Both the position numbers and the translations under genes were made by a program. This document shows positions 1 through 64,000 of a stretch of DNA of 64,000 nucleotides, piece by piece. Every line of letters begins with the position of its first letter. Within the stretch, counting starts at the first letter, position 1. Location of the stretch: NCBI GenBank assembly GCA_963845565.1, contig CAWJSJ010000002.1, positions 1,760,001-1,824,000 of the forward strand, given 5' to 3'. The notes under the pieces were generated by a model. It was not told the DNA's origin. It saw nothing but the letters and a program-made list of their open reading frames with translations, and did no database searches. This stretch comes from an uncultured Methylomirabilota bacterium (GTDB lineage Bacteria > Methylomirabilota > Methylomirabilia > Methylomirabilales > 2-02-FULL-66-22).

Positions 1-1106
1 TGGCGATGGCCTACGTGGGGATCGTGTCGCCGACGGCCGTCAAGAAGCACGGCGAGAATTACGGGCGCAACCCGGTCGGGACCGGCCCATTCAAGTTCGT
101 GGAGTGGCGGACCAACACCAGCATCACCATCGAGAAGAACAACGACTACTGGGGCGACAAGGCCCTGGTGGACCGCGTGGTCTTCAAGGTGGTGCCCGAG
201 GAAGGCGCCCGCATGATCTCCTTGCGGACGGGCGAAGCGGACATGGTCCTGATCCCGTCGCCGGCCGAGCTCCCGAATCTCAAGCGCGAGGGGAAATTCA
301 ACGTGTACGAGGTGGTCGGCGGCCGGATCATCTTCGTGGGGTTCAACCTGGCCAAGCCCATCGTGAATGACCCGCTGGTGCGCCAAGCCATGTTCCACGC
401 CGTAAACATCAACACGATCCTCGACAACATCTACGAGGGGTCGGCGGTTCGGCCGAAGAGCTACCTGGCCCCGAGCGTGTTCGGTTTCAAGGACATGCAG
501 TTCGACAAGCTGTATCCGTACGACAAGGCCAAGGCCAAGGCGCTCTTCGCCAAGGCGGGCTGGACGCCCGGGCCCGACGGGATTCTGCAGAAGGGCGGGC
601 AGAAGATGACGTTGTCCTGGCTGGCCTCACGCGGTCGGTATCTGAAGGACGCCGAGATGGCCGAGGCCGCGCAGGCGCAACTCAAGGAGGTCGGCGTGGA
701 CGCTCGACTCCAGTTCCTGGAGTGGGGTGCGGTGTTCAGCCAGATGCGCTCGGCCAATCTGGACCACCACATGTACACCTTCGGATGGATTACCACCAAC
801 AACGACGCCGATTACACCATGTACTCCTCGTTTCTGTGCAAGAGTGAGCCGCCGGCCGGTTGGAACCGGGCCCGGTACTGCAACGAGAAGGCGGATGCGC
901 TGATCGCGAAGGCGCGAAGTAGCGTGGATCAACCGGCGCGCGAGAAGATGTACGGCGAGGTCCAGACCATCATGGCCAAGGAACCGATCTGGATCCCGGT
1001 GGCCAACACCAAGGAAGTCGTCGTTACCCAGCGGTATGTCCGCGGTTTCTCGGTGCATCCGGTGGAGTACAATCTGGACCTGACCAAGGTCTGGATGGAC
1101 AAGTAG
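1..1106 (+). CDS. ABC transporter substrate-binding protein, family 5 (peptide/glutathione/nickel); 5' end probably lies outside the window
   Basis: PVGTGPFKFVEW, NxDYWG and DPLVRQAMFHAVN motifs of SBP_bac_5; followed by two permeases. Confidence 0.92.
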   Translation, partial: AMAYVGIVSPTAVKKHGENYGRNPVGTGPFKFVEWRTNTSITIEKNNDYWGDKALVDRVVFKVVPEEGARMISLRTGEADMVLIPSPAELPNLKREGKFNVYEVVGGRIIFVGFNLAKPIVNDPLVRQAMFHAVNINTILDNIYEGSAVRPKSYLAPSVFGFKDMQFDKLYPYDKAKAKALFAKAGWTPGPDGILQKGGQKMTLSWLASRGRYLKDAEMAEAAQAQLKEVGVDARLQFLEWGAVFSQMRSANLDHHMYTFGWITTNNDADYTMYSSFLCKSEPPAGWNRARYCNEKADALIAKARSSVDQPAREKMYGEVQTIMAKEPIWIPVANTKEVVVTQRYVRGFSVHPVEYNLDLTKVWMDK

Positions 1107-1173
1107 CCGACCGGTCAACCTCGATTCGCCAGGATGCCCCCGGGCCAGGGCGCCCGGGGGCATCCACCTTTTT

Positions 1174-2097
1174 GTGATGCTCATCTATCTGTTGCGCCGA
1201 CTACTGCAATCCGTTCCGGTGGTCCTGGGTGTGATCTTTGCGGTCATGCTGACGATCGAGATGATCCCAGGGGATCCGGTGACACTCATGCTGGGCGAGC
1301 ACGCCACCCAGGAGTCGGTTGCGGCTGTCCGCGAAGCCCTCGGCCTGGACAAGCCGCTCCTCGTCCGGTATGCGCAGTACATCGGGAACCTCCTTCACGG
1401 CGATCTGGGGCGGTCCATCCGCGAGCGGCGACTCGTGAGCCAGGAACTGGCCGACGTGTGGCCCGCTACGCTGGAACTCACGACGGCTGCGCTCGCGATT
1501 GCGGTTATCTTCGGGGTGCTGGCGGGGGTGGTCTCGGCGGTGTGGCCGAACTCCTTCTTCGACGGGGTGATGCGGCTCGGCTCGCTCTTCGGTCTCTCCA
1601 TGCCCGTCTTCTGGACGGGCCTCACCCTGATCATTTTCTTCAGCCTTTGGCTTCCCTGGCTACCCGTAGGGGGGAGCGGATCGCTGCGCCATCTCATCAT
1701 GCCTGCCGTCACGCTGGCGCTGCCATCGCTGGCGATGGTGGCGCGTATGACGCGCTCCAGCGTCCTGGAGGTGCTGCGCGAGGACTACATCCGGACGGCG
1801 CGGGCGAAGGGGGTGCGGGAGCAGGTGGTGGTCCTCAAGCATGGCTTGCGCAATGCGTGCATCCCGATCGTGACGCTGCTGGGGTTGCAGGTGGGGCAAC
1901 TCCTGGGCGGTGCGGTCCTGACGGAGACGGTGTTTGCCTGGCCGGGGATGGGCCGGCTGATCGTGCGGGCCATCTTCGCCCGCGACTACATCCTGCTGCA
2001 GGGAGCCATCCTGGTCTTCGCGCTGGCTTTCGTGCTCATCAATCTGATCGTGGACATCTCGTATGCGATGTTCGATCCGCGGGTGAGCCGACGGTGA
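1174..2097 (+). CDS. ABC transporter permease, DppB/GsiC-like
   Basis: IPGDP, GLDKPLLVRY, GDLGRS, EDYIRTARAKG (EAA loop) and C-terminal DPRV. Confidence 0.93.
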   Translation: MMLIYLLRRLLQSVPVVLGVIFAVMLTIEMIPGDPVTLMLGEHATQESVAAVREALGLDKPLLVRYAQYIGNLLHGDLGRSIRERRLVSQELADVWPATLELTTAALAIAVIFGVLAGVVSAVWPNSFFDGVMRLGSLFGLSMPVFWTGLTLIIFFSLWLPWLPVGGSGSLRHLIMPAVTLALPSLAMVARMTRSSVLEVLREDYIRTARAKGVREQVVVLKHGLRNACIPIVTLLGLQVGQLLGGAVLTETVFAWPGMGRLIVRAIFARDYILLQGAILVFALAFVLINLIVDISYAMFDPRVSRR

Positions 2098-2189
2098 CGA
2101 TCGGCGAGCCACGAGCCACGAGCCAAGGCGGGCATTTCTGTCAATCAGCGCCATCTGTGTAATCTGCGGATGAATCGTCGGGGTCGTCG

Positions 2190-3050
2190 GTGACGGACAG
2201 TTCTGGGGTTTCGGCAATCAAGGCGGATGCGTGGAAGCGGTTCTGGCGGAATCGTCTGGCCGTGGTGGGCCTCGCGATCGTGGCGTGCTTGTTGCTCGCC
2301 GCGATCCTTGCGCCGCTGCTCGCGCCTCACGATCCTGGCCTCCAGGATCTGGCTGCCAAACGCACCCCGCCCGGCGCGCGGTTTCTCTTGGGGGCGGACG
2401 AGTTCGGTCGGGACATCCTGAGCCGGATCATCTACGGAACGCGCGTCGCCCTGCTGGTCGGGACCGTCTCGGTCGGGATCGCGCTTGTGCTGGGACTGTT
2501 CTTCGGGATCGTCTCGGGGTACGTGGGTGGAGTTCTGGATAGCCTGGTCAGCCGGGGGATGGAGATCTTCTTGGCCTTCCCCTATCTGCTGCTGGCCATC
2601 GCCGTGGTGAGCGCCCTTGGCCCGGGCGTCCTCAACACGACGCTGGCCGTGGGAATCTGGGCCATGCCGGCCTTCACCCGGATCGTCCGGGCCTCGGTGC
2701 TGTCCCTTCGGGAGATGGACTACATCCAGGCGGCCCGCGCCATGGGCGCGCCCACCCGGGCCATCCTCCTGCGGCACCTGCTGCCGAATTTCCTGCCGAC
2801 GCTCATCGTGTACTCGACGCTCTACATGGCCAACGCCATCCTGGTGGAGGCGGCGCTGTCGTTCCTGGGCCTGGGCGTGCAGCCCCCGACCGCCTCCTGG
2901 GGATTGATGGTGGCCACGGGCCGCGACTTCCTGTTGCTGGCACCCCACATCACCACGATTCCCGGCCTCGCCATCATGCTGGCCGTCCTCGGCTTCAACC
3001 TCCTGGGCGACGGTTTACGCGACGCCCTCGACCCCAGACTCAGGACCTGA
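2190..3050 (+). CDS. ABC transporter permease, DppC/GsiD-like
   Basis: LGADEFGRDILSRIIYG, DYIQAARAMGA, LSFLGLGVQPP and NLLGDGLRDALDPR; start uncertain. Confidence 0.92.
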   Translation: MTDSSGVSAIKADAWKRFWRNRLAVVGLAIVACLLLAAILAPLLAPHDPGLQDLAAKRTPPGARFLLGADEFGRDILSRIIYGTRVALLVGTVSVGIALVLGLFFGIVSGYVGGVLDSLVSRGMEIFLAFPYLLLAIAVVSALGPGVLNTTLAVGIWAMPAFTRIVRASVLSLREMDYIQAARAMGAPTRAILLRHLLPNFLPTLIVYSTLYMANAILVEAALSFLGLGVQPPTASWGLMVATGRDFLLLAPHITTIPGLAIMLAVLGFNLLGDGLRDALDPRLRT

Positions 3051-3181
3051 ACCGCAAAGGGCGTAAGGCCTCGAACCGAGTCCGCCCCCAAAGCGCAGCC
3101 AAACGCTGTCCGCGCATTCCAACGCCACAAGACCGTATCCACGTACGGCCTGCGCTCCCCAACGGGGGCCGCGAGTACGGC

Positions 3182-3210
3182 TTGACAGCCCATATGTCCA
3201 GTGTTAGCGT
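3182..3210 (+). promoter_or_regulatory. Putative sigma-70 promoter upstream of hicBA
   Basis: TTGACA-17 nt-TAGCGT. Confidence 0.45.
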
Positions 3211-3344
3211 GCCCTTGTATCAAGGATCGGATCTCAACGAGGCCGAAATGTGTTCGGGGGCTGTCGAAGGGGGTAATTCCGAAGATTCGCAGCGAACGGA
3301 TACCGTTGTTGTGTGAAAGAGGCGGGTGGCGGGGGGGAGTTGCT

Positions 3345-3548
3345 ATGGAATACCCGGTGGTGCTGGAGAGGGATAAAGAGGCGGGTGGTTATGTAGTCTA
3401 TTGTCCGACGCTGAGAGGTTGTGTGTCTCAGGGGGAGACCGAGGAAGAAGCCCTGGAGAACATCAAGGACGCGATCCGGACCTACTTGCTTGGACTGGAG
3501 GACCTCAAGACCCTGAAAAGAATGCGGACCGTTGAGGTTACATTGTGA
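3345..3548 (+). CDS. hicB: HicB-family antitoxin (short form)
   Basis: YPVVLE..GGYVVYCPTLRGCVSQGETEEEALENIKDAI; GGAG RBS; 4-nt overlap with hicA. Confidence 0.88.
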   Translation: MEYPVVLERDKEAGGYVVYCPTLRGCVSQGETEEEALENIKDAIRTYLLGLEDLKTLKRMRTVEVTL

Positions 3549-3757
3549 CCCACCTGTCCCAGGTCTCCCATGAGCGGGTCGTTCGCGCTCTGGAGCGGCG
3601 GGGTTTTTGGATTCTTCGCCAGGGAAAGCATATTGCCATGACCGACGGCAAGGTCCTTCTCATCATTCCGCGGCAGCACACCATCAAACCGGGTACTCTC
3701 CGCCAGATCCTTGACGCCGCCAATCTGACCGCCGAGGAGTTCCGGGATCTCCTTTGA
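3545..3757 (+). CDS. hicA: HicA-family toxin
   Basis: VVRALERRGF..RQGKH..IP..IKPGTLRQIL; 70 aa. Confidence 0.88.
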   Translation: MTHLSQVSHERVVRALERRGFWILRQGKHIAMTDGKVLLIIPRQHTIKPGTLRQILDAANLTAEEFRDLL

Positions 3758-3777
3758 AGTCCACCAAGGGTGTCCGG

Positions 3778-4026
3778 ATGCAAGGTCCGCTCTGGACGGA
3801 CTTGAGTGGGGTCGGGCTGTTTCTGACATATCTTGGCTTCAACCTTCTGTATTCCAGGTACGGTGCGTCACAATACGTCCTCTATGCGGTGCTATCCATC
3901 ATCACGACAACAATCATTGTTGGTATTTGGTGGTTAAAGGAGCCGGTGCGGCGGTTGTGCTCTTCTCGATTGGCCAGTCAACGGCTTAACGCGCGACTTG
4001 ACCGGATAGGTTTCAGCCGCCGGTGA
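3778..4026 (+). CDS. Small membrane protein, possibly a remnant of a DMT/EamA-like gene
   Basis: Two hydrophobic stretches ending in GIWWLKEP; lower GC than its neighbours. Confidence 0.35.
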   Translation: MQGPLWTDLSGVGLFLTYLGFNLLYSRYGASQYVLYAVLSIITTTIIVGIWWLKEPVRRLCSSRLASQRLNARLDRIGFSRR

Positions 4027-4072
4027 TCTGTGGCGCTTGGGTATTGAAATCAACCCTTGAAAGGAGAAGCGC

Positions 4073-4762
4073 ATGAAAAAGTATGGCGCAGAGTTCTTCG
4101 GGACATTTTGGCTGGTTCTTGGCGGATGCGGCAGTGCGGTGTTGGCCGCTGCCTTTCCCAGCGTCGGCATTGGTCTGCTTGGTGTTTCGCTGGCCTTCGG
4201 TCTGACAGTACTGACGATGGCCTACGCGATTGGACACATATCTGGCTGTCACCTCAATCCGGCCGTTTCTGTCGGGCTCTGGGCCGGCGGTCGTTTTCCC
4301 GCGAACCAGCTTGTGCCTTACATCATCGCACAGGTCTTGGGCGGGGTTGTCGCGGGCGGCGTCCTCTATATCATTGCCAGCGGAAAGGCCGGGTTCGACG
4401 TAGCCAAGGGGTTCGCTGCGAATGGCTACGGCGCGCACTCGATCGGCGGCTACTCGCTGTTGGCCGGTCTGGTCACCGAGATCGTCATGACGATGATGTT
4501 CTTGATCATCATTCTGGGTGCAACGGACAAGCGGGCACCGCAAGGATTCGCCCCGCTGGCGATCGGTCTGGGTCTGACACTGATCCACCTGATCAGCATC
4601 CCGGTCACCCAGACATCGGTGAACCCGGCACGCAGTACGGGCGTAGCCATGTTTGTCGGCGACTGGGCGACAGCTCAGCTATGGCTCTTCTGGATTGCTC
4701 CGATTGTTGGTGCTCTCATTGGCGCGGCTATCTATCGGTTCATCGGCAGCACCGAGGACTGA
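4073..4762 (+). CDS. aqpZ: Aquaporin Z
   Basis: [26 protein letters not shown] and SVNPARS (two NPA boxes). Confidence 0.97.
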
Positions 4763-4849
4763 TCGCTATCGTGCCTGACCACCGGTTGTCGCATGCGGCT
4801 CACGGCCGCCGCCGAACCGGCGCGTAGGGCAGATACGGAATTGTGAGCG

Positions 4850-5040
4850 GGATCGATTCCGCCGCGAACAACCACCAGCGATTCGTGCGTGCGCAAACGG
4901 CGGACCCTTTCGTCTGGCCCGGGTGCGATCAACAGTTCGGGGTCTCAGTCCACCGATACCGCGATCGTCCGTGGGCCGAGCTTGTCGAGTTGTGGGTCGG
5001 CCTCAATCGTCATGTGGCCCAGATCAACGAGGGCGTGCCG
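4850..5040 (+). pseudogene. Internal fragment of a DinB-family gene
   Basis: IDSAANNHQRFVRAQ...WAELVELWVGLNRHVAQI resembles DinB_2 proteins; no credible N- or C-terminus. Confidence 0.55.
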
Positions 5041-5049
5041 CCTACACGC

Positions 5050-5151
5050 CACGGAGGTCGGACGAGGCGTCAGCGTGCGCGTGCCGGTGGTCGTCATCAA
5101 CGGCAAGGCGGACCGACCGGTGTTCGCGGTGACGGCAGGCGTGCGCGACGC
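5050..5151 (+). pseudogene. Degenerate copy of the N-terminal part of the AstE/AspA gene (7634-7735)
   Basis: TEVGRGVSVRVPVVVINGKADRPVFAVTAGVRDA vs TDVGRGITVRMPVVVINGKADGPVFAVTAGVHGA. Confidence 0.8.
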
Positions 5152-5255
5152 TCTGGACCCGCGGCTCAGACCCTAAACCGGCTCGTCCCTTCCGGCTTCC
5201 AGTTGCCAGCTGCCAACTGCCTGCTGCGCCTTATCCGCACTGCGCCTTGTCTGCC

Positions 5256-5284
5256 TTGACACGGCCTCCGGTGTGGGCTAGGTT
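5256..5284 (+). promoter_or_regulatory. Putative sigma-70 promoter upstream of the collagen-like gene
   Basis: TTGACA-17 nt-TAGGTT. Confidence 0.4.
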
Positions 5285-5581
5285 TGGGCCGTTCCAGCGG
5301 TTCCCCGGACGCGTCCGGTGAGGCACTCGCCAATCCCGACGGGCCCTGGGGCCGCGCGATTCCGGAGCGGGTACATCTCAACCAAAGGTAATCGGCCCGC
5401 GACCACACGGCGGTGACTCAGGGAGACCTTTCTGGGCATTCTCGGGCTTCGTCCCGCGGAGATGACACATGCTGATTCGGTGCGGTTCCCTGCTTTCTCC
5501 TGGGAGAACCGACACGATCAGGCAGGTGGTGTCCGGTACCGTTTCCGCTGTTACCCTTGACGCGAAAGGGAGGTGGTGGTC

Positions 5582-6058
5582 ATGGCCAAAAAACCAACCG
5601 GAAAACCCATCAAGAAGAAAACACCGGCGGTTCGGGCAAAGGTGACCAAGGCAAAGGCCGCTGCGGCGCGCAAGCCTGCGACCGCTGAGCGCCTCGACGC
5701 CCTGGAAACTGGCTTGGCCGACCTGGCCCGCAAACTGGGTAAGCTGACCCGCACGGCGGGACCAGCGGGCCCCGCGGGACCGGCCGGCGCGAAAGGAGAC
5801 AAGGGTGAACCCGGCGCGCAAGGTTCACCAGGCCCGAGGGGCGAGCGGGGCGAAACCGGGCCGCAAGGTATTCCCGGCATGAAGGGTGAGGCCGGACACC
5901 AAGGCCCGGCCGGACTCAAAGGCGAGCCTGGTCTGCAAGGGCCTGCGGGACCGAAAGGAGACAAGGGTGAACTTGGCCCGCAAGGTCCGTCTGGACCAAA
6001 GGGCGAGAAGGGAGATCGTGGCCCCCAGGGCCCCCAAGGCCCCCCAGCGTCTGCCTGA
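5582..6058 (+). CDS. Collagen-like protein (32 uninterrupted Gly-X-Y triplets) with Lys/Ala-rich N-terminus
   Basis: [18 protein letters not shown]... to GPQGPP; GGAGG RBS. Confidence 0.85.
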
Positions 6059-6640
6059 TGGTGGGAACGGGCAGGCGTTCAAAAACGGCACCGGACACCA
6101 TTTTGAAGCTGACTGCCTGATCTCGCAGAGGCAGGGATCCAGTTCTGGGCAGCGTACGGAGCGGGGTGCAGGGACGCCGCTCTTCGGAAACGGAGGTTTT
6201 GTCGCAGTCGGTCGTGCGGGTGGGAGCGGACGGTCTCTGGGGTACATTCGCCAGTGAACGTGGTCGCTGGCGTCGGATCACGCCGGCAACAGACATGTGC
6301 CCGCGTTACCTGAGCTCGGTCTGGGCAGGCTACCTGTTGGCCGACCTGTTCAAGACATTCTTTATCCCCAACGGAATCTCAGTCTTGTCCTGCACGCCCG
6401 CCGCGGAGCCCGTTCTCTCGCCATCACGAACCTCGTTGGCCGGATCCGCCATGCTTGACTGCTCGCCGTTGTCCATGGCATGGACGATTCCATGCGAGTC
6501 TTCTGGGGGCTCATCACGTCCTCACGTGGCAGGGCCCGCTGCTTCTTGCCGCGCCGAGGAGATCCGTGCGGGCGGATGCCCCGACGCGCTGCGCGGATCG
6601 GCGGTCTCCCCTTCGCGCGCCTCGATGCGAAAGGTGGCGT

Positions 6641-7321
6641 ATGCGTATCAGCGCGGTGGTGTTCGATTTTGACGGCCTGATCCTCGATACGGAAAGCACC
6701 GACTTTCAGGCCTGGCAGGAAGTGTTTGCCGCGCATGGCTGCGAGTTGGGTCTGGAGGTGTGGGCCGACTGCATCGGGCGCCCATCGGGATACTTCGATC
6801 CGTACGATCATCTTGAGCGGCTCCATGGCGCCCCGATCGACCGTGCCCGCATCGACGCGCAGCGCCGCGGTCGGCTCCGGAAGCTCAACCTGCGGCAGCC
6901 GATCCTTCCAGGCGTCGTCGACTATCTCTGTGCGGCGCGAGGGATGGCGCTGAAGATCGGGCTGGCCTCCAGTGCGGATCGCGCCTGGGTGCACGGGCAC
7001 CTGGAGCGACTGGGCCTGCTTGGCTACTTCGACGCGACCAAGTGCGTCGAGGATACCGGCGCGCACAAACCCGACCCCGGCCCGTACCTGGCCGTGCTCG
7101 ACACGCTCGACGTCGCGCCCGGCGGGGCCGTGGCCTTCGAGGATTCGCCCCCCGGCATCGCTGCGGCCAAGGCGGCCGGGATGTGGTGCGTGGCCGTGCC
7201 CAACCCGATCACCCGGCAGTTGCACCTCGGCCGCGCCGACTGTCTGTTGGAATCGCTCGCTGCGATGCCGCTGCGGACGCTGCTGGCGCAACTCGATGGA
7301 GCAGAGGCGTCGGAACCGTGA
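6641..7321 (+). CDS. HAD-superfamily hydrolase (subfamily IA)
   Basis: FDFDGLILDTE motif I, ASSA motif II, KPDP and FEDSPPG. Confidence 0.92.
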   Translation: MRISAVVFDFDGLILDTESTDFQAWQEVFAAHGCELGLEVWADCIGRPSGYFDPYDHLERLHGAPIDRARIDAQRRGRLRKLNLRQPILPGVVDYLCAARGMALKIGLASSADRAWVHGHLERLGLLGYFDATKCVEDTGAHKPDPGPYLAVLDTLDVAPGGAVAFEDSPPGIAAAKAAGMWCVAVPNPITRQLHLGRADCLLESLAAMPLRTLLAQLDGAEASEP

Positions 7322-7344
7322 GAGAGGGGCCGAGACGTCCGCAG

Positions 7345-7551
7345 CAACATCGCGGAGTCGCGGTCAAACCGGACGACATCCTCTTCGGAAATGACGACGG
7401 GATCATGGTCGCGACGGCGCAGGACTTGGTCGAGGCGATTCCGGTCGCCGAAGCAATCCAGTCGGAAGAGGAGACGGCGCTTTCGCGGATGCGGGAGGGA
7501 GCGAGCCTTGCCGCCCTGGGTGCCGGCGGGTTCCCTGATTATCAAACGTAA
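7345..7551 (+). pseudogene. C-terminal fragment of an RraA/HMG-aldolase-family gene
   Basis: GVAVKPDDILFGNDDGIMV matches the RraA-type GVxVxPGDxxxGDxDGVVV segment; no start; stop just before the AstE RBS. Confidence 0.55.
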
Positions 7552-7562
7552 GGAGAAACGCG

Positions 7563-8525
7563 ATGTCCACGAAACCAATATCAGTGGGAGAGATCACGGC
7601 GCAGCCTGGTCAGGTGGCACGGGGATTCCTAACCACGGACGTCGGGCGAGGCATCACCGTTCGGATGCCGGTGGTCGTGATCAACGGCAAGGCCGACGGG
7701 CCGGTATTCGCGGTAACGGCAGGGGTCCACGGCGCGGAGTATCCGGGGATCGAGGCGGCCATCCGGCTGTCCCGGACGCTGGATCCCTCTGAGGTGCGGG
7801 GCGCGGTGATCGTCGTCCCCGTGGTGAGCGTTCCCGCCTATCAGCGGCGAGCGATCTACGTGAACCCCCTGGACGGGATCAACTTCAATCGCGTCTGTCC
7901 CGGAAACCCGGTGGGGACGATCACCGAGATCATGGCCGATTTGCTGTTCAAGAATGTGATCGCGCAGGCCGATCACTACATTGACTTGCACGGCGGCGAC
8001 ATGATCGAGGCACTGGTCCCGTTCACGTTGTATTACAAGTCCGGAAACGAGGCGGTTGACGCCGCATCCAAGGCGCTGGCCGAGGCGTACGGCATCCCGA
8101 TCATCCTGGGGACGACGGTCCTACGGGGTGGGGCCTACGGGGCGGCGGCGGCGATGGGGAAGCCGGCGATTCTTACGGAGGCTGGCGGACAGGGGATCCT
8201 GGACGAACCTTCGACGCAGACACACATCCGCGGGGTACTGAACGTCCTTAAGAAATTCGGCGGGCTCCCGGGCGCGCCCGAGCCCGGGCCGCCGCCTGTC
8301 TACTACAACAAGTTCGTCTGGCTGGCAGCCGACCAGGACTGCGTGTACTACCCGAAGGTCACGGTCGGACAGCAGGTGAAGGAGGGGCAAGTGATCGCCG
8401 AGTTCACCGACCTGTTCGGGGAGAAGATCGGCGAGTTGAAGTCCCCCGCCACGGGCCCCGTGCTGTTTCTGGTCACGTCGCCCGCCATCAACAAGAGCGA
8501 CCCGCTGATGGCGATCGGCGCCTAG
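7563..8525 (+). CDS. Succinylglutamate desuccinylase/aspartoacylase (M14-like) family protein
   Basis: AGVHGAE, NFNRVCPG, IDLHGG, TEAGG and a C-terminal hybrid-like tail. Confidence 0.9.
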   Translation: MSTKPISVGEITAQPGQVARGFLTTDVGRGITVRMPVVVINGKADGPVFAVTAGVHGAEYPGIEAAIRLSRTLDPSEVRGAVIVVPVVSVPAYQRRAIYVNPLDGINFNRVCPGNPVGTITEIMADLLFKNVIAQADHYIDLHGGDMIEALVPFTLYYKSGNEAVDAASKALAEAYGIPIILGTTVLRGGAYGAAAAMGKPAILTEAGGQGILDEPSTQTHIRGVLNVLKKFGGLPGAPEPGPPPVYYNKFVWLAADQDCVYYPKVTVGQQVKEGQVIAEFTDLFGEKIGELKSPATGPVLFLVTSPAINKSDPLMAIGA

Positions 8526-8575
8526 CGAGGGTTGGGGAGCAGGAGAGCACACGCCTCTGGTTGGAGGGACGGCGG

Positions 8576-9679
8576 ATGACGATGGGTGTGGAGTGTCCGA
8601 AGTGCGGCTTGCTCCAGTTGCCGGGGCCGACCTGCGCGTCCTGCCAGGCGCCGCTTCGCAGTTCGCCCCACGCGCCTTCGCCACCACCGGAGCAGAGACC
8701 GCCCGCGGGCGGTCCGGGGCTCGGACCCGGCACGCACACGATGCACCGGCTCGCGTTCCATGGCGCGGGTGGCTCCCTGCTGGGCATCCACATCGTCAAC
8801 GTGCTTCTCACCATCGTGACACTCGGTGTCTACTACTTCTGGGCAAAAGTGCGGGTGCGAAGTTACATCCTCAGCCAGACAGAATGTGCGGGAGACCGCT
8901 TCGCATACCACGGGACGGGCAGGGAACTGCTGCTTGGTTTCGTCAAGGCGGTGTTGCTGATCGGCATACCCTTCCTTCTCCTGGACCTGGGCATCGATCT
9001 GGTCGCCCGTGGGCCGGTCGCGCAGGCCGCAGGCGGTCTTCTTTCCTACGTGGCGATTCTCGCTTTCTTCGCCTTCGCAACGGTCGGCGCCCGCCGTTAT
9101 CGCCTGAGCCGCACATCCTGGCGGGGCGTTCGCTTCTCGTTCCGAGGCCGGGTGCTGGAATTCCTCAGGCTCTTCGTCGGGGGGTCGTTGCTCACCACGA
9201 TCACCATCGGCCTGTACTACCCCTTCTTCGATACCCGGCGGCATGGGTTTCTGGTGTCACAATCGTACTTCGGCAATCAGACGTTTTCTTTCGATGGCCG
9301 TGGAAGGGACCTCTTCGGCCAGTATCTGCTGACCTTGCTGATCTTGGTTCCGACCTTGGGCATGTGCTGGTTCTGGTTTCTGGCGAGGAAACAGCGTTAT
9401 TTCTGGGCCCACACCTGGTTCGGCGCCGCTCGATTTCGTTCCACGGTGACCGGGGGTCGGCTCTTGTTGCTCAGTGCGGGGAATGCGCTGCTCCTGATCC
9501 TGACGCTCGGATTCGCCTGGCCATGGGTCGTGGTGCGCAACGCGCGATTCGCGTGTACCTATCTGACCATCGAGGGGCCCTTCGATCTGACGACCGTCCA
9601 ACAGGAGGCACAGGCGGCCTCCACGACGGGCGAGGGTTTGGCGGGCATTCTCGACGCGGGTTTCGATATCGGCTTGTAG
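8576..9679 (+). CDS. YjgN/DUF898 membrane protein with N-terminal Cys ribbon
   Basis: VNVLLTIVTLGVYYFWAKVR, FAYHGTGREL and RYRLSRTSWRGVRFSF; CPKC/CASC at the N-terminus. Confidence 0.88.
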   Translation: MTMGVECPKCGLLQLPGPTCASCQAPLRSSPHAPSPPPEQRPPAGGPGLGPGTHTMHRLAFHGAGGSLLGIHIVNVLLTIVTLGVYYFWAKVRVRSYILSQTECAGDRFAYHGTGRELLLGFVKAVLLIGIPFLLLDLGIDLVARGPVAQAAGGLLSYVAILAFFAFATVGARRYRLSRTSWRGVRFSFRGRVLEFLRLFVGGSLLTTITIGLYYPFFDTRRHGFLVSQSYFGNQTFSFDGRGRDLFGQYLLTLLILVPTLGMCWFWFLARKQRYFWAHTWFGAARFRSTVTGGRLLLLSAGNALLLILTLGFAWPWVVVRNARFACTYLTIEGPFDLTTVQQEAQAASTTGEGLAGILDAGFDIGL

Positions 9680-9845
9680 CAGGCGGGTGAAAAAGGCCCA
9701 TCTGCGAGGACCCATCCTTTGGGTGGGTACCCCGCCGGCCTCGGCATTCGCTGCGGCGTACTTCCAGTACGCCTGGACCCAGATGCGCTGGGTACCCCGG
9801 CCGTCGGCCCGCCGCCTGGCATCTGGACCTTTTTTGAGCAGCCTG
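9680..9845. mobile_element. MITE/REP-like element with imperfect ~25-bp terminal inverted repeats
   Basis: CAGGCGGGTGAAAAAGGCCCATCTG ... CATCTGGACCTTTTTTGAGCAGCCTG; central GGCGTAC/GTACGCC hairpin. Confidence 0.65.
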
Positions 9846-9964
9846 GGCGAAAACGCGTTTCTCGGCACCGTGCGGACCCGGAGTCCGTGCCTGGGGCCCC
9901 CGGCGACAATCGGTGCGGCCGCTCGACGGGCGCGGCCGGGGATATCGGATCGGTAACCGGAACC

Positions 9965-11101
9965 ATGCAGACAGAATGGAAAGGAGACTATCTGGATGGC
10001 CAGACCGCCATCCGGCGGGCGGCGGCGGTCCGCCTCTTGCGGAGCGGGCTGGAGATCACCACCGAGACCGGTCACACGGCCTGGTGGCCGTACGGGGAAG
10101 TGCACCAGACCCAAGGCTTCTACGAAGGCCAGGAGGTCCGCCTGGAGCGCGGCGGGCCGCTTCCGGAGGTGGTGCTGATCCGCGATGCCGCGTTCCTAAG
10201 CGCCCTCCATCGGGCGGCACCAGACGTGGCGGCGCGGTTCCACGATCCCAGCCGTCGGCGAAGGCGCAGCGCGCTCACGGCTCTCGCGGCGCTCGCCGTC
10301 GTCGGGATCACGACGGCGCTCTATCTGTGGGGGATCCCCGGGATAGCGTCCGTCGTTGCGCCGCACGTTCCGCCGTCATGGGAGGAGCGCCTGGGAAGGA
10401 GCGTGAGCGAGCACCTGGCGCCCGAGGCGAGGCGCTGCAGCGAGAAGACCCGCGCGCAGGCGATTCAGGAGATCGCCGACTCCCTTCTCTCGACCGTGCG
10501 GGATTCCCCCTACACGTTCAGAGTCATGGTCGTGAACAACCCATCGGTGAACGCCCTAGCGGCTCCTGGGGGTTACGTCGTCGTCTTCCGTGGGTTGCTG
10601 GAGCAGACCCAGACCGCCGAGGAGTTGGCGGGCGTCCTCGCGCACGAGTTCCAGCATATCCTCTTCCGGCACACGACCCGCGCACTGCTCCGACACGCCT
10701 CGACCGGGTTGCTGCTTGCCGCCATCACCGGCGATATGACCGGGCCCATGGCGTACGGACTCGAGAGTGCCCGGATTCTCGGAGAGCTTCGCTATAGTCG
10801 GCAGGATGAGGACGAGGCGGACCGGGCGGGCTTCCGAATGCTGGTGGACGCTGGCGTGGACACCGCCGGCATGATCGCCTTCTTTGAGACGCTCGCGACG
10901 GACCGACCCAGGACGCTCACCCTTCCGCCGTACCTATCCACGCACCCGACCACCGAGGGGCGAATCGAACGGCTCCGATCGCTCGATTCGCGGACGCAGC
11001 CCGTCACGACCAGACTGCTTTCCGGTGTGGACTGGCGCGATGTTCGACGCCTCTGCGGGGCCACCAACCCGCTTGTCCGCCAAGCCGTTGTCAAAGAGTA
11101 A
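9965..11101 (+). CDS. M48-family metallopeptidase (Ste24-like)
   Basis: VNALAAPGG, ELAGVLAHEFQH (HExxH), YSRQDEDEAD and YLSTHP; typical partner of DUF898. Confidence 0.9.
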   Translation: MQTEWKGDYLDGQTAIRRAAAVRLLRSGLEITTETGHTAWWPYGEVHQTQGFYEGQEVRLERGGPLPEVVLIRDAAFLSALHRAAPDVAARFHDPSRRRRRSALTALAALAVVGITTALYLWGIPGIASVVAPHVPPSWEERLGRSVSEHLAPEARRCSEKTRAQAIQEIADSLLSTVRDSPYTFRVMVVNNPSVNALAAPGGYVVVFRGLLEQTQTAEELAGVLAHEFQHILFRHTTRALLRHASTGLLLAAITGDMTGPMAYGLESARILGELRYSRQDEDEADRAGFRMLVDAGVDTAGMIAFFETLATDRPRTLTLPPYLSTHPTTEGRIERLRSLDSRTQPVTTRLLSGVDWRDVRRLCGATNPLVRQAVVKE

Positions 11102-11189
11102 CCTGACCGGAGAAATTCCGGGAACGGCATAAGGAGCGGTGACGAAATTACAAGAGGTGGAGGGTTTCCCCTCCACCTCTTTTGTCACC
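11081..11189 (+). repeat. Dispersed ~105-bp repeat, copy 1 (diverged); contains a 13-bp hairpin that may terminate the M48 gene
   Basis: AAGCCGTTGTCAAAGAGTAACCTGACCGGAGAAATTCCGGGAACGGCATAAGGAGC matches the reverse complement of 33978-34083 and 60137-60240; AAGAGGTGGAGGG/CCCTCCACCTCTT stem. Confidence 0.75.
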
Positions 11190-11216
11190 AGGCGCCGGTG
11201 AAGTCCGCCAGAGGGG

Positions 11217-11526
11217 TTAATCCTCCGATTCGCTTCGCTCGTGCCTCTCTGCTCTCTTAATGTTCAGAACACCGCCGGGGGTTGGCGGCGGCGTGCCGAC
11301 CGCGTTCACCGTGATGGTGAAGATCACCGGAGCGCTCGTCAGCGCGGGGCTCCCGTTGTCGGTGGCGGTGCCGGCCTGAGCCGTGGTCGGCGTCCAGGCG
11401 AAGGTGTTGGTCGTCGCGTTCAGGGTCGCCCCGGTGGGCAGGTTGCCCGCCGAGAAGGTCAGGGCGCTGCCAGCATCCGGATCGGTCGCGGTTGCTGTGA
11501 GCGTGAGGAGCTGGTTTTCGTTCACG
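11217..11526 (-). pseudogene. Orphan Ig/cadherin-like repeat fragment, paralogous to the repeats of 11782-14850
   Basis: VNENQLLTLTATATDPD..LTFSAGNLPTGATL..FAWTP..ATDNGSP with an internal deletion; no signal peptide or credible start. Confidence 0.65.
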
Positions 11527-11633
11527 CGAGCGATGGGCCTACCAGTTGCCGCCCGCTCCACTGGCTCTTGATGGAATTCTTCAGGGCTGGCACATAGAGG
11601 CAAGGAAGAGTGAGAACAGTCGCCTTGCGACGG

Positions 11634-11673
11634 AAAAATGAGAAGCGGAGGTCCACTGAAGGACCCCCGCTTC
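11634..11673 (-). terminator. Rho-independent terminator after the large CxxCH-Ig gene
   Basis: GAAGCGGGGGTCC-TTCAGT-GGACCTCCGCTTC then TCATTTTT on the minus strand (one G-U pair). Confidence 0.65.
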
Positions 11674-11781
11674 GGAAGGTGGTGCGATGCCGCTTCACTT
11701 CACGAGCGTCTCGAGGTCGATCGAGAGGTCAGAGCCCGTTGGCGCTAGCGGTAACCGGTGCCGCGTCAGCGCCGACTCCCT

Positions 11782-14700
11782 CTAATCATCGTCAACTTGC
11801 ACTTGCGGAGCGACTGTCAATACCATCCGGCCCCACGCCTGCCAGGCGTCCGCGGTCACGCCGTTATTGCGGACCCAGGCGTGGACCTCGTAGTCTCCGG
11901 GGGCAGTGGGCGTCCAGCGGAGGGTGTTGCCGGGGGCCCACTCCTGCGCGACGCTCCAGGCGCTCCCGTTCCAGACCCACCACTTGAACTGATAGGGGGC
12001 GGTGCCCCCGGTCGCCGTGGCGGTGAGGGTGACGGACCGGCCGACCGGTCGGATGCCCGTCCGGTTGGCGGTGACGCTGGCCATGGTCGGGGCGGGGGTG
12101 GCCGTCACCGTGTAGGCGAGACGTCCCCACGCCTGCCAGGTGTCCGCGGTCACGCCGTTATTGCGGACCCAGGCATGGACCTCGTAGGCTCCGGGGACGG
12201 TGGGCGTCCAGGTGAGGGTGTTGCCGGTCCCCCACTCCCGCGCGACGGTCCAGGCGCTCCCGTTCCAGACCCACCACTTGAACTGATAGGGGGCGGTGCC
12301 CCCAGTCGCCGTGGCGGTGAGGGTGAGGGGCGTCCCGGCAACCTGCGGGCTCGCCTGGGTGGCGGTGACGCTGGACATGGTGGGAAGGGAAGCGGTGGGA
12401 GCAGCCGTCACCGTGTAGGTGAGGCGTCCCCACGCCTGCCAGGTGTCCGCGGTCACGCCGTTGTTGCGGACCCAGGCGTGGACCTCGTAGTTGCCGGGCG
12501 CCGGCGGCGTCCAGGTGAGGGTGTTGCCGGTCCCCCACTCTCGCGCGACGGTCCAGGCGCTGCCGTTCCAGACCCACCACTTGAACTGATAGGGGGCGGT
12601 GCCCCCGGTTGCCGTGGCGGTGAGCGTGAGGGCCGTCCCGGCCACCACCGGGCTCGCCTGGGTGGCGGTGACGCTGGACATGGTAATCGGGGTGGTGGCG
12701 GAGGAGCAGCCGTCACCGTGATGGTAAAGGTTTGCGAGGCGCTCAACGCCGGGCTGCCGTTGTCGGTCACGGCGACCGTCACGGAGTAGGGCGTCGCGCT
12801 GGCCTGACCCGCCGCCGGCGTCCAACTGAAGGCCCCAGCCGACGTCAAGGTCGCACCGGTCGGCAGCGTCGCGCTCGCAAAGGTCAACGCGTTACCGTCC
12901 GGATCGCTGGCACTCAGCGTGAACGAGAGCAACTGCCCGGTGTTCACCGTCTTGTTGCCTGGATTCGTCAGGACCGGCGCTCGGTTCGCGGCCGCCGGAG
13001 TGTTCACAGTGATGGTAAAGGTCACCGACGCGCTTGTCAGCGCCGGGCTCCCGTTGTCGGTGGCGGTGACCGTCACGGAGTAGGGCGTCGCGCTGGCCTG
13101 ACCCGCCGCCGGCGTCCAGGAGAAGGCGCCGGTTGTCGCGTTCAGGGTCGCGCCGGCCGGCAGGGTTGCGCCGGCGGAGAACGTCAGCGCGTTGCCGTCC
13201 GGATCACTCCCGGTGATCGTGAACGACAGCGGCTGACCTGCGGTCACCGTCTTGTTGCCGGGGTTCGTCACCGTCGGTGCACGGTTCACGGGTGCTGTCG
13301 TGCTCACCGTGATCGTGAAGGTCTGCGACGCGACCTGCCCGCCTGGGTCGGTCACAGTGACCGTCACGGAGTAAGGCGTCGCGCTGGCCTGACCCGCCGC
13401 CGGCGTCCAGCTGAAGGTTGCCGTGCCGTTGGTGAGTCCGGGGACCACGCTCGCGCCATTTGGCAACGTCGAGCTTGAGAAGACGAGCAGATCTCCGTCG
13501 GGATCGCTCGCGGTGAGCGCGAGCGTCAGCAGTTGCCCTTCGGCCACAGCCCGGTTACCGGGGTTCGTCAACACCGGCGGCCGGTTGACGTTGCCGACGG
13601 TGATGGTGAAGGCCTCGAAGTCGCTCGCCACCGGACTCCCATTGTCGGTCACGGTGATGGTGACGATGTAGGTGCCGGCCTGAGCGAAAGTGGGCGTCCA
13701 GCTGAAGGCCCCCGCCGGTGTCAGAGTCGCGCCGGTGGGCAGATCCCCCCGCCGAGAACGTCAGCGCGTTGCCGTCCGGATCCGTTGCGGTGGCGGTAAA
13801 CGCGAGGAGCACCCCCTCGGTCCCCGTCTTGGCACCGATCGGCGCCAGCACCGGAGGCCGGTTGACATTACCAACGGTGATGGTGACGATCTCCGAGGCG
13901 ATCAGGCCCCCGGTGTCGGTCACGGTCACGGTGACGTTGAAGTTACCGGCCTGACCCGTCGCCGGCGTCCAGCTGAAGGCTCCAGCCGGTGTCAGAGTCG
14001 CGCCGGTGGGCAGACCCCCCGCCGAGAAGGTCAGCGCGTTGCCGTCCGGGTCCGTCGCCGTGGCCGTGAAGGTGAGGGGCTGTCCCTCGGCCCCCGTCTT
14101 GGCACCGATCGGCGCCAGCACCGGCGGCCGGTTGACATTACCAACGGTGATGGTGAACGTCTCAAAGTCGCTCGCCACCGGACTCCCGTTGTCGGTCACG
14201 GTGATGGTGACCGAGTAGGGAGTGGTCTGCCCCTGCGTGAAGCTCGGCGTCCAACTGAAGGCGCCGGCGGGAGTCAGGGTCGCCCCGGTCGGCAGATTGC
14301 CGCCCGAGAAGGTCAGGGCATTGCCGTTCGGATCGGTCGCGGTGGCCGTGAACGTGAGCGGCTGTCCTTCGTTCACCGTCTTGGCACCGATCGGGTTCAG
14401 CACCGGCGGCTGGTTGCCGGCGACCGTCGGGTCCAGGGGCAGGTTCACCACGCCGGCCGGCAGCGTGGTCACGCCGTTGTTGTTGCAGCCGGCCGTGGTC
14501 GCGACACACCAGCCGGGCTGGGTGCCGCCTTGGATCTCCGCGAGGTTGGTGCCACCCACACCATCGGAGTTTAGGCTGTCGACGGCGATGAGATTCGCGG
14601 TGATATCGCCCGTGGCCGCCCCGCCGCCCAACGCATCGAGATCAACCCCGTAGCGGTTGAAGGACGACGCGTTGTTGCTCGCTGCGTGGCACAATTTGCA

Positions 14701-14850
14701 GGACGCAGCTTCGGTGCCGGTGTTCCCGTACCGCGCCGTGAATTGCGTCAGGTACTCCGACAACGCATGCGCCGTCCCAGGGGACAGCACCACCATGAAC
14801 AACATGAAGAAGATGACTCCAGCAGATACCCTCAGTGTCGTTGCGCGCAT
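11782..14850 (-). CDS. Exported ~1020-aa protein: CxxCH domain + 6 cadherin/He_PIG-like repeats + 3 Trp-rich repeats (two compensating frameshifts at ~13745 and ~12690)
   Basis: Signal peptide ending AHA; CKLCH; six N[QR]xP[VT] repeats; three YQFKWWVWNGSAW repeats; three overlapping ORFs join at G/C runs. Confidence 0.78.
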
Positions 14851-15276
14851 CTCGATTCCCCCCCCGTCCCGATTTATAGCAAACAACAAGTTGGTGGATG
14901 CACCCTCACGATTTCAGTTACATCATCTCTCCCCTATGCGTTCCGCTCCGGCTTGCGATCGTCGGGACCGACGCATGCATCACGCGCGCGACATGACACG
15001 CTTGTCCACAAGGTGGCCGGCCACACCATCACGCGGCTTGAATGAGATTGCCCTTCAGGATTGAGGTAATTGTTCCGCATGTCATCTGAATACGACCGGC
15101 GGCCATGTTTCGCTCTCGAAGAATAGACACATCCCGTGTGGTGATTTGCCCACGCCATGCGCCCCCACATTTTCTATATTGCACACTGAGCTATTGGGAC
15201 ACGGACCCCCGTTCGACTGAACGCAACACGGTTATCACGGATCCGTTGGACTCGGCAGAAATCCATACCTGATAAA

Positions 15277-15292
15277 AGCAATCTCCATGCCC
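15277..15292 (-). promoter_or_regulatory. Putative sigma-54 (-24/-12) promoter
   Basis: GGGCATGGAGATTGCT = GG-N10-GC; same core at 19212-19227. Confidence 0.65.
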
Positions 15293-15376
15293 ACACGGGA
15301 TCACGCTCGATGGATCAGGGGTCTTGGCGGCAAGTGGTCGGGATTCAAGGACGTTGGTGTCGAGTCACCACCGCAA

Positions 15377-15390
15377 ACTGACCGGTCAGT
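15377..15390. promoter_or_regulatory. Palindrome; candidate upstream activator site
   Basis: ACTGAC-CG-GTCAGT, conserved at 19312-19325. Confidence 0.5.
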
Positions 15391-15590
15391 CTGGTCGCCA
15401 CACCACGAGGGAAAGCAGGAAGTTTTTCATGAGGGCGTGTAAGAGTTACGGGCCTGCCAGGATGGGAGGGTTGCTCTTGCGTGCGCAGCGATGAACGGGC
15501 CGCGCGCGTCGTGCGTGGGTAGGCGGGCGTGTTCGCGAAAGAGGCGTTCACGCGTCGAGTCGCGAGCCCTCGCTTGCGAGTTTGTGCGAC

Positions 15591-15782
15591 CTATCGGGCG
15601 CTCCCGCTGACCTTGTTCCTCGCCGGAGTTCTGGGCGGGGCCGCCAGCGTTGCCCAATCTGTGCCCAGGGCGTTGCTCAGGTGGTAGCAGACCTTGTTCC
15701 ACTGGCGGACCAGGCCGACGGTGAGTGGCTTTGCCTCGTTGCTCTTGGCGGGGATGGCGCCCCAGCGGCGCATCGGTTCCAC
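15591..15782 (-). pseudogene. Duplicated 3' end of the M28 peptidase gene
   Basis: EPMRRWGAIPAKSNEAKPLTVGLVRQWNKVCYHLSNAL vs EPMRRLGVIPAKSSEAKQLVVGLVRQRNKMCYHLSNAL. Confidence 0.85.
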
Positions 15783-15856
15783 GCCCGATGGCTGAGCGAA
15801 ACGGATCGGCGATTCAGGAGTCGTGAGCGCGGCGCTGGTGGGCGACGAGGACTCTT

Positions 15857-16924
15857 CTACCGGAGACGGTACGTCTTGGTCATGAGCTGCCCCTGTCGCT
15901 GCAGGTGGAGTTCGACGACCGATATGCTCGGGTCGCGCTTGACCTGCTGATACAGTCGGAACAAGTCCGGGAAGCCGTTGATCGGCTGGCCGTTTATCGC
16001 CAGCACGACATCCCCGGCCTCGATCCCGGCCCGTTCGGCCATATTGGGGCTGACCACGCGAAAACCGCGTGGACCCAGGACCCCGTCGGCGACGGCCGAC
16101 TTCACGCTGAAGTTCATGCCCTGATCGAGCGAGAGCATCGGCCGGATCGTGGACATGGCCTCCGCCAGAATCCTCCCGCCGTGGTCGAAGGCCATCTGCG
16201 CGTCGGCCGCGTTAATCTCGTAGGTATCCGGGCCGGCCGGTTTGACCCGAACCTTGTCCAGAATCGCCTTATCCAGCCGCCGCTCCAACTGCAGCGAGCG
16301 GTCCGTTGCCGGCGGCGGGATTGGTGGAGCGGATGGGACGGCAACGGCCACGATCTGCGGGCTGGTGATATCCACTTCCAGGTGGCCGCGACGCTCCCGG
16401 ATTTGCAGCAGTCGAGGCTCGGGATCAACGGTGCTGCCCGCGGTGACATAGCGGTACTCGACCCCGTCGAGAAGGACCGTACCTTCCAGGCGCCGGCCGC
16501 CCGAGCCCGGAATCACGCCGCCCACTTCTACCCGAAACGATTTCGGGCCACGGGTATCGCGGATCTGCAGTCCGTCTGGGTGGAGTTTGTCCACGATGAA
16601 CCCTTGACCGGCCGCGTTCGGATCCGGAAGGAAATCCCCATTGGTATACAGGCGCCGTGTACTGGCTCGAGGCTCGCTGACGATGGCGAAACGTTGTGGG
16701 GTCGCGAACGTCACCTCAGCGGTCGGGGAGGGGTCCGGCGCCGTCGCCTCGATCGGCGCGCGCGACACGGGCGCGACTGGGGCCTTCGATTGAGCGGCCG
16801 GGGCCTTCGTCTGGCTCGCGGCGGCCGCCGGGTCAGTCCAGGAAAGCAGCGCACTCGCGGCCAGCGCGGTCGTCAGCGAGCACCGCCACGCGCGATGGCG
16901 CCCGATGGAAAGATGGGCTCGCAT
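15857..16924 (-). CDS. Exported protein with C-terminal PDZ domain (GspC-like C-terminus)
   Basis: Signal-like N-terminus; RAGIEAGDVVLAINGQPI..LQRQGQLMTKTYRLR; GGAGG RBS. Confidence 0.72.
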   Translation of the reverse strand: MRAHLSIGRHRAWRCSLTTALAASALLSWTDPAAAASQTKAPAAQSKAPVAPVSRAPIEATAPDPSPTAEVTFATPQRFAIVSEPRASTRRLYTNGDFLPDPNAAGQGFIVDKLHPDGLQIRDTRGPKSFRVEVGGVIPGSGGRRLEGTVLLDGVEYRYVTAGSTVDPEPRLLQIRERRGHLEVDITSPQIVAVAVPSAPPIPPPATDRSLQLERRLDKAILDKVRVKPAGPDTYEINAADAQMAFDHGGRILAEAMSTIRPMLSLDQGMNFSVKSAVADGVLGPRGFRVVSPNMAERAGIEAGDVVLAINGQPINGFPDLFRLYQQVKRDPSISVVELHLQRQGQLMTKTYRLR

Positions 16925-16935
16925 GTTTGCCTCCT

Positions 16936-18843
16936 TCAGCCCCGGCGGGACCGGCGGACGACCAGCCAGACTCCGACGATGGGTAGGAGCGGCATCCCAA
17001 ACCCAATCGCCGGTGACCACAATGCCAACGTCGCCCAGCCCAGGAGCGGCATCAGGGCGAACCGCACAACCGCCCGGAGGGTCTCCGAACGGCCGATGAC
17101 GCCCGCAACCCCCGGGCTCACGGCGTAGTACCAATCCACCAGCACTCGCCCTGGCCCATACGGCAGGAGATAGGTATCGCGGACCTCGCGCAGGAGCTGG
17201 ACCTGCGGTGCCAGGGGTGACCCGAACGCCGCCGTGGCGATGAAGCAGCCACCGCCCGAGGAAGCCGGTGCGGGCGCATACAGAACCGAGACAACCACAT
17301 TTGACTGCGTGCTACTCAGTACGCCATCGCTCACGACAAGTCCCACCACATAGCTTCCGGCCCAGACGGGAGTGAAGGTCGGGTTCGCCGTCGTGGGATT
17401 CCCCAGCGTCGCCGCGCTCCCCGCGGGCTGGGAGACGAAAAACCACCGGTAGGTAAGCGCTTGGCCTTGAGGATCGCTCGAGCCGCTGCCATCGAGCGTG
17501 ACCGTGGTTCCCACGGTAACCGCCTGATCCGGCCCGGCATTTGCCACCGGCGCGAGGTTTCCCGCAGCCGCGGTGACCACCACCGTATCCGGCGGGCTGT
17601 TCACCTGCCCGTCGTTGACGATCAACTGCACCGTGTAGCTGCCCGCCACATCGGCCACGAAGGTCGGCTGCACCGCCGCGACATTCGAGAGCGCCGCCAC
17701 GCTCCCCGCGGGCCGGGAGACGAACGACCAGGCGTAGGTCAGCGGATCTCCGTTGGGGTCGGTCGAGCCGCTGCCATTCAACGTGACCGTCTGCCCCACA
17801 TTGACCGCCTGATCCAGCCCGGCATTCGCCACCGGCGGGAGATTTCCCGTAGTCACCAACACCGTATCCGGCGGGCTGTTCACCTGCCCGTCGTTGACGA
17901 TCAACTGCACCGTGTAGCTGCCCGCCACATCGGCCACGAAGGTCGGCTGCACCGCCGCGACATTCGAGAGCGCCGCCACGCTCCCCGCGGGCCGGGAGAC
18001 GAACGACCAGGCGTAGGTCAGCGGATCTCCGTTGGGGTCGGTCGAGCCGCTGCCATTCAACGTGACCGTCTGCCCCACATTGACCGCCTGATCCGGCCCG
18101 GCATTCGCCACCGGCGGGAGATTCTGGGCGGGGGCCGCGGTGACCACCACCGTATCCGGCGGGCTGTTCACCTGCCCGTCGTTGACGATCAACTGCACCG
18201 TGTAGCTGCCCGCCACATCGGCCACGAAGGTCGGCTGCACCGCCGCGACATTCGAGAGCGCCGCCACGCTCCCCGCGGGCCGGGAGACGAACGACCAGGC
18301 GTAGGTCAGCGGATCTCCGTTGGGGTCGGTCGAGCCGCTGCCGTTCAGAATGGCCGTCTGCCCCACATTGACCGCCTGATCCGGCCCGGCATTTGCCACC
18401 GGGGGGGTGTTACCCGGGCCTGCCGGGTCCAGGGGCAGCGTCGGCACGGGGGGCGGCAGCGTGGTCACGCCGTTGTTGTTGCAGCCGGCGGTGGTTGCGA
18501 CACACCAACCGGGCTGGGTGCCGCCTTGGATCTCCGCGAGGTTGGTGCCGCCCACACCATCGGAGTCGAGGCCTTCGACTGCGATGAGATTCGAGGTGAT
18601 ATCGCCGGTGGCCGCCCCGCCGCCCAACGCATCGAGATCAACCCCGTAGCGGTTGAAGGACGACGCGTTGTTGCTCGCTGCGTGGCACAGTTTGCACGAC
18701 GCAGCCTCGGTGCCGGTGTTGCCGTACCGCACCGTGAATTGCGTCAGGTACTCCGACAAGGCGTGCGCCGTCCCTGCGGACAGCGCCAGTGCCAACAAGA
18801 AGGAAATGGCCGCGGCAGATACCGTTCGCGTCGTTGCCCTCAT
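16936..18843 (-). CDS. Exported protein: CxxCH domain + 4 PKD-like repeats + CFI-box-CTERM-like tail
   Basis: Signal ending AHA; CKLCH; four PVANAGxDQ repeats; GGGCFIATAAFGS..VQLLREVRD followed by a TM helix and RRSRR. Confidence 0.85.
   Translation of the reverse strand: MRATTRTVSAAAISFLLALALSAGTAHALSEYLTQFTVRYGNTGTEAASCKLCHAASNNASSFNRYGVDLDALGGGAATGDITSNLIAVEGLDSDGVGGTNLAEIQGGTQPGWCVATTAGCNNNGVTTLPPPVPTLPLDPAGPGNTPPVANAGPDQAVNVGQTAILNGSGSTDPNGDPLTYAWSFVSRPAGSVAALSNVAAVQPTFVADVAGSYTVQLIVNDGQVNSPPDTVVVTAAPAQNLPPVANAGPDQAVNVGQTVTLNGSGSTDPNGDPLTYAWSFVSRPAGSVAALSNVAAVQPTFVADVAGSYTVQLIVNDGQVNSPPDTVLVTTGNLPPVANAGLDQAVNVGQTVTLNGSGSTDPNGDPLTYAWSFVSRPAGSVAALSNVAAVQPTFVADVAGSYTVQLIVNDGQVNSPPDTVVVTAAAGNLAPVANAGPDQAVTVGTTVTLDGSGSSDPQGQALTYRWFFVSQPAGSAATLGNPTTANPTFTPVWAGSYVVGLVVSDGVLSSTQSNVVVSVLYAPAPASSGGGCFIATAAFGSPLAPQVQLLREVRDTYLLPYGPGRVLVDWYYAVSPGVAGVIGRSETLRAVVRFALMPLLGWATLALWSPAIGFGMPLLPIVGVWLVVRRSRRG
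17581..18400. repeat. Three near-identical ~280-bp intragenic tandem repeats (PKD-like units)
   Basis: ACCGTATCCGGCGGGCTGTTCACCTGCCCGTCG recurs at ~17582, ~17861 and ~18149. Confidence 0.9.
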
Positions 18844-19211
18844 CTCAATCCCCCCCCGTCACGGTCTTCAGAAAACAACCGATCCGCGGCCATGCCGCTC
18901 ATATGCATATCAACGAAACCGACCGGAACATCCCGACTGGTTTTGTTTTCGCGTCGATCGGGGGAAAACCAAGGAGTGTTGGGACCGTTGACACTTGCGA
19001 GAAGAACGTTTTGGCATGGTCCGGCGATCGGGTTGATCTACCGACTTCCGGAGTGGATGCGCCGTCCCATTCTCACGCAACCTCAAAAAGATTAATGTGC
19101 CAAGAACCGCCGCGCAAGAAGGTTTTATCTTTGACGCCTCGGAAGCAATTAGGGTACGAGGTACCGATGATCACGGATCCGCAGGACCTGGTGAAAACGA
19201 AAAGTGATAAT

Positions 19212-19227
19212 AGCAATCTCCATGCCT
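19212..19227 (-). promoter_or_regulatory. Putative sigma-54 (-24/-12) promoter
   Basis: AGGCATGGAGATTGCT = GG-N10-GC. Confidence 0.65.
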
Positions 19228-19311
19228 TCACGGATCACTTCTAATCGATTCGGAGGTCGAAGCAGGAAGTCTACCGGATTCAATGAGGTTGGTGTGGCGT
19301 CAACCAGGTGA

Positions 19312-19325
19312 ACTGACGGGTCAGT
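19312..19325. promoter_or_regulatory. Palindrome; candidate upstream activator site
   Basis: ACTGAC-GG-GTCAGT; a second palindrome, TGTAATATTTACA, lies at 19371-19383. Confidence 0.5.
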
Positions 19326-19526
19326 CTGGTGGCCACACTACGAGGTTAGGAGCAGGTCTTACGTGGAGTGTGTAATATTTACAGGTCGGGCAGGATCTGA
19401 GAGCTGCTCGCGCGTGTACAGCAGTAATGATCGGGTCGCGCACGTCATGCGTGGGCAGGCGGGCGCGTCAGCGACCGAGGCGTCTGCTGTTCGGCTCTCG
19501 ATCCTTCGCGCGGGCGCTGGTCCGGA

Positions 19527-21320
19527 CTATCGGGCGGGCCTGCTGGCCTTGTTCCTGGCCGGAACTTTGGGCAACGCTGCCAGCGTGGCGTGGACCGTAG
19601 CCAGGGCATTGCTCAGGTGGTAACACATCTTGTTTCGTTGGCGGACCAGACCGACGACGAGTTGCTTTGCCTCGCTGCTCTTGGCGGGGATGACGCCCAA
19701 GCGGCGCATCGGCTCCAGGCCGGGGAACGGCGGGACTGGCAGCGTCGTGTCGTGGTCGAACGGGCCGGAGCGGCAGTAGTTGATCGGGATCATTTGCCGA
19801 CCGAGGGCCATCAGGCACACGTTGGCCAGTTCGGCTGCGGTCGGGGGCAGGGTCTGCGAGCGAATCGCGCGCTCGAGTCGCGCGACCGCCTTGCCGAGGT
19901 CGCCCAGCAAGCCGAAGACCGGCGTGAGATCGAAGCGGCCCTTCGCCTCTCTCGCGTACTGGGTCAGGATCGCCCGGGCTTCGGCCACCGCCGCGCGGTA
20001 GTCCAGCGGCAGAATGGGGTCTTCCAGCGCGCGCTGCGCGGCCAGCACATAGATCTGCGCGTCGCGCACCAGGTGGGCCGGGTCCAGCTTGTCCAGCGTG
20101 TCGGCCGGGGTGTGCCACCACCAGCCCAGACCGCCGCTCCGCGTCGCGCCGCCCATGAGCTGGGCGTAGGCCCGGGCGCCGTCGGAGTCGTCCGCCGGCT
20201 GTTCCGAGGGGCTCATGAAGAGCGAGGGGACGCCGTGGCCCCAGAAGGACTGGTCCGCCGCCCGCGGGGGCCGGACGCCCGACAGGCGCTGCCCCGCGAT
20301 CTTCTCCACGACGTCCGAGCCGAGGTCGCGCGCCTCGGCCATGGCGATGGCCTCGGTCATCAGCGTCGCGCCCTTGGCGCCCACGCAATCCACATTCACG
20401 TGGAGCACGCAGTGCTGATGAAGGTCCCGCCAGCAATGGTCCGCGTACCAGGCGGAGCCGCCGTACCGGGCGTGGGAATGGCCCGACCAGAAGGCGAGGC
20501 GCAAGTCGCGCCGCAGGTGCTTCTTTCTGGCGGCGAAGATGCGACCGACCTCCATCTGCGTGGCGTTGCCCGCCCCGTTGTCCATCGCCCCGTAATGCCA
20601 GGAGTCCACGTGGCCGCTCATGAGGACGAAGTCGCCGTTTCCCCGGGGCGCACGCAGATGTGCGATGAGGAGCGGGAGGGTGCGCCAGCGCGTGTCCACC
20701 TGGGTGCGGAGGCGAACGCGAACGGGACCCCGGCCCAGCGCCGCACGGAGGAGGCGGCCACCCTCGCGATTGATGGAGACCATGGGGGTCCTGGGGAGTA
20801 GGCCGGCGTTCTCGGGCGAGGGGGAGCCCCAGACGATGGAGGTGATCATCTCGTGCATCTGGTCGCCGCAGGCGTGAATCTGTGCCGCCGCTCCCGCCTG
20901 CTCGACCCGAAAGACCTTGCCCGGCATCGCGTGACCGTCGCACAGGGCCGCCCGGCCGGCAATGGGGAGGCCCGCCAACGTCGCGGGATCGGCCCGGCCG
21001 ACGTCCACCAATTCCAGCGCGACACCTTCGGGTGGTGTGGAGGCGGCCATGGAGTGCGTGATGCACGGAATGCTTGCAGGTGCGTCCCCCAGCAGCTCCA
21101 GGAGCGCTGCCACCGGCCAGCTCGTCCAGCACTCCGGCCGATGCGCCTCGATCTCGAACCCCCAGCCGCTCAATGTGCGAGCGATGTACCGGAACGCGGT
21201 ACGCTCTTCGGCCGATCCCGACAAGCGCACCCGGCGGGTGACGTGAATGAGAAAGTCCTCGAGGCGTTCCGCCGAGACCTGGTTGGCCAGGGCCCGTTCT
21301 GCCGCCGTCAGCTTTGCCAT
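19527..21320 (-). CDS. M28-family peptidase with PA domain
   Basis: SGHVDSW, GAMDNGAG, WSGHSHARYGGS, NVDCVG and WWHTPADT. Confidence 0.85.
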   Translation of the reverse strand: MAKLTAAERALANQVSAERLEDFLIHVTRRVRLSGSAEERTAFRYIARTLSGWGFEIEAHRPECWTSWPVAALLELLGDAPASIPCITHSMAASTPPEGVALELVDVGRADPATLAGLPIAGRAALCDGHAMPGKVFRVEQAGAAAQIHACGDQMHEMITSIVWGSPSPENAGLLPRTPMVSINREGGRLLRAALGRGPVRVRLRTQVDTRWRTLPLLIAHLRAPRGNGDFVLMSGHVDSWHYGAMDNGAGNATQMEVGRIFAARKKHLRRDLRLAFWSGHSHARYGGSAWYADHCWRDLHQHCVLHVNVDCVGAKGATLMTEAIAMAEARDLGSDVVEKIAGQRLSGVRPPRAADQSFWGHGVPSLFMSPSEQPADDSDGARAYAQLMGGATRSGGLGWWWHTPADTLDKLDPAHLVRDAQIYVLAAQRALEDPILPLDYRAAVAEARAILTQYAREAKGRFDLTPVFGLLGDLGKAVARLERAIRSQTLPPTAAELANVCLMALGRQMIPINYCRSGPFDHDTTLPVPPFPGLEPMRRLGVIPAKSSEAKQLVVGLVRQRNKMCYHLSNALATVHATLAALPKVPARNKASRPAR

Positions 21321-21549
21321 GATGTCTCCTCGCGCCGATCGTTGCGGGTGTCTCGTCGGCTGAGATGATCGCTCTGCGCCCGGCGGATTTCAACCCCGTT
21401 TTCTTGAAGCGCCGAGGCGCCGCGGGAAAGTTGTCCCACAAACTGGACAGGGGGGCCCCGAAGACGTGGCAACAGGGAGCGGGTTGGACTATACTCAGAG
21501 CGGCGTCAATCCGACCGAGCGTGCATCGGTCTTCACAGGAGGAGTACCC

Positions 21550-23826
21550 ATGGCAAGCACCGCCAAGATTGCAACCCAGGAACAGATCGAGGCCCTCGTG
21601 GCTGCCAGCCGACCCGAGCGGTTATCGGACCCCGGCAAGCGGCCGATCACGGGCGATCACGCCGCCAACGTGGTGCAGCTCACCACTTGGGGGCAGACCG
21701 CGCTGGCGGCCGACCACTTGCTGTTCCCCGAGCTGAACGGGTGCCTGCCGGGCATCGTGGCGGGGGTGATCCGGCAGCTGAACATCCGGTTCGTCGGGGC
21801 CGGCCTGCACGCGGGCGATTCGCCGGCGGAGGTCGCGCGCAAGATTCGCGATCGCCAGTACGCCTACGAAACCCTGCTCGAGACGACCATCAACTTCTGC
21901 GGACTGGAAAGCCGGTGGTTGGATGCCGCCGAGCGCTGCCAGGCGGTGGGGAGCATTCGAGGCGCCCTGGCCGAGTGGGAGGCCCGCGAGGCGGCGGAGG
22001 GGCAGGGCTCGGTGGCCGTTGCCGTCGTGCGCCGGTTTCTGGATCGGATGAAGCTGGTCCAGAAGGGAATCAGCATGGCCGCCAAGGCAGCGCTCCGGAT
22101 CGAGCAGGCGCTGGACTTCGGCAAGCCCATTCTTCTGCCGTTCCTGGACAAGGTCCACGCCGAGATCGAGGCGAACATCTACACTCGGATGGTGCGGGAA
22201 GGCCGCTGCCGCTTCGGGAACGACTACGCGCTGGGCCTCCGCTGGCTGCGTCACCTGGGGTTCGAGCAGGTGTCCACCAACCCGGTCCTGGCGGCCCTGG
22301 CCTATTCCGACGATCCGTCGCTGGCGCAGGCCCTCAACGACGAAGTGAAGTTTCACCCCAAGTTCGCCGCCTGGAAGGCCGCGCCGGAGAAATTCGGCGA
22401 CGAGATCGCGCTCTATGCGACGCTGCTGGCCCTGTGGGACAACCTGCACGTCTACCGGCCGATCTTCTTCAACCTGGCCGGCACCTCCGGCGGCGGCGTG
22501 GTCTCCTTCCAGTTGAACCCGAATATCGCCCACCTGGTGCAGGAGAGCGTTCGGGACGTCTTCGCCGCCTTTGCCGAGGCGACGGAGGATCTGCGCCTCT
22601 ATGATGACTACCTCCTGGCGGGCTATCCGGCCACGCGCGAGCGGTCCCGACCCAACGTGGTGATCAAGGTCGCGGCGTCGTCACCCGCCGCCCGCGAGAT
22701 CGCCCGGACCATCAACTCCTTCGGATTCGGCTCCAACATCACCGTCATCTACACGGTGGGCCAGGAAGTCACCATGGTTCTGGAGGAGTTGGCCGGCATG
22801 GCGGCCGCCATCAAGAAGGGGATCGTGCCCACCCAGCTCTACATGACCAACATGGGCGGCCGGTTCGAGAGCCACCTGCGGGAAGCGAAACTGGAAAGCC
22901 TCTTCGGTGAGCTGAAGGAGCTGGTCGGAGAGGCCAAGGCGCTGGCGAAGGTGAACCAGCTCGCTGCCGCGAACGGGACCAAGGCGAAGGTGGACGAGGC
23001 GAAGGGGTACGAGGCCAAGGTCGTGGCAGCCACGCGGTTCGCCAGCCAGCGGACGATCGACGCGAATGTCGCCGCAGCCCTGGCGGACGTCGCCTCCGCC
23101 GATGCCCTGAAGACCTGGGAGGACGCGATCGGCAAATCGGGCACGCTGGTAGCCCGGCGCGCCTGGGGCATCTTCTGGTCCGAGGGGAACCGGGGCAAGT
23201 GGGTCGAGTATCTTGCCAAGAAGCACCAGATCAGCAAGGAGCAGGCGGCCTTGATCCTGAGCCGCGTCAACTACCTGCCGGCCTCCAAGCGGAAGCCGCA
23301 GGACACCTACTGGACGCTGACCGGGTTCAACATGGTGCACACCGAGTTCCCGAACCACCAGGAGAACGTGCGCAAGATGGCGGAGGAACCGGGCTTCAAG
23401 CTGGCGGACTACGTCGAGTCGATCACGCAGCCGTTCCCCGCCGAGGTCGTCAAGCGACTCACCACGATTCCGGATTTCCGGCTGGGCTACGAGTTGAACG
23501 GGGAGCTCAGCCAGCTCTTGCGCCAGGTGGGAATCGACGGCGACTTCGGGATTGGAGGCCACACGCCCGAGCAGTGGCCCGAGTTCGGTTCGGTCCAGAA
23601 GACGCTGACGGAATTCAAGGCAGCCTATGACAAGTTCCGGGGCGACATGCTGTCGCTCTTCAATGCGGCGGCGGGGCCGGCGGCGAAGGTCGCCAAGCCC
23701 ACGGCTGCAAAGAAGGCTGCCGCGAAGGCGGTGACCGCGAAGAAGGCGGCGGCCAAGCCGTCGGCGAAGAAAGTCGTGAAGAAGGCGCCCAGGGCGGCGG
23801 CCACCAAGCGTGGGGCGCGCCGCTAG
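21550..23826 (+). CDS. Large transaldolase-family protein with N-terminal extension and Lys/Ala-rich tail
   Basis: VSTNP, VSFQLNPNIA, PNVVIKVA (Schiff-base Lys position) and SNITVIYT; AGGAGG RBS. Confidence 0.75.
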   Translation: MASTAKIATQEQIEALVAASRPERLSDPGKRPITGDHAANVVQLTTWGQTALAADHLLFPELNGCLPGIVAGVIRQLNIRFVGAGLHAGDSPAEVARKIRDRQYAYETLLETTINFCGLESRWLDAAERCQAVGSIRGALAEWEAREAAEGQGSVAVAVVRRFLDRMKLVQKGISMAAKAALRIEQALDFGKPILLPFLDKVHAEIEANIYTRMVREGRCRFGNDYALGLRWLRHLGFEQVSTNPVLAALAYSDDPSLAQALNDEVKFHPKFAAWKAAPEKFGDEIALYATLLALWDNLHVYRPIFFNLAGTSGGGVVSFQLNPNIAHLVQESVRDVFAAFAEATEDLRLYDDYLLAGYPATRERSRPNVVIKVAASSPAAREIARTINSFGFGSNITVIYTVGQEVTMVLEELAGMAAAIKKGIVPTQLYMTNMGGRFESHLREAKLESLFGELKELVGEAKALAKVNQLAAANGTKAKVDEAKGYEAKVVAATRFASQRTIDANVAAALADVASADALKTWEDAIGKSGTLVARRAWGIFWSEGNRGKWVEYLAKKHQISKEQAALILSRVNYLPASKRKPQDTYWTLTGFNMVHTEFPNHQENVRKMAEEPGFKLADYVESITQPFPAEVVKRLTTIPDFRLGYELNGELSQLLRQVGIDGDFGIGGHTPEQWPEFGSVQKTLTEFKAAYDKFRGDMLSLFNAAAGPAAKVAKPTAAKKAAAKAVTAKKAAAKPSAKKVVKKAPRAAATKRGARR

Positions 23827-23863
23827 TCGCTCTTACCCGCACGTTCTCAGAGGAGGGATGACC

Positions 23864-23935
23864 ATGGCCTGTGGATGTGGAACCAAGAAGGCGCCCAAGA
23901 CCAAGGCGAGCCCGAAGCCGGCCAAGAAGAAGTAG
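23864..23935 (+). CDS. 23-aa basic peptide MACGCGTKKAPKTKASPKPAKKK
   Basis: AGGAGGG RBS, GC-ending codons, followed by a terminator; absent from the ORF track. Confidence 0.6.
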   Translation: MACGCGTKKAPKTKASPKPAKKK

Positions 23936-23952
23936 CGCGCGGACGCGACAGG

Positions 23953-23994
23953 ACGAAGCCCTCTCGGGCGCTACCGAGGGGGCTTCGTGTTTTT
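23953..23994 (+). terminator. Rho-independent terminator
   Basis: ACGAAGCCCTCTCGG...CCGAGGGGGCTTCGT followed by GTTTTT. Confidence 0.75.
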
Positions 23995-24094
23995 GGCCTC
24001 AAGAGCATCCAGAGTTGTGCCGATAGATGAAGTGATGCGACGCGCGACGGGGCCGCGGCCGTCCGCCCCGTACACCGCTGACGGAGGCATTGCC

Positions 24095-24229
24095 ATGCTG
24101 GATCTCTTGTATCTCTTTCTGGCGTCCCTGCCCATCGCGACCGGTCTCGCCTTCGTCCTGGTGGCGTTCCGGGAGCGACGGCGCGCCCAGGCCGTCCCGG
24201 TGCGGCCTGCCGCACCAGAGAGGCGGTAA
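24095..24229 (+). CDS. 44-aa single-TM small protein
   Basis: GGAGG RBS; MLDLLYLFLASLPIATGLAFVLVAF followed by RERRR. Confidence 0.55.
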   Translation: MLDLLYLFLASLPIATGLAFVLVAFRERRRAQAVPVRPAAPERR

Positions 24230-24424
24230 TCCTCGGCACCGTCAAGACCGCGCTCGCCCTCAAACCCATGGCCCCAATTGTCGGAGTCCGGTAGCGTCGC
24301 CCCCGCTTGCCGATCCTGTTCCCCCGACCGCGAGATCGCAAAACGCACGGGCACGCCGCGTCACCCGTCGCTGCTGCGATCCGGCGCACCCGGTCCGGAG
24401 AGCCATGCCATCGATTCTCGGCCG

Positions 24425-24453
24425 TTGACAGCCACGGACGCGCCAGCTATGGT
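24425..24453 (+). promoter_or_regulatory. Putative sigma-70 promoter of the EIIA-hyf operon
   Basis: TTGACA-17 nt-TATGGT. Confidence 0.6.
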
Positions 24454-24508
24454 GTCGCCGTTTGTCGTGTGATGCGGACGGGTGATGACCGGTCCGGTGG
24501 GGAGAGCC

Positions 24509-25213
24509 ATGCAGCTTACCGTGCGAGACGTCGCGAGTCTCCTGAAGGTGTCCGAGCGGACGATCTATCGGTGGATCAAGGAGGGGACCATCCCCGCCTA
24601 CAAGATCAGCGAGCAGTACCGGTTTCACCGGGCCGAGATCCTGGAGTGGGCGACGGCGCGCCGGATCGGCGTGTCGGTGGACATCTTCGAGGAGGCCGAC
24701 GACGCCACGGCTCGTCCGCCCGTCCTCAGCGAGGCCTTGCAGGCAGGCGGGATCGTGTACCGATTGGGCGGAGCCGACAAAGAGTCGGCGTTACGCGCCG
24801 CGGTGGACGCGATGCGCCTGCCCGAAGAGGTGGACCGGGAACAGTTGCTCCGTGTGCTCGTGGCGCGCGAGGCGATGGCCTCGACGGCCATCGGGGATGG
24901 CATCGCTATCCCGCACGTGCGTAACCCCATCGTGCTGCATGTCCCACGCTCCATGGTCACGCTCTGCTTCCTCGAAAAGCCGATCGACTTCGGGGCGCTG
25001 GACGGGCAGCCGGTTCACTGTTTGTTCACCATGGTGAGCCCGACGGTGCGATCCCACCTGCATCTGCTCTCCCGGCTGGCCTTCGCGCTCCGGGACCCGG
25101 GGTTCCAGGGGGCGATCCGGCGTCAGGGGCTGCGTGACGAGATCCTGACGGAGCTCCGCCGGGTGGAGTTCGGCCTGAACGCCGCGCGGACGACCGGCCC
25201 GGCGGGCGAGTAA
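24509..25213 (+). CDS. HTH_17 (excisionase-like) DNA-binding domain fused to a PTS EIIA(Ntr/Fru-type) domain
   Basis: LTVRDVASLLKVSERTIYRWIKEG; REAMASTAIGDGIAIPH with the phospho-acceptor His. Confidence 0.9.
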   Translation: MQLTVRDVASLLKVSERTIYRWIKEGTIPAYKISEQYRFHRAEILEWATARRIGVSVDIFEEADDATARPPVLSEALQAGGIVYRLGGADKESALRAAVDAMRLPEEVDREQLLRVLVAREAMASTAIGDGIAIPHVRNPIVLHVPRSMVTLCFLEKPIDFGALDGQPVHCLFTMVSPTVRSHLHLLSRLAFALRDPGFQGAIRRQGLRDEILTELRRVEFGLNAARTTGPAGE

Positions 25214-25219
25214 TCCTCG

Positions 25220-27215
25220 ATGACGCTTTTCCTGTTCGCGATGGGTGTGATCGTCCTGGGCGGTCTGTCGGCCCTGATCGCCGGCCGTTCCGCCAGACGC
25301 GCCTCGCTACTCGGGGCGGGCGGCGCGGTGACAGGCTGTGCGCTGGCGCTGGGTCCGGCACTCCGGGCGCTCCTCGGGGGGCCGTTGGAGCGGCTGGACG
25401 CCCCGTGGAGCATGCCCGGGGGGAGCTTCTCGGTCGCGCTGGATCCGGTGTCCGGCCTCTTTCTGGTCCCGACGCTGTTCCTCTCGGCGTTGGCCGCCGT
25501 GTACGGAACGGGCTACCTGAAGCCATTCGGTGCGACCAGGGCGCTCGGGGAGGCCTGGTTCTGTTTCGACCTCCTGGTCGTCAGCATGGCGCTGGTCATG
25601 GTCGCCAGGAACGGCGTGCTGTTCCTGGTCGCCTGGGAGGTGATGGCGCTGGCGTCCTTCTTCCTGGTGACCTTCGATCGCAAAACCGCGAGCGTCCGCG
25701 ACGCCGGCTGGACATACCTGATCGCCACGCACCTGGGTACGGCGTTCCTCCTGGCCATGTTCGTGTTGCTTGGAGGCGCGACCGGCTCGCTCGAGTTCGA
25801 CGGCTTCGGGACGGTCGCGGGGACCGCCCCAGGGCTGATCGGGCCGCTCTTCCTCCTCGCGGTCATCGGATTCGGCACCAAGGCCGGATTCATCCCGCTG
25901 CACGTCTGGCTGCCGGAGGCGCACCCCGCCGCGCCCAGCCATGTCTCGGCGGTCATGTCCGGCGTGATGATCAAGACGGGGATCTACGGCCTCGTGCGCT
26001 TTCTGATCGTCCTCGGTCCGCCGCCGGTGTGGTGGGGGTGGCTGCTGATCGGGATCGGAGTGACCTCGGGCGTTCTCGGCGTTCTTCTGGCACTGGCCCA
26101 GCACGACCTCAAGCGGCTGCTCGCCTACCACAGCGTCGAGAACATCGGCATCATCACGCTCGGGCTTGGCCTCGGGACGCTGGGCGTCGCCACAGGCATG
26201 CCCGCGCTGGCCGTGCTCGGGTTCGGCGGCGGACTGCTGCACGTCGTGAACCACGCGCTCTTCAAGGGACTGCTGTTCTTGGGGGCGGGTGCTGTGCTGC
26301 ACGGCGCGGGCACGGGGGAGATCGATCATCTCGGTGGACTGCAGCGGCGGATGCCCTGGACGGGCACCTGTTTCCTGGTGGGGGCGGCGGCCATCTCGGG
26401 GCTCCCGCCGCTCAACGGCTTCGTAAGCGAGTTCCTCATCTATCTGGGGGCGTTTCTGGGGGTGATCGCGGCCGCGGGGACGGTGGGGATCCTGGTCTCG
26501 GGGCTTGTCACTATCGGCGCGCTGGCGCTCATCGGCGGACTGGCGGCGGCCTGTTTCACCAAGGCGTTCGGGATCGTGTTCCTGGGCGAGCCCCGGAGCC
26601 ACCATGCTGCGGATGCGCACGAGGCGGGTGCGAGCCATGCGGTGGCCGATGGCGATCCTGGCGGCGGGCTGCGCTGTGGTCGGCCTCTTCCCGGCGCCGG
26701 CGCTGCGGGCCTTGGCGCCTGCGCTGCGCCTCGTCACGCGGCAGCCGGAGACGGCAGTCGCCGGGGCGCTCGCCGATGCGGCGACCCCGCTCTGGATGAT
26801 CACGGCGGTGGCGACGGTTTTCCTGGCCGCGGTCCTGCTCCTGGCCGCGGTGCGCCGGAAGTGTCTGGCGGGTCGGCCGGTGGAGGAGACCGTGACCTGG
26901 GATTGCGGATACGCGCGACCGACCGCCCGCATGCAGTACACGGCGTCGTCGTATGCGCAACCGTTGACCGAACTCTTTCGGCTGGTCCTGCGGACGCGAG
27001 TCCGCCTGGTCGCGCCGACGGGCCTCTTCCCGTCGCGAGCGATGCTGGTCACGGAGACGCCGGACGTGTTCCGCGAGGCCGTCTTCCGGCCGGCGTTTGT
27101 CGGGATCCGGCGGGCGCTCGATCGCCTGCGGATCCTCCAGCACGGACGGATCCAGCTCTATGTTCTGTACGTCGTGCTGACGCTGGTCGCCCTGATGGTG
27201 TGGACGCTGCGATGA
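25220..27215 (+). CDS. hyfB: HyfB-like antiporter subunit (NuoL/M/N family); frameshift ~26630
   Basis: GFGTKAGFIPLHVWLPEAHPAAPS and LKRLLAYHSVEN; C-terminal TWDCGY..RMQYT in the shifted frame. Confidence 0.85.
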
Positions 27216-28141
27216 GCCACCTGGCCTGGACCATGATGATGATGGCGGTCCCGCTGGCGACCGGGCTGCTCCTGGCGCCGCTGCTGCTTACGGTCATCAA
27301 CCGCGTCAAGGCGTTCTTCTCCGGCCGGCGGGGGCAACCGCTCCTCCAGCCCTACCTCGACCTCTGGAAGCTGCTCGGGAAGGGCGCCACCTACAGCCGG
27401 ACCACCACCTGGATCTTCCGGGCCGGACCGATCGTGGGGCTGGCCGCCACCCTGGCCGTCCTGGCCATGATGCCCTTGGGCGGCGTGCCGGCGCCGGTCA
27501 GGTTTCGGGGCGACCTCCTGCTCTTTGCCAATCTGCTCGGGCTGATGCGCTTCATCACGGTGGTCGCGGCGTTGGATACCGGGTCGAGCTTCGAGGGGAT
27601 GGGGGCGAGTCGCGAGGTGCTCTTCTCCGCCCTCGCCGAGCCGGCGCTCCTCGTCGGCCTGGCGGCCGTGGCACTGGAGACGCGGAGCATCTCCCTATCG
27701 GACATGGTGGCATCGGTAACGGCCGAGCGCTGGTTGACTCAGGGGCCGGCCCTCGGGCTGGTCGTGGTGGCCCTCGGCCTGGTCCTGGTGACGGAGAACG
27801 CCCGCATCCCGGTGGATGATCCGACCACCCACCTGGAACTGACCATGATCCACGAGGTCATGGTCCTGGATCACGGCGGGCCGGACCTGGCCTTCATCCT
27901 GTACGGTGCGGCGCTCAAGCTCTGGGCGCTGGGCGCGCTTCTGGTCGGAATGGCGGTGCCCGTTCGGACCGGCAATCCGCTGCTCGATCTGGGGGCATTC
28001 CTCGCGGGGATGCTGATCCTGGCGGTGGTGATCGGCGTCGTGGAGTCCTCGATGGCGCGCCTCCGTCTTCTGCGGATCCCCAAGCTGCTGGTCGGGGCGA
28101 CGGCGCTGGCGGTGCTGGCCGTCGTGCTCGTCTTGAGGTGA
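27212..28141 (+). CDS. hyfC: HyfC/HycD (NuoH-like) membrane subunit
   Basis: GRRGQPLLQPYLDLWKL, FEGMGASRE and RIPVDDPTTHLELTMIHE; ATGA overlap with hyfB. Confidence 0.88.
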   Translation: MSHLAWTMMMMAVPLATGLLLAPLLLTVINRVKAFFSGRRGQPLLQPYLDLWKLLGKGATYSRTTTWIFRAGPIVGLAATLAVLAMMPLGGVPAPVRFRGDLLLFANLLGLMRFITVVAALDTGSSFEGMGASREVLFSALAEPALLVGLAAVALETRSISLSDMVASVTAERWLTQGPALGLVVVALGLVLVTENARIPVDDPTTHLELTMIHEVMVLDHGGPDLAFILYGAALKLWALGALLVGMAVPVRTGNPLLDLGAFLAGMLILAVVIGVVESSMARLRLLRIPKLLVGATALAVLAVVLVLR

Positions 28142-28145
28142 AGCG

Positions 28146-28796
28146 ATGAGCGTCGGCGTGGAGGGCGTGATCGCCCTGCTGGTGATCACCGACTTGCTGC
28201 TGCTGGGATCGAGCCGGCTGCGGAGCTGCATCACCATCGCCGCGCTGCAAGGGGCCGTGGTCAGCCTGCTGCCCGTTCTCCTGCACGGCGACGAGGGATG
28301 GGTCCGGGCGTGGAGCCTCACCGTCGGCAGCATGCTCCTCAAGGGCGGGGTCTTCCCCTGGCTCCTGCGACGCGTCCTGCGCGAGTCGGGCGTGCGCCGG
28401 GAGGTCGAGCCGTTCGTCGGCCACACGCTCTCCGTCATGGTGGGGGTCGCGGCGCTGGCGTTCGCGGTCTGGGTGGACGCGCGGCTGGCGTTGCCGGCCT
28501 CGGCCACCGGACACGCCCCCCTCTTGGTCCCGGCCGGACTGGCGACCCTGCTGGTCGGGCTCTTCCTGATCGTCAGCCGCCGCACGGCGGTCACCCAGGT
28601 GCTGGGCTACCTGGTGGTGGAGAACGGTATCTACGCGTTCGGCGTCGCCCTGGTGGGCGGCGTGCCGCTCCTGGTAGAGCTTGGCGTCCTCATGGACATC
28701 TTTGTGGCCGTGTTCATCATGAGCATCGCGGCCTATCACATCAGCCGTGAGTTCGACCACATCGACGTCGATCAACTGGACCGGCTGAGGGGTTGA
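28146..28796 (+). CDS. hyfE: HyfE membrane subunit
   Basis: QVLGYLVVENG and LVELGVLMD; position in the operon. Confidence 0.85.
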   Translation: MSVGVEGVIALLVITDLLLLGSSRLRSCITIAALQGAVVSLLPVLLHGDEGWVRAWSLTVGSMLLKGGVFPWLLRRVLRESGVRREVEPFVGHTLSVMVGVAALAFAVWVDARLALPASATGHAPLLVPAGLATLLVGLFLIVSRRTAVTQVLGYLVVENGIYAFGVALVGGVPLLVELGVLMDIFVAVFIMSIAAYHISREFDHIDVDQLDRLRG

Positions 28797-28800
28797 TCCG

Positions 28801-30284
28801 GTGATGCCCGACACGCTGCTCTGGTCTGTCCTGCTCCTGCCCGCCGTCCTGGGAGCGGGGTGCCTCGTGCCGCGCTCCGCCCGGGGGATCCTGGTCCTCG
28901 TCTCGATCGGGGGCGCCGGCTGGGCTTGCCTCGCGGGAGCCACCGCCTGGGATGCCTTCGCCTGCGGTTCGCTGGTGACCGCCACGGGCTGGCTGCGGCT
29001 GGATGCGCTGTCCGCCTACCACCTGGCGGTCCTCGCCCTCGTCTTCGGCGCGAGCTCGGTGTATGCCTGGGGATACTTCCGGGCGGAAACCGCGACGGGA
29101 AGCCTCTCTCGCCGGTCGGCACGTCGATTCGGCACGCTCTGGTTCGGGTCGGCGGCGGCGATGGCGGCGGTGCTGCTGTCCAACGACCTCGGCATCATGT
29201 GGGTCGGCATCGAGGCCACCACGCTGCTGACCGCCTTCCTGATCTGCGTCCACGTGACCCCGCTGTCGCTCGAGGCGATGTGGAAGTACTTGGTGGTCTG
29301 CTCCGTCGGTGTGGCCTTCGCGTTCGTCGGGACACTGCTGGTGGCGGCCTCCGCGCAGCACCTGGGGATCGGCGCCTCGGAGATGCTGCTCTGGACGAGC
29401 CTTCAGGCCTCGGCGGCCCGGCTCGGACCCGGCTCCATGAAGCTGGCCTTTCTCTTCCTGCTGGTGGGCTACGGCACCAAGGCGGGGCTGGCGCCGCTCC
29501 ACAGCTGGCTGCCGGACGCGCACAGTCAGGCCCCGGCGCCCGTCTCTGCGCTGTTCTCCGGCTTCATGCTGAACGCCGCGCTCTACTGCATCGCGCGGTA
29601 CCTGCCGCTGGTGGAGGCGGCGACCGGCGACGCCGGCTGGGGGCGGCAGCTCTTGGTGGCGTTCGGGGTCGCCTCGATCCTGGTGGCGGCGGCCTTCATC
29701 GTCTTCCAGCGAGACGGGAAGCGGTTCCTGGCCTACTCCAGCGTGGAGCATCTGGGCATCATCTGCTCTCGGCCTGGGGCTCGGCGGGGTGGGCGTCTTC
29801 GCGGCGCTCTGGCATGCGCTGAACCACTCGGTCGGCAAGTCGCTGGCCTTCTTCTCGATCGGGCGGCTGGGCCAGATGTATGGCACCCACGACCTCGGCG
29901 CGCTGTCCGGGGCCATGCGCCGGTCGCCGATCTGGGGCGTCGGCTTCTGCGGGGGGCTGCTCGCGCTCATCGGCGTCGCCCCGTTCGCGATCTTCATGAG
30001 CGAGTTCCAGATCCTCCGCGCGGCTGCCGCCGACCGGGCATTCGTGGTGCTGGCCCTCTTCCTGGTCGGCGTCGGCATCGTGTTCGTCGGGGCGCTGCGG
30101 CACGCGATAGCGGTCGCCTGGGGCGACGAGATCTGCAGACCCGAGCCGCAGGCCGGCGGCGCGGCGGACGCCGTGCTCGTGTGCGGGGGCGCTGGCGCTC
30201 CTCCTGGTGCTCGGCCTGTGGATGCCGGGCCCGCTCGGCAGCGCGCTGGAAGCCGCGGCGGCCGTGGTCGGGGGCCGCCCATGA
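28801..30284 (+). CDS. hyfF: HyfF-like antiporter subunit; frameshifts ~29765 and ~30190
   Basis: WVGIEATTL, EAMWKY and GYGTKAGLAPLHSWLPDAHSQAP. Confidence 0.83.
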
Positions 30285-31817
30285 GCCAGGCGCCCGTCCT
30301 GCGCGTCCACAACGGGGAAGCGTGTCCCTGCGGCGCAGTGCCGCAGGTCGGGATGGCAGACTTTCGGGCGCACGCGCTGGCGGCGGTTGCGGCCGGTGCG
30401 CGAATCGTCGCGCTCTTCGGAATGCCACGCCCCGACGAGGCGATCCGGATCCTGCTGGTGCTGGCGCAGGCGGAAACCGGGATGCTGTCGCTCCTCTCGA
30501 CCGACGTTCGAGACGACTATCCGGCGCTGACGCCCGACTGCCCGCAGGCCCACTGGTTCGAGCGCGAGATCGCCGAGCAGTGGGGCGTCCGCGCCGGAGG
30601 GCCATCCCTGGCTCAAGCCCATCCGGTTCCACCGCTCGTACCGGTCCGGGCCGCGACGCCTGGGGCCGAGCCGCCGGCGGACGCGATCCTGCCGTGCGTG
30701 ACCGACTTCTTCCGGGTGGAGGGCGAGGAGGTCCACGAGGTGGCGGTGGGGCCGGTCCACGCCGGGGTCATCGAGCCGGGGCACTTCCGCTTCCAGTGCC
30801 ACGGCGAGACGCGTCTTCCACCTGGAGATCTCGCTGGGCTACCAGCACCGCGGCGTCGAGCGGGCCCTGGTCGGCGGGCCGACGCCGCGGACGCATCCAC
30901 TACATGGAGACGCTGGCCGGCGACACGACGATCGGCCATGCCACGGCCTACTGCCAGGCGGTGGAGGCGCTGGCCGGGTGCCGCGTCCCCGCGCGCGCCG
31001 AGGCGCTGCGCGGCATCGCCCTGGAGCTGGAGCGCCTGGCCAATCACACCGGCGACCTCGGGGCGCTGGCCGGCGACGTGGGGTATCTGCCCACCGCCTC
31101 GTTCTGCGGGCGGCTGCGCGGCGACTTCCTGAACCTGACGCGCGCTGCTCTGCGGCAGCCGGTTCGGCCGCGGCCTGGTCCGGCCCGGCGGCGTGGGGTT
31201 CGACCTGGAAGCGGGGCGCGTCGCCGAGCTCGCGCGACCGGCTCGACCGGACGCTGCAAGGACGTGGCCGGCGCGGTCAACCTGCTGTGGGAGTCGCCGT
31301 CGGTGCTGGCCCGGTTCGAGGAGACCGGCCCGGTGTCGCGGGAGATCGCGGAGGCGCTGGGACTGGTCGGCGTCGGCCGCGCGGGCCTGCGGGGCTGGAG
31401 CGGGACGTGCGCTTCGATTTCCCGGCGGGCATTTCCCGGCTTCGCGCAGATTCCGGTGTCGACGCTGGCAGAGCGGCGACGTGTTCGCCCGGGCGTACGT
31501 CCGCTGGCTGGAGATCCAGCGGTCGGCGGCGTTCATCCGCGACCAGCTGCGGGCCCTGCCGGACGGTCCGATCCGTGCCGCGGTGGGACCGCTGTGCGCC
31601 GGATCAGATGGTCGTCTCGCTGGTCGAAGGCTGGCGCGGCGAGATCTGCCACGTCGCCATGACGGACGGCGACGGGCGGCTCGCGCACTACAAGGTCGTG
31701 GACCCCTCCTTCCACAACTGGATGGGGCTGGCCATGGCGCTGCGCGACCAGGAGATCTCCGACTTCCCGCTGTGCAACAAGAGCTTCAACCTGTCCTATT
31801 GCGGACACGACCTGTGA
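30281..31817 (+). CDS. hyfG: HyfG/HycE-like large subunit (NuoC+D-like) lacking NiFe Cys motifs; many frameshifts
   Basis: WFEREIAEQ, VGPVHAGVIEPGHFRF, ELERLANH, VEGWRGE and DFPLCNKSFNLSYCGHDL, spread over several frames. Confidence 0.8.
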
Positions 31818-31825
31818 GGGCGCGG

Positions 31826-32585
31826 ATGCTGAGAGAGCTCGTCGAGCGCATCCGGCAGGGATACCGGACCATGGCGTATCCCGACGGCGAGCCGGTCCTG
31901 CCGGACCGGTTCCGCGGCCGGCCGGTCATCGACGGCGCCGCGTGCCCGCCGGACTGCCGGGCGTGCGTCGCCGCCTGTCCCACCGGCGCAATCGGCGGAA
32001 CGGACAGGGCGCTGACGCTGGACATGGGGCGCTGCCTGTTCTGTGCCGATTGCGCGGCGGCCTGTCCGGAGAAGGCGCTCCGATTCACCCGCGAGCACCG
32101 CCTGGCCGCCTGGGCGCGGGAGGATCTGGTCCTGCGAGACCCGCAGCCGGCGCCGCAGGCGCCGTCCGATCCCGTCCGACTGTCTCTCTTCCGGCGCTCG
32201 CTCAAGCTGCGCCAGGTCTCGGCCGGCGGGTGCAACGCCTGCGAGGCGGACGTGAACGTGCTGAGCACGATCGTCTTCGACCTCGGACGATTCGGCATTC
32301 AGATCGTGGCCTCACCGCGGCATGCCGACGGCCTGCTCATCACCGGGCCGGTGACCGAGAACATGAAGCTGGCGCTGGAGAAGACCTACGACGCCCTGCC
32401 GCCGCCCCAGCATCGTGATCGCCGTCGGCGCCTGCGCCATCTCGGGCGGGCCATACCTCGACCACCCCGAAGCGCACAACGGCGCCGCCGGCATCGTCCC
32501 CGTGGACCTCTTCATCCCCGGCTGTCCTCCCCACCCCCTGACGATCCTGGACGGGCTCCTCCGCATCACGTCGCTGGAGGTGTAG
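31826..32585 (+). CDS. hyfI: Ferredoxin (NuoI-like) + NuoB/HyfI-like small subunit fusion; frameshift ~32408
   Basis: CRACVAACP, CLFCADCAAACP, GGCNACE, SPRHADGLLITGPV and IPGCPPHP. Confidence 0.83.
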
Positions 32586-32970
32586 ACACCAAGATGCGCC
32601 GCAATCCGAAAAGGGGCGCGAACCGCCAAGGGCGCCAAGCGCACCAAGGCTCGGATCGACGCCAAAGATGGGCACCTCAATCTACAAAGACGCCAAGAGC
32701 GAACAGGCGGTTAGGCCGCTGAGGTATGCTCGCGCACACCGACACGCCACTCTTGGGACCTTTGGAATCCCGCGTCCCGTCTCCGCATTCCCTGTTCTCT
32801 CCTGGGCGTGCTCGCGGCCTTGGCCGAGAGCAATCTCGGACCAAGGCGAACAGCGCCCGCTATCTGGCCGAGACCAGTTGACGCGTGCGAGGGGATCGCT
32901 TACCCTTCGATGGGGTGCGTGCACTGTGCGGTGAAGTTGCTCTACAGGAACGCGGACAGAGGAGTGCGAC

Positions 32971-33201
32971 ATGGACTGGCAAGAACACATTGTCGTGGAC
33001 CCAAAGGTCCTAGTGGGGAAGCCGACTATCAAGGGGACTCGGATCGCGGTCGAGTTTGTCGTGGACCTGCTCGCTCGCGGCTGGACCGTCGAAGAGATCC
33101 TCAAGGAATACGACCATCTGACTCGGGAGGACATCCGAGCGTGTCTCGCCTACGCCAGCGAACTACTCAGAACCGAGCGAATTTATCTGATACCTGCGTG
33201 A
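32971..33201 (+). CDS. DUF433 protein (putative antitoxin)
   Basis: IVVDPKVLVGKPTIKGTRIAV..LTREDIRACLAYA. Confidence 0.92.
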   Translation: MDWQEHIVVDPKVLVGKPTIKGTRIAVEFVVDLLARGWTVEEILKEYDHLTREDIRACLAYASELLRTERIYLIPA

Positions 33202-33214
33202 TCGGAGGCGTCTG

Positions 33215-33586
33215 GTGCGGTTCCTTTTGAACGAGAACATGTCGCGCACCGTCATCCGAACTCTCCGCGAGCGCGGGCACGATGTGTTGTCCGCGAAAGA
33301 ATCGCTGCAGGGGCTGCCCGACGAGGATGTCCTGGTCAGGGCTCAACAAGAGCGCCGTCTGGTCGTGACGCAAGACAAGGACTTCGGCGAGCTCGCCTTC
33401 CGCGCCCGTCTTCTGGCCGACTGCGGGGTGATCTTGTTCCGACTTGCAGGAGCCAATCCCGACCAGGACAATCGACGTGTTCTGGAGGTGCTCGAAAGCA
33501 CAACAGAATGGGTGGGACAGTTCGCGGTCGTGACACAACATCAAGTGCGCATCCGCGCCCTGCCCCCGCCGACGGTGGAGGGCTAG
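33215..33586 (+). CDS. DUF5615 PIN-like protein (putative VapC45-type toxin)
   Basis: RFLLNEN, LRERGHDV, LPDEDV and VTQDKDFGEL. Confidence 0.88.
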   Translation: MRFLLNENMSRTVIRTLRERGHDVLSAKESLQGLPDEDVLVRAQQERRLVVTQDKDFGELAFRARLLADCGVILFRLAGANPDQDNRRVLEVLESTTEWVGQFAVVTQHQVRIRALPPPTVEG

Positions 33587-33668
33587 CGGCTGGAATACGG
33601 GACGGGCTACCTTGATAAGTATGACAGGTAGCACTCCATGGTTATTCCGAATTGGTTTTACTTTCCGT

Positions 33669-33970
33669 CTCGGACGGTTCGGAATCCAGATCGTGGCCTC
33701 CCCGCGGCATGCCGACGGCCTCCTCATCACCGGGCCGGTCACCGAAAACCGACGCTGGCGCTGGAGAAGACCTACCGCGCCCTGCCGCCGCCCCGCGTGG
33801 TGATCGCCGTCGGCGCCTGCGCCATCTCGGGCGGGCCCTACCTCGACCACCTCGGAGCGCACAACGGCGCCGCCGGCATCGTCCCCGTGGACCTTTTCAC
33901 CTCCGGCTGTCCACCCCATCCGCTCACGATCCTGGGCGGGCTCCTCCGCATCACGTCGCTGGAGGCGTAG
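33669..33970 (+). pseudogene. Duplicated 3' ~300 bp of the hyfI-like gene (32282-32585)
   Basis: LGRFGIQIVASPRHADGLLITGPVTEN...GCPPHPLTILGGLLRITSLEA, with its own frameshift. Confidence 0.88.
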
Positions 33971-33977
33971 GCGGGGG

Positions 33978-34083
33978 TTAGGAGCCGTTACGAAATTACC
34001 TGGTCCATCTCTTTCTATTTCGTTACGGCTCCTTATGCCGTTCCCGGATTTCTCCGGTCAAGTAATTCCTTAACAACGGCTTA
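33978..34083. repeat. Dispersed ~105-bp repeat, copy 2
   Basis: TTA-GGAGCCGTTACGAAAT..ATTTCGTTACGGCTCC-TTA-TGCCGTT..AACGGC-TTA. Confidence 0.8.
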
Positions 34084-34279
34084 CTCCTATGGTCGTTTTT
34101 ATGTACGTTACGCCGCCCCGGTATGAGACTATTCGCGGCGTTCGCCGGCCGTCGAAACAAAGCGTGACACGCCGCGGCCGCAAGACGCAACCGGGTGAGT
34201 CAACAACGGCGCACTCCTGCGAACGTACCGTGACGTCCGTTATCGAGGCGACGCCGTCTTGTGGGAAGGGGAGGGGCGT

Positions 34280-35584
34280 ATGGATCGCAGCGAAATGAAG
34301 CGCCGGGTGTGTGACACGATTGATGGTCATCGCGACGTCATCATCGCGCTCGGGCGGACGATCCGGGACAACCCGGAGCTGGGGTTCAAGGAGCAGAAGA
34401 CCGCCGCGACGGTGGCGAAGATGTTTGCCGCCCACGGCATTCCGTGCCAGGAGGGGCTTGCGATCACCGGGGTGAAAGGCATCCTGACGGGGGGCGCAGC
34501 GGGGCCGACGGTCGGGATCCTCGGCGAACTCGACTCCCTGCTCTGCGCGGACGCCCCCTTTGGGGACAAGACGACGGGTGCCGCCCATACCTGCGGGCAC
34601 AACGCGCAGATCGCGACCTGCGTGGGGGCGGGGCTGGGTCTCAAGAGCTCGGGGGTCATGGAGCAACTCGCGGGCCGCGTCGCCTGCTTCGCGGTGCCGG
34701 CCGAGGAGTTCGTGGAGATCGCAGACCGTCTGGAGCTCAAGCGACAGGGGAAGATCGAGTTCCTGGGCGGGAAGGCGGAGCTGGTCCGGCTGGGCCACAT
34801 GGACGACATCCAGATGGCGATGCTGGTCCACGCGGCGGCGTTTTCGCCCGGGCCGAAGCTGCTGCACGGGTCGACCAGCAACGGCTTCGTCGCCAAGATG
34901 ATCCGGTTCAAGGGCAAGGCGTCCCATGCCGGGGTGGCGCCGGAGCAGGGGATCAACGCGCTCAACATCATGGCGCTGGCGATCATGAACATCAACGCGC
35001 AGCGAGAGACCTTCCGGGACGACGACACGATCCGCGTCCATCAGATCGTGACGCGGGGTGGGGATCTGGTGAATATCGTCCCCGAGGACGTCCGGATGGA
35101 GATGTTCGTCCGCGGCAAGACCGTGGAAGCGATTCAGGATGCAAATCGAAAGATCAATCGAGCGCTGAAAGCGGCGGCCATGGCGCTGGACGGGGAGGTG
35201 GAGATCCAGACACTTCCCGGATACCTGCCGCGCATCAAGGAGACTGCCGTGACGGGCCTCTTGGCCGACAATTTTTCCGCGCTGATCGGTCCGGACCGCC
35301 TGGAGATCGAGGGGCACATCACGGGTTCCTCGGACACCGGGGATCTCTCCCACCTGATGCCGATGGTCGAGGTGAAGTCCGGCGGGTTCCATGGCGGCCT
35401 CCACACCGCCGCCTACGGCGTGGCCGACGAGGAGCAGGCCTACATCGTCCCGGCCAAAGCCATGGCGATGACGGCCGTGGACCTTCTCGCCGACCATGCG
35501 ACAGTGGCAAATCGCATCCTGGCCGACTTCACGCCGAAGATGTCGAAGGCGGAGTATCTTGCGTGTCTTCGCGAGGTCGAGTGA
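34280..35584 (+). CDS. M20D-family amidohydrolase
   Basis: NPELGFKE, GELDSL, HTCGHN, PAEE, GKASHAG and GSSDTG. Confidence 0.92.
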   Translation: MDRSEMKRRVCDTIDGHRDVIIALGRTIRDNPELGFKEQKTAATVAKMFAAHGIPCQEGLAITGVKGILTGGAAGPTVGILGELDSLLCADAPFGDKTTGAAHTCGHNAQIATCVGAGLGLKSSGVMEQLAGRVACFAVPAEEFVEIADRLELKRQGKIEFLGGKAELVRLGHMDDIQMAMLVHAAAFSPGPKLLHGSTSNGFVAKMIRFKGKASHAGVAPEQGINALNIMALAIMNINAQRETFRDDDTIRVHQIVTRGGDLVNIVPEDVRMEMFVRGKTVEAIQDANRKINRALKAAAMALDGEVEIQTLPGYLPRIKETAVTGLLADNFSALIGPDRLEIEGHITGSSDTGDLSHLMPMVEVKSGGFHGGLHTAAYGVADEEQAYIVPAKAMAMTAVDLLADHATVANRILADFTPKMSKAEYLACLREVE

Positions 35585-35811
35585 ACTGGCCCTCCGGAAA
35601 CCCCTCGTAATCGGCCGGTGATGGTCCGTCACGGCAGTTGTCAGCGTTCGACGCGCTGCCGAGTCAGGCGACTCCGATCAAGACCTCTCTCCGCCTCGCT
35701 GCCATGAATAGGTCAACAAAGGGCCCTTACGACGGTATAGTATACACGTCCTGCAGCGCGCAATCCGCGCCAGGACCACTCGCGGGCACTTCCAGCAGAA
35801 AGGACCAGCGA

Positions 35812-36480
35812 ATGCAGACCGAGCCCACGCTCACCATCGAAATCGTCTCGGACATCGTCTGACCCTGGTGCTTCATCGGCAAGCGGCGCCTGGAATCCGC
35901 GCTGCGGATGTACCACGACCGCAGGCCCGATGAGGAGAGGCCGGCCGTGCGCTGGCTGCCGTTCCAGCTCAACCCGGACTTACCGGCCGAGGGCATTCCG
36001 CGGCAGGAATACCTCGAGCGCAAGTTTGGCCCCGGCCACGCCCACAGCTACGCGCGCGTGGCGGGCGTCGGCAGGGAAGTCGGCATCGACTTCGCGTTCG
36101 ACCGCATCACGGTGCAACCGAACACGCTCAACGCGCACCGGGTCATGCTCTACGGGGCGAAGCAGGGGCGCGAAGACGCGGTCGCGGAACATCTCTTCCG
36201 CGCCTATTTTCTGGAGGGTGCCGACCTCACCGACCGGGCGGTGCTGACTCGCGTCGGCGAACATGCCGGCCTGGATCGCGCGGCACTGGCCGCCCACCTG
36301 GCCTCCGAGGATGGCCGGGAGGAAGTGCTGGGGGCCGACCTCGAAGCCCGGCAGGCCGGCATCAACGGGGTGCCCTGCTTTATCTTCAATCGCCGCACCG
36401 CGGTGTCAGGCGCGCAGGCGCCTGACACGCTCCTTCAGGCGATGCTGCAGGCCCGACCCCGGGAGGAGGAGCGGCGATGA
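35812..36480 (+). CDS. DsbA/FrnE-family oxidoreductase; probable selenoprotein (UPWC, TGA at 35860-35862)
   Basis: IEIVSDIV-TGA-PWCFIGKRRL continues in frame into PFQLNP, PNT..AHR and GINGVPCF. Confidence 0.85.
35874..35910 (+). promoter_or_regulatory. Candidate bacterial SECIS hairpin
   Basis: CATC-G-GCA..GCG/CGC..TGC-G-GATG stem starting 11 nt after the TGA; G-containing loop; folded by eye. Confidence 0.5.
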
Positions 36481-36687
36481 TACCAGAGGCCTTGCCACCC
36501 CCCCAGTGGGACCAGTAATCCGATAGCAGAGGACTTCCACTCGCAGGGTTTCCACACCGGCCGGACCGCGTCCCGGATGTCGCGGTAGCGCGTCCCCGCC
36601 TCGTAGGCGTGGCGGATCGCCGGAGCAAGGACCTTCTCGTAGAGCGCCTGCTCCATATCCCGCGCGGAGCGTCCGGGGACGGCGCCC

Positions 36688-37722
36688 CTAGCGGCCGACG
36701 AGCACCTTCTTGATCCAGCCGCCTCCCTTGGCGGACTCCACATTCAGAAAGCCGTCCTGCTCCTTGCCAAGAAAGATCACCTCGTCACCCTTGGCGAGCG
36801 TCGCGACCGCGTCGCTCTGCTCGGACGGCTGGGCCAAGAGCTTCACCGTGGCGAGCTTCGGGCGGAGGACGTCGCCTTCGTTGAAGACGGCGCCGGCCTT
36901 GGTCCGCTTGCCGGCTTCCTCGGCCAGCGAGGCGACGTCCCGCTGGAGGCTCGGGTTGCCGCGGACGGAGCGGACGACCCCGTTGTAGTTGTCGGCGAAA
37001 CTGGCCGCTACCACCTTGCCCTCGTTCGTGTTGGCGTAGCCACCCAGGGCGCCCGCCGTCCCGGCGCCCGCCAAGAGCCCGCCGAGGCGGAAGTCGGCTT
37101 TCTTGGCGCTACCCTCGGCTGCGGCCACCTGCAGGCTGGAACGGGCGTCGGCAAGCAGCATGCTGGTCTGGGCTTCCTTGAACTGCAGCCCGCCCGCGAG
37201 GGCCCCGATGACCCGCCCGCCGGTGCCGAACAGGCTGGCAACCCCGCCGCCGACGCCACCGGCGTTATTCTCCGAGAAGACCACCGCGGGGGTCAGGACG
37301 TAATCGGCGGTCACCATCTGCCCGCCGCCCATGTTGGAACCCTGCCGGAGTTCCCCGGACGCCGCGAGTGCGCGCTCCTGCATCAGATTCTGCATGCCCA
37401 CGCCGCGCTCGACCACGAGGAAGCAATTGGACTGTTGGACCATCAGGCGAATGAGGCCGGTCGGGGATCCCAGCTTGTACCGCGCCAGCCCCGCCAAGAC
37501 GTGCGCCTGCGGCTCCACCACGGCCACCGTCCCCATGGGTTTGTCGCAGCGATCGAGATCCGACGCCGCATCCGCCGATCCGCCCGGCCCCGCCGACCCC
37601 TGGACCGCACTCCCACCGTCACCCTTCTTCATATCGGTGATGCCCTGCGCGAATACCGTCATCCCCGTTGCGAGGATGCTTGGCAGCACCGCCGCCACCA
37701 GGAAACTCCGCGAGATTGACAT
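36688..37722 (-). CDS. CsgG/HfaB-family protein with C-terminal SH3-like domain
   Basis: Signal peptide; QQSNCFLVVERG, MQERAL and ADYVL; LAKGDEV..DGFLNV..GWI. Confidence 0.78.
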   Translation of the reverse strand: MSISRSFLVAAVLPSILATGMTVFAQGITDMKKGDGGSAVQGSAGPGGSADAASDLDRCDKPMGTVAVVEPQAHVLAGLARYKLGSPTGLIRLMVQQSNCFLVVERGVGMQNLMQERALAASGELRQGSNMGGGQMVTADYVLTPAVVFSENNAGGVGGGVASLFGTGGRVIGALAGGLQFKEAQTSMLLADARSSLQVAAAEGSAKKADFRLGGLLAGAGTAGALGGYANTNEGKVVAASFADNYNGVVRSVRGNPSLQRDVASLAEEAGKRTKAGAVFNEGDVLRPKLATVKLLAQPSEQSDAVATLAKGDEVIFLGKEQDGFLNVESAKGGGWIKKVLVGR

Positions 37723-38273
37723 TGCCACCCCCTCCTTCGTGCGGCTCGGCATCGACGCCACGGGGAATCCCGCGGCGTGGGTCTGTTTGGGGCGGTCCGC
37801 GGCGACCCCAGCCCGGTCGCCGCCCGCCCAAGGACCGATACCTCCGCCCGCACATGCGAAGGCGCCTGCCCCGTGGCCCGTCGTCCTGCCAAGCGTGGGC
37901 GCGCGCCCGATGGCCCGGCGGACGAGGAGTGATGGTCTGTGACACTGGAGATCCACCGCATGGACCCGGCGTGCGGGAGGGGGTGGAACGCCGCGGCGTT
38001 CCGGCGACGCCGGATGATGCGACTGCGGACTATAGATAATAGAGGACTGGTGCGGTGTCAATTGAAATACGCGACGATTCAGGCCGACCGCGGTACCCGG
38101 CGCCGCCGGGGGTCGGCACCAGCGACACTTTCTCCCGCCAGCATGCGTAGGTCCGCCCTGCGAACCCTTCGCGTGCGGGCCCTTACTCTTCGTGCCACCA
38201 CGACTGCGAGGTGGAGACGGATGCCGTCGTTTGGCATGACAGGCACGACGGCCTGGAAGGAGCGCGATTGGGG

Positions 38274-38302
38274 TTGACACCGCGAAACTCCGTGGATACG
38301 CT
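38274..38302 (+). promoter_or_regulatory. Putative sigma-70 promoter
   Basis: TTGACA-17 nt-TACGCT. Confidence 0.55.
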
Positions 38303-38414
38303 CGCGTTAACGCTCAACTCCCCCCTCCTCCTGCGAATCGCGGTGTTATACGAAAACCATGTGACATCCCGATCTGCCGTTGACCGATCCCATGCTTCCA
38401 GGAGGTCACTCCCA

Positions 38415-39770
38415 ATGCAGCACATTCTGTCGGAGGCGACTCAGCGAGCACAGCGTTACTTGGACGGATTGCCGGGGCGGCCGGTGTTTCCTGCTCCCTC
38501 CGCCTTGGCCGCGCTGAACGGCTTCGCCACCACGCTCCAGGAGCACCCAATCGAACCAGCCCAAGTCCTCCACGAGCTCGACGCGATCGGGTCCCCCGCC
38601 ACGGTGGCATCGGCCGGCGGTCGGTATTTCGGGTTCGTGATCGGTGGGAGCCTGCCAGCGGCGCTGGCGGCCAACGTCCTCGCTGCAGCCTGGGACCAGA
38701 ACGCGGTCCTCGAGGTGGCGTCGCCGGTAAACGCCACACTGGAAAAGGTCTGCCGCGGGTGGCTCACGTCCCTCCTCGGCTTGCCCCGGGAGGCCGAGGT
38801 AGGATTCGTGACGGGCGCCACGATGGCCAACTTTACCGGCCTGGCGGCGGCCCGCCACGCCGTCCTGCAGGCGCACGGATGGGATGTTGAAGCCCAGGGC
38901 CTGTTTCGCGCGCCTGAAATTACGATGATCGTGGGTCAAGAAGTCCATGCGAGCCTCCTCAAGGCGGTGAGCATGCTCGGCCTTGGTCGCGACCGCGTGG
39001 TCAGGGTGCCGGTCGACGGGCAAGGTCGGATCGTCCCTCGACAGATCCCGCCCGTGGAGGGACCCACCATCGTCTGCATCCAGGCCGGCAACGTGAATAC
39101 CGGCGCGTGCGACCCCGCGCGCGCGATTGCCGCACGGGTCCACGGGACGGGGGCGTGGCTTCACGTCGACGGCGCCTTCGGCCTGTGGGCCGCCGCCTCG
39201 CCCGAGCGACGGCACCTCGCCGAAGGGCTCGACGAGGCCGACTCGTGGGCCACCGACGCCCATAAGTGGCTCAACGTCCCGTACGACAGCGGGCTCGTCT
39301 TCGTCCGGGAGCCGCGTCACCTCAACGCCGCCATGTCGTCGAGCGCCGCCTACCTCATCGAGGGCGAGACGCGCGATCCCCACCTCTTCGTCCCGGAGCT
39401 CTCCCGGCGCGCTCGCGCGGTCGAGATCTGGGCCGCGCTTCGCTCTCTCGGAACCGACGGGCTCGCCGCGCTCATCGAAACCTCCTGCGCCCGCGCACAA
39501 CGCATGGCCACCGCCCTGCGCCGTGCCGGCTACCAAGTGCTCAATGAGGTAGTGCTCAACCAGGTCCTGGTGGCATTTGGCGATCCTGAGACGACGCGGC
39601 ATGTCATCGCGGCGATCCAGAAGGACGGTACCTGTTGGTGCGGCGGCACGGTCTGGCAGGGACAGACGGCGATGCGGATCAGTGTCTCGTCGTGGGCGAC
39701 CACGGACCACGACATCAATGCGAGTATCGAGGCGATCCTGCGCGTTGCCTCAGACGTGTGTTCTGCATAA
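38415..39770 (+). CDS. Group II PLP-dependent decarboxylase
   Basis: YFGFVIGG, WLHVDGAFG and ADSWATDAHKWLNVPYDSG. Confidence 0.92.
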   Translation: MQHILSEATQRAQRYLDGLPGRPVFPAPSALAALNGFATTLQEHPIEPAQVLHELDAIGSPATVASAGGRYFGFVIGGSLPAALAANVLAAAWDQNAVLEVASPVNATLEKVCRGWLTSLLGLPREAEVGFVTGATMANFTGLAAARHAVLQAHGWDVEAQGLFRAPEITMIVGQEVHASLLKAVSMLGLGRDRVVRVPVDGQGRIVPRQIPPVEGPTIVCIQAGNVNTGACDPARAIAARVHGTGAWLHVDGAFGLWAAASPERRHLAEGLDEADSWATDAHKWLNVPYDSGLVFVREPRHLNAAMSSSAAYLIEGETRDPHLFVPELSRRARAVEIWAALRSLGTDGLAALIETSCARAQRMATALRRAGYQVLNEVVLNQVLVAFGDPETTRHVIAAIQKDGTCWCGGTVWQGQTAMRISVSSWATTDHDINASIEAILRVASDVCSA

Positions 39771-39826
39771 CGACATGATGGTGCCGGCCGGGCCGGCCCG
39801 GGTTAATGGGGTGTGTCCGGCCGCCA

Positions 39827-40123
39827 TCAGTCCCGCGGCGCACGATCCCATGGGCGCGCCACCACATACTGGCGGAGTTGGGGGTCTTCCGCCGGGGCCG
39901 GCACGTGGCGGCGCTCCCCGTGCCGGCGCTCCGCTGCCGGCCGCTGGTCGCCCTGGCGGCGCTCCCCGTGCCGGCGGTCACGGACAATCTGCACCGTGGC
40001 GCACGACCCGACCGTGCGACCCAACGCCTGCCGCAGGTCCTCTTGGTCCCGGGCCACGATGATCAGGGCGCACACCCTGGGGGGTGTGGGGTGGCCGGGG
40101 AATGAACTGCTTCTGCGTGCCAT
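39827..40123 (-). CDS. Small hypothetical protein with DRR/ERR repeats
   Basis: LIIVARDQ..VQIVRDRRHGERRQ..ERRHGERR; GGAGG RBS. Confidence 0.55.
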   Translation of the reverse strand: MARRSSSFPGHPTPPRVCALIIVARDQEDLRQALGRTVGSCATVQIVRDRRHGERRQGDQRPAAERRHGERRHVPAPAEDPQLRQYVVARPWDRAPRD

Positions 40124-40185
40124 CCCGATTTCCTCCCGCGCCCCCCATGACGGGGCGATCTGCCGCCTTGCGCGGGTCCCCGCGG

Positions 40186-40461
40186 TCAGTCGGGGACATT
40201 GCGCTGGAACGCGTGGGCCAGCGTCTCGCGGAGGCGCGCGACCAGGGCGCCATCCGGGCGCGCACATAGGATCACCCGGATGGTGAACCCGCACGTCCGG
40301 CACCGCTGATACCGAAACGTCCACCGCTCCGCCTCCTGCGGTCTCCCGAGGTCTTCCATCGCCGCATAGCAGCAGGGCCCGGACCGAGAGGGGGAGATGA
40401 TGCGCTGCGGATAATGGTTCTGCGGCGGCTTCCGATCCGTGTACTCGACGATGGTGGCCAT
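40186..40461 (-). CDS. Small Cys-containing hypothetical protein (CC...CxxC)
   Basis: GPCC and CRTCGF; GAGG RBS. Confidence 0.6.
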   Translation of the reverse strand: MATIVEYTDRKPPQNHYPQRIISPSRSGPCCYAAMEDLGRPQEAERWTFRYQRCRTCGFTIRVILCARPDGALVARLRETLAHAFQRNVPD

Positions 40462-40580
40462 GGGCGCGTCCTCGTGGGTTGGACGGGTGCGCAACGCGGG
40501 TTTGTTGCGGCGCCCCGACGTGGCACGCCGCCCACCCGGGACTCCAGGTCCTGGTGGACCCGCACGGCATGGGAAGCGGC

Positions 40581-41054
40581 CTACCGCGTTCCGGCACCAG
40601 GGGTGCTGGTCTGCCAGGCCCGCACGGGCGCGACCCCCGCCCCCTCGGGGCTTTCGGAATGCGCGGCATCGGCGCGGTCCCGGGTCAGCGGGTCAATCAC
40701 GGCCTGCATGGCCGCCACCCCGCACGGCTTCCCCAGGATCGCGTCAACGAACTGCCGCTCCGGTTGGTCATGGGGGATGGTCTGCGCGGCCCCGGTCACG
40801 AGGACCACCGGAAGGCGTGGGTGCATGGCTTTCGCGAGCTGGGCTACGTCCCAACCGGTAAGGCCCGGCATGGTGAGATCCGTCAGGAGCAGGTCCACCG
40901 GCGTCTGCCGGAGGAGTGCGAGTCCGGCCGACCCGCTCTCGGCCGCGTTCACCGTGTGGCCGAGTGCTCGGAGCAGGCACGCCATCGTCGTTCGACAGGA
41001 GGGATCATCATCGATGATCAGGAGGCGTCGTGGAGCCGTCACGCGATCTCTCAT
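40581..41054 (-). CDS. Stand-alone response regulator receiver protein
   Basis: LLIIDDD, LLLTDLTMPGLTG, VLVTG and GKP. Confidence 0.88.
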   Translation of the reverse strand: MRDRVTAPRRLLIIDDDPSCRTTMACLLRALGHTVNAAESGSAGLALLRQTPVDLLLTDLTMPGLTGWDVAQLAKAMHPRLPVVLVTGAAQTIPHDQPERQFVDAILGKPCGVAAMQAVIDPLTRDRADAAHSESPEGAGVAPVRAWQTSTPGAGTR

Positions 41055-41533
41055 GGCGTCCTCTGTTGCAATCCGAGGCAAGACCCTGCTTGGAATACGA
41101 TTCCGCGGACCCGCTGTGATGGCGGGGGCGGGATATCCACATTCACCCCACGGGCCCGCACCCTGATTCCGGGGGTCCATCAAACATGCAAGGCCGGATC
41201 CGTCGAGCGGTACGTTGGGCAAGACGAGGTATCAGTTATTCAAATTCAATTAGTTAGGTGTTCTGTGACAACACAGTCTCAATCGAGCCATCGTGGGAAA
41301 TCGCACGAAATATCGGAGGGGACTCCGAACGGTCGGAGTCGGAGTGTGCCCCGGAGGAACGCTGCAGCCCGGTGTCTCGCGGCGGAACACCAGTTGCCGG
41401 CCATCTCTCCGTCCGTGGAGTTTGCCCAGGCCGAGGGCTTGATGGTGTGCGGCCCCAACGCGACCAGGGGGGTCGAACATTCCCCGCGTGACACCCACCC
41501 TCCTTCTGTGATCGCGCATTTCGGGGATTGCCG

Positions 41534-41562
41534 TTGACACTCCTCGACCGCTCCGCTAGGTT
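41534..41562 (+). promoter_or_regulatory. Putative sigma-70 promoter
   Basis: TTGACA-17 nt-TAGGTT. Confidence 0.45.
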
Positions 41563-41715
41563 TCCCGCCGAGGTTCCCGACTCTCCGGCGTGACGGATAT
41601 CGTGGCTTCCGGGGTTCCGTTACCACCTCGCGTGTGGGTGTATCCCCGGTGGCGTCCAATACCACCGCAGAGATCAATGCCTGGTCCATCCTGGGCCGGA
41701 GGACGGAGCGTCAAC

Positions 41716-42960
41716 ATGGCAGAACAGGCCCCGCGGCGGGTGATCGCGGTGACCGAGGGAGTCATCGGACCAACCACTCCGCGCCCCCGAACGATCCGGC
41801 CCAGGAAGCTCTCCGACTTCCGCGGGGTGGCCGCCGTCCACCTCCAGGTCGCAGAGAAGCTGGCGAGCCCGTTGTTGACGGGGCCGCCCGTCTGCGAGGA
41901 GCTCGTGGCCTTCGTCCAGCACCTCTTCAGCGAAGAGGAGGCGGGTGTCGTGCGGCACTTGCGGCAGTTCGTGGGGATGAGTGCCGCAGACCTCGCCACA
42001 GCAGAGCACCGGCCTGTCGACCAGATCGAGCCGATCCTCCAGCGGCTCACCGGGGTCAAGCGCGCGATTGCCGCCAGCGGGCCGCCTGGGGGGCAGAAAT
42101 ACCGCCTGATGCCCATCATGCCCGGCATCTTCGAGATGGTACTCATCGGCGAATCTCCGAAGGCTCTCTCTCCCTGGCATCGGCGCTTCGCGGAGCTGTT
42201 CGAAGCGCTGTACGCGACCGGATACATCACAGACTATCAGCAGGGGCAGACGCGCCCGTCACCGTTTGTCCGCGCGCTCGCGGTCGGCAGCACCATTGAC
42301 GCCCACCCCATGGCGCTGCCGTCGGACCGCTTGGACGTTGTGCTGGACCGCTACACCGTCTTCGGAGTCGGCCAGTGCCAGTGCCGGATGACCATGCAGG
42401 TCGCCGGCAGAGGCTGCGACAAGCCCGTGGGAAATTGCACCGTGATGGGCCAGTTTGCCGAGCAGGGCATCCAGCAAGGCTGGCTGCGACCGGTGTCCAG
42501 GAACAATGTGCTGGAGATCAAGCGGGAAGCCGAATCACACGGGCTGGTCACGTGGATCATCAACGCCGAGGCCGCCAAAGGGCAGGCCTCCTGTTCCTGC
42601 TGCGGCTGCTGTTGCCACGCCATGCGGATGGTCACCGAGTTCAACGCGCCCGGGGTCATCGCGCCGGCGCACTTCCGGCCGCGGTTTGACGACACCCGCT
42701 GCACCACCTGCGGCCAATGCGCCACGCAGTGCCCGATGGGCGCGCTGTCCATGGACGTGCCCCAGCGGACACGCCGGCACTTGGCGGCGCGGTGCATCGG
42801 CTGCGGCCTGTGCGTGGTGGCGTGTGGCGATCGACGGGCCGTCGCCATGGAGCCCGTGCCGGACTACACCTTGCCCTACCAGAGTTGGTTTGCCTACCAG
42901 GTCCGCGCCGCCACCGGCATGGTCAAGAACGCCTGGCAGGTATGGCGGCGCCGCCCGTGA
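41716..42960 (+). CDS. Cys-rich 4Fe-4S dicluster protein
   Basis: CQCR..GC..NC, CSCCGCCCH, CTTCGQCATQCP and CIGCGLCVVAC. Confidence 0.85.
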   Translation: MAEQAPRRVIAVTEGVIGPTTPRPRTIRPRKLSDFRGVAAVHLQVAEKLASPLLTGPPVCEELVAFVQHLFSEEEAGVVRHLRQFVGMSAADLATAEHRPVDQIEPILQRLTGVKRAIAASGPPGGQKYRLMPIMPGIFEMVLIGESPKALSPWHRRFAELFEALYATGYITDYQQGQTRPSPFVRALAVGSTIDAHPMALPSDRLDVVLDRYTVFGVGQCQCRMTMQVAGRGCDKPVGNCTVMGQFAEQGIQQGWLRPVSRNNVLEIKREAESHGLVTWIINAEAAKGQASCSCCGCCCHAMRMVTEFNAPGVIAPAHFRPRFDDTRCTTCGQCATQCPMGALSMDVPQRTRRHLAARCIGCGLCVVACGDRRAVAMEPVPDYTLPYQSWFAYQVRAATGMVKNAWQVWRRRP

Positions 42961-43063
42961 CGCGCGCTCGCTGGCGCCAGGCGTGCCGGCGTTTGCTCGC
43001 GGCGATCCGGGACGTTGTCGCCCTCTGTCCTGCGAACAGGGGGACCACGAAAGGAAGTCGCCC

Positions 43064-43999
43064 GTGGCCGTAATCCACAGCCGCTACCCGGAAGCCGGGG
43101 TCGTCACCATCGACCGCACCACCTGCACGGACTGCGGCTGCTGCGCACAGATCTGTCCCACCGACGTGCTCCGGCTGGATGCCGACCACGTGACGATCCA
43201 CGCGGACAGTCCGCTCGGGTGCATCGCGTGTGGGCACTGCATGATGGCGTGCCCGGAGCAGAGCGTGATCGTGATGGGCCGCGGCCTGTCCCCGGCGGAC
43301 CTGATGCCGCTGCCGCCTCCCAACGAACGCGCCACGGCCGAGGCGTTCGCCGCTTTGCTGCAGGCGCGCCGCAGCGTGCGCCGCTTCACCGACCAGGACG
43401 TGGATTCGGCGCTCTTGGAGCGCATCGTCGCCCTGGCGGCGTCCGGGCCGATGGGGGTCCCTCCCTGGGATGTGGGCTGCGTCGTGGTCCGCGGCCGAGC
43501 AGAGGTCCGCCAACTCGCGGCCGGGATCATCCAGGGGTACGCCGGGTTCCTGAAGGTGGTCCGGCCGTGGCTGCTCACCGCACTCCGCCCCTTCGTCCGG
43601 ACGACCACCTACGAGCGGTTCCGGTCATTCATCCGGCCGCTCGCCGAGATGTACGTCGAAGGCCACCGCCAGGGACGAGACCTCCTCTTCTACGACGCGC
43701 CGGCAGTCCTGGTGTTCCACCATTCCCCCTATGCCGACCTGGCCGACACGACCATCGCGTGCACCTACGCGATGCTGGCGGCCGAGGCGCTGGGCCTGGG
43801 CACCACCATGATCGGCGGCGCAGCCCCCATGCTGCAGCGGAATCCGGCGCTCTGTCGGCGCGTGGGCATCCCACCCAACCACACCCCCGCCATCGCGCTG
43901 ATCCTGGGCTATCCGGCGACGCGCTTCCTGCGAGCGGTGCGCCGCCGCTTCATCGACGTCAAGGGGGTCTCCTCCGGCGCCGAGGCGGGAGCCCGCTGA
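43064..43999 (+). CDS. Ferredoxin-nitroreductase fusion protein
   Basis: CTDCGCCAQICP, CIACGHCMMACP, RRSVRRF and AAEALGLGT; GTG start after AGGA. Confidence 0.9.
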   Translation: MAVIHSRYPEAGVVTIDRTTCTDCGCCAQICPTDVLRLDADHVTIHADSPLGCIACGHCMMACPEQSVIVMGRGLSPADLMPLPPPNERATAEAFAALLQARRSVRRFTDQDVDSALLERIVALAASGPMGVPPWDVGCVVVRGRAEVRQLAAGIIQGYAGFLKVVRPWLLTALRPFVRTTTYERFRSFIRPLAEMYVEGHRQGRDLLFYDAPAVLVFHHSPYADLADTTIACTYAMLAAEALGLGTTMIGGAAPMLQRNPALCRRVGIPPNHTPAIALILGYPATRFLRAVRRRFIDVKGVSSGAEAGAR

Positions 44000-44316
44000 C
44001 GAGACCGGACGCGAATCAGGGGGAACCCAACCGATTCCGCCCGCAAGGGCAGGGGAGCGGCGCGTCGCCCATGTGTCGGGTCGCCGCGCAGTCACGCCCC
44101 AGTCGTCGGTTCAACAGCACCCGCGCGATCCCGGGCCTATATCGGGTCTGCACGGGGAAGCGCCAGGGACTCGAACGACATGCTTCCCAACCATCCATGG
44201 TCCCGTGATCCCGCGACCCCGCGGTGTGGGGGAGGACTCTGTCGCTTGCGGAGGGGAGGCCGTTTCGAGGGTGGGCGCGTAGGCGTTCGGCGCAGAGACC
44301 TTCGTGGGCATGGGCA

Positions 44317-44949
44317 TCAGTGGCCCAGTTGCCAGACCCTGACCGCGTCAACCGGATACAGCAGCATCAGAACGTTTAGGAGGAGGCTGTCCTTGATCCA
44401 AACGAGGAGCACCACCTCCGTCACCAAGAACAGCCCGAGCGAACGCCAGAACCCGAGGTAGCGAGCTATCACAAACCCGACGCCGAAGCTCAGGATGTCG
44501 CCCAGCGAATTCGCGACCGTGTCGCCCTGGTAGTCGAGCGAGGCCGTCACCGCCCGATACCGCTGGATCACGAAATCAGTATTTTCGACGACCTCCCACA
44601 CGGCTTCGATAAGCACGGCGAGCCAGAGCCGCCACGCGAATGGTAATCGTGGGCAAACCCACACGACCAGCCCGCAGAGCACCATGCCGTGGAGCACGTG
44701 CGTGAAGCTGTACGGGTCGATCAGGTGCTGAGAGTTGTGCTGACTCCAGATGTTGCCCGACCAGAGAGACAGTTGGCCGCAGGCGCACCACCAGAGGCGG
44801 CCCTGGCTGCGCAGTTGATAGATGCTACCCGCCATGAGCGCCGCCATCGCAACCCACGGCCAATAGCTCCCTCGGACGCGGGGAACGCTCCGCGCGGGTG
44901 AGTCGCCCCCCGTTGCAGCAGACCCCTTTGGCGTGACCGGCTCGGACAT
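44317..44949 (-). CDS. DUF2585-family membrane protein
   Basis: GRLWWCACG, NSQHLIDPYSFTHVLHG, WEVVENT and YQGDTVANS. Confidence 0.88.
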   Translation of the reverse strand: MSEPVTPKGSAATGGDSPARSVPRVRGSYWPWVAMAALMAGSIYQLRSQGRLWWCACGQLSLWSGNIWSQHNSQHLIDPYSFTHVLHGMVLCGLVVWVCPRLPFAWRLWLAVLIEAVWEVVENTDFVIQRYRAVTASLDYQGDTVANSLGDILSFGVGFVIARYLGFWRSLGLFLVTEVVLLVWIKDSLLLNVLMLLYPVDAVRVWQLGH

Positions 44950-45156
44950 CGAACCTATCTCCGCCTCGCCCAACGTTGGAATGAAGCGGTGGGGCTTTGT
45001 GTCGTCCGCGTGAATGAGATGCTCAGGCCACCCCGACCGAACCCATCCCCGCTAGACCGATAAGAGGTAGAGGGGCTCGCGCTGCGCTGTCCCCTTTTTC
45101 ATCCTTCTGACGAACTGTCACTCCTGGACAAATACCGCCCGGCCGGCCGACGGTGC

Positions 45157-46494
45157 TCACCCGGGACTCCTTATCGCGTGGGCCCGCGGCTCCGCCCGGC
45201 GAAAGGCCCAGCGGAGGCCCACCGGGGCGAGCAGGGTCGTCACCAGTACCATGACCACGAGGGCCGAGAAGACCCCCGGCGAGATGATGGGCGCCCCGTC
45301 GAGCACGAGGCCGCTCCCGACCCCGGCAAAGATCAGGCCGACCTCTCCGCGAGGCACCATGCCCATCCCGACGGCCAGGCGGTTCGTTCCGCCACCTACC
45401 ACCCCGAGCGGGGCGAGCAGCTTGCCGACCAGCGCGGCCACCACCAGTCCGGCGCCCAGAATCAGGGTCTCGCGGTTCGCGATATTCCCCAGTTCCACCC
45501 GCAGGCCCATCATGACAAAGAAGAGCGGGACGAAGAACATCCCGAGCGGATGCATCAGGTCCGAGAGCGTGGCCTCCTCCTCCGGCGTGTGAACCCCCTC
45601 ACCGTAGGGGTCGAGCATGACGCCGGCGGCGAACGCCCCGATGATGTCTGCCAGGCCGATCAGCTCGGCGGCGTAGGCCAGGGTGAAGCAGAGCGCCAGG
45701 CCGACGACGAGCAAGAAACCACGCTGTCCCGTCCACGCGGCCAGGCGGATGAGCGGCGCCGACAAGTACCGACCGAATCCGATCGTCCCCCCGAGAAAGA
45801 GCACGGCTCGCAACAGAATCCCGAGCACCGTGCCCGCGGACACGCCCGGCCCCCCGCTCGCGGCGGCCGTCACCGCGCCGCTGACGATCGCCAGGACGAT
45901 CAGGCCCAGGATGTCGTCGATCACGGCGGCCCCCAGAACGATCTGCGCCTCCCGGCTCTGGGTCTGCCCAAGGTCCTTCAGGACGCGGGCCGTGATCCCG
46001 ACACTCGTCGCCGAGAGCGTGGCGCCGATGAAGACATGAGTGAGCGTGGGGCTCTGCGGCAGCAGCCAGGCCGCGAGGGCCCACCCCAGGGCGAGGGGCG
46101 CCGCCACCCCGATGAGGCCCACCAGGACCGCGGAGGGGCCGACGCGCACCATGGCGCGGAGGTCCACTTCCAGGCCGACGTCGAAGAGCAGGATCAAGAC
46201 CCCCATCTCCGCCAGGACCTGCAGGGAAGGATCGTACCGGACGAAGGCCACGCCGCTGCCGATCAGGAGGGCGGACGCCACGTTCCCCAGAAGGATGCCG
46301 ACCAGCAGCTCCCCCAGCACAGAGGGCTGCCCCAGCCGTTCGCTGAGCATCCCGGCGAACTTGGCCGCGAGGACGAGAATCCCCAGGCTGAAGAGGATGG
46401 GGCCGAAGGCCGGATGGCCGCCCGTCTCGGCCGCCCAAGCGGGAAGCGACAGGGCCGTCAGGAGCAGAAAGAGCGCTGCCGCGAAAGTTGACAT
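45157..46494 (-). CDS. Cation:proton antiporter (CPA2, NapA-like)
   Basis: GQPSVLGEL, ATSVGIT, AAVIDD and GMVPRGEV. Confidence 0.93.
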   Translation of the reverse strand: MSTFAAALFLLLTALSLPAWAAETGGHPAFGPILFSLGILVLAAKFAGMLSERLGQPSVLGELLVGILLGNVASALLIGSGVAFVRYDPSLQVLAEMGVLILLFDVGLEVDLRAMVRVGPSAVLVGLIGVAAPLALGWALAAWLLPQSPTLTHVFIGATLSATSVGITARVLKDLGQTQSREAQIVLGAAVIDDILGLIVLAIVSGAVTAAASGGPGVSAGTVLGILLRAVLFLGGTIGFGRYLSAPLIRLAAWTGQRGFLLVVGLALCFTLAYAAELIGLADIIGAFAAGVMLDPYGEGVHTPEEEATLSDLMHPLGMFFVPLFFVMMGLRVELGNIANRETLILGAGLVVAALVGKLLAPLGVVGGGTNRLAVGMGMVPRGEVGLIFAGVGSGLVLDGAPIISPGVFSALVVMVLVTTLLAPVGLRWAFRRAEPRAHAIRSPG

Positions 46495-47218
46495 GGCCGG
46501 CCCCCGTCAGGTTCCGCGTGACATCAGACGTGGCCGACATCGGGTTGTCGGCTGTGGGAAACAACTAGCACAGGACGGACCATCGAGCAACTGGTGCCTC
46601 GCCGCCCCGGGAAGACACGTTCCGTGAGCCTGCCGGTTGCCGCGCCTCACGATCGGATCGCCAGACTCCGGGAGCCCTCACCGCGGTACGACTCGACGAG
46701 CCGAACATCATTCCGCCTTCCGCGAAAAGGGAGCCGAGCGGCTTCCCCAATTACTGTGCGGTGCGTAAAATAGGCGACACGTCAAACAGAACCGCACAGT
46801 CCGGGGGAGAGTCCGACGAGGGGCGGCGGCCCGCCCCTCTCGGAGGGGCCCGGGGGGAGGGCCGAGCGCTTGCGTCGCATCGGGTGCAAGCGCGAGGGCC
46901 TTCCCCACCAACGGAGCAGCGCGGCGGGCGGTGTAGCCATTATTCCGCGCTGCGGAGTAGCTTGGCAAATGATCCAGGGGATGCCGCGGGTTCGAACCCC
47001 AGGGGGGACCCGAAGGCTCTTGTACGCTGAACATCGCAGGGGTCATACGCCTTTAGAAACGAGAGCTTTCAGCCGCCATTCTGCAAACGGCGGGCGGTGT
47101 GGTCGGGGTAACTCGTGGACCAAGCTGGGGGCCCGGCGAAAAGGCGGTGGGGAGGCCGATCAGGTGCTGTCGGACGTGCGAGGTTGGCGATGTTCCCGAG
47201 CTGGCGTGCCAGGCGGCG

Positions 47219-47642
47219 CTACTTGAAGAGGTCGTCGAAGGCCTGCCGACCGGACCTGGTGGTACCGGCGGCTTTCGTTTCGCGCTCCACGGTCGTTCGA
47301 GGCTTCCAGAGCGTGCAGTCGTTGCGAGCATCCTTCACGGCAATCCTCGCAGCAATCGGCTGCAGGCACTGCAGCCGGGCGCCCGGATCGAAGAACGTGC
47401 ACTGCATACACGCGTGGAGCTCGGCGCCGCACTTGCCGCACCGCGCGTTGCTCACGTCTGCGTTGGACAGCTCGCCCGCGCAGCGCGCGCACCGGATGAC
47501 CTCACGCCACTGCATCAGGTTCAGGGCGCGCGGCCCCTCGGGCTGGTCGGCGCGAGGACGAGGATTTTGCGCCCGCAGGCGCCCGCGGCGTCTTTCGGCC
47601 GTCGTCCTGGTACCCGCGCTGTCGGTACTTCTGGTCTGACAT
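47219..47642 (-). CDS. Cys-rich hypothetical protein; frameshift ~47580
   Basis: MSDQKYRQRGYQ start; CARC, CGKC, CMQC..C..C; ends AFDDLFK. Confidence 0.65.
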
Positions 47643-47810
47643 CGCCCAGTCTCGCCCTCGGTCGCGCGCTCTGCTCCAGCCGGCGCCCGCCCGCGGGCGG
47701 CGGCCGTAAGCAGAGCCTGTCTATGTGGCGGCGTCCCCGAACTGCTCTCGGGTATTATATACGGGTTATCCGCGGGAGAGCACCTCCAAATAGCGCCTAG
47801 AAGCCGGAAC

Positions 47811-48637
47811 TTATTGGTCTTGGGTCAGCCCGCCCGCCACCCAATCCTGTGGCCCGGTCGCACTGCGCTGGAGCCCCCGCTCGCGCTGGCGTGCGGCCCG
47901 TTCGCGATGTTGTAGGTGCCCCCGCTCACGCTGGCGGCGCTCCCGTTCGCGGCGTTGAACTCACCGCCGTTCACGCTGGTGTACAGCCCGCGTGCGGCGT
48001 TCCCCGTGCCCCCGCTGACGCTGGCGTAGGGTCCGCTGGCCTTGTTCTCCCGCCCCCCGGTCACAGTGGCGGCGCGGCCATTGCTGGTGTTGTACGCCCC
48101 CACCACCAGCCCCCCGTACTGGGCGTAATTGTTCCGATCCCCGATCACGAGGTAATGCGAGCCGGTCTTGTGGGAGGTGGCCCACGTCTGACCCGCCCGT
48201 TCGCAGGGTTCCCTGTCGGTGAATTGGCCGTCCGCGCAGAAGTACATCTCGTCGGCCCGGGCGAGGTCGTAGCCGAGGATCAGGTTCCCCCGGCCATTGA
48301 CCGTGTCGGTCTGGCCCGTTCCGTTCACGAGTTGGAGATTCAGGCCCGAGAAGAGCGCCCTCGGCTGGTCTCCCGTGGTGACGGTGAGGTACTTATTCAA
48401 CGCCATCACCTGGCTGGACTTCAGTGCGGCGACCTCGGTCTCCAAGGCGGTCACCTTTGTCTGGAGCGCCGCCACCTTCGCGTCCAGGGCGGCCAGCCGG
48501 TCGAGGAGTTCAGGTGTGGGGGGTGCGGCGGCCAGCACCACTCCGGTCACGAGCACGACGGCGACCACCAACATGCTACCAATGACCATCCAGCGGTTCG
48601 TGGCAGTTCCCTCCTCCCTACGCCCGCCCCAATGCAT
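47811..48637 (-). CDS. Exported coiled-coil protein with ~5 15-aa SVSGG repeats (start uncertain; probable frameshift near the 3' end)
   Basis: Paralog of 53377-55012; the shifted frame gives DWVAGGL, matching the paralog's DWAGGGL. Confidence 0.7.
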
Positions 48638-48706
48638 GGGCGGACGCCGCGATGCCGACCGAAATGAGTACCAGCCACCCTCTATTTGAACACCCCGCTC
48701 CGTTGG

Positions 48707-49102
48707 CTATTTCACCCGTTCATACGTGATCACGGCCCGCGCCATCCGGTTGTCGGGCCGGGCCGCCCAGGCCGTCATCTCTTGGAGGCGGTCGCCGCTG
48801 ATTTGAAACGCCCGGGTCTGCTCCGTGCCCACCCAGGCGGGGTTCGCGGACACCTCCACGGTGGTGATCCACTTGGCGCCGTCCACGCGGTACGGGCCGG
48901 TGTACGCGACCAGGGAGTTGAACAGCCCGACACGATCCTGGTCGGTGGTCGGGGCCTTCCGTCCCTCCCCCGTGATCACCACCGACATACGCCCTTCGGG
49001 CTGGAAGAGGATGTACCCCGTCGCGGTCCCGCCCATCGGGTATTCGCGCTCGCCCGTCGCCTGATACTCCCGCTGGAACGCGACGAGTCGCCACAGCCCC
49101 AC
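48707..49102 (-). CDS. Lipocalin-like domain protein (N-terminus apparently truncated)
   Basis: VGLWRLV, GYILF..GRMS, AYTGPY and PAWVGTEQTR. Confidence 0.75.
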   Translation of the reverse strand: MGLWRLVAFQREYQATGEREYPMGGTATGYILFQPEGRMSVVITGEGRKAPTTDQDRVGLFNSLVAYTGPYRVDGAKWITTVEVSANPAWVGTEQTRAFQISGDRLQEMTAWAARPDNRMARAVITYERVK

Positions 49103-49119
49103 CGAGCGGGGTGCGATCC

Positions 49120-49577
49120 CCGGACCGGGTCAGGGTGACCCGTGCCGATTGATCCCGTCATCGAGGAGGATCTTCTTGCCGTCCTCGCTGATGCTGCCCC
49201 TTGCACGGGCGATGATTCCTCCGACACCGCGCCACAATCGCAACGCGCTTAAACCCAGTCGTGTCTAAATCCCCCTGCAAACCGGGACTCCCGGCTCGTC
49301 CCAGGTACGCCGGTGGCGGGCTGTCCTTCACGCGAATGGCGCGTAACGGCGCCGCCGGTCTGCGTGATTCTCCACACCGTGGGAAAGATTCCAAACCGTG
49401 CCGCCGGTCCGTAGTTCTCGACAAAGGCGTCCCAGTCGCCGCTCAAGTCCCACACGGTCTCCCCGCTCGGCAGCTGGACCTTCGGGCTGCCGTGGTGACC
49501 GTCTGGGGCACAGACCACGCCGCCCAGGCGAGGACGGCGGCGATACCCAGCAGTACGATGACGATCTTGGTCTTCAT
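49120..49577 (-). pseudogene. Frameshifted secreted protein, paralog of 50193-50637
   Basis: LPSGETVWDLSGDWDA..ITQTG; C-terminal RVTLTR. Confidence 0.65.
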
Positions 49578-49665
49578 GAGAGCACCCCTTTCAATTGGGA
49601 GGTAGAGTGTAGGCGATGATGCCTTCCCCATACCCCCTGGACTCCGGCACTCGGGGCGCTGCCTT

Positions 49666-50101
49666 CTATCCGCGTCGCGCTCGCTTCCACACCAGGTGCG
49701 CGGTCTGCACCTTGCCCTTGATGAGCAGCGGCGGGGTGCTGATGCGCAGCGTGTCCCCGGTCAGGTTGACGATCCGCTCCTGGGTCACCCCGGTCCAGTT
49801 CGGGAAGAGGCTCGCGTCGATGTGGTGGAAGACCCGGTCGCCGTTGACCTCGTATCGGCCGCAGTAGGCGATGTAGGTCCCGATGGCGGCGCTCTTTTCC
49901 TCCGATGTCCCGCCAAGGATGTCGGCCGCGCCAAACGGCGTGCGACCCGCGGGCATGAAGGCCACCGACATGTAGCCCTGCGGGGTCGTACATGAGGTAG
50001 CCGATGGGTGTCCGACCGAACGGATAGTCCACCGCCCCGTTCGCATCCACGACCTCCCACGACTCCAGGGTCCAGGTGCCCACCACCGCTGTGCTGTTCA
50101 T
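49666..50101 (-). CDS. Lipocalin-like domain protein; frameshift ~49985
   Basis: VVGTWTLESW, GYLMY, AYCGRY and PNWTGVTQER. Confidence 0.78.
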
Positions 50102-50192
50102 GTGCCGCCTCCGTGAAAAGGTGTAGGGCACCGTTGAATCGCGACACTCGCGTGGCCCGCGCGACATGTTCCGCGAGAACTGGCCTGCTCCC

Positions 50193-50637
50193 TCATGGTC
50201 TGGTCAAGGTCACCCTTAACGACCATCCATCATCGAGGACGATCTTGTTGCCATCCTCACTGATTTGCCCCTTGATTGGCGATATTGGGCTTCCATGGCT
50301 GAATCATCTCAACTCTTTGAAACCGTTCTTGTCTAACTCGCCTCGCAAACTGGGATTCCCGGCTCGTTAGGAGAGGGTGGGGGGTTGTCCTTCAAGCGAA
50401 TGGCGCTAAAGGTGCTGCCGGTCTGCGTGAAGCGATGCACATTGGGATAGTTTCCAAATTCACGTTTGGGCCGAAATGCTCGACGACGGCATCCCAGTCT
50501 CCCGTGAGGTCCCACACTGTTTCGCCGCTCGGCAGCGTAACCATCGGTCCTCGTGTTGCCGCCTGGGCACCGGCTCCGCCCGTCCAGGCCAGGGCGGCAG
50601 CGACAGCGGGTAGCCAGATGGCGCCTTTGGCTCGCAT
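50193..50637 (-). CDS. Secreted hypothetical protein (frameshifted)
   Basis: Signal peptide; LPSGETVWDLTGDWDA; ends KVTLTRP. Confidence 0.6.
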
Positions 50638-50651
50638 AGGGCGCTCTCCTT

Positions 50652-51175
50652 TCACTTGGGAGGCAGGGTGTAGGTCAGCGTCCCTTCCCCATAGCGCCTT
50701 TGATCCTGCTTCCCCGTTTCTCGGCTGGAAGAAACTTTCGTCGCATCCCGTCCAGTGCCCTTGATGCCTTCAAATCGGCCCGTCCCCTTGATGATTTCGC
50801 TTGTCGCGTCGGATGCGGTTGTCACACCCGCTGTTCTACGCCGCGCAGATTGACCCTTGAGCATGATGGTCGAACCATCGGCGAATTTTATGGTTTCATA
50901 GATCGTAGATGTGCCCGCGTCTCTGGTCGAATCATTGAGGCGTCACTCGCTTGATCGTCGCGACTCCCCGTTGTCCAACGACATGAAACCTCCGCGCGCG
51001 CAAGCGATACCGTGTGTCCTTCCACGTCGTCGACCACACGATGTCCTCCCTGATTCATCCAGACGTACGACTTGTAATTCAAGGACTCCGCCCGCGCCGG
51101 CAGGCCGAGCCAAGCATGCCACGCCGAGATCGCGCACATGCCGACGAGTATCCGCAGGGATTGTCTTGTCGCCAT
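50652..51175 (-). CDS. Secreted hypothetical protein (frameshifted)
   Basis: AGGAGG RBS; signal ending ARA; VDDVEGH; IIKGTGRFEGIKG. Confidence 0.55.
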
Positions 51176-51377
51176 GGTTGGTTCCTCCTTGGTGTGTCCG
51201 CAGAGCGTCTGTGTAGTCCCTCTCCCTGCCCTCCGTCCCCACGTTCGCGCTCCCACCGGCGGGCCAGGTGTCGTGTCGCGTGACACGCGACGCCGGGGTA
51301 CGCGACCGCAGGCGACGGAGGCGTTCGCGAACGAGCGCCTACGATCAATGCCCAGACTTCGAGCATCGTCGCGGCGG

Positions 51378-51890
51378 CTACTTGACGCGTACCCACTTCT
51401 GATACGAGGTGCCGCCAGACGACGCCGTGGGGTTCACGGCGGTCATCTCGTCGCCCACGATTTTGTAGGTGCGCTTCTCCGTGGTGCCGGCGCGATTGGG
51501 GAAGCTGCTGGCTTCCCACGCGATGGAGACCGTCTCGCCGTCGACCGTGTACCTCCCAAACCCCGCAATGATGCCCTGCACGACGGCGCGGTATTCGGCA
51601 TCCGTCCCTTTCAGGCGGTTGTTCACCGCGAACTCGGGCAAGTCCGCTTTCGAGAGGAACGAGATGATGTAGCCCGAGCGGTCGAACACCACCAGGCCCA
51701 CGATTCTCTCGCCGTAGGGTTGTGTCTTGACGCCGCCCTCCTCGGTGTAGATCGAGGTCTGCCGCCACGCCCCGACAATCTGTTCCTGGAGCGATTGGCC
51801 CCGCGCGGTGCCGGGGGCCGACACCAGCGCGACGAGGGCCACCCCCACGGCCAGGCGACCCCATCCGGTTCCGAACCCGAGTCTTCTCAT
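51378..51890 (-). CDS. Exported lipocalin-like domain protein
   Basis: Signal peptide; IVGAWRQ, FGRYTV and FPNRAGT. Confidence 0.8.
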   Translation of the reverse strand: MRRLGFGTGWGRLAVGVALVALVSAPGTARGQSLQEQIVGAWRQTSIYTEEGGVKTQPYGERIVGLVVFDRSGYIISFLSKADLPEFAVNNRLKGTDAEYRAVVQGIIAGFGRYTVDGETVSIAWEASSFPNRAGTTEKRTYKIVGDEMTAVNPTASSGGTSYQKWVRVK

Positions 51891-52012
51891 GACCCTCCCC
51901 TCCTGTGCGTGCGCCACCTCAGACCAACGGGACGGGCACCCGCCGGTGCGGCGCGCGCGGGTGCCCTGCGGCCATCCGACGTTGGCAGGTGATCTGCCAC
52001 TCAACTTAGTAT

Positions 52013-52333
52013 TTACTTTCCTGGCGCGCTATACGTCGGCGTCAGCTTCCCTGCGGCGTCGATGTCCTCCGGCGTCAGCAGCACGGTCGTCTTGGTGGCG
52101 ATTGTTCCGGTCGCGGTGACTGTCAGCGCGCAGGCCGTCGCCGCGGCATGGGTGGGGAACTCCCCAATGATGTACAGGTCGGTGTCGCCGAAGGCATAGT
52201 AGTAGGCCTCGATGCTGCCCCCCAGCGACTTGAAGAGCTTTTCCGTGACGGCGCGGCGCTTGGAGCCCCCGTCTTTGAGTAACCCCTTGACGCCCTCCCC
52301 GACATAGTTGACTTGGATGAGATACTTCGGCAT
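52013..52333 (-). CDS. GYD-domain protein
   Basis: MPKYL..GVKGLLKDGGSKR..YYAFGDTD..TTVLLTPED. Confidence 0.85.
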   Translation of the reverse strand: MPKYLIQVNYVGEGVKGLLKDGGSKRRAVTEKLFKSLGGSIEAYYYAFGDTDLYIIGEFPTHAAATACALTVTATGTIATKTTVLLTPEDIDAAGKLTPTYSAPGK

Positions 52334-52735
52334 CGCGCATCCTCCTCTTTTTCCCACGCCGGGCGCCCCCCTCGGGTGGTGAAGACCGTGGTGCTCCACA
52401 CCGCCGCAGCCGCTCCCGGGCGGAGAGGGCCAAGGCGAGACCCCTGGCGGTCCGGTCCCTGTTCTCAAGTGGTTAGACGTTTCTGGAGTCTGACTCGGGT
52501 CGGCTGCCTCCCGTGGGCTTACGCCCTGGGGAGGCGACGGTGCGGAACCTTGAGGTGGACCCACAACATCGGGAACCTCAAACGCCCCCAGGAAATCGGT
52601 GCGGGGATGGGTGGAGGCTGAATACAATCTCTGACCCGGATTCGGTGCCGTCAATAGCGCGGGTAGCTGTTTTCCACGCCGGAAGTCCCCCTGCCAGACG
52701 CCGGGTCCGGCTCTCGGGACGGAAACCGCCGCGGG

Positions 52736-53257
52736 CTATTGCTTCGGGTTCTGGTCGCGGTAGATGGCGATGAACTCATCCACCATGTGGGCCAGCATGC
52801 GCCGGAGGTGTTCCGCGACCCGCGCGGGAGTGGCGACCCCAAGGCCCGCGTGCTCCCACGTCACCCCGAACGTCATGATGCGCGGGTCGCGCACGAGGAG
52901 AACCACTTGCTGGAGCGCGACCGTCATGCTGACTCCACAGAGGAGGTCTTTGACCGGTTCGAACGCGGTCACGGCGATGATCAAATGCGTGGCCGTGCCG
53001 AGACCGACCTGGATGCCCGCGTCGTCCAGGCGCGCCTCCACCTCGGCTTGAAGTTCCTCCGGTGAGACGCGCCGACAGCCCGCGTCCATGTTGAGGGGCG
53101 GCACAATGACTTCGAGGGCCTCCAACCCTTTGAGGGAGACCCGTTTGATGGCTTCGTACTCCGCGACGGGGTCTTCGGCCCACGCGGGAGCTAGGACGAG
53201 CAGGGCCAGGACTCCGAGGGAAAAGCAGCGAACCGCGAGGCCAGTACGGTAGCGCAT
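52736..53257 (-). CDS. Secreted hypothetical protein
   Basis: GGAGG RBS; signal ending AWA; SLKGL..VDEFI..QNPK. Confidence 0.7.
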   Translation of the reverse strand: MRYRTGLAVRCFSLGVLALLVLAPAWAEDPVAEYEAIKRVSLKGLEALEVIVPPLNMDAGCRRVSPEELQAEVEARLDDAGIQVGLGTATHLIIAVTAFEPVKDLLCGVSMTVALQQVVLLVRDPRIMTFGVTWEHAGLGVATPARVAEHLRRMLAHMVDEFIAIYRDQNPKQ

Positions 53258-53376
53258 CGCACCCTCCTGTGCGCGGGGCCAGGCTTCCGGCGATCCCGGA
53301 GGAACCCAGCCCCTCGTGCGTCGGCAGGGTTTCAGGCAGCGCCCAACGGGGCGATCGAGCAGTGACCGCATGCGGC

Positions 53377-55012
53377 CTACTTCAGCCCGCCTCCCGCCCA
53401 ATCATGGGGCTCCATCGTTTTGATTTGGTAGCCGCCGCTCACACTGGCATAGGAGCCGTTGGCCTTGTTCTCCCGCCCTCCGCTGACGCTGGCGGCCGAC
53501 CCGTGCGCGGTGTTGTACGCGCCCCCGCTCACGGTGGCGTGGTCATTGCCTGCAATGTTCGCCTGGCCCCCGCTGACGCTCGCGTAGGCCCCCCTCGCGG
53601 TGTTCCAGCCGCCTCCGCTCACGCTGGCGTCTGGACCGGTTGCCGTGTTTCCATTCCCCCCGCTCACGCTGGCGGCGGTCCCGCTCGCGGTGTTGTAGGA
53701 GCCCCCACTCACCGTGGCGGCCGGGGCGCTCGCAATGTTGGTACTCCCTCCGCACACCGTGGCGGCACCTCCGGCCGCCGTGTTGCTGCTCCCCCCACTC
53801 ACGGTCGCGGCCTTGCCGTTCGCCGTGTTGCTATTCCCCCCACTCACGGTGGCCGCCTCGCCCTCTGCCGTGTTGAGGTAACCCCCGCTCACGCTGACGG
53901 AGACGCCGCTCGCGGTGTTCGCCTGCCCTCCGCTCACACTGGCGGCCACCCCGCTCGCCGTGTTCTTGCTCCCGCCACTCGCGCTGGCGGCACCTCCGCT
54001 CGCCGTGTTGCTGCTCCCCCCACTCACCGTGGCCGCGTCGCCGTTCGCCGTGTTGCGAAATCCGCCGCTCACGCTGGCGTACAGGCCACTCGCGGTGTTC
54101 TCAACACCACCGCTCACGTTGCCGTAGTATCCGCTGGTCGTATTCTCCCGCCCCGCGCTCACGCTGGCGAAGGACCCGCTCGCGGTGTTCCGATTGCCTC
54201 CGGTCACGCTCGTGAAGAACCCGCTCGCGGTGTTAAGCACACCCCCGCTCACGCTGGCGCCGGTCCCGCTGGCGACGTTGCCCTGGCCCCCGCTCACGCT
54301 GCTGTGGGAGTCGCTCGCGGCGTTCCAGCCGCCCCCGCTCACGCTGGCATAGGCGCCGCTCGCGCTGTTCCCGTTGCCGCCGCTCACGCTGGTGTAATGG
54401 CCGGTAGCCTTGTTCTCCCGCCCCCCGCTCACGCTGGCGGCGGGGCCGTACGCGGTATTGGACATTCCCCCGCTGACACTGGCGGACGGCCCGGTGCTGG
54501 TGTTGTACGGACCCCACCACCAGTCCCCCGTACTGGGCGTAATTGTTCATGTCCCCGATCACGAGGTAGTGCGAGCCCGTCTTGTGGGAGACAGCCCACG
54601 TCTGGCCGAACCGTTCACAGGACTCCTTCGCGGTGAATTGGCCGTCCGCGCAGAAGTACGTTCCATCGTCCCGCGCGAGGTCGTAGCCGAGGATCAGATT
54701 CCCCCGGCCATTCACCGTGTCGGTCCGGCCCGTCCCGTTCACAAGCTGAAGGTTCACTCCCGTGAAGCGCACCCGGTGCTGGGCGGGGTCCACGGTAAGG
54801 TAGGGGTTCAAGGCCATGACGGGACTGTTCGCCTGGGCGAGGAGTTGCTGCTCCAGCGCCCGGACCTGGGCTTCGAGCGCCGCCACCTTCGCGTCGAGGG
54901 CGGCAAATCGGTCTAGAAGGTTGAGTTCGGGCGGTGCGGCGGCCATCGCCACCCCCGTCAGGAGCACGACGGCGGTCACGAGAACAGGACCGATGAATCG
55001 GCGGGGTTTCAT
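53377..55012 (-). CDS. Exported coiled-coil protein with ~24 15-aa NxAxGxxASVSGG repeats; frameshift ~54510
   Basis: Signal peptide; LDAKVAALEAQV; GRGNLILGYD; 45-bp periodic repeats. Confidence 0.8.
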
Positions 55013-55878
55013 GACGCTTCCCTCCCGCTGCGCCCGCTCCCGCACAGGTGCAGACGCCGCGATACGACACCAGGCCACGGACACCGGACAACGGAGGGTC
55101 CCTTGGGCCATCGCTGGCCTCGGCCCTCACCACGTACAAATGCCCATCCGTGGTGGGCCACGCATGGGCATCCAAGAGGGGGCCGGTCCCGAATGAGGGC
55201 ATCCAGGCGGCCCGCTGTGCTGCATTTTCCTGCTTCCACCCTTCCCTCGGCAGGGGGAAGGGGACCGAGCGGCAGGGAGAGCCCGCTTAATAACTAATAT
55301 ATGCCGTGCCTGCGCTTTTGCAATGGCTTTCCCTGGCGGGCGGCTCACTGAGGCAGATTACGCGACCAGGATGAACATAGGAACTCCATGATTCAATGAG
55401 TTGCCACGGTGGTCTTGCCTCTCACGTCGGTTCGTGTAGGCGGGTTGGTCGTGGGATTTGGATGTTCGCAGACATACGCGCAGGCGTGACGCGTCGCTCT
55501 CTCACGTCGCGAGAGATGTGAGGCGATCGGCTGGGATTAATAAAGAGACCCCGCAAGCGACGCGTGTTTGCTCTTGACGAACCTTCACGTCGGCATAGAT
55601 TACTCAGTAGCGTCCCGCGAAGCAAAAGGCGTGTCCCCCGCCTTGAGCATACCTTCCTAGCGGTTGTGCCCTCGTGGTTCTCCACCCCCTGCTCCTGTAC
55701 CTGACGGGCTGCCGTGCCGCAGGGATGTTCCAGATAGGTAAATCTAAACGGGCGAGCGACGGCAAGTCCGAGGAGCACCCGCGCTCCCGTACCCCGCGTG
55801 CTCTCGGCGTCGCAGGAAAGGGACCGGCGGCATAGAGAACGGGAAAGGTCCGTGCCTCGTCACGGAAAGGAGGAGCCC

Positions 55879-56271
55879 ATGGTACCCACGGATCTCCGGG
55901 CCGACATCATCGCGGCCAACCAGCAGTTCATGGCGGCTTTTGGACGACGCGATGCCGCGGGGCTGGCGACCCTGTACACGACGACAGGCCAACTCCTGCC
56001 ACCCAACAGCGAGGTCGTCGCGGGCCGGGAGGCCATCCGCACCTTCTGGCAGGGTGCGATGGATTTGGGCCTCACGCAGGCACAGCTCGACACGATCGAA
56101 GTCGACGGGCACGGGGAGACGGCGGTCGAGGTGGGGAAGTACACCCTGCGGGCGGGGGGCGGGCAGGTCGCGGATACCGGCAAATACGTGGTGATCTGGA
56201 AAACAGAGGGCGGGACCTGGAAACTGCACCGGGACATCTGGAATACGAGCCAAGCCGCGGCCGCCAAGTGA
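55879..56271 (+). CDS. YybH/DUF4440 (NTF2/SnoaL-like) protein
   Basis: IIAANQQFMAAF..GREAI..AVEVGKY..GKYVVIWK..WKLHRDIWN. Confidence 0.88.
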   Translation: MVPTDLRADIIAANQQFMAAFGRRDAAGLATLYTTTGQLLPPNSEVVAGREAIRTFWQGAMDLGLTQAQLDTIEVDGHGETAVEVGKYTLRAGGGQVADTGKYVVIWKTEGGTWKLHRDIWNTSQAAAAK

Positions 56272-56376
56272 GACTCAGGGCAGCCTGGGTGTGCGAGGGC
56301 GGCACGGAGGCTTGGGCGGTCGCGAGAGCCCGCGCCCTGCTGGAGGGGTGGTTGCGTTCCGTCGGCGAAGGAGGGG

Positions 56377-56706
56377 ATGAACCTGGCGAATGACCGAGAC
56401 CCACGGCGAGTCATGGTCACACGGACACAGAGGCTGTGGCAATCGTACGCCGCGGTGAACGTGAGCCTGGCCGACGTCGTGGTCGCGCAGTTGCGCAAGG
56501 GCGAGTACTTCCGGACCACGCTGCCACCGGGGGAGTACCGCGTGCGCATCGCGGAGTTCGGGATGCCGGTGGCGTTGGAAGCGGGGCAGCGTCGCTTCCT
56601 GCGCGCGTCGCCGCCCAACGCGGACGACGTCCCGGCCTTCACGGACGAGGTCGAGGCGATCGAGGAGCTCACGTCCATCATGTTCCCGATCGTTCCGGCG
56701 CTGTAG
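56377..56706 (+). CDS. Hypothetical protein
   Basis: GGAGG RBS; GC-ending codons; LPPGEY. Confidence 0.55.
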   Translation: MNLANDRDPRRVMVTRTQRLWQSYAAVNVSLADVVVAQLRKGEYFRTTLPPGEYRVRIAEFGMPVALEAGQRRFLRASPPNADDVPAFTDEVEAIEELTSIMFPIVPAL

Positions 56707-56819
56707 GCACCAGCGTGGGCGAGGATCGGCGCACGACCACCGTCCCGCTCGTTGTGCGCCGACGGTCATCCGCGTCGGGCACCCATAGTCGTCCCACCTC
56801 GGCGCACCCCACCATGGTC

Positions 56820-57204
56820 TGTGCCCTTGGCCGACGGGTTCTATGAGTGGAAACGGGAAGGGTCGCGCAAGCAGCCCTACCACCTCAAGCTCCGGGACGG
56901 TGAGCCGTTCGCCTTCGCGGGGCTGTGGGATCGATGGCACCCGAAGGACGGCCAACCCCTGGAGACCTGCACCATCCTGACGACCACGCCCAACGAAGTG
57001 CTCCGGCCCCTGCACGACCGGATGCCGGTGATTCTGCCGCCCGATGCCTATAGTCTGTGGCTCGATCCGACGATCGGCGAGGTGGAACACCTCCAGACTC
57101 TCCTAACGCCATACTCGGCCGACGCGATGACCGCCTATCCGGTGAGCACGCGGGTGAACAGTCCGGCGTATGATTCGCCGGAATGCATCGCGCCGCTGGC
57201 GTAA
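56820..57204 (+). pseudogene. SRAP/YedK (SOS response-associated peptidase), N-terminally truncated
   Basis: ADGFYEW, FAFAGLW, LHDRMPVIL and PVSTRVN; the MCGR N-terminus and WGL segment are missing. Confidence 0.82.
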
Positions 57205-57309
57205 CGCGGATTCCGTACCCGCCCCTCATGGGTTACACTACCGACTACAGGGCAGGCGTGCTGCCGCTGACACTGCGTAGGGTGTATGTCACAAGGAGTG
57301 GAGGGAGCC

Positions 57310-57597
57310 ATGGCTGCCTACTTCATCGTCGACGTGGATGTGAAGAATGCGAAAGCGTATGAGTCGTACAAACACTCCGCCGCCGCCTCCATTGCCCAGT
57401 ACGGCGGCCGGTATCTCGTCCGGGGTGGGACGCACGAGGTACTGGAGGGGGAGTGGCACCCGACGCGCCTCGTGGTGCTGGAGTTCCCTAGTGTGGACGC
57501 GGCGAAGCGCTGGTATACGTCCCCAGAATACGCCGACGTCAAGCCCATCCGCCTGGAACACGCCGTGAGCGATATGGTCCTCGTGGACGGCGTCTAG
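57310..57597 (+). CDS. DUF1330 protein
   Basis: YGGRYLVRGG..LEGEW..LEFPS..WYTSPEY. Confidence 0.92.
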   Translation: MAAYFIVDVDVKNAKAYESYKHSAAASIAQYGGRYLVRGGTHEVLEGEWHPTRLVVLEFPSVDAAKRWYTSPEYADVKPIRLEHAVSDMVLVDGV

Positions 57598-57995
57598 CCG
57601 ATCCTCACGCGGCGAGTCGGGTGCCGGTCCCCAGCCCATCCACGAATGAGCAACCCCACGCATGACTCACCCGAATGGATCGCAGCTCTGGCTTGACTCC
57701 CCTCTCCTCTGGAAGCCCTGCTGAGCCGTCCTGGAGCGGAAGGGCGCTGACCAGGGAGGCGCGGGTGCTGGGCGGCGATCACGTGGCTGAAGGCCAAAAT
57801 GCCGAAGGTGAGGTAGCGGATCCCCAGTTTGGTCGGTTCAGTCTCGGCGCAACGACCCGCGTCGGCCAGCTCTTCGACGTCCCCAATTGGCCGGAGACCC
57901 CACCCCACTAACCATCGCCCCGAGCTAGGACATCCCCGCGGTGATCCAGAACCGGGAAACCGCAGGCCGCGAGGCCCGCGTGCCGCCGGAACGGT

Positions 57996-58352
57996 TCATC
58001 GATCCCAGGGCGCTGCCGGAGGCCATGCCCCGCCCCACGGCGCCGGGGGCGGCCACTGGTCTCGCTCTCGTGTGGGCAGAGGCGGCGGCGCGTCCTCGGG
58101 GGACCGTGGTGGGGGGGCAGGCCCCGTGCCGCCCGCGCGGTCCTGTATCTCGGCACTGACGCACGTCATCAACCCCGCCAGCGACGGCAGATCGAGAGCT
58201 GCGGCAGCAGTTGCGAAACGGGCGGCGAGGTCCCGGCACTCGGCCGAGGGCTCGGCGTGGGCCGGACCGAGAGCCGACACCCACAGACCGAGCGCGGGGA
58301 TGATGACGCAGATGCTGACACGAGTCCTCCTACCCATGCGCAGGTTCCTCAT
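57996..58352 (-). CDS. Small secreted hypothetical protein with Pro-rich tail
   Basis: Signal ending AHA; two Cys in the mature region. Confidence 0.55.
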   Translation of the reverse strand: MRNLRMGRRTRVSICVIIPALGLWVSALGPAHAEPSAECRDLAARFATAAAALDLPSLAGLMTCVSAEIQDRAGGTGPAPPPRSPEDAPPPLPTRERDQWPPPAPWGGAWPPAAPWDR

Positions 58353-58715
58353 GGCGCGCCCCCTGGCGTTCTAGGTGTGGGACACCAGGATACCATGCGA
58401 GCCCTCGTGTTCTCCACCCCTAGGTTGCGGGGACCACGGCACCGGACCAGAAGGCCCGCGCCGGGGCAGCGGGGTCGTGAACACCCCGGCGTATGCCGCG
58501 CCCGAGGGCATGGTGCCCCTGGCTTGACTCCCGCCCTTGACGCCCCGCTGAACGTCTCGGCGGAACACGGGGTGATCACGCAGGCCATGGCGCTGGCGGG
58601 AGATCCGGCGACTCCGCGAGAAGGCGGTGACAGCCCGCCAGATACACCAGAAGCGCCGAGGTGGCCCCGACGCTCGTCGGGGTCTCGCACGTGGCGAAAG
58701 CCCCCCGCAACGAGC

Positions 58716-59549
58716 TTAGAAGTGGAACGCGAGGCCGCCGACGACGTGGTTCACGTTCAAATCAGCCTCGATCTTCGTGCTCTGGACGTTCCAAGAATGG
58801 CTGGAGTGTGTGAACTTGTATTCCGCAAACAACGCTACATGCCGGGTCAAGAATACTTTGCCGCCAGCCAGTGCCTGAAAGGCAAATCCGGTGTCCTGTG
58901 CCGATCCCACGCCGCTAATCTCCAGGGCGGCAGTTTCCACTCCGGCCCCGACCCCTACGTACCCTTGCAGGCGGCCGTTGGGGAACGACGGGCTCTGATA
59001 GAGGGGCACGCGCGTGAGCACGTTGACAGCGACGATGGTGGCGTCAATGTCGAAGCTCGGAAGAACGAGGGGGATCGAACCGGACAGAGTCAATCTTTGG
59101 CCCGGGCGTGGGACCAGCGAACCAGCAGGCCCTCCTTGTGGTCGATCAGATATCCACTGGCCTTTCATGGTGACCAGCTGCGCGTCCCAATCAGGAGTGA
59201 AATGCGTGACGTCGATCTCCGCTCCAAAGTCGAGTCCGGTCGCTGCCCGAAACGCCAATGTCCAGGCACCTACCTTGCCGCCGAAGGCAAACGATGAGTT
59301 CAACTGCATATCGGGAAAGGTGCCGGTCGCTGTCCCGGGATCAACATTTATACCCCCCCGTATGAGAACCGTCGGGACGTTCGTGCCGCCAACATCGGTG
59401 TCGAAAGGAAACGCGCCACCCCCGAAAACGGACACTGAGAAGTCCCAGTCGGGAACAATCTGCGCGTGAATGGGAGTTGGATGAAAGGACAGCAGGATAA
59501 CGAGAGCGGGGCCAATCACAGGCAGCGCCCAACGAGCTTTGCTCCTCAT
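58716..59549 (-). CDS. Outer-membrane beta-barrel protein
   Basis: Signal peptide; YVGVGAG, FQALAG and LFAEYKF; C-terminal GLAFHF. Confidence 0.82.
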   Translation of the reverse strand: MRSKARWALPVIGPALVILLSFHPTPIHAQIVPDWDFSVSVFGGGAFPFDTDVGGTNVPTVLIRGGINVDPGTATGTFPDMQLNSSFAFGGKVGAWTLAFRAATGLDFGAEIDVTHFTPDWDAQLVTMKGQWISDRPQGGPAGSLVPRPGQRLTLSGSIPLVLPSFDIDATIVAVNVLTRVPLYQSPSFPNGRLQGYVGVGAGVETAALEISGVGSAQDTGFAFQALAGGKVFLTRHVALFAEYKFTHSSHSWNVQSTKIEADLNVNHVVGGLAFHF

Positions 59550-60136
59550 GACCCACCTCCTGATAAATGCTTTACGACAGGTCAAACGAAGCCCGGAGTC
59601 CTCAACACGAGGAAGCGGCCTTGGCGTTCGGGGCGGGACGGCGTCATGCGCACTCCCATGCGTATGAGGTGGTTCAATTCCAGAGATCGGATTGCCTCGC
59701 GGGGTGTGCATCGGACGCCTCCCCCGGCCAGCCGGCAGGCCGCCGGGCACGAGGCCGAGCGTGCTCCAGCGTCGAACGAGAACGGGGACCGGGTGACGGA
59801 AGAGCGTACAACGACCCGCCAGGGGTCGGTGATCGCGAACGGAAGGCGTATAGGAACGAGGACGACGCTACTCCCTGGCTCCGCCGGTTGTCAACGACAT
59901 TGGGAGCGCGCGTGGACGTTACGACCGATCCGCCGCCGGGCCTGATCCCGGTTCCGCTGAAGGGCGCGGTGCTACTCCTGACGGCCGCCGAGTTTACCGC
60001 GGGGGTGCGCCGCGGAAAGTAATCGCGGAGGCGGCTAGCGATGCTACGGCGCGGCGGTCAGAAACACCACGAGCACCGAGGTGGCCTCGACGCTCGGGTC
60101 AGAAGATCCGGTCGTGAGAACGACCACCGGGCGGGG

Positions 60137-60240
60137 TTAGGAGCCGTTACGAAATAACCTATACATCTTTTCTATTTCGTTACGGCTCCTTATGCCGTTT
60201 CGGAATGTCTCCGCTCAACTAATTCTTTGACAACGGCTTA
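60137..60240. repeat. Dispersed ~105-bp repeat, copy 3
   Basis: Collinear with 33978-34083; its terminal TTA is the stop codon of the adjacent minus-strand gene. Confidence 0.8.
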
Positions 60241-60865
60241 CCGCCCATCCGCGGGCGTCAGGTAGGTCATGTACTTCTCCCGTTCCGGGTCCTTCTCGAA
60301 GAAGTCCACCAGGCCGGCCACCTCTGCCTTTTTCGCTGCCTCCCAGGTCTGGATTCGCTCCGCCACCGGCACGATAAACTCAAGCTCCTGCTTCAGCGCG
60401 TCGACCTTGTCCCAGTACTCGGATCCCTGGGTCACCGGGATCATGGCCAGGCGCGCTTTCATCCCCCCATATCGCGGGACAGTGAGGATGTAGTAGCTCC
60501 GCCCGGGAGCGAGGTCCGCCTCCACCGCCACCTTGTTCTCGGCGATGCCGATGAATAGGTGCCTCCCAGGAGCGCAGAGGTACGCGAAGTACGATTTCGC
60601 CCCACTCATGCCGATGAATTGGTCCCGGTCCCAGACCTGGAAGCTGGCGTACGGCCAATTGAGCTGGAACGTATTCCCGGATGGCCGCATGACGTACACG
60701 AGGGCCTTATCCGGCGGCGGCCCAGCGGTCGGCGCGTCCGCCTTGACCATGTACTGGACCACCGACGATCCCGGTCACCCAATTGCGTACCGTGTTGCGT
60801 GCCATGCATCCCGCCAACCCCAGGGCGCATACGATGACGATCCCGGTCACCCATTTGCGCGCCAT
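60238..60865 (-). CDS. Putative lipoprotein (DUF2846-like); frame broken just after the lipobox
   Basis: MARKWVTGIVIVCALGLAGC lipobox; PPPDKALVYVMRPS, PGRHLF and PGRSYY. Confidence 0.65.
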
Positions 60866-61148
60866 AATGCCTCCGTTTCCGGTTCTCGGCTCCTTCGCCG
60901 TGGCGTCTCACGCTCACGCGGTCCGCGTTCGGTATCGACGGTCAGCCCCTCTTACGTTTACGGCAAGGAAACGCCGGCGCATGCCGAAGCGCCCCCGCCG
61001 ACCACCGACATGGTCACCGAGGGCGTGGAATGATTGCGGGGAGGAAGCTGCTCATGTCCCTATGACCTGTCACCGTGGAGAGAACCCAGGACCCCACGAG
61101 CGCCGAGGGGACCCCCGACGCTCGCAGGATATACCTGGTGAACGCCTG

Positions 61149-61882
61149 CTAGTGCGCTTTGATGGCGTCGGCAAACGTCTTTGCCATGACCCCGTATCCG
61201 GCATTCGTGGGATGGACCTGCCCGGACTCGGCACCGCGCCTCTCCGCCAGCAAGAGGCCGTGCCGCCCGTCGAACGCGCTGAAGATGTCGACGAGCGTCG
61301 CATTCGGGAACGCAGACACGACCTGGGCAATCACCTGGTTGGCCGCCGCGATCAGTTCTGCCTCGCCCGGCACACCCAGCCTCGGATCGTACTGGTTGGC
61401 TACGTAGATGTGGGCATCGGGGACTGTCGTGGCGAGGCTCGCCAGAATGGCGGCGAGATTGTCGACGAGCATCAGCGAATCACTGTGTCTGCGTCGGCAC
61501 CGAAGAAGATCTGGAACAAGTCGTTGCCGCCGACCGTGAGGGTGATGACCTTCCGATAGGTTGCCCCTGTTTCGGCGAAGAAGAGCGGCACCATCGGGAC
61601 TTGGTAGGCGAGCACGTCTGCACTCATGGCGTTCGGCACCCCGACATTGCAGAGGAGCAGATTATTCACCTTGTCAATGGCCCTGCTCTGATAGAGCTGG
61701 TACACGAAGCCCTGGGTGGCCGGATGCGCCCCGTACCCAGCCGAGAGGCTGTCGCCCAATGCCATGTAGCGGGTATTGTCCGCAAACGACGTCCAGTACT
61801 GCGCCGATGCGGGTGCGGTAACCAGCAATCCGACGAGAAGCACCATGCCCATCAGTGTCCGAGTTGTCCGGGCTCTTTTCAT
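61149..61882 (-). CDS. SGNH/GDSL hydrolase; frameshift ~61475
   Basis: ALGDSLSAG, TVGGND and VHPTNAGY. Confidence 0.85.
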
Positions 61883-62357
61883 CAGACTCCCTCCTGTCGA
61901 TGTGCGGGAATGCGGGGGGGCCATGCCGGGACGCCATACCAAGGAAGCCAGTCCGACCGCCCGTGGGCGCCGAGCAACCCCCACCTCCCGCACGTTGCGC
62001 GGCGCGTTCGGCCCATGATCCCTCCTTTCCGGGTTGCGTTGAATACTCGCCGATGGCTCGCGGTCACCGAGGCGCAGAGAACACAAACGCCCTCACCGAC
62101 CATCGGCATGGTCAACGAGGGCGCAAACAAAACCCGACCCAGGCACACGTTTCGGCTCCCCGAGGCCCGGAGGGTTAAATTATGACAGATGAAAGTCAAG
62201 CTACACCGATCCCATGCGGCGGTCAATCACAATCCGAACGTGCGGCGCTACCAGGACACACGCGAAACGACCAGCCCAGCGCGACGGCCCACCCTCCCGT
62301 TTGCCTGTGTGTGACGCTGCCATCCTTGCCCTCGCCCCCGTGAGGGGATGCGGTGTC

Positions 62358-63401
62358 CTATTCGGACGCCGGGCGCTCCGCGTCGCTCGTGGGAGGCTGC
62401 ACCTGGAGCGCCCGGCTCTTGCTCTGGGCTCGGGCCGCCGGCGCCTCGGGCTCAATGGCCGGTGGGATCGCCACCCCGAACACCTGCGCGACGATCTCCC
62501 GCGCCATCTCCTGGAGGAGCTGATCCAGCCCGTCCCGCAGAAGCTGGGCGTCGTTGGCGCCCCAGTCGGGGAACGTGGCTCCCCGCCCGGTATGCTCCCC
62601 CGCATGATCGTAGAGGACGGTTCCGTCCGCGGTCCGGAGCACCCGCGTGCGGGCCGTGACGGCCACGGTGAGGTACGGATTGAGGTTCGCCGCCCTGATG
62701 CGCCCGAGGTTGTCGCCCCCAGCGCGCCCGCTCGTGCGCGATTGTAAGGCCAGCCGCTGGAGCGTGATCTCGATCACGGTGTCGATGCCGTGCGCGGCCA
62801 ACGGCCGGTACCGTGGTGGTCTCCGCCGCGGGCGGGCAACGCTCCCCAGGCAGGGGCACCAGGGTCCGCCGGGTGTGCGCGGCGGCCAGCCGGAACACCG
62901 CATCCCGCACCACGGCCTGGTGCGTCCGCGCGGCCAGCACCGCCGTGATGGCCGTCTCGGCGGCCTCGATGGTGTCAGCCGGCACCCCGTCCGTGGCCTG
63001 ATCGATGGCGTAGCGGGTGGCCAGGTAGGGCGTCGCCACGACCAGGGCACAGCCCGCCACACATTGGGCACATCCGCCGAGAACCCCAAGGCACCCAACG
63101 GCCCCCAGCACCCCGAGTCCCAGCCCTTGGCCGCCCCAATGGCGGCACCACCTTTGCCGCCCTGGCCGGGGGTCCGGTAGTCCACCTTGGGGGGGACGGG
63201 GGCCACGACGACCCCAATGGTCCCGAGCTGCGCTTGGGTCGCCTCCGCAAGGGGGGACGGGGGCCTATGCGCGCAGCCAAGCAGGACCGCGAGCACCAGG
63301 AGGGACAGGACGAGATGGACGGGACACCGTCCAGGGCCCGCCGCCGGGGTCCTTCCAATCGCCTTTGCACGCAATCCGTCGGGTGTTCCGTGTGTGGCCA
63401 T
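62358..63401 (-). CDS. Hypothetical lipoprotein (frameshifted)
   Basis: AGGAGG RBS; LLGC lipobox; the middle segment continues in another frame (62452-63111 ORF). Confidence 0.55.
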   Translation of the reverse strand: MATHGTPDGLRAKAIGRTPAAGPGRCPVHLVLSLLVLAVLLGCAHRPPSPLAEATQAQLGTIGVVVAPVPPKVDYRTPGQGGKGGAAIGAAKGWDSGCWGPLGALGFSADVPNVWRAVPWSWRRPTWPPATPSIRPRTGCRLTPSRPPRRPSRRCWPRGRTRPWCGMRCSGWPPRTPGGPWCPCLGSVARPRRRPPRYRPLAAHGIDTVIEITLQRLALQSRTSGRAGGDNLGRIRAANLNPYLTVAVTARTRVLRTADGTVLYDHAGEHTGRGATFPDWGANDAQLLRDGLDQLLQEMAREIVAQVFGVAIPPAIEPEAPAARAQSKSRALQVQPPTSDAERPASE

Positions 63402-63634
63402 GGCGCCCTCCTTTGTCTGCCCTGGTGAAAGCATGTCGAGGTGCCAGGAACGGGGGAGGGGCCACTGGCTGGGAGGCGCCGGCGTGGAACTCGTTGGATT
63501 TGCTATCGTTGGCGCATTACGCGACGGGGCGCTTGGTGCGAGGGCGAAACCCGTCGGGTGCCGATGGTCTGGAGCGCCGGGACCGGCGAACCGCCTAGCG
63601 CCCTAGGCGTCGGAGAGAATGCAATTCACGGCCT

Positions 63635-63772
63635 GACCCGAGCGTCCAGGATGTGGCATGGCGGCAACGCCTCCTGTAACCATCCCCTGCCGAGGAGATG
63701 ATCGCCTACCCGGTGAGCACGCGGGTGAACAACCCGGCGAACGACTCGCCCGCGTGCATTGCGCCCCTGGCG
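63635..63772 (+). pseudogene. Second SRAP C-terminal remnant
   Basis: MIAYPVSTRVNNPANDSPACIAPLA vs MTAYPVSTRVNSPAYDSPECIAPLA. Confidence 0.8.
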
Positions 63773-63923
63773 AGACTCCCTCCCCTCGAAGCCCTGCTGA
63801 ACGTGGGAGGCGAATCCCACCTCGTGGCCCGTAACGGTCTCCAGTTCGCCACGCTCAACGGGGCGCAGCATGCGGCCCTCGCCGACACCGTGCAGCACCG
63901 CGCGGCCACGCCTCAACCCATCG

Positions 63924-63952
63924 TTGACAGTCGTCGGCGTTCGGCGTAGCTT
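63924..63952 (+). promoter_or_regulatory. Putative sigma-70 promoter for a gene beyond the window
   Basis: TTGACA-17 nt-TAGCTT. Confidence 0.4.
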
Positions 63953-64000
63953 CTAATCACCATCCCCGCATTCTCCGGTGTGCCGGTCGGGACGCCGACC

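Follow-up and report, generated by a model that had tools for sequence, protein, structure and literature searches.

The twin stalked proteins and the gene between them

The three genes described here lie on the minus strand of the window, that is, the whole stretch of 64,000 nucleotides that was analysed. Gene A (16936..18843) is a single intact frame of 635 aa, delimited as an ORF and by Pfam and NCBIfam profiles, which encodes in order a signal peptide, a CxxCH head, four PKD domains and a CFI-box-CTERM anchor. The signal peptide (aa 1-28, 18760..18843) ends in AHA, as judged from the sequence, from the register of its homologues (111/139, detailed below) and by simple scoring, and the predicted first residue of the mature chain is Leu29. 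The head (aa 29-130, 18454..18759), placed by alignment and by a model, contains the CxxCH, an NxYG, an acidic DSDG..N..EI loop and a QPGWC..C. Its CxxCH reads CKLCH (18682..18696), the first Cys being mature residue 22 according to sequence and alignment. The PKD (Ig-like) repeats (17281..18408) are recognised by Pfam PF22352 in four stretches. Near the C-terminus comes the CFI-box-CTERM (aa 533-600, 17044..17247; NF041770, 87.9 bits against a cut-off of 40), with SSGGG ahead of it, followed by a hydrophobic tail with a basic RRSRR end (16939..17043), which is predicted from its sequence to be a membrane anchor.

The middle gene (15857..16924) starts 11 bases past the stop of A, with an AGGAGG site, and encodes a protein of 355 aa that is assigned to PDZ by Pfam and to GspC by hhalign. 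Gene B (start 14850, stop 11782; 11782..14850) encodes a signal peptide, a CxxCH head (CKLCH at 14686..14700), six He_PIG/cadherin-like repeats and three Trp-rich Ig-like repeats, and no anchor was found in its sequence. It is split over three frames here (13555-14889, 12453-13652 and 11782-12825), the frame shifting near 13745 and again near 12699. Contigs from three public runs (X3, X5 and X6) lack the second of these breaks; the 13745 site is bridged by none of the listed public-run contigs, and the close relatives P0010-P0012 read through. Both frameshifts are likely assembly errors, the first (13745) less securely so.

The first-pass annotation had described twin exported CxxCH proteins with near-identical heads, and they are real: the heads share 97/102 aa and 290/306 nt, a similarity far beyond chance (tblastn E 2e-61), and the head motif that it quoted is found in both. 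Its repeat counts were right, as was its account of the tail of A and of a B without anchor. Ahead of gene B lies a block (15234..15785) that is 74% identical to 19170-19721 and consists of a decayed copy of the 3' end of the M28 peptidase gene located upstream, together with intergenic DNA. The near-identical head and this duplicated upstream block together indicate, at the level of the sequence, that a tandem duplication of promoter and head, joined to a different stalk, gave rise to B.

The CxxCH head and its probable haem

The head is not peculiar to this locus. Its family comprises 433 clusters at E<=1e-3 and is a widespread and mobile N-terminal domain with a CxxCH and a DxDGDG loop; it sits on many different stalks, which bears out the modularity claimed for it earlier, and it is also fused to domains of the MtrC-like, GSDH and PQQ types and to additional cytochrome c domains. 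As stand-alone heads are found in an Actinomycetota genome (L065), the head can do without the secretion route discussed below. The CxxCH, whose conservation had been proposed as a check, is intact in 144/150 homologous heads (C, C and H in 146, 145 and 146 of the 150), the six heads without it being fragments, frameshifted records or one CxxxCH. Tyr12, Asn36, Tyr38 and Glu62 are nearly invariant, and part of the family has a second Cys pair. The head alignment holds no conserved His/Met column outside the CxxCH; the A/B head has no His or Met at all outside it, nor do 66/143 head cores. The head of A is modelled confidently (pLDDT 88.5) with five helices, for which Foldseek gave no match to a cytochrome fold (best VIA Z 2.8), a lack that need not mean that such a fold is missing, and PDB sequences gave no significant match, the best hint being cytochrome c'' at E 0.42.

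The N-terminal domain of the GEGP dihaem family (NF041762) matches 100/105 heads, and a full member of that family (441 bits) is present in the same genome. GEGP proteins, however, have two CxxCH, His residues close to the N-terminus and an extended C-terminal portion, whereas in A and B a single CxxCH is combined with Ig stalks, and the two score 23 and 19 bits against the cut-off of 300. Temptin_C (PF24784, Aplysia temptin) is alike over the region from NxYG to DxDGDG..N..E, remotely and at the level of the families: 8/59 head-family members match at E<=0.05, Atlas gives 0.92, and three tandem-repeat head homologues lie above the cut-off by summed score, with no single stretch significant. 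The A/B head itself gives no match to PF24784, and the head differs from Temptin_C in carrying the CxxCH.

From these features, the head likely binds one c-type haem. There is one CxxCH in the frame of gene A and one in the first frame of gene B; the stalks have no haem motif, which makes an electron wire unlikely. Cytochrome c maturation genes, whose absence would have spoken against haem, are present in the genome as a System I, with members of the CcmC/CcmF family lying together with CcmE at C2:2661-2667 kb; ResB was not found in this genome. A match to CcmE or ResB was obtained in 22/23 other head genomes, some of the ResB matches being weak, and such systems are common in control genomes too (CcmE 5/14, ResB 6/14).

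In 111/139 heads, a small-x-Ala site, taken by simple scoring as a signal-peptidase site when found with a hydrophobic leader, lies exactly 12 residues ahead of the conserved Tyr and ~21 residues before the CxxCH; there are 0-5 such sites at offsets 6-11 and 13, and 60 at offset 14, as expected from AxAxA runs. The side chain of mature residue 1 is variable among heads. This fixed register and the absence of a conserved His/Met suggest that, as cytochrome f does, the head uses its N-terminal amine as the sixth ligand of the haem, a proposal that we regard as evenly balanced; the register could have other causes. Of the internal tandem repeats, whose N-termini are not free, 11/14 have a His/Met in the matching window, against 11/136 single heads with one at mature positions 1-5, although the repeats come from four related proteins, the windows are unequal, and single heads scored over that 7-residue window (signal-peptide residues included) give 41/136. 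Cytochrome f ligates its haem through Tyr1 and His25, according to the accessible part of PMC8044140, and its CxxCH comes shortly after the signal-peptidase site, as in the head, whose His is mature residue 26. The N-terminal monohaem domains of Cyc2/Cyt572 likewise have their CxxCH close after this site, and the available text of PMC13741234 gives Cyc2-type proteins just one predicted axial ligand. No match in sequence or fold was found between these proteins and the head, a small helical domain with an acidic loop that stands on Ig stalks and not on a porin or a membrane complex.

A haem c that is five-coordinate or Tyr-ligated would make the head a ligand binder, a sensor or a small catalyst and not an electron carrier. 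The heads without a conserved His/Met, the four nearly invariant residues and the sole PDB sequence hint, the non-significant one to cytochrome c'', agree with this reading, which nevertheless leaves both the N-terminal register and the His/Met enrichment in internal repeats unexplained, and which we hold to be somewhat unlikely. Much less probable is a haem-free head in which the CxxCH would be a disulfide or a Zn/Cu site within a temptin-like, calcium-binding adhesion domain. The remote kinship with Temptin_C, named after an animal protein that has disulfide bonds according to the portion of PMC2762978 consulted, the lack of a cytochrome fold match and the second Cys pair of part of the family would fit; the exact CxxCH spacing with its invariant His in an exported protein, the Ccm genes, the fusions of heads to other cytochrome domains and the homology to the first domain of the NCBIfam dihaem family (100/105 members) all argue for haem instead.

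The GspC-like protein and the CFI-box tail

The middle gene had been called PDZ/GspC-like, and hhalign identifies its product as a whole-length GspC homologue. It consists of a signal-peptide-like N-terminus, an HR-like beta domain, an extra beta insert, a linker and the PDZ. Its best NCBIfam match, GspC_delta (NF041515), stays below the cut-off (30 against 150 bits), and PF11356 gave no match. In hhalign, it aligns with 12 GspC_delta proteins at 98.8% (E 1e-16) over 190 columns covering HR and PDZ, and its N-domain alone does so at 61% (E 8e-5; reversed control 0.12%); GspC_delta is matched by 22/22 members of the GspC-like family, and the GspC-specific pre-PDZ segment aligns as well. In structure comparison, the PDZ matches EpsC/PulC no better than HtrA-type PDZ domains, and its PDB sequence matches are the PDZ domains of RseP and DegP. 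The protein aligns with GspC/EpsC/OutC (NF041515; PDB 2i4s, 2i6v, 5hj1) in its HR-like domain, its linker and its C-terminal PDZ, but it falls below the equivalog cut-off, has the extra beta insert after the HR, begins with a signal-peptide-like leader and not an anchor (it looks cleavable, judged by eye), and exists as several paralogues per genome. Its gene stands beside or fused behind CFI-box cargo, whereas at the GspC position of the core operon there is another gene, one without a PDZ. EpsC's PDZ domain is required for one cargo, VesB, via its Ig fold, and in GspC the PDZ picks out part of the cargo, as the accessible text of PMC12369372 reports.

It is the CFI box that this gene accompanies. 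A CFI box lies <=2.5 kb from 36/46 PDZ places, always on the same strand and directly upstream in 31; among 251 genomes of the phylum, which are kin and do not give independent counts, CFI is found in 32/34 PDZ genomes and PDZ in 32/36 CFI genomes. Both share the same open frame at 12/30 loci and in the database proteins P0174-P0176, and the CFI-box proteins beside or fused to the PDZ protein carry unrelated cargo. An independent metagenome set has CFI at 11/17 loci of the family against 0/63 generic PDZ loci. Unpaired cases occur on both sides: 24/61 CFI places have no nearby PDZ gene, and 10/46 PDZ places, including a paralogue in this genome (C5), have no CFI.

The search for type II secretion genes that had been proposed yielded a type II-like cluster ~900 kb from the head locus. 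Its secretin is below both cut-offs (GspD 152 against 351 bits, PilQ 166 against 284), so that the machine can be called only type II-like. Its other genes are, judging from their sequence, an ATPase, a platform, PilMNO-like genes and three pilin genes; a separate PilMNOPQ cluster is also in the genome. Five of the six operon loci retrieved have the order F-E-M-N-O-short HR-secretin-three pilins-cargo+CFI-GspC-like, while the sixth meets a contig edge right after the CFI gene. These five genomes belong to two families; no GspC-like gene was found in the secretion operon of the present genome. The short gene at the GspC position has no PDZ and matches the GspC HR weakly (hhalign 1.8%, E 0.028; 23.8 bits). 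In one family (f7), the secretin homologue, CFI and PDZ are all absent (0/20 each); among congeners, the secretin is found in 16/20 and CFI in 9/20, many having the secretin without the module.

The term CFI-box-CTERM was not found in the literature searched, nor was a coupling of CFI with GspC. The tail is like GlyGly-CTERM/rhombosortase and MYXO-CTERM/myxosortase in that a C-terminal Gly-rich motif, a membrane segment and a basic tail occur on unrelated exported proteins, and it differs from them in that the CFI box is a domain of 69 residues for which no processing enzyme is known. The part of 10.1101/2023.06.07.544157 available to us ties surface display by GlyGly-CTERM and MYXO-CTERM to type II secretion; the paper makes no mention of the CFI box, and the part consulted describes no cargo-linked GspC.

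The PDZ protein might alternatively be a periplasmic chaperone or quality-control factor for CFI-box proteins, binding for instance their processed C-terminus, with no role at the secretin. Its apparently cleavable signal peptide where GspC has a membrane anchor, its separation from the secretion operon here and in most genomes, and its PDB matches to RseP and DegP are in line with this. We consider it unlikely in view of the alignment of the HR-like domain and pre-PDZ segment with GspC, the operon position in five genomes of two families and the joint absence with the secretin in family f7.

The PDZ gene had also been proposed as a dedicated partner of the haem head, a proposal for which the linkage elsewhere was to decide, and here the annotation finds no support: head and PDZ gene are linked in 2/251 phylum genomes only, this one and one congener, the PDZ family or the CFI box is present at 0/20 head loci from other phyla, and within the retrieved flanks the head is present at 0/80 metagenome PDZ loci and 0/30 CFI loci. 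A three-gene system whose PDZ protein serves both stalked proteins, for which the synteny in these two genomes and the head + PKD + CFI database proteins P0013-P0015 would speak, is thereby already largely refuted and, with B having its own duplicated promoter block, very improbable. The locus is made of two independent, separately mobile modules, namely the CxxCH head and a GspC-like protein tied to the CFI-box tail.

A proposed export route

As the PDZ gene tracks the CFI-box tail of A and not the haem head, its product is likely a cargo-specific export adaptor. The explanation that we favour, by a modest degree, is that the head likely binds one c-type haem on two Ig stalks, and that the GspC-derived protein likely adapts the CFI-tailed A to the type II-like machine. 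A and B would very probably cross the inner membrane by Sec, and Ccm would then, with almost as much confidence, attach haem to the CxxCH. Cleavage of the signal peptide may or may not, with equal weight on either side, free the alpha-amino group of residue 1 to become the sixth iron ligand, the acidic loop binding calcium. Somewhat more plausibly, A would be tethered by its CFI-box tail and be handed to the secretin by the co-translated GspC paralogue. This paralogue, which its own signal peptide would free into the periplasm, would contribute in trans the PDZ domain for recognition that is missing from the short GspC-position gene of the core operon. A might finally be displayed on the surface, and the anchorless B be released or held via its Trp-rich repeats, a step in which our confidence falls slightly short of even. 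Carried at the end of a stalk that itself has no haem, the single haem would most likely offer extracellular partners or surfaces a local contact for one-electron redox exchange.

More tentatively, and with considerable doubt, GspC may be split in these bacteria, the core operon keeping the anchor-HR half and each CFI cargo bringing its own soluble HR-PDZ adaptor, often as a polyprotein cut by signal peptidase, while the cargo of this locus may be the first instance of a widespread, temptin-related class of cytochrome with an unmatched fold and an amine-closed haem. To our knowledge, the dependence of type II secretion on the PDZ is known for single substrates only. The natural pairs and fusions of cargo and adaptor would offer matched sets in which type II cargo recognition can be tested by swapping, and they link the CFI-box signal, so far uncharacterised, with a route of secretion. 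The head family, for its part, has at least 433 sequence clusters without a solved relative. Expression of its 100-residue domain together with Ccm would allow direct tests of haem binding and of the amine ligation, which is rare, and would provide a biochemical function for the temptin family.

Upstream of both stalked genes there are pattern matches that we presume, from the consensus, to be sigma-54-type -24/-12 motifs (19213..19226 for A, 15278..15291 for B, both on the minus strand), together with a palindrome that is conserved at 19311-19328 for A and lies at 15376-15393 for B. The pattern, composed after seeing the sequence, has three matches genome-wide, two of them at this locus, and RpoN is encoded in the genome. 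An orphan fragment with a single He_PIG repeat by Pfam (11217..11603, minus strand) is probably what remains of a third stalk gene, since a congener carries a long Ig-repeat gene at the same position.

The three genes and their upstream blocks

The three genes lie where the first-pass annotation had placed them, and all three are on the minus strand. Gene A (16936-18843) is an intact frame of 635 residues, with a leader ending in AHA, the head (the exported CxxCH domain of about 102 residues common to A and B) and four PKD stretches; its CFI-box-CTERM domain (NF041770, here CFI box) scores above the cut-off. The PDZ gene (15857-16924), which is GspC-like, starts 11 bases past the stop of A. 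Gene B (11782-14850), with its start at 14850, has six He_PIG/cadherin-like repeat starts and three Trp-rich repeats, but it is spread over three frames rather than one. Frame-restoring indels for the break near 12699 are present in contigs from three public runs; for the break near 13745 no bridging contig was found among those listed from public runs, and the relatives P0010-P0012 (database proteins) read through this site. Other repeat-rich genes are broken too in the same six-contig assembly. We infer that gene B is one gene of roughly 1000 residues; a true pseudogene is rejected, since relatives have it intact. A and B are represented in two RNA runs by small shares and short contigs, with none on the PDZ gene among the contigs listed, which bears neither way on expression. 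The Trp-rich repeat of B recurs at two other places in the genome (C2:2130254-2134705 and C4:10238-12355), at most 91% identical and C-terminal in other surface proteins; it is a second mobile module and possibly a non-covalent anchor.

At the protein level the heads of A and B are identical at 97 of 102 positions, and at the DNA level at 290 of 306; their codons differ by 11 synonymous and 5 non-synonymous changes. A 550-base block 5' of B (15234-15785) has 74% identity to the block 5' of A, and the 3' end of the M28 peptidase gene nearby is repeated in it in degraded form. This shared block with its peptidase remnant, together with the near-identical heads, indicates that A and B arose when promoter and head were duplicated in tandem. 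That the heads are more alike than the blocks suggests selection or gene conversion. A sigma-54-type motif is kept in both blocks, with a palindrome about 100 bases upstream of it, and RpoN was found in the genome. The search pattern was composed after the sequence had been inspected, on what we take to be the -24/-12 consensus of sigma-54; it has three matches in the genome, two of them at the A/B locus, and three at the congener locus, each preceding a stalk gene (a gene with Ig-type repeats). The stretches between motif and start codon (18844-19200 and 14851-15265) are unusually long, about 360 and 415 bases, and Rfam gave one match only, at chance level, over 11000-19600, which includes both leaders.

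The head family and its probable haem

The head was searched against 1.84 billion representatives, which gave 433 clusters at E<=1e-3, and 150 of the 433 were returned and compared. The conservation of CxxCH on which the haem reading depends was confirmed (144 of the 150 segments), and NxYG, a Glu, DSDG..N..EI and PG are near-invariant. Pfam domains were assigned in 83 proteins, the query and 82 others drawn from the 150 homologues; in these the head precedes PKD, cadherin, choice-of-anchor-type Ig, FN3, FG-GAP and dockerin domains, as well as GSDH, PQQ-type, DUF2231, further cytochrome c and MtrC-like domains; in some it stands alone, and in others it is repeated in tandem, with seven copies at most. 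The head loci that carry names belong to Gammaproteobacteria, Alphaproteobacteria, Myxococcota, Nitrospirae, Planctomycetota and Actinomycetota. In the phylum the head is rare: 7 of 251 genomes match, 4 of them with the monohaem type (loci judged by eye). By score the head is a member neither of Temptin_C (PF24784), to which it is remotely related, nor of the dihaem family GEGP (NF041762), whose first domain is related to it (100 of 105 heads match). The model of the head is confident (pLDDT 88.5) and has five helices; with this model Foldseek found no match and VIA a best Z of 2.8, and the PDB sequence search gave nothing better than E 0.036.

The genome has four copies, namely A, B, one on contig C1 with a different Trp-rich stalk and one on C5 that is a true GEGP dihaem protein. 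The C1 gene (C1:1559-2638), a monohaem head 38% identical and followed by the other Trp-rich repeat stalk, ends a cluster of repeat-rich surface genes. The C5 gene (C5:323052-324671, locus L031) is a full GEGP protein at 441 bits; directly upstream lies what we take to be an aldehyde:ferredoxin oxidoreductase-like gene, with presumed tungstate-binding-type genes nearby, and presumably the same oxidoreductase neighbour is found in the congeners G004 and G009. G009 also has a stalk gene (L008:5273-5671) in which only a signal peptide and a bare CxxCH peptide remain of the head, immediately ahead of the first Ig repeat, and which has the same sigma-54-type motif 5' of it. In a conserved family of proteins about 500 residues long, mostly from Myxococcota, an N-terminal head is combined with a second CxxCH (loci L066, L069-L071, L073-L080, L082 and L083); two of its records are labelled Enterobacteriaceae and look like mis-binned contigs. 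Another genome of the same order (G029) has a gene which we assume to be Cyc2-like (L025:250-1692), with an IPAFARK..CxxCH start and then a porin-like body.

Most likely, A and B would be exported by Sec and would each then be given one haem by Ccm. The cytochrome c maturation genes that the first-pass annotation called for are present: in a cluster at C2:2661-2667 kb, the CcmC/CcmF and CcmE families were matched, and the other genes are, as we suppose, CcmA/B/H-like. A CcmE or ResB match was found in 22 of 23 other head genomes, a weak test, because such matches are frequent in control genomes too and several of those to ResB are marginal. The rival here is that CxxCH forms a haem-free metal or disulfide site.

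Outside CxxCH no His or Met is conserved, as 66 of 143 head cores have neither, nor does the head of A and B. The start, by contrast, is conserved: in 111 of 139 homologues a small-x-Ala site precedes the conserved Tyr by exactly 12 residues, residue 1 being variable, and a simple scorer sets the first Cys of CxxCH at mature position 22-23 in 83 of 138. In cytochrome f, according to PMC8044140, the haem is bound by Tyr1 and His25; the CxxCH His of the head is mature residue 26. Of 14 internal tandem repeats, 11 carry a His or Met in the matching window; the 14 belong to four proteins, of which three are closely related. Single heads have a His or Met at mature positions 1-5 in 11 of 136, or 41 of 136 in the wider repeat-type window, and GEGP proteins have a His near the N-terminus. 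Judging from these sequence patterns, there is about an even chance that the N-terminal amine is the sixth haem ligand of the head; the rival is a five-coordinate haem that would bind ligands. At the tip of the stalk, the haem would most likely make a local redox contact outside the cell. The stalks of A and B carry no haem motif, so neither protein can be a wire on its own, and the electron-wire reading is rejected.

The GspC-like protein, the CFI box and the secretin

The genome has three copies of the PDZ family. Against 12 GspC_delta proteins (NF041515) the family aligns at 98.8% over HR, pre-PDZ segment and PDZ, as compared with 61% for the N-domain alone and 0.12% for a reversed control; GspC_delta is matched by 22 of 22 members, the window copy far under the cut-off. 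PF11356 has no match in the PDZ gene nor in the short gene of the secretin operon, and the best Atlas match of the GspC-like N-domain (0.82) is an unnamed entry. The model comprises a beta N-domain, a flexible linker and the PDZ, for which Foldseek lists the EpsC and PulC PDZ domains mixed among HtrA-type ones. GspC consists of an anchor, an HR that binds the secretin and a PDZ implicated in specificity, according to 10.64898/2026.05.07.723501. Unlike those of GspC, the leaders of the GspC-like family look cleavable, and in CFI-GspC-like fusions a leader of this kind still separates the CFI tail from the HR-like domain (both by eye). A complex prediction of the periplasmic part with the CFI box scored 0.01, which bears on neither side. 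One paralogue (C4:28100-31540) is preceded by a degraded piece of a CFI box and followed by a gene with FG-GAP and CFI; the third (C5:579820-582820) lies behind a predicted lipoprotein-like repeat gene without CFI box.

In the genomes compared, the PDZ gene goes with the CFI box, all linkage counts being inflated by kinship among genomes. Rows to E 3.6e-7 gave 46 PDZ places after fragments had been merged, with weaker rows, mostly PDZ-only, dropped and the cut set after the table had been inspected; 61 CFI places lie above the cut-off, 7 rows being dropped. A CFI box is found within 2.5 kb of 36 of the 46 PDZ places, always on the same strand and upstream in 31, and a PDZ place near 37 of the 61 CFI places. 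Both occur in 32 genomes, CFI only in 4 and PDZ only in 2, and several unpaired places sit at contig ends. They share one frame in 12 of 30 loci; one of the 12 is perhaps the product of a frameshift, and in five, from another family, it is mainly the PDZ half that is left. CFI-PDZ fusions also occur as three database proteins. The CFI-linked cargo is varied (FG-GAP, beta-propeller-type repeats, a subtilisin-like protease and others, names that are partly our assumption). A metagenome scan found CFI in 11 of 17 PDZ family loci versus 0 of 63 generic PDZ loci. The head was found in 0 of 80 metagenome PDZ loci and, with flanks of 1.5 kb covered, in 0 of 30 CFI loci, and PDZ or CFI in 0 of 20 head loci, a set scanned by single protein and skewed to Myxococcota; head and PDZ gene are linked only in this genome and in G009. 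The proposal of the first-pass annotation that the PDZ protein is a dedicated partner of the head is rejected on these counts. The PDZ protein might instead be a chaperone; the reading we prefer is that most likely A would be tethered via its CFI tail and its own GspC paralogue would hand it to the secretin, and that B would most likely be released or held non-covalently. Since the rivals address different steps, their odds do not sum to one.

The genome has two clusters of this kind of machinery, one being PilMNOPQ and the other combining GspF-/GspE-like and PilMNO-like genes, a short gene (anchor plus HR-like, without PDZ), a secretin under both the GspD and the PilQ cut-offs, and three pilins. 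This secretin has a homologue in 34 of 66 genomes of the order; in family f7 it is found in 0 of 20, and CFI and the PDZ family are likewise absent. Among six loci whose coordinates set the secretin near a CFI box, the operon runs on into a cargo plus CFI gene in all six, and a GspC-like gene or fused domain comes next in five, the sixth stopping at a contig edge. According to PMC12369372, one Vibrio cargo, VesB, depends on the PDZ of EpsC, and does so via its Ig fold; gene A likewise has Ig folds. GlyGly-CTERM and MYXO-CTERM proteins need type II secretion, according to 10.1101/2023.06.07.544157, and gene A likewise has a Gly-rich tail.

Earlier descriptions and neighbouring genes

The individual parts already have database models. 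In searches that covered few subscription journals, no paper was found on the CFI box, nor, among the matches listed, on a haem motif in temptin-like domains; the temptin literature among the matches listed is animal or oomycete only, judged by title. No paper on a cargo-linked GspC was found among the best matches in the GspC/PDZ and GlyGly-CTERM literature, again with few subscription journals covered, and the name Methylomirabilota is in none of the matches listed from the secretion literature.

Elsewhere in the window, a frame of 786 residues (21466-23826), which we take to be transaldolase-like, is conserved in the congener and has no Pfam or NCBIfam match at E 0.01. At 24482-31662, an HTH-PTS IIA fusion is followed by fused antiporter/NADH-dehydrogenase-like membrane subunits, which probably form a membrane hydrogenase-type operon.
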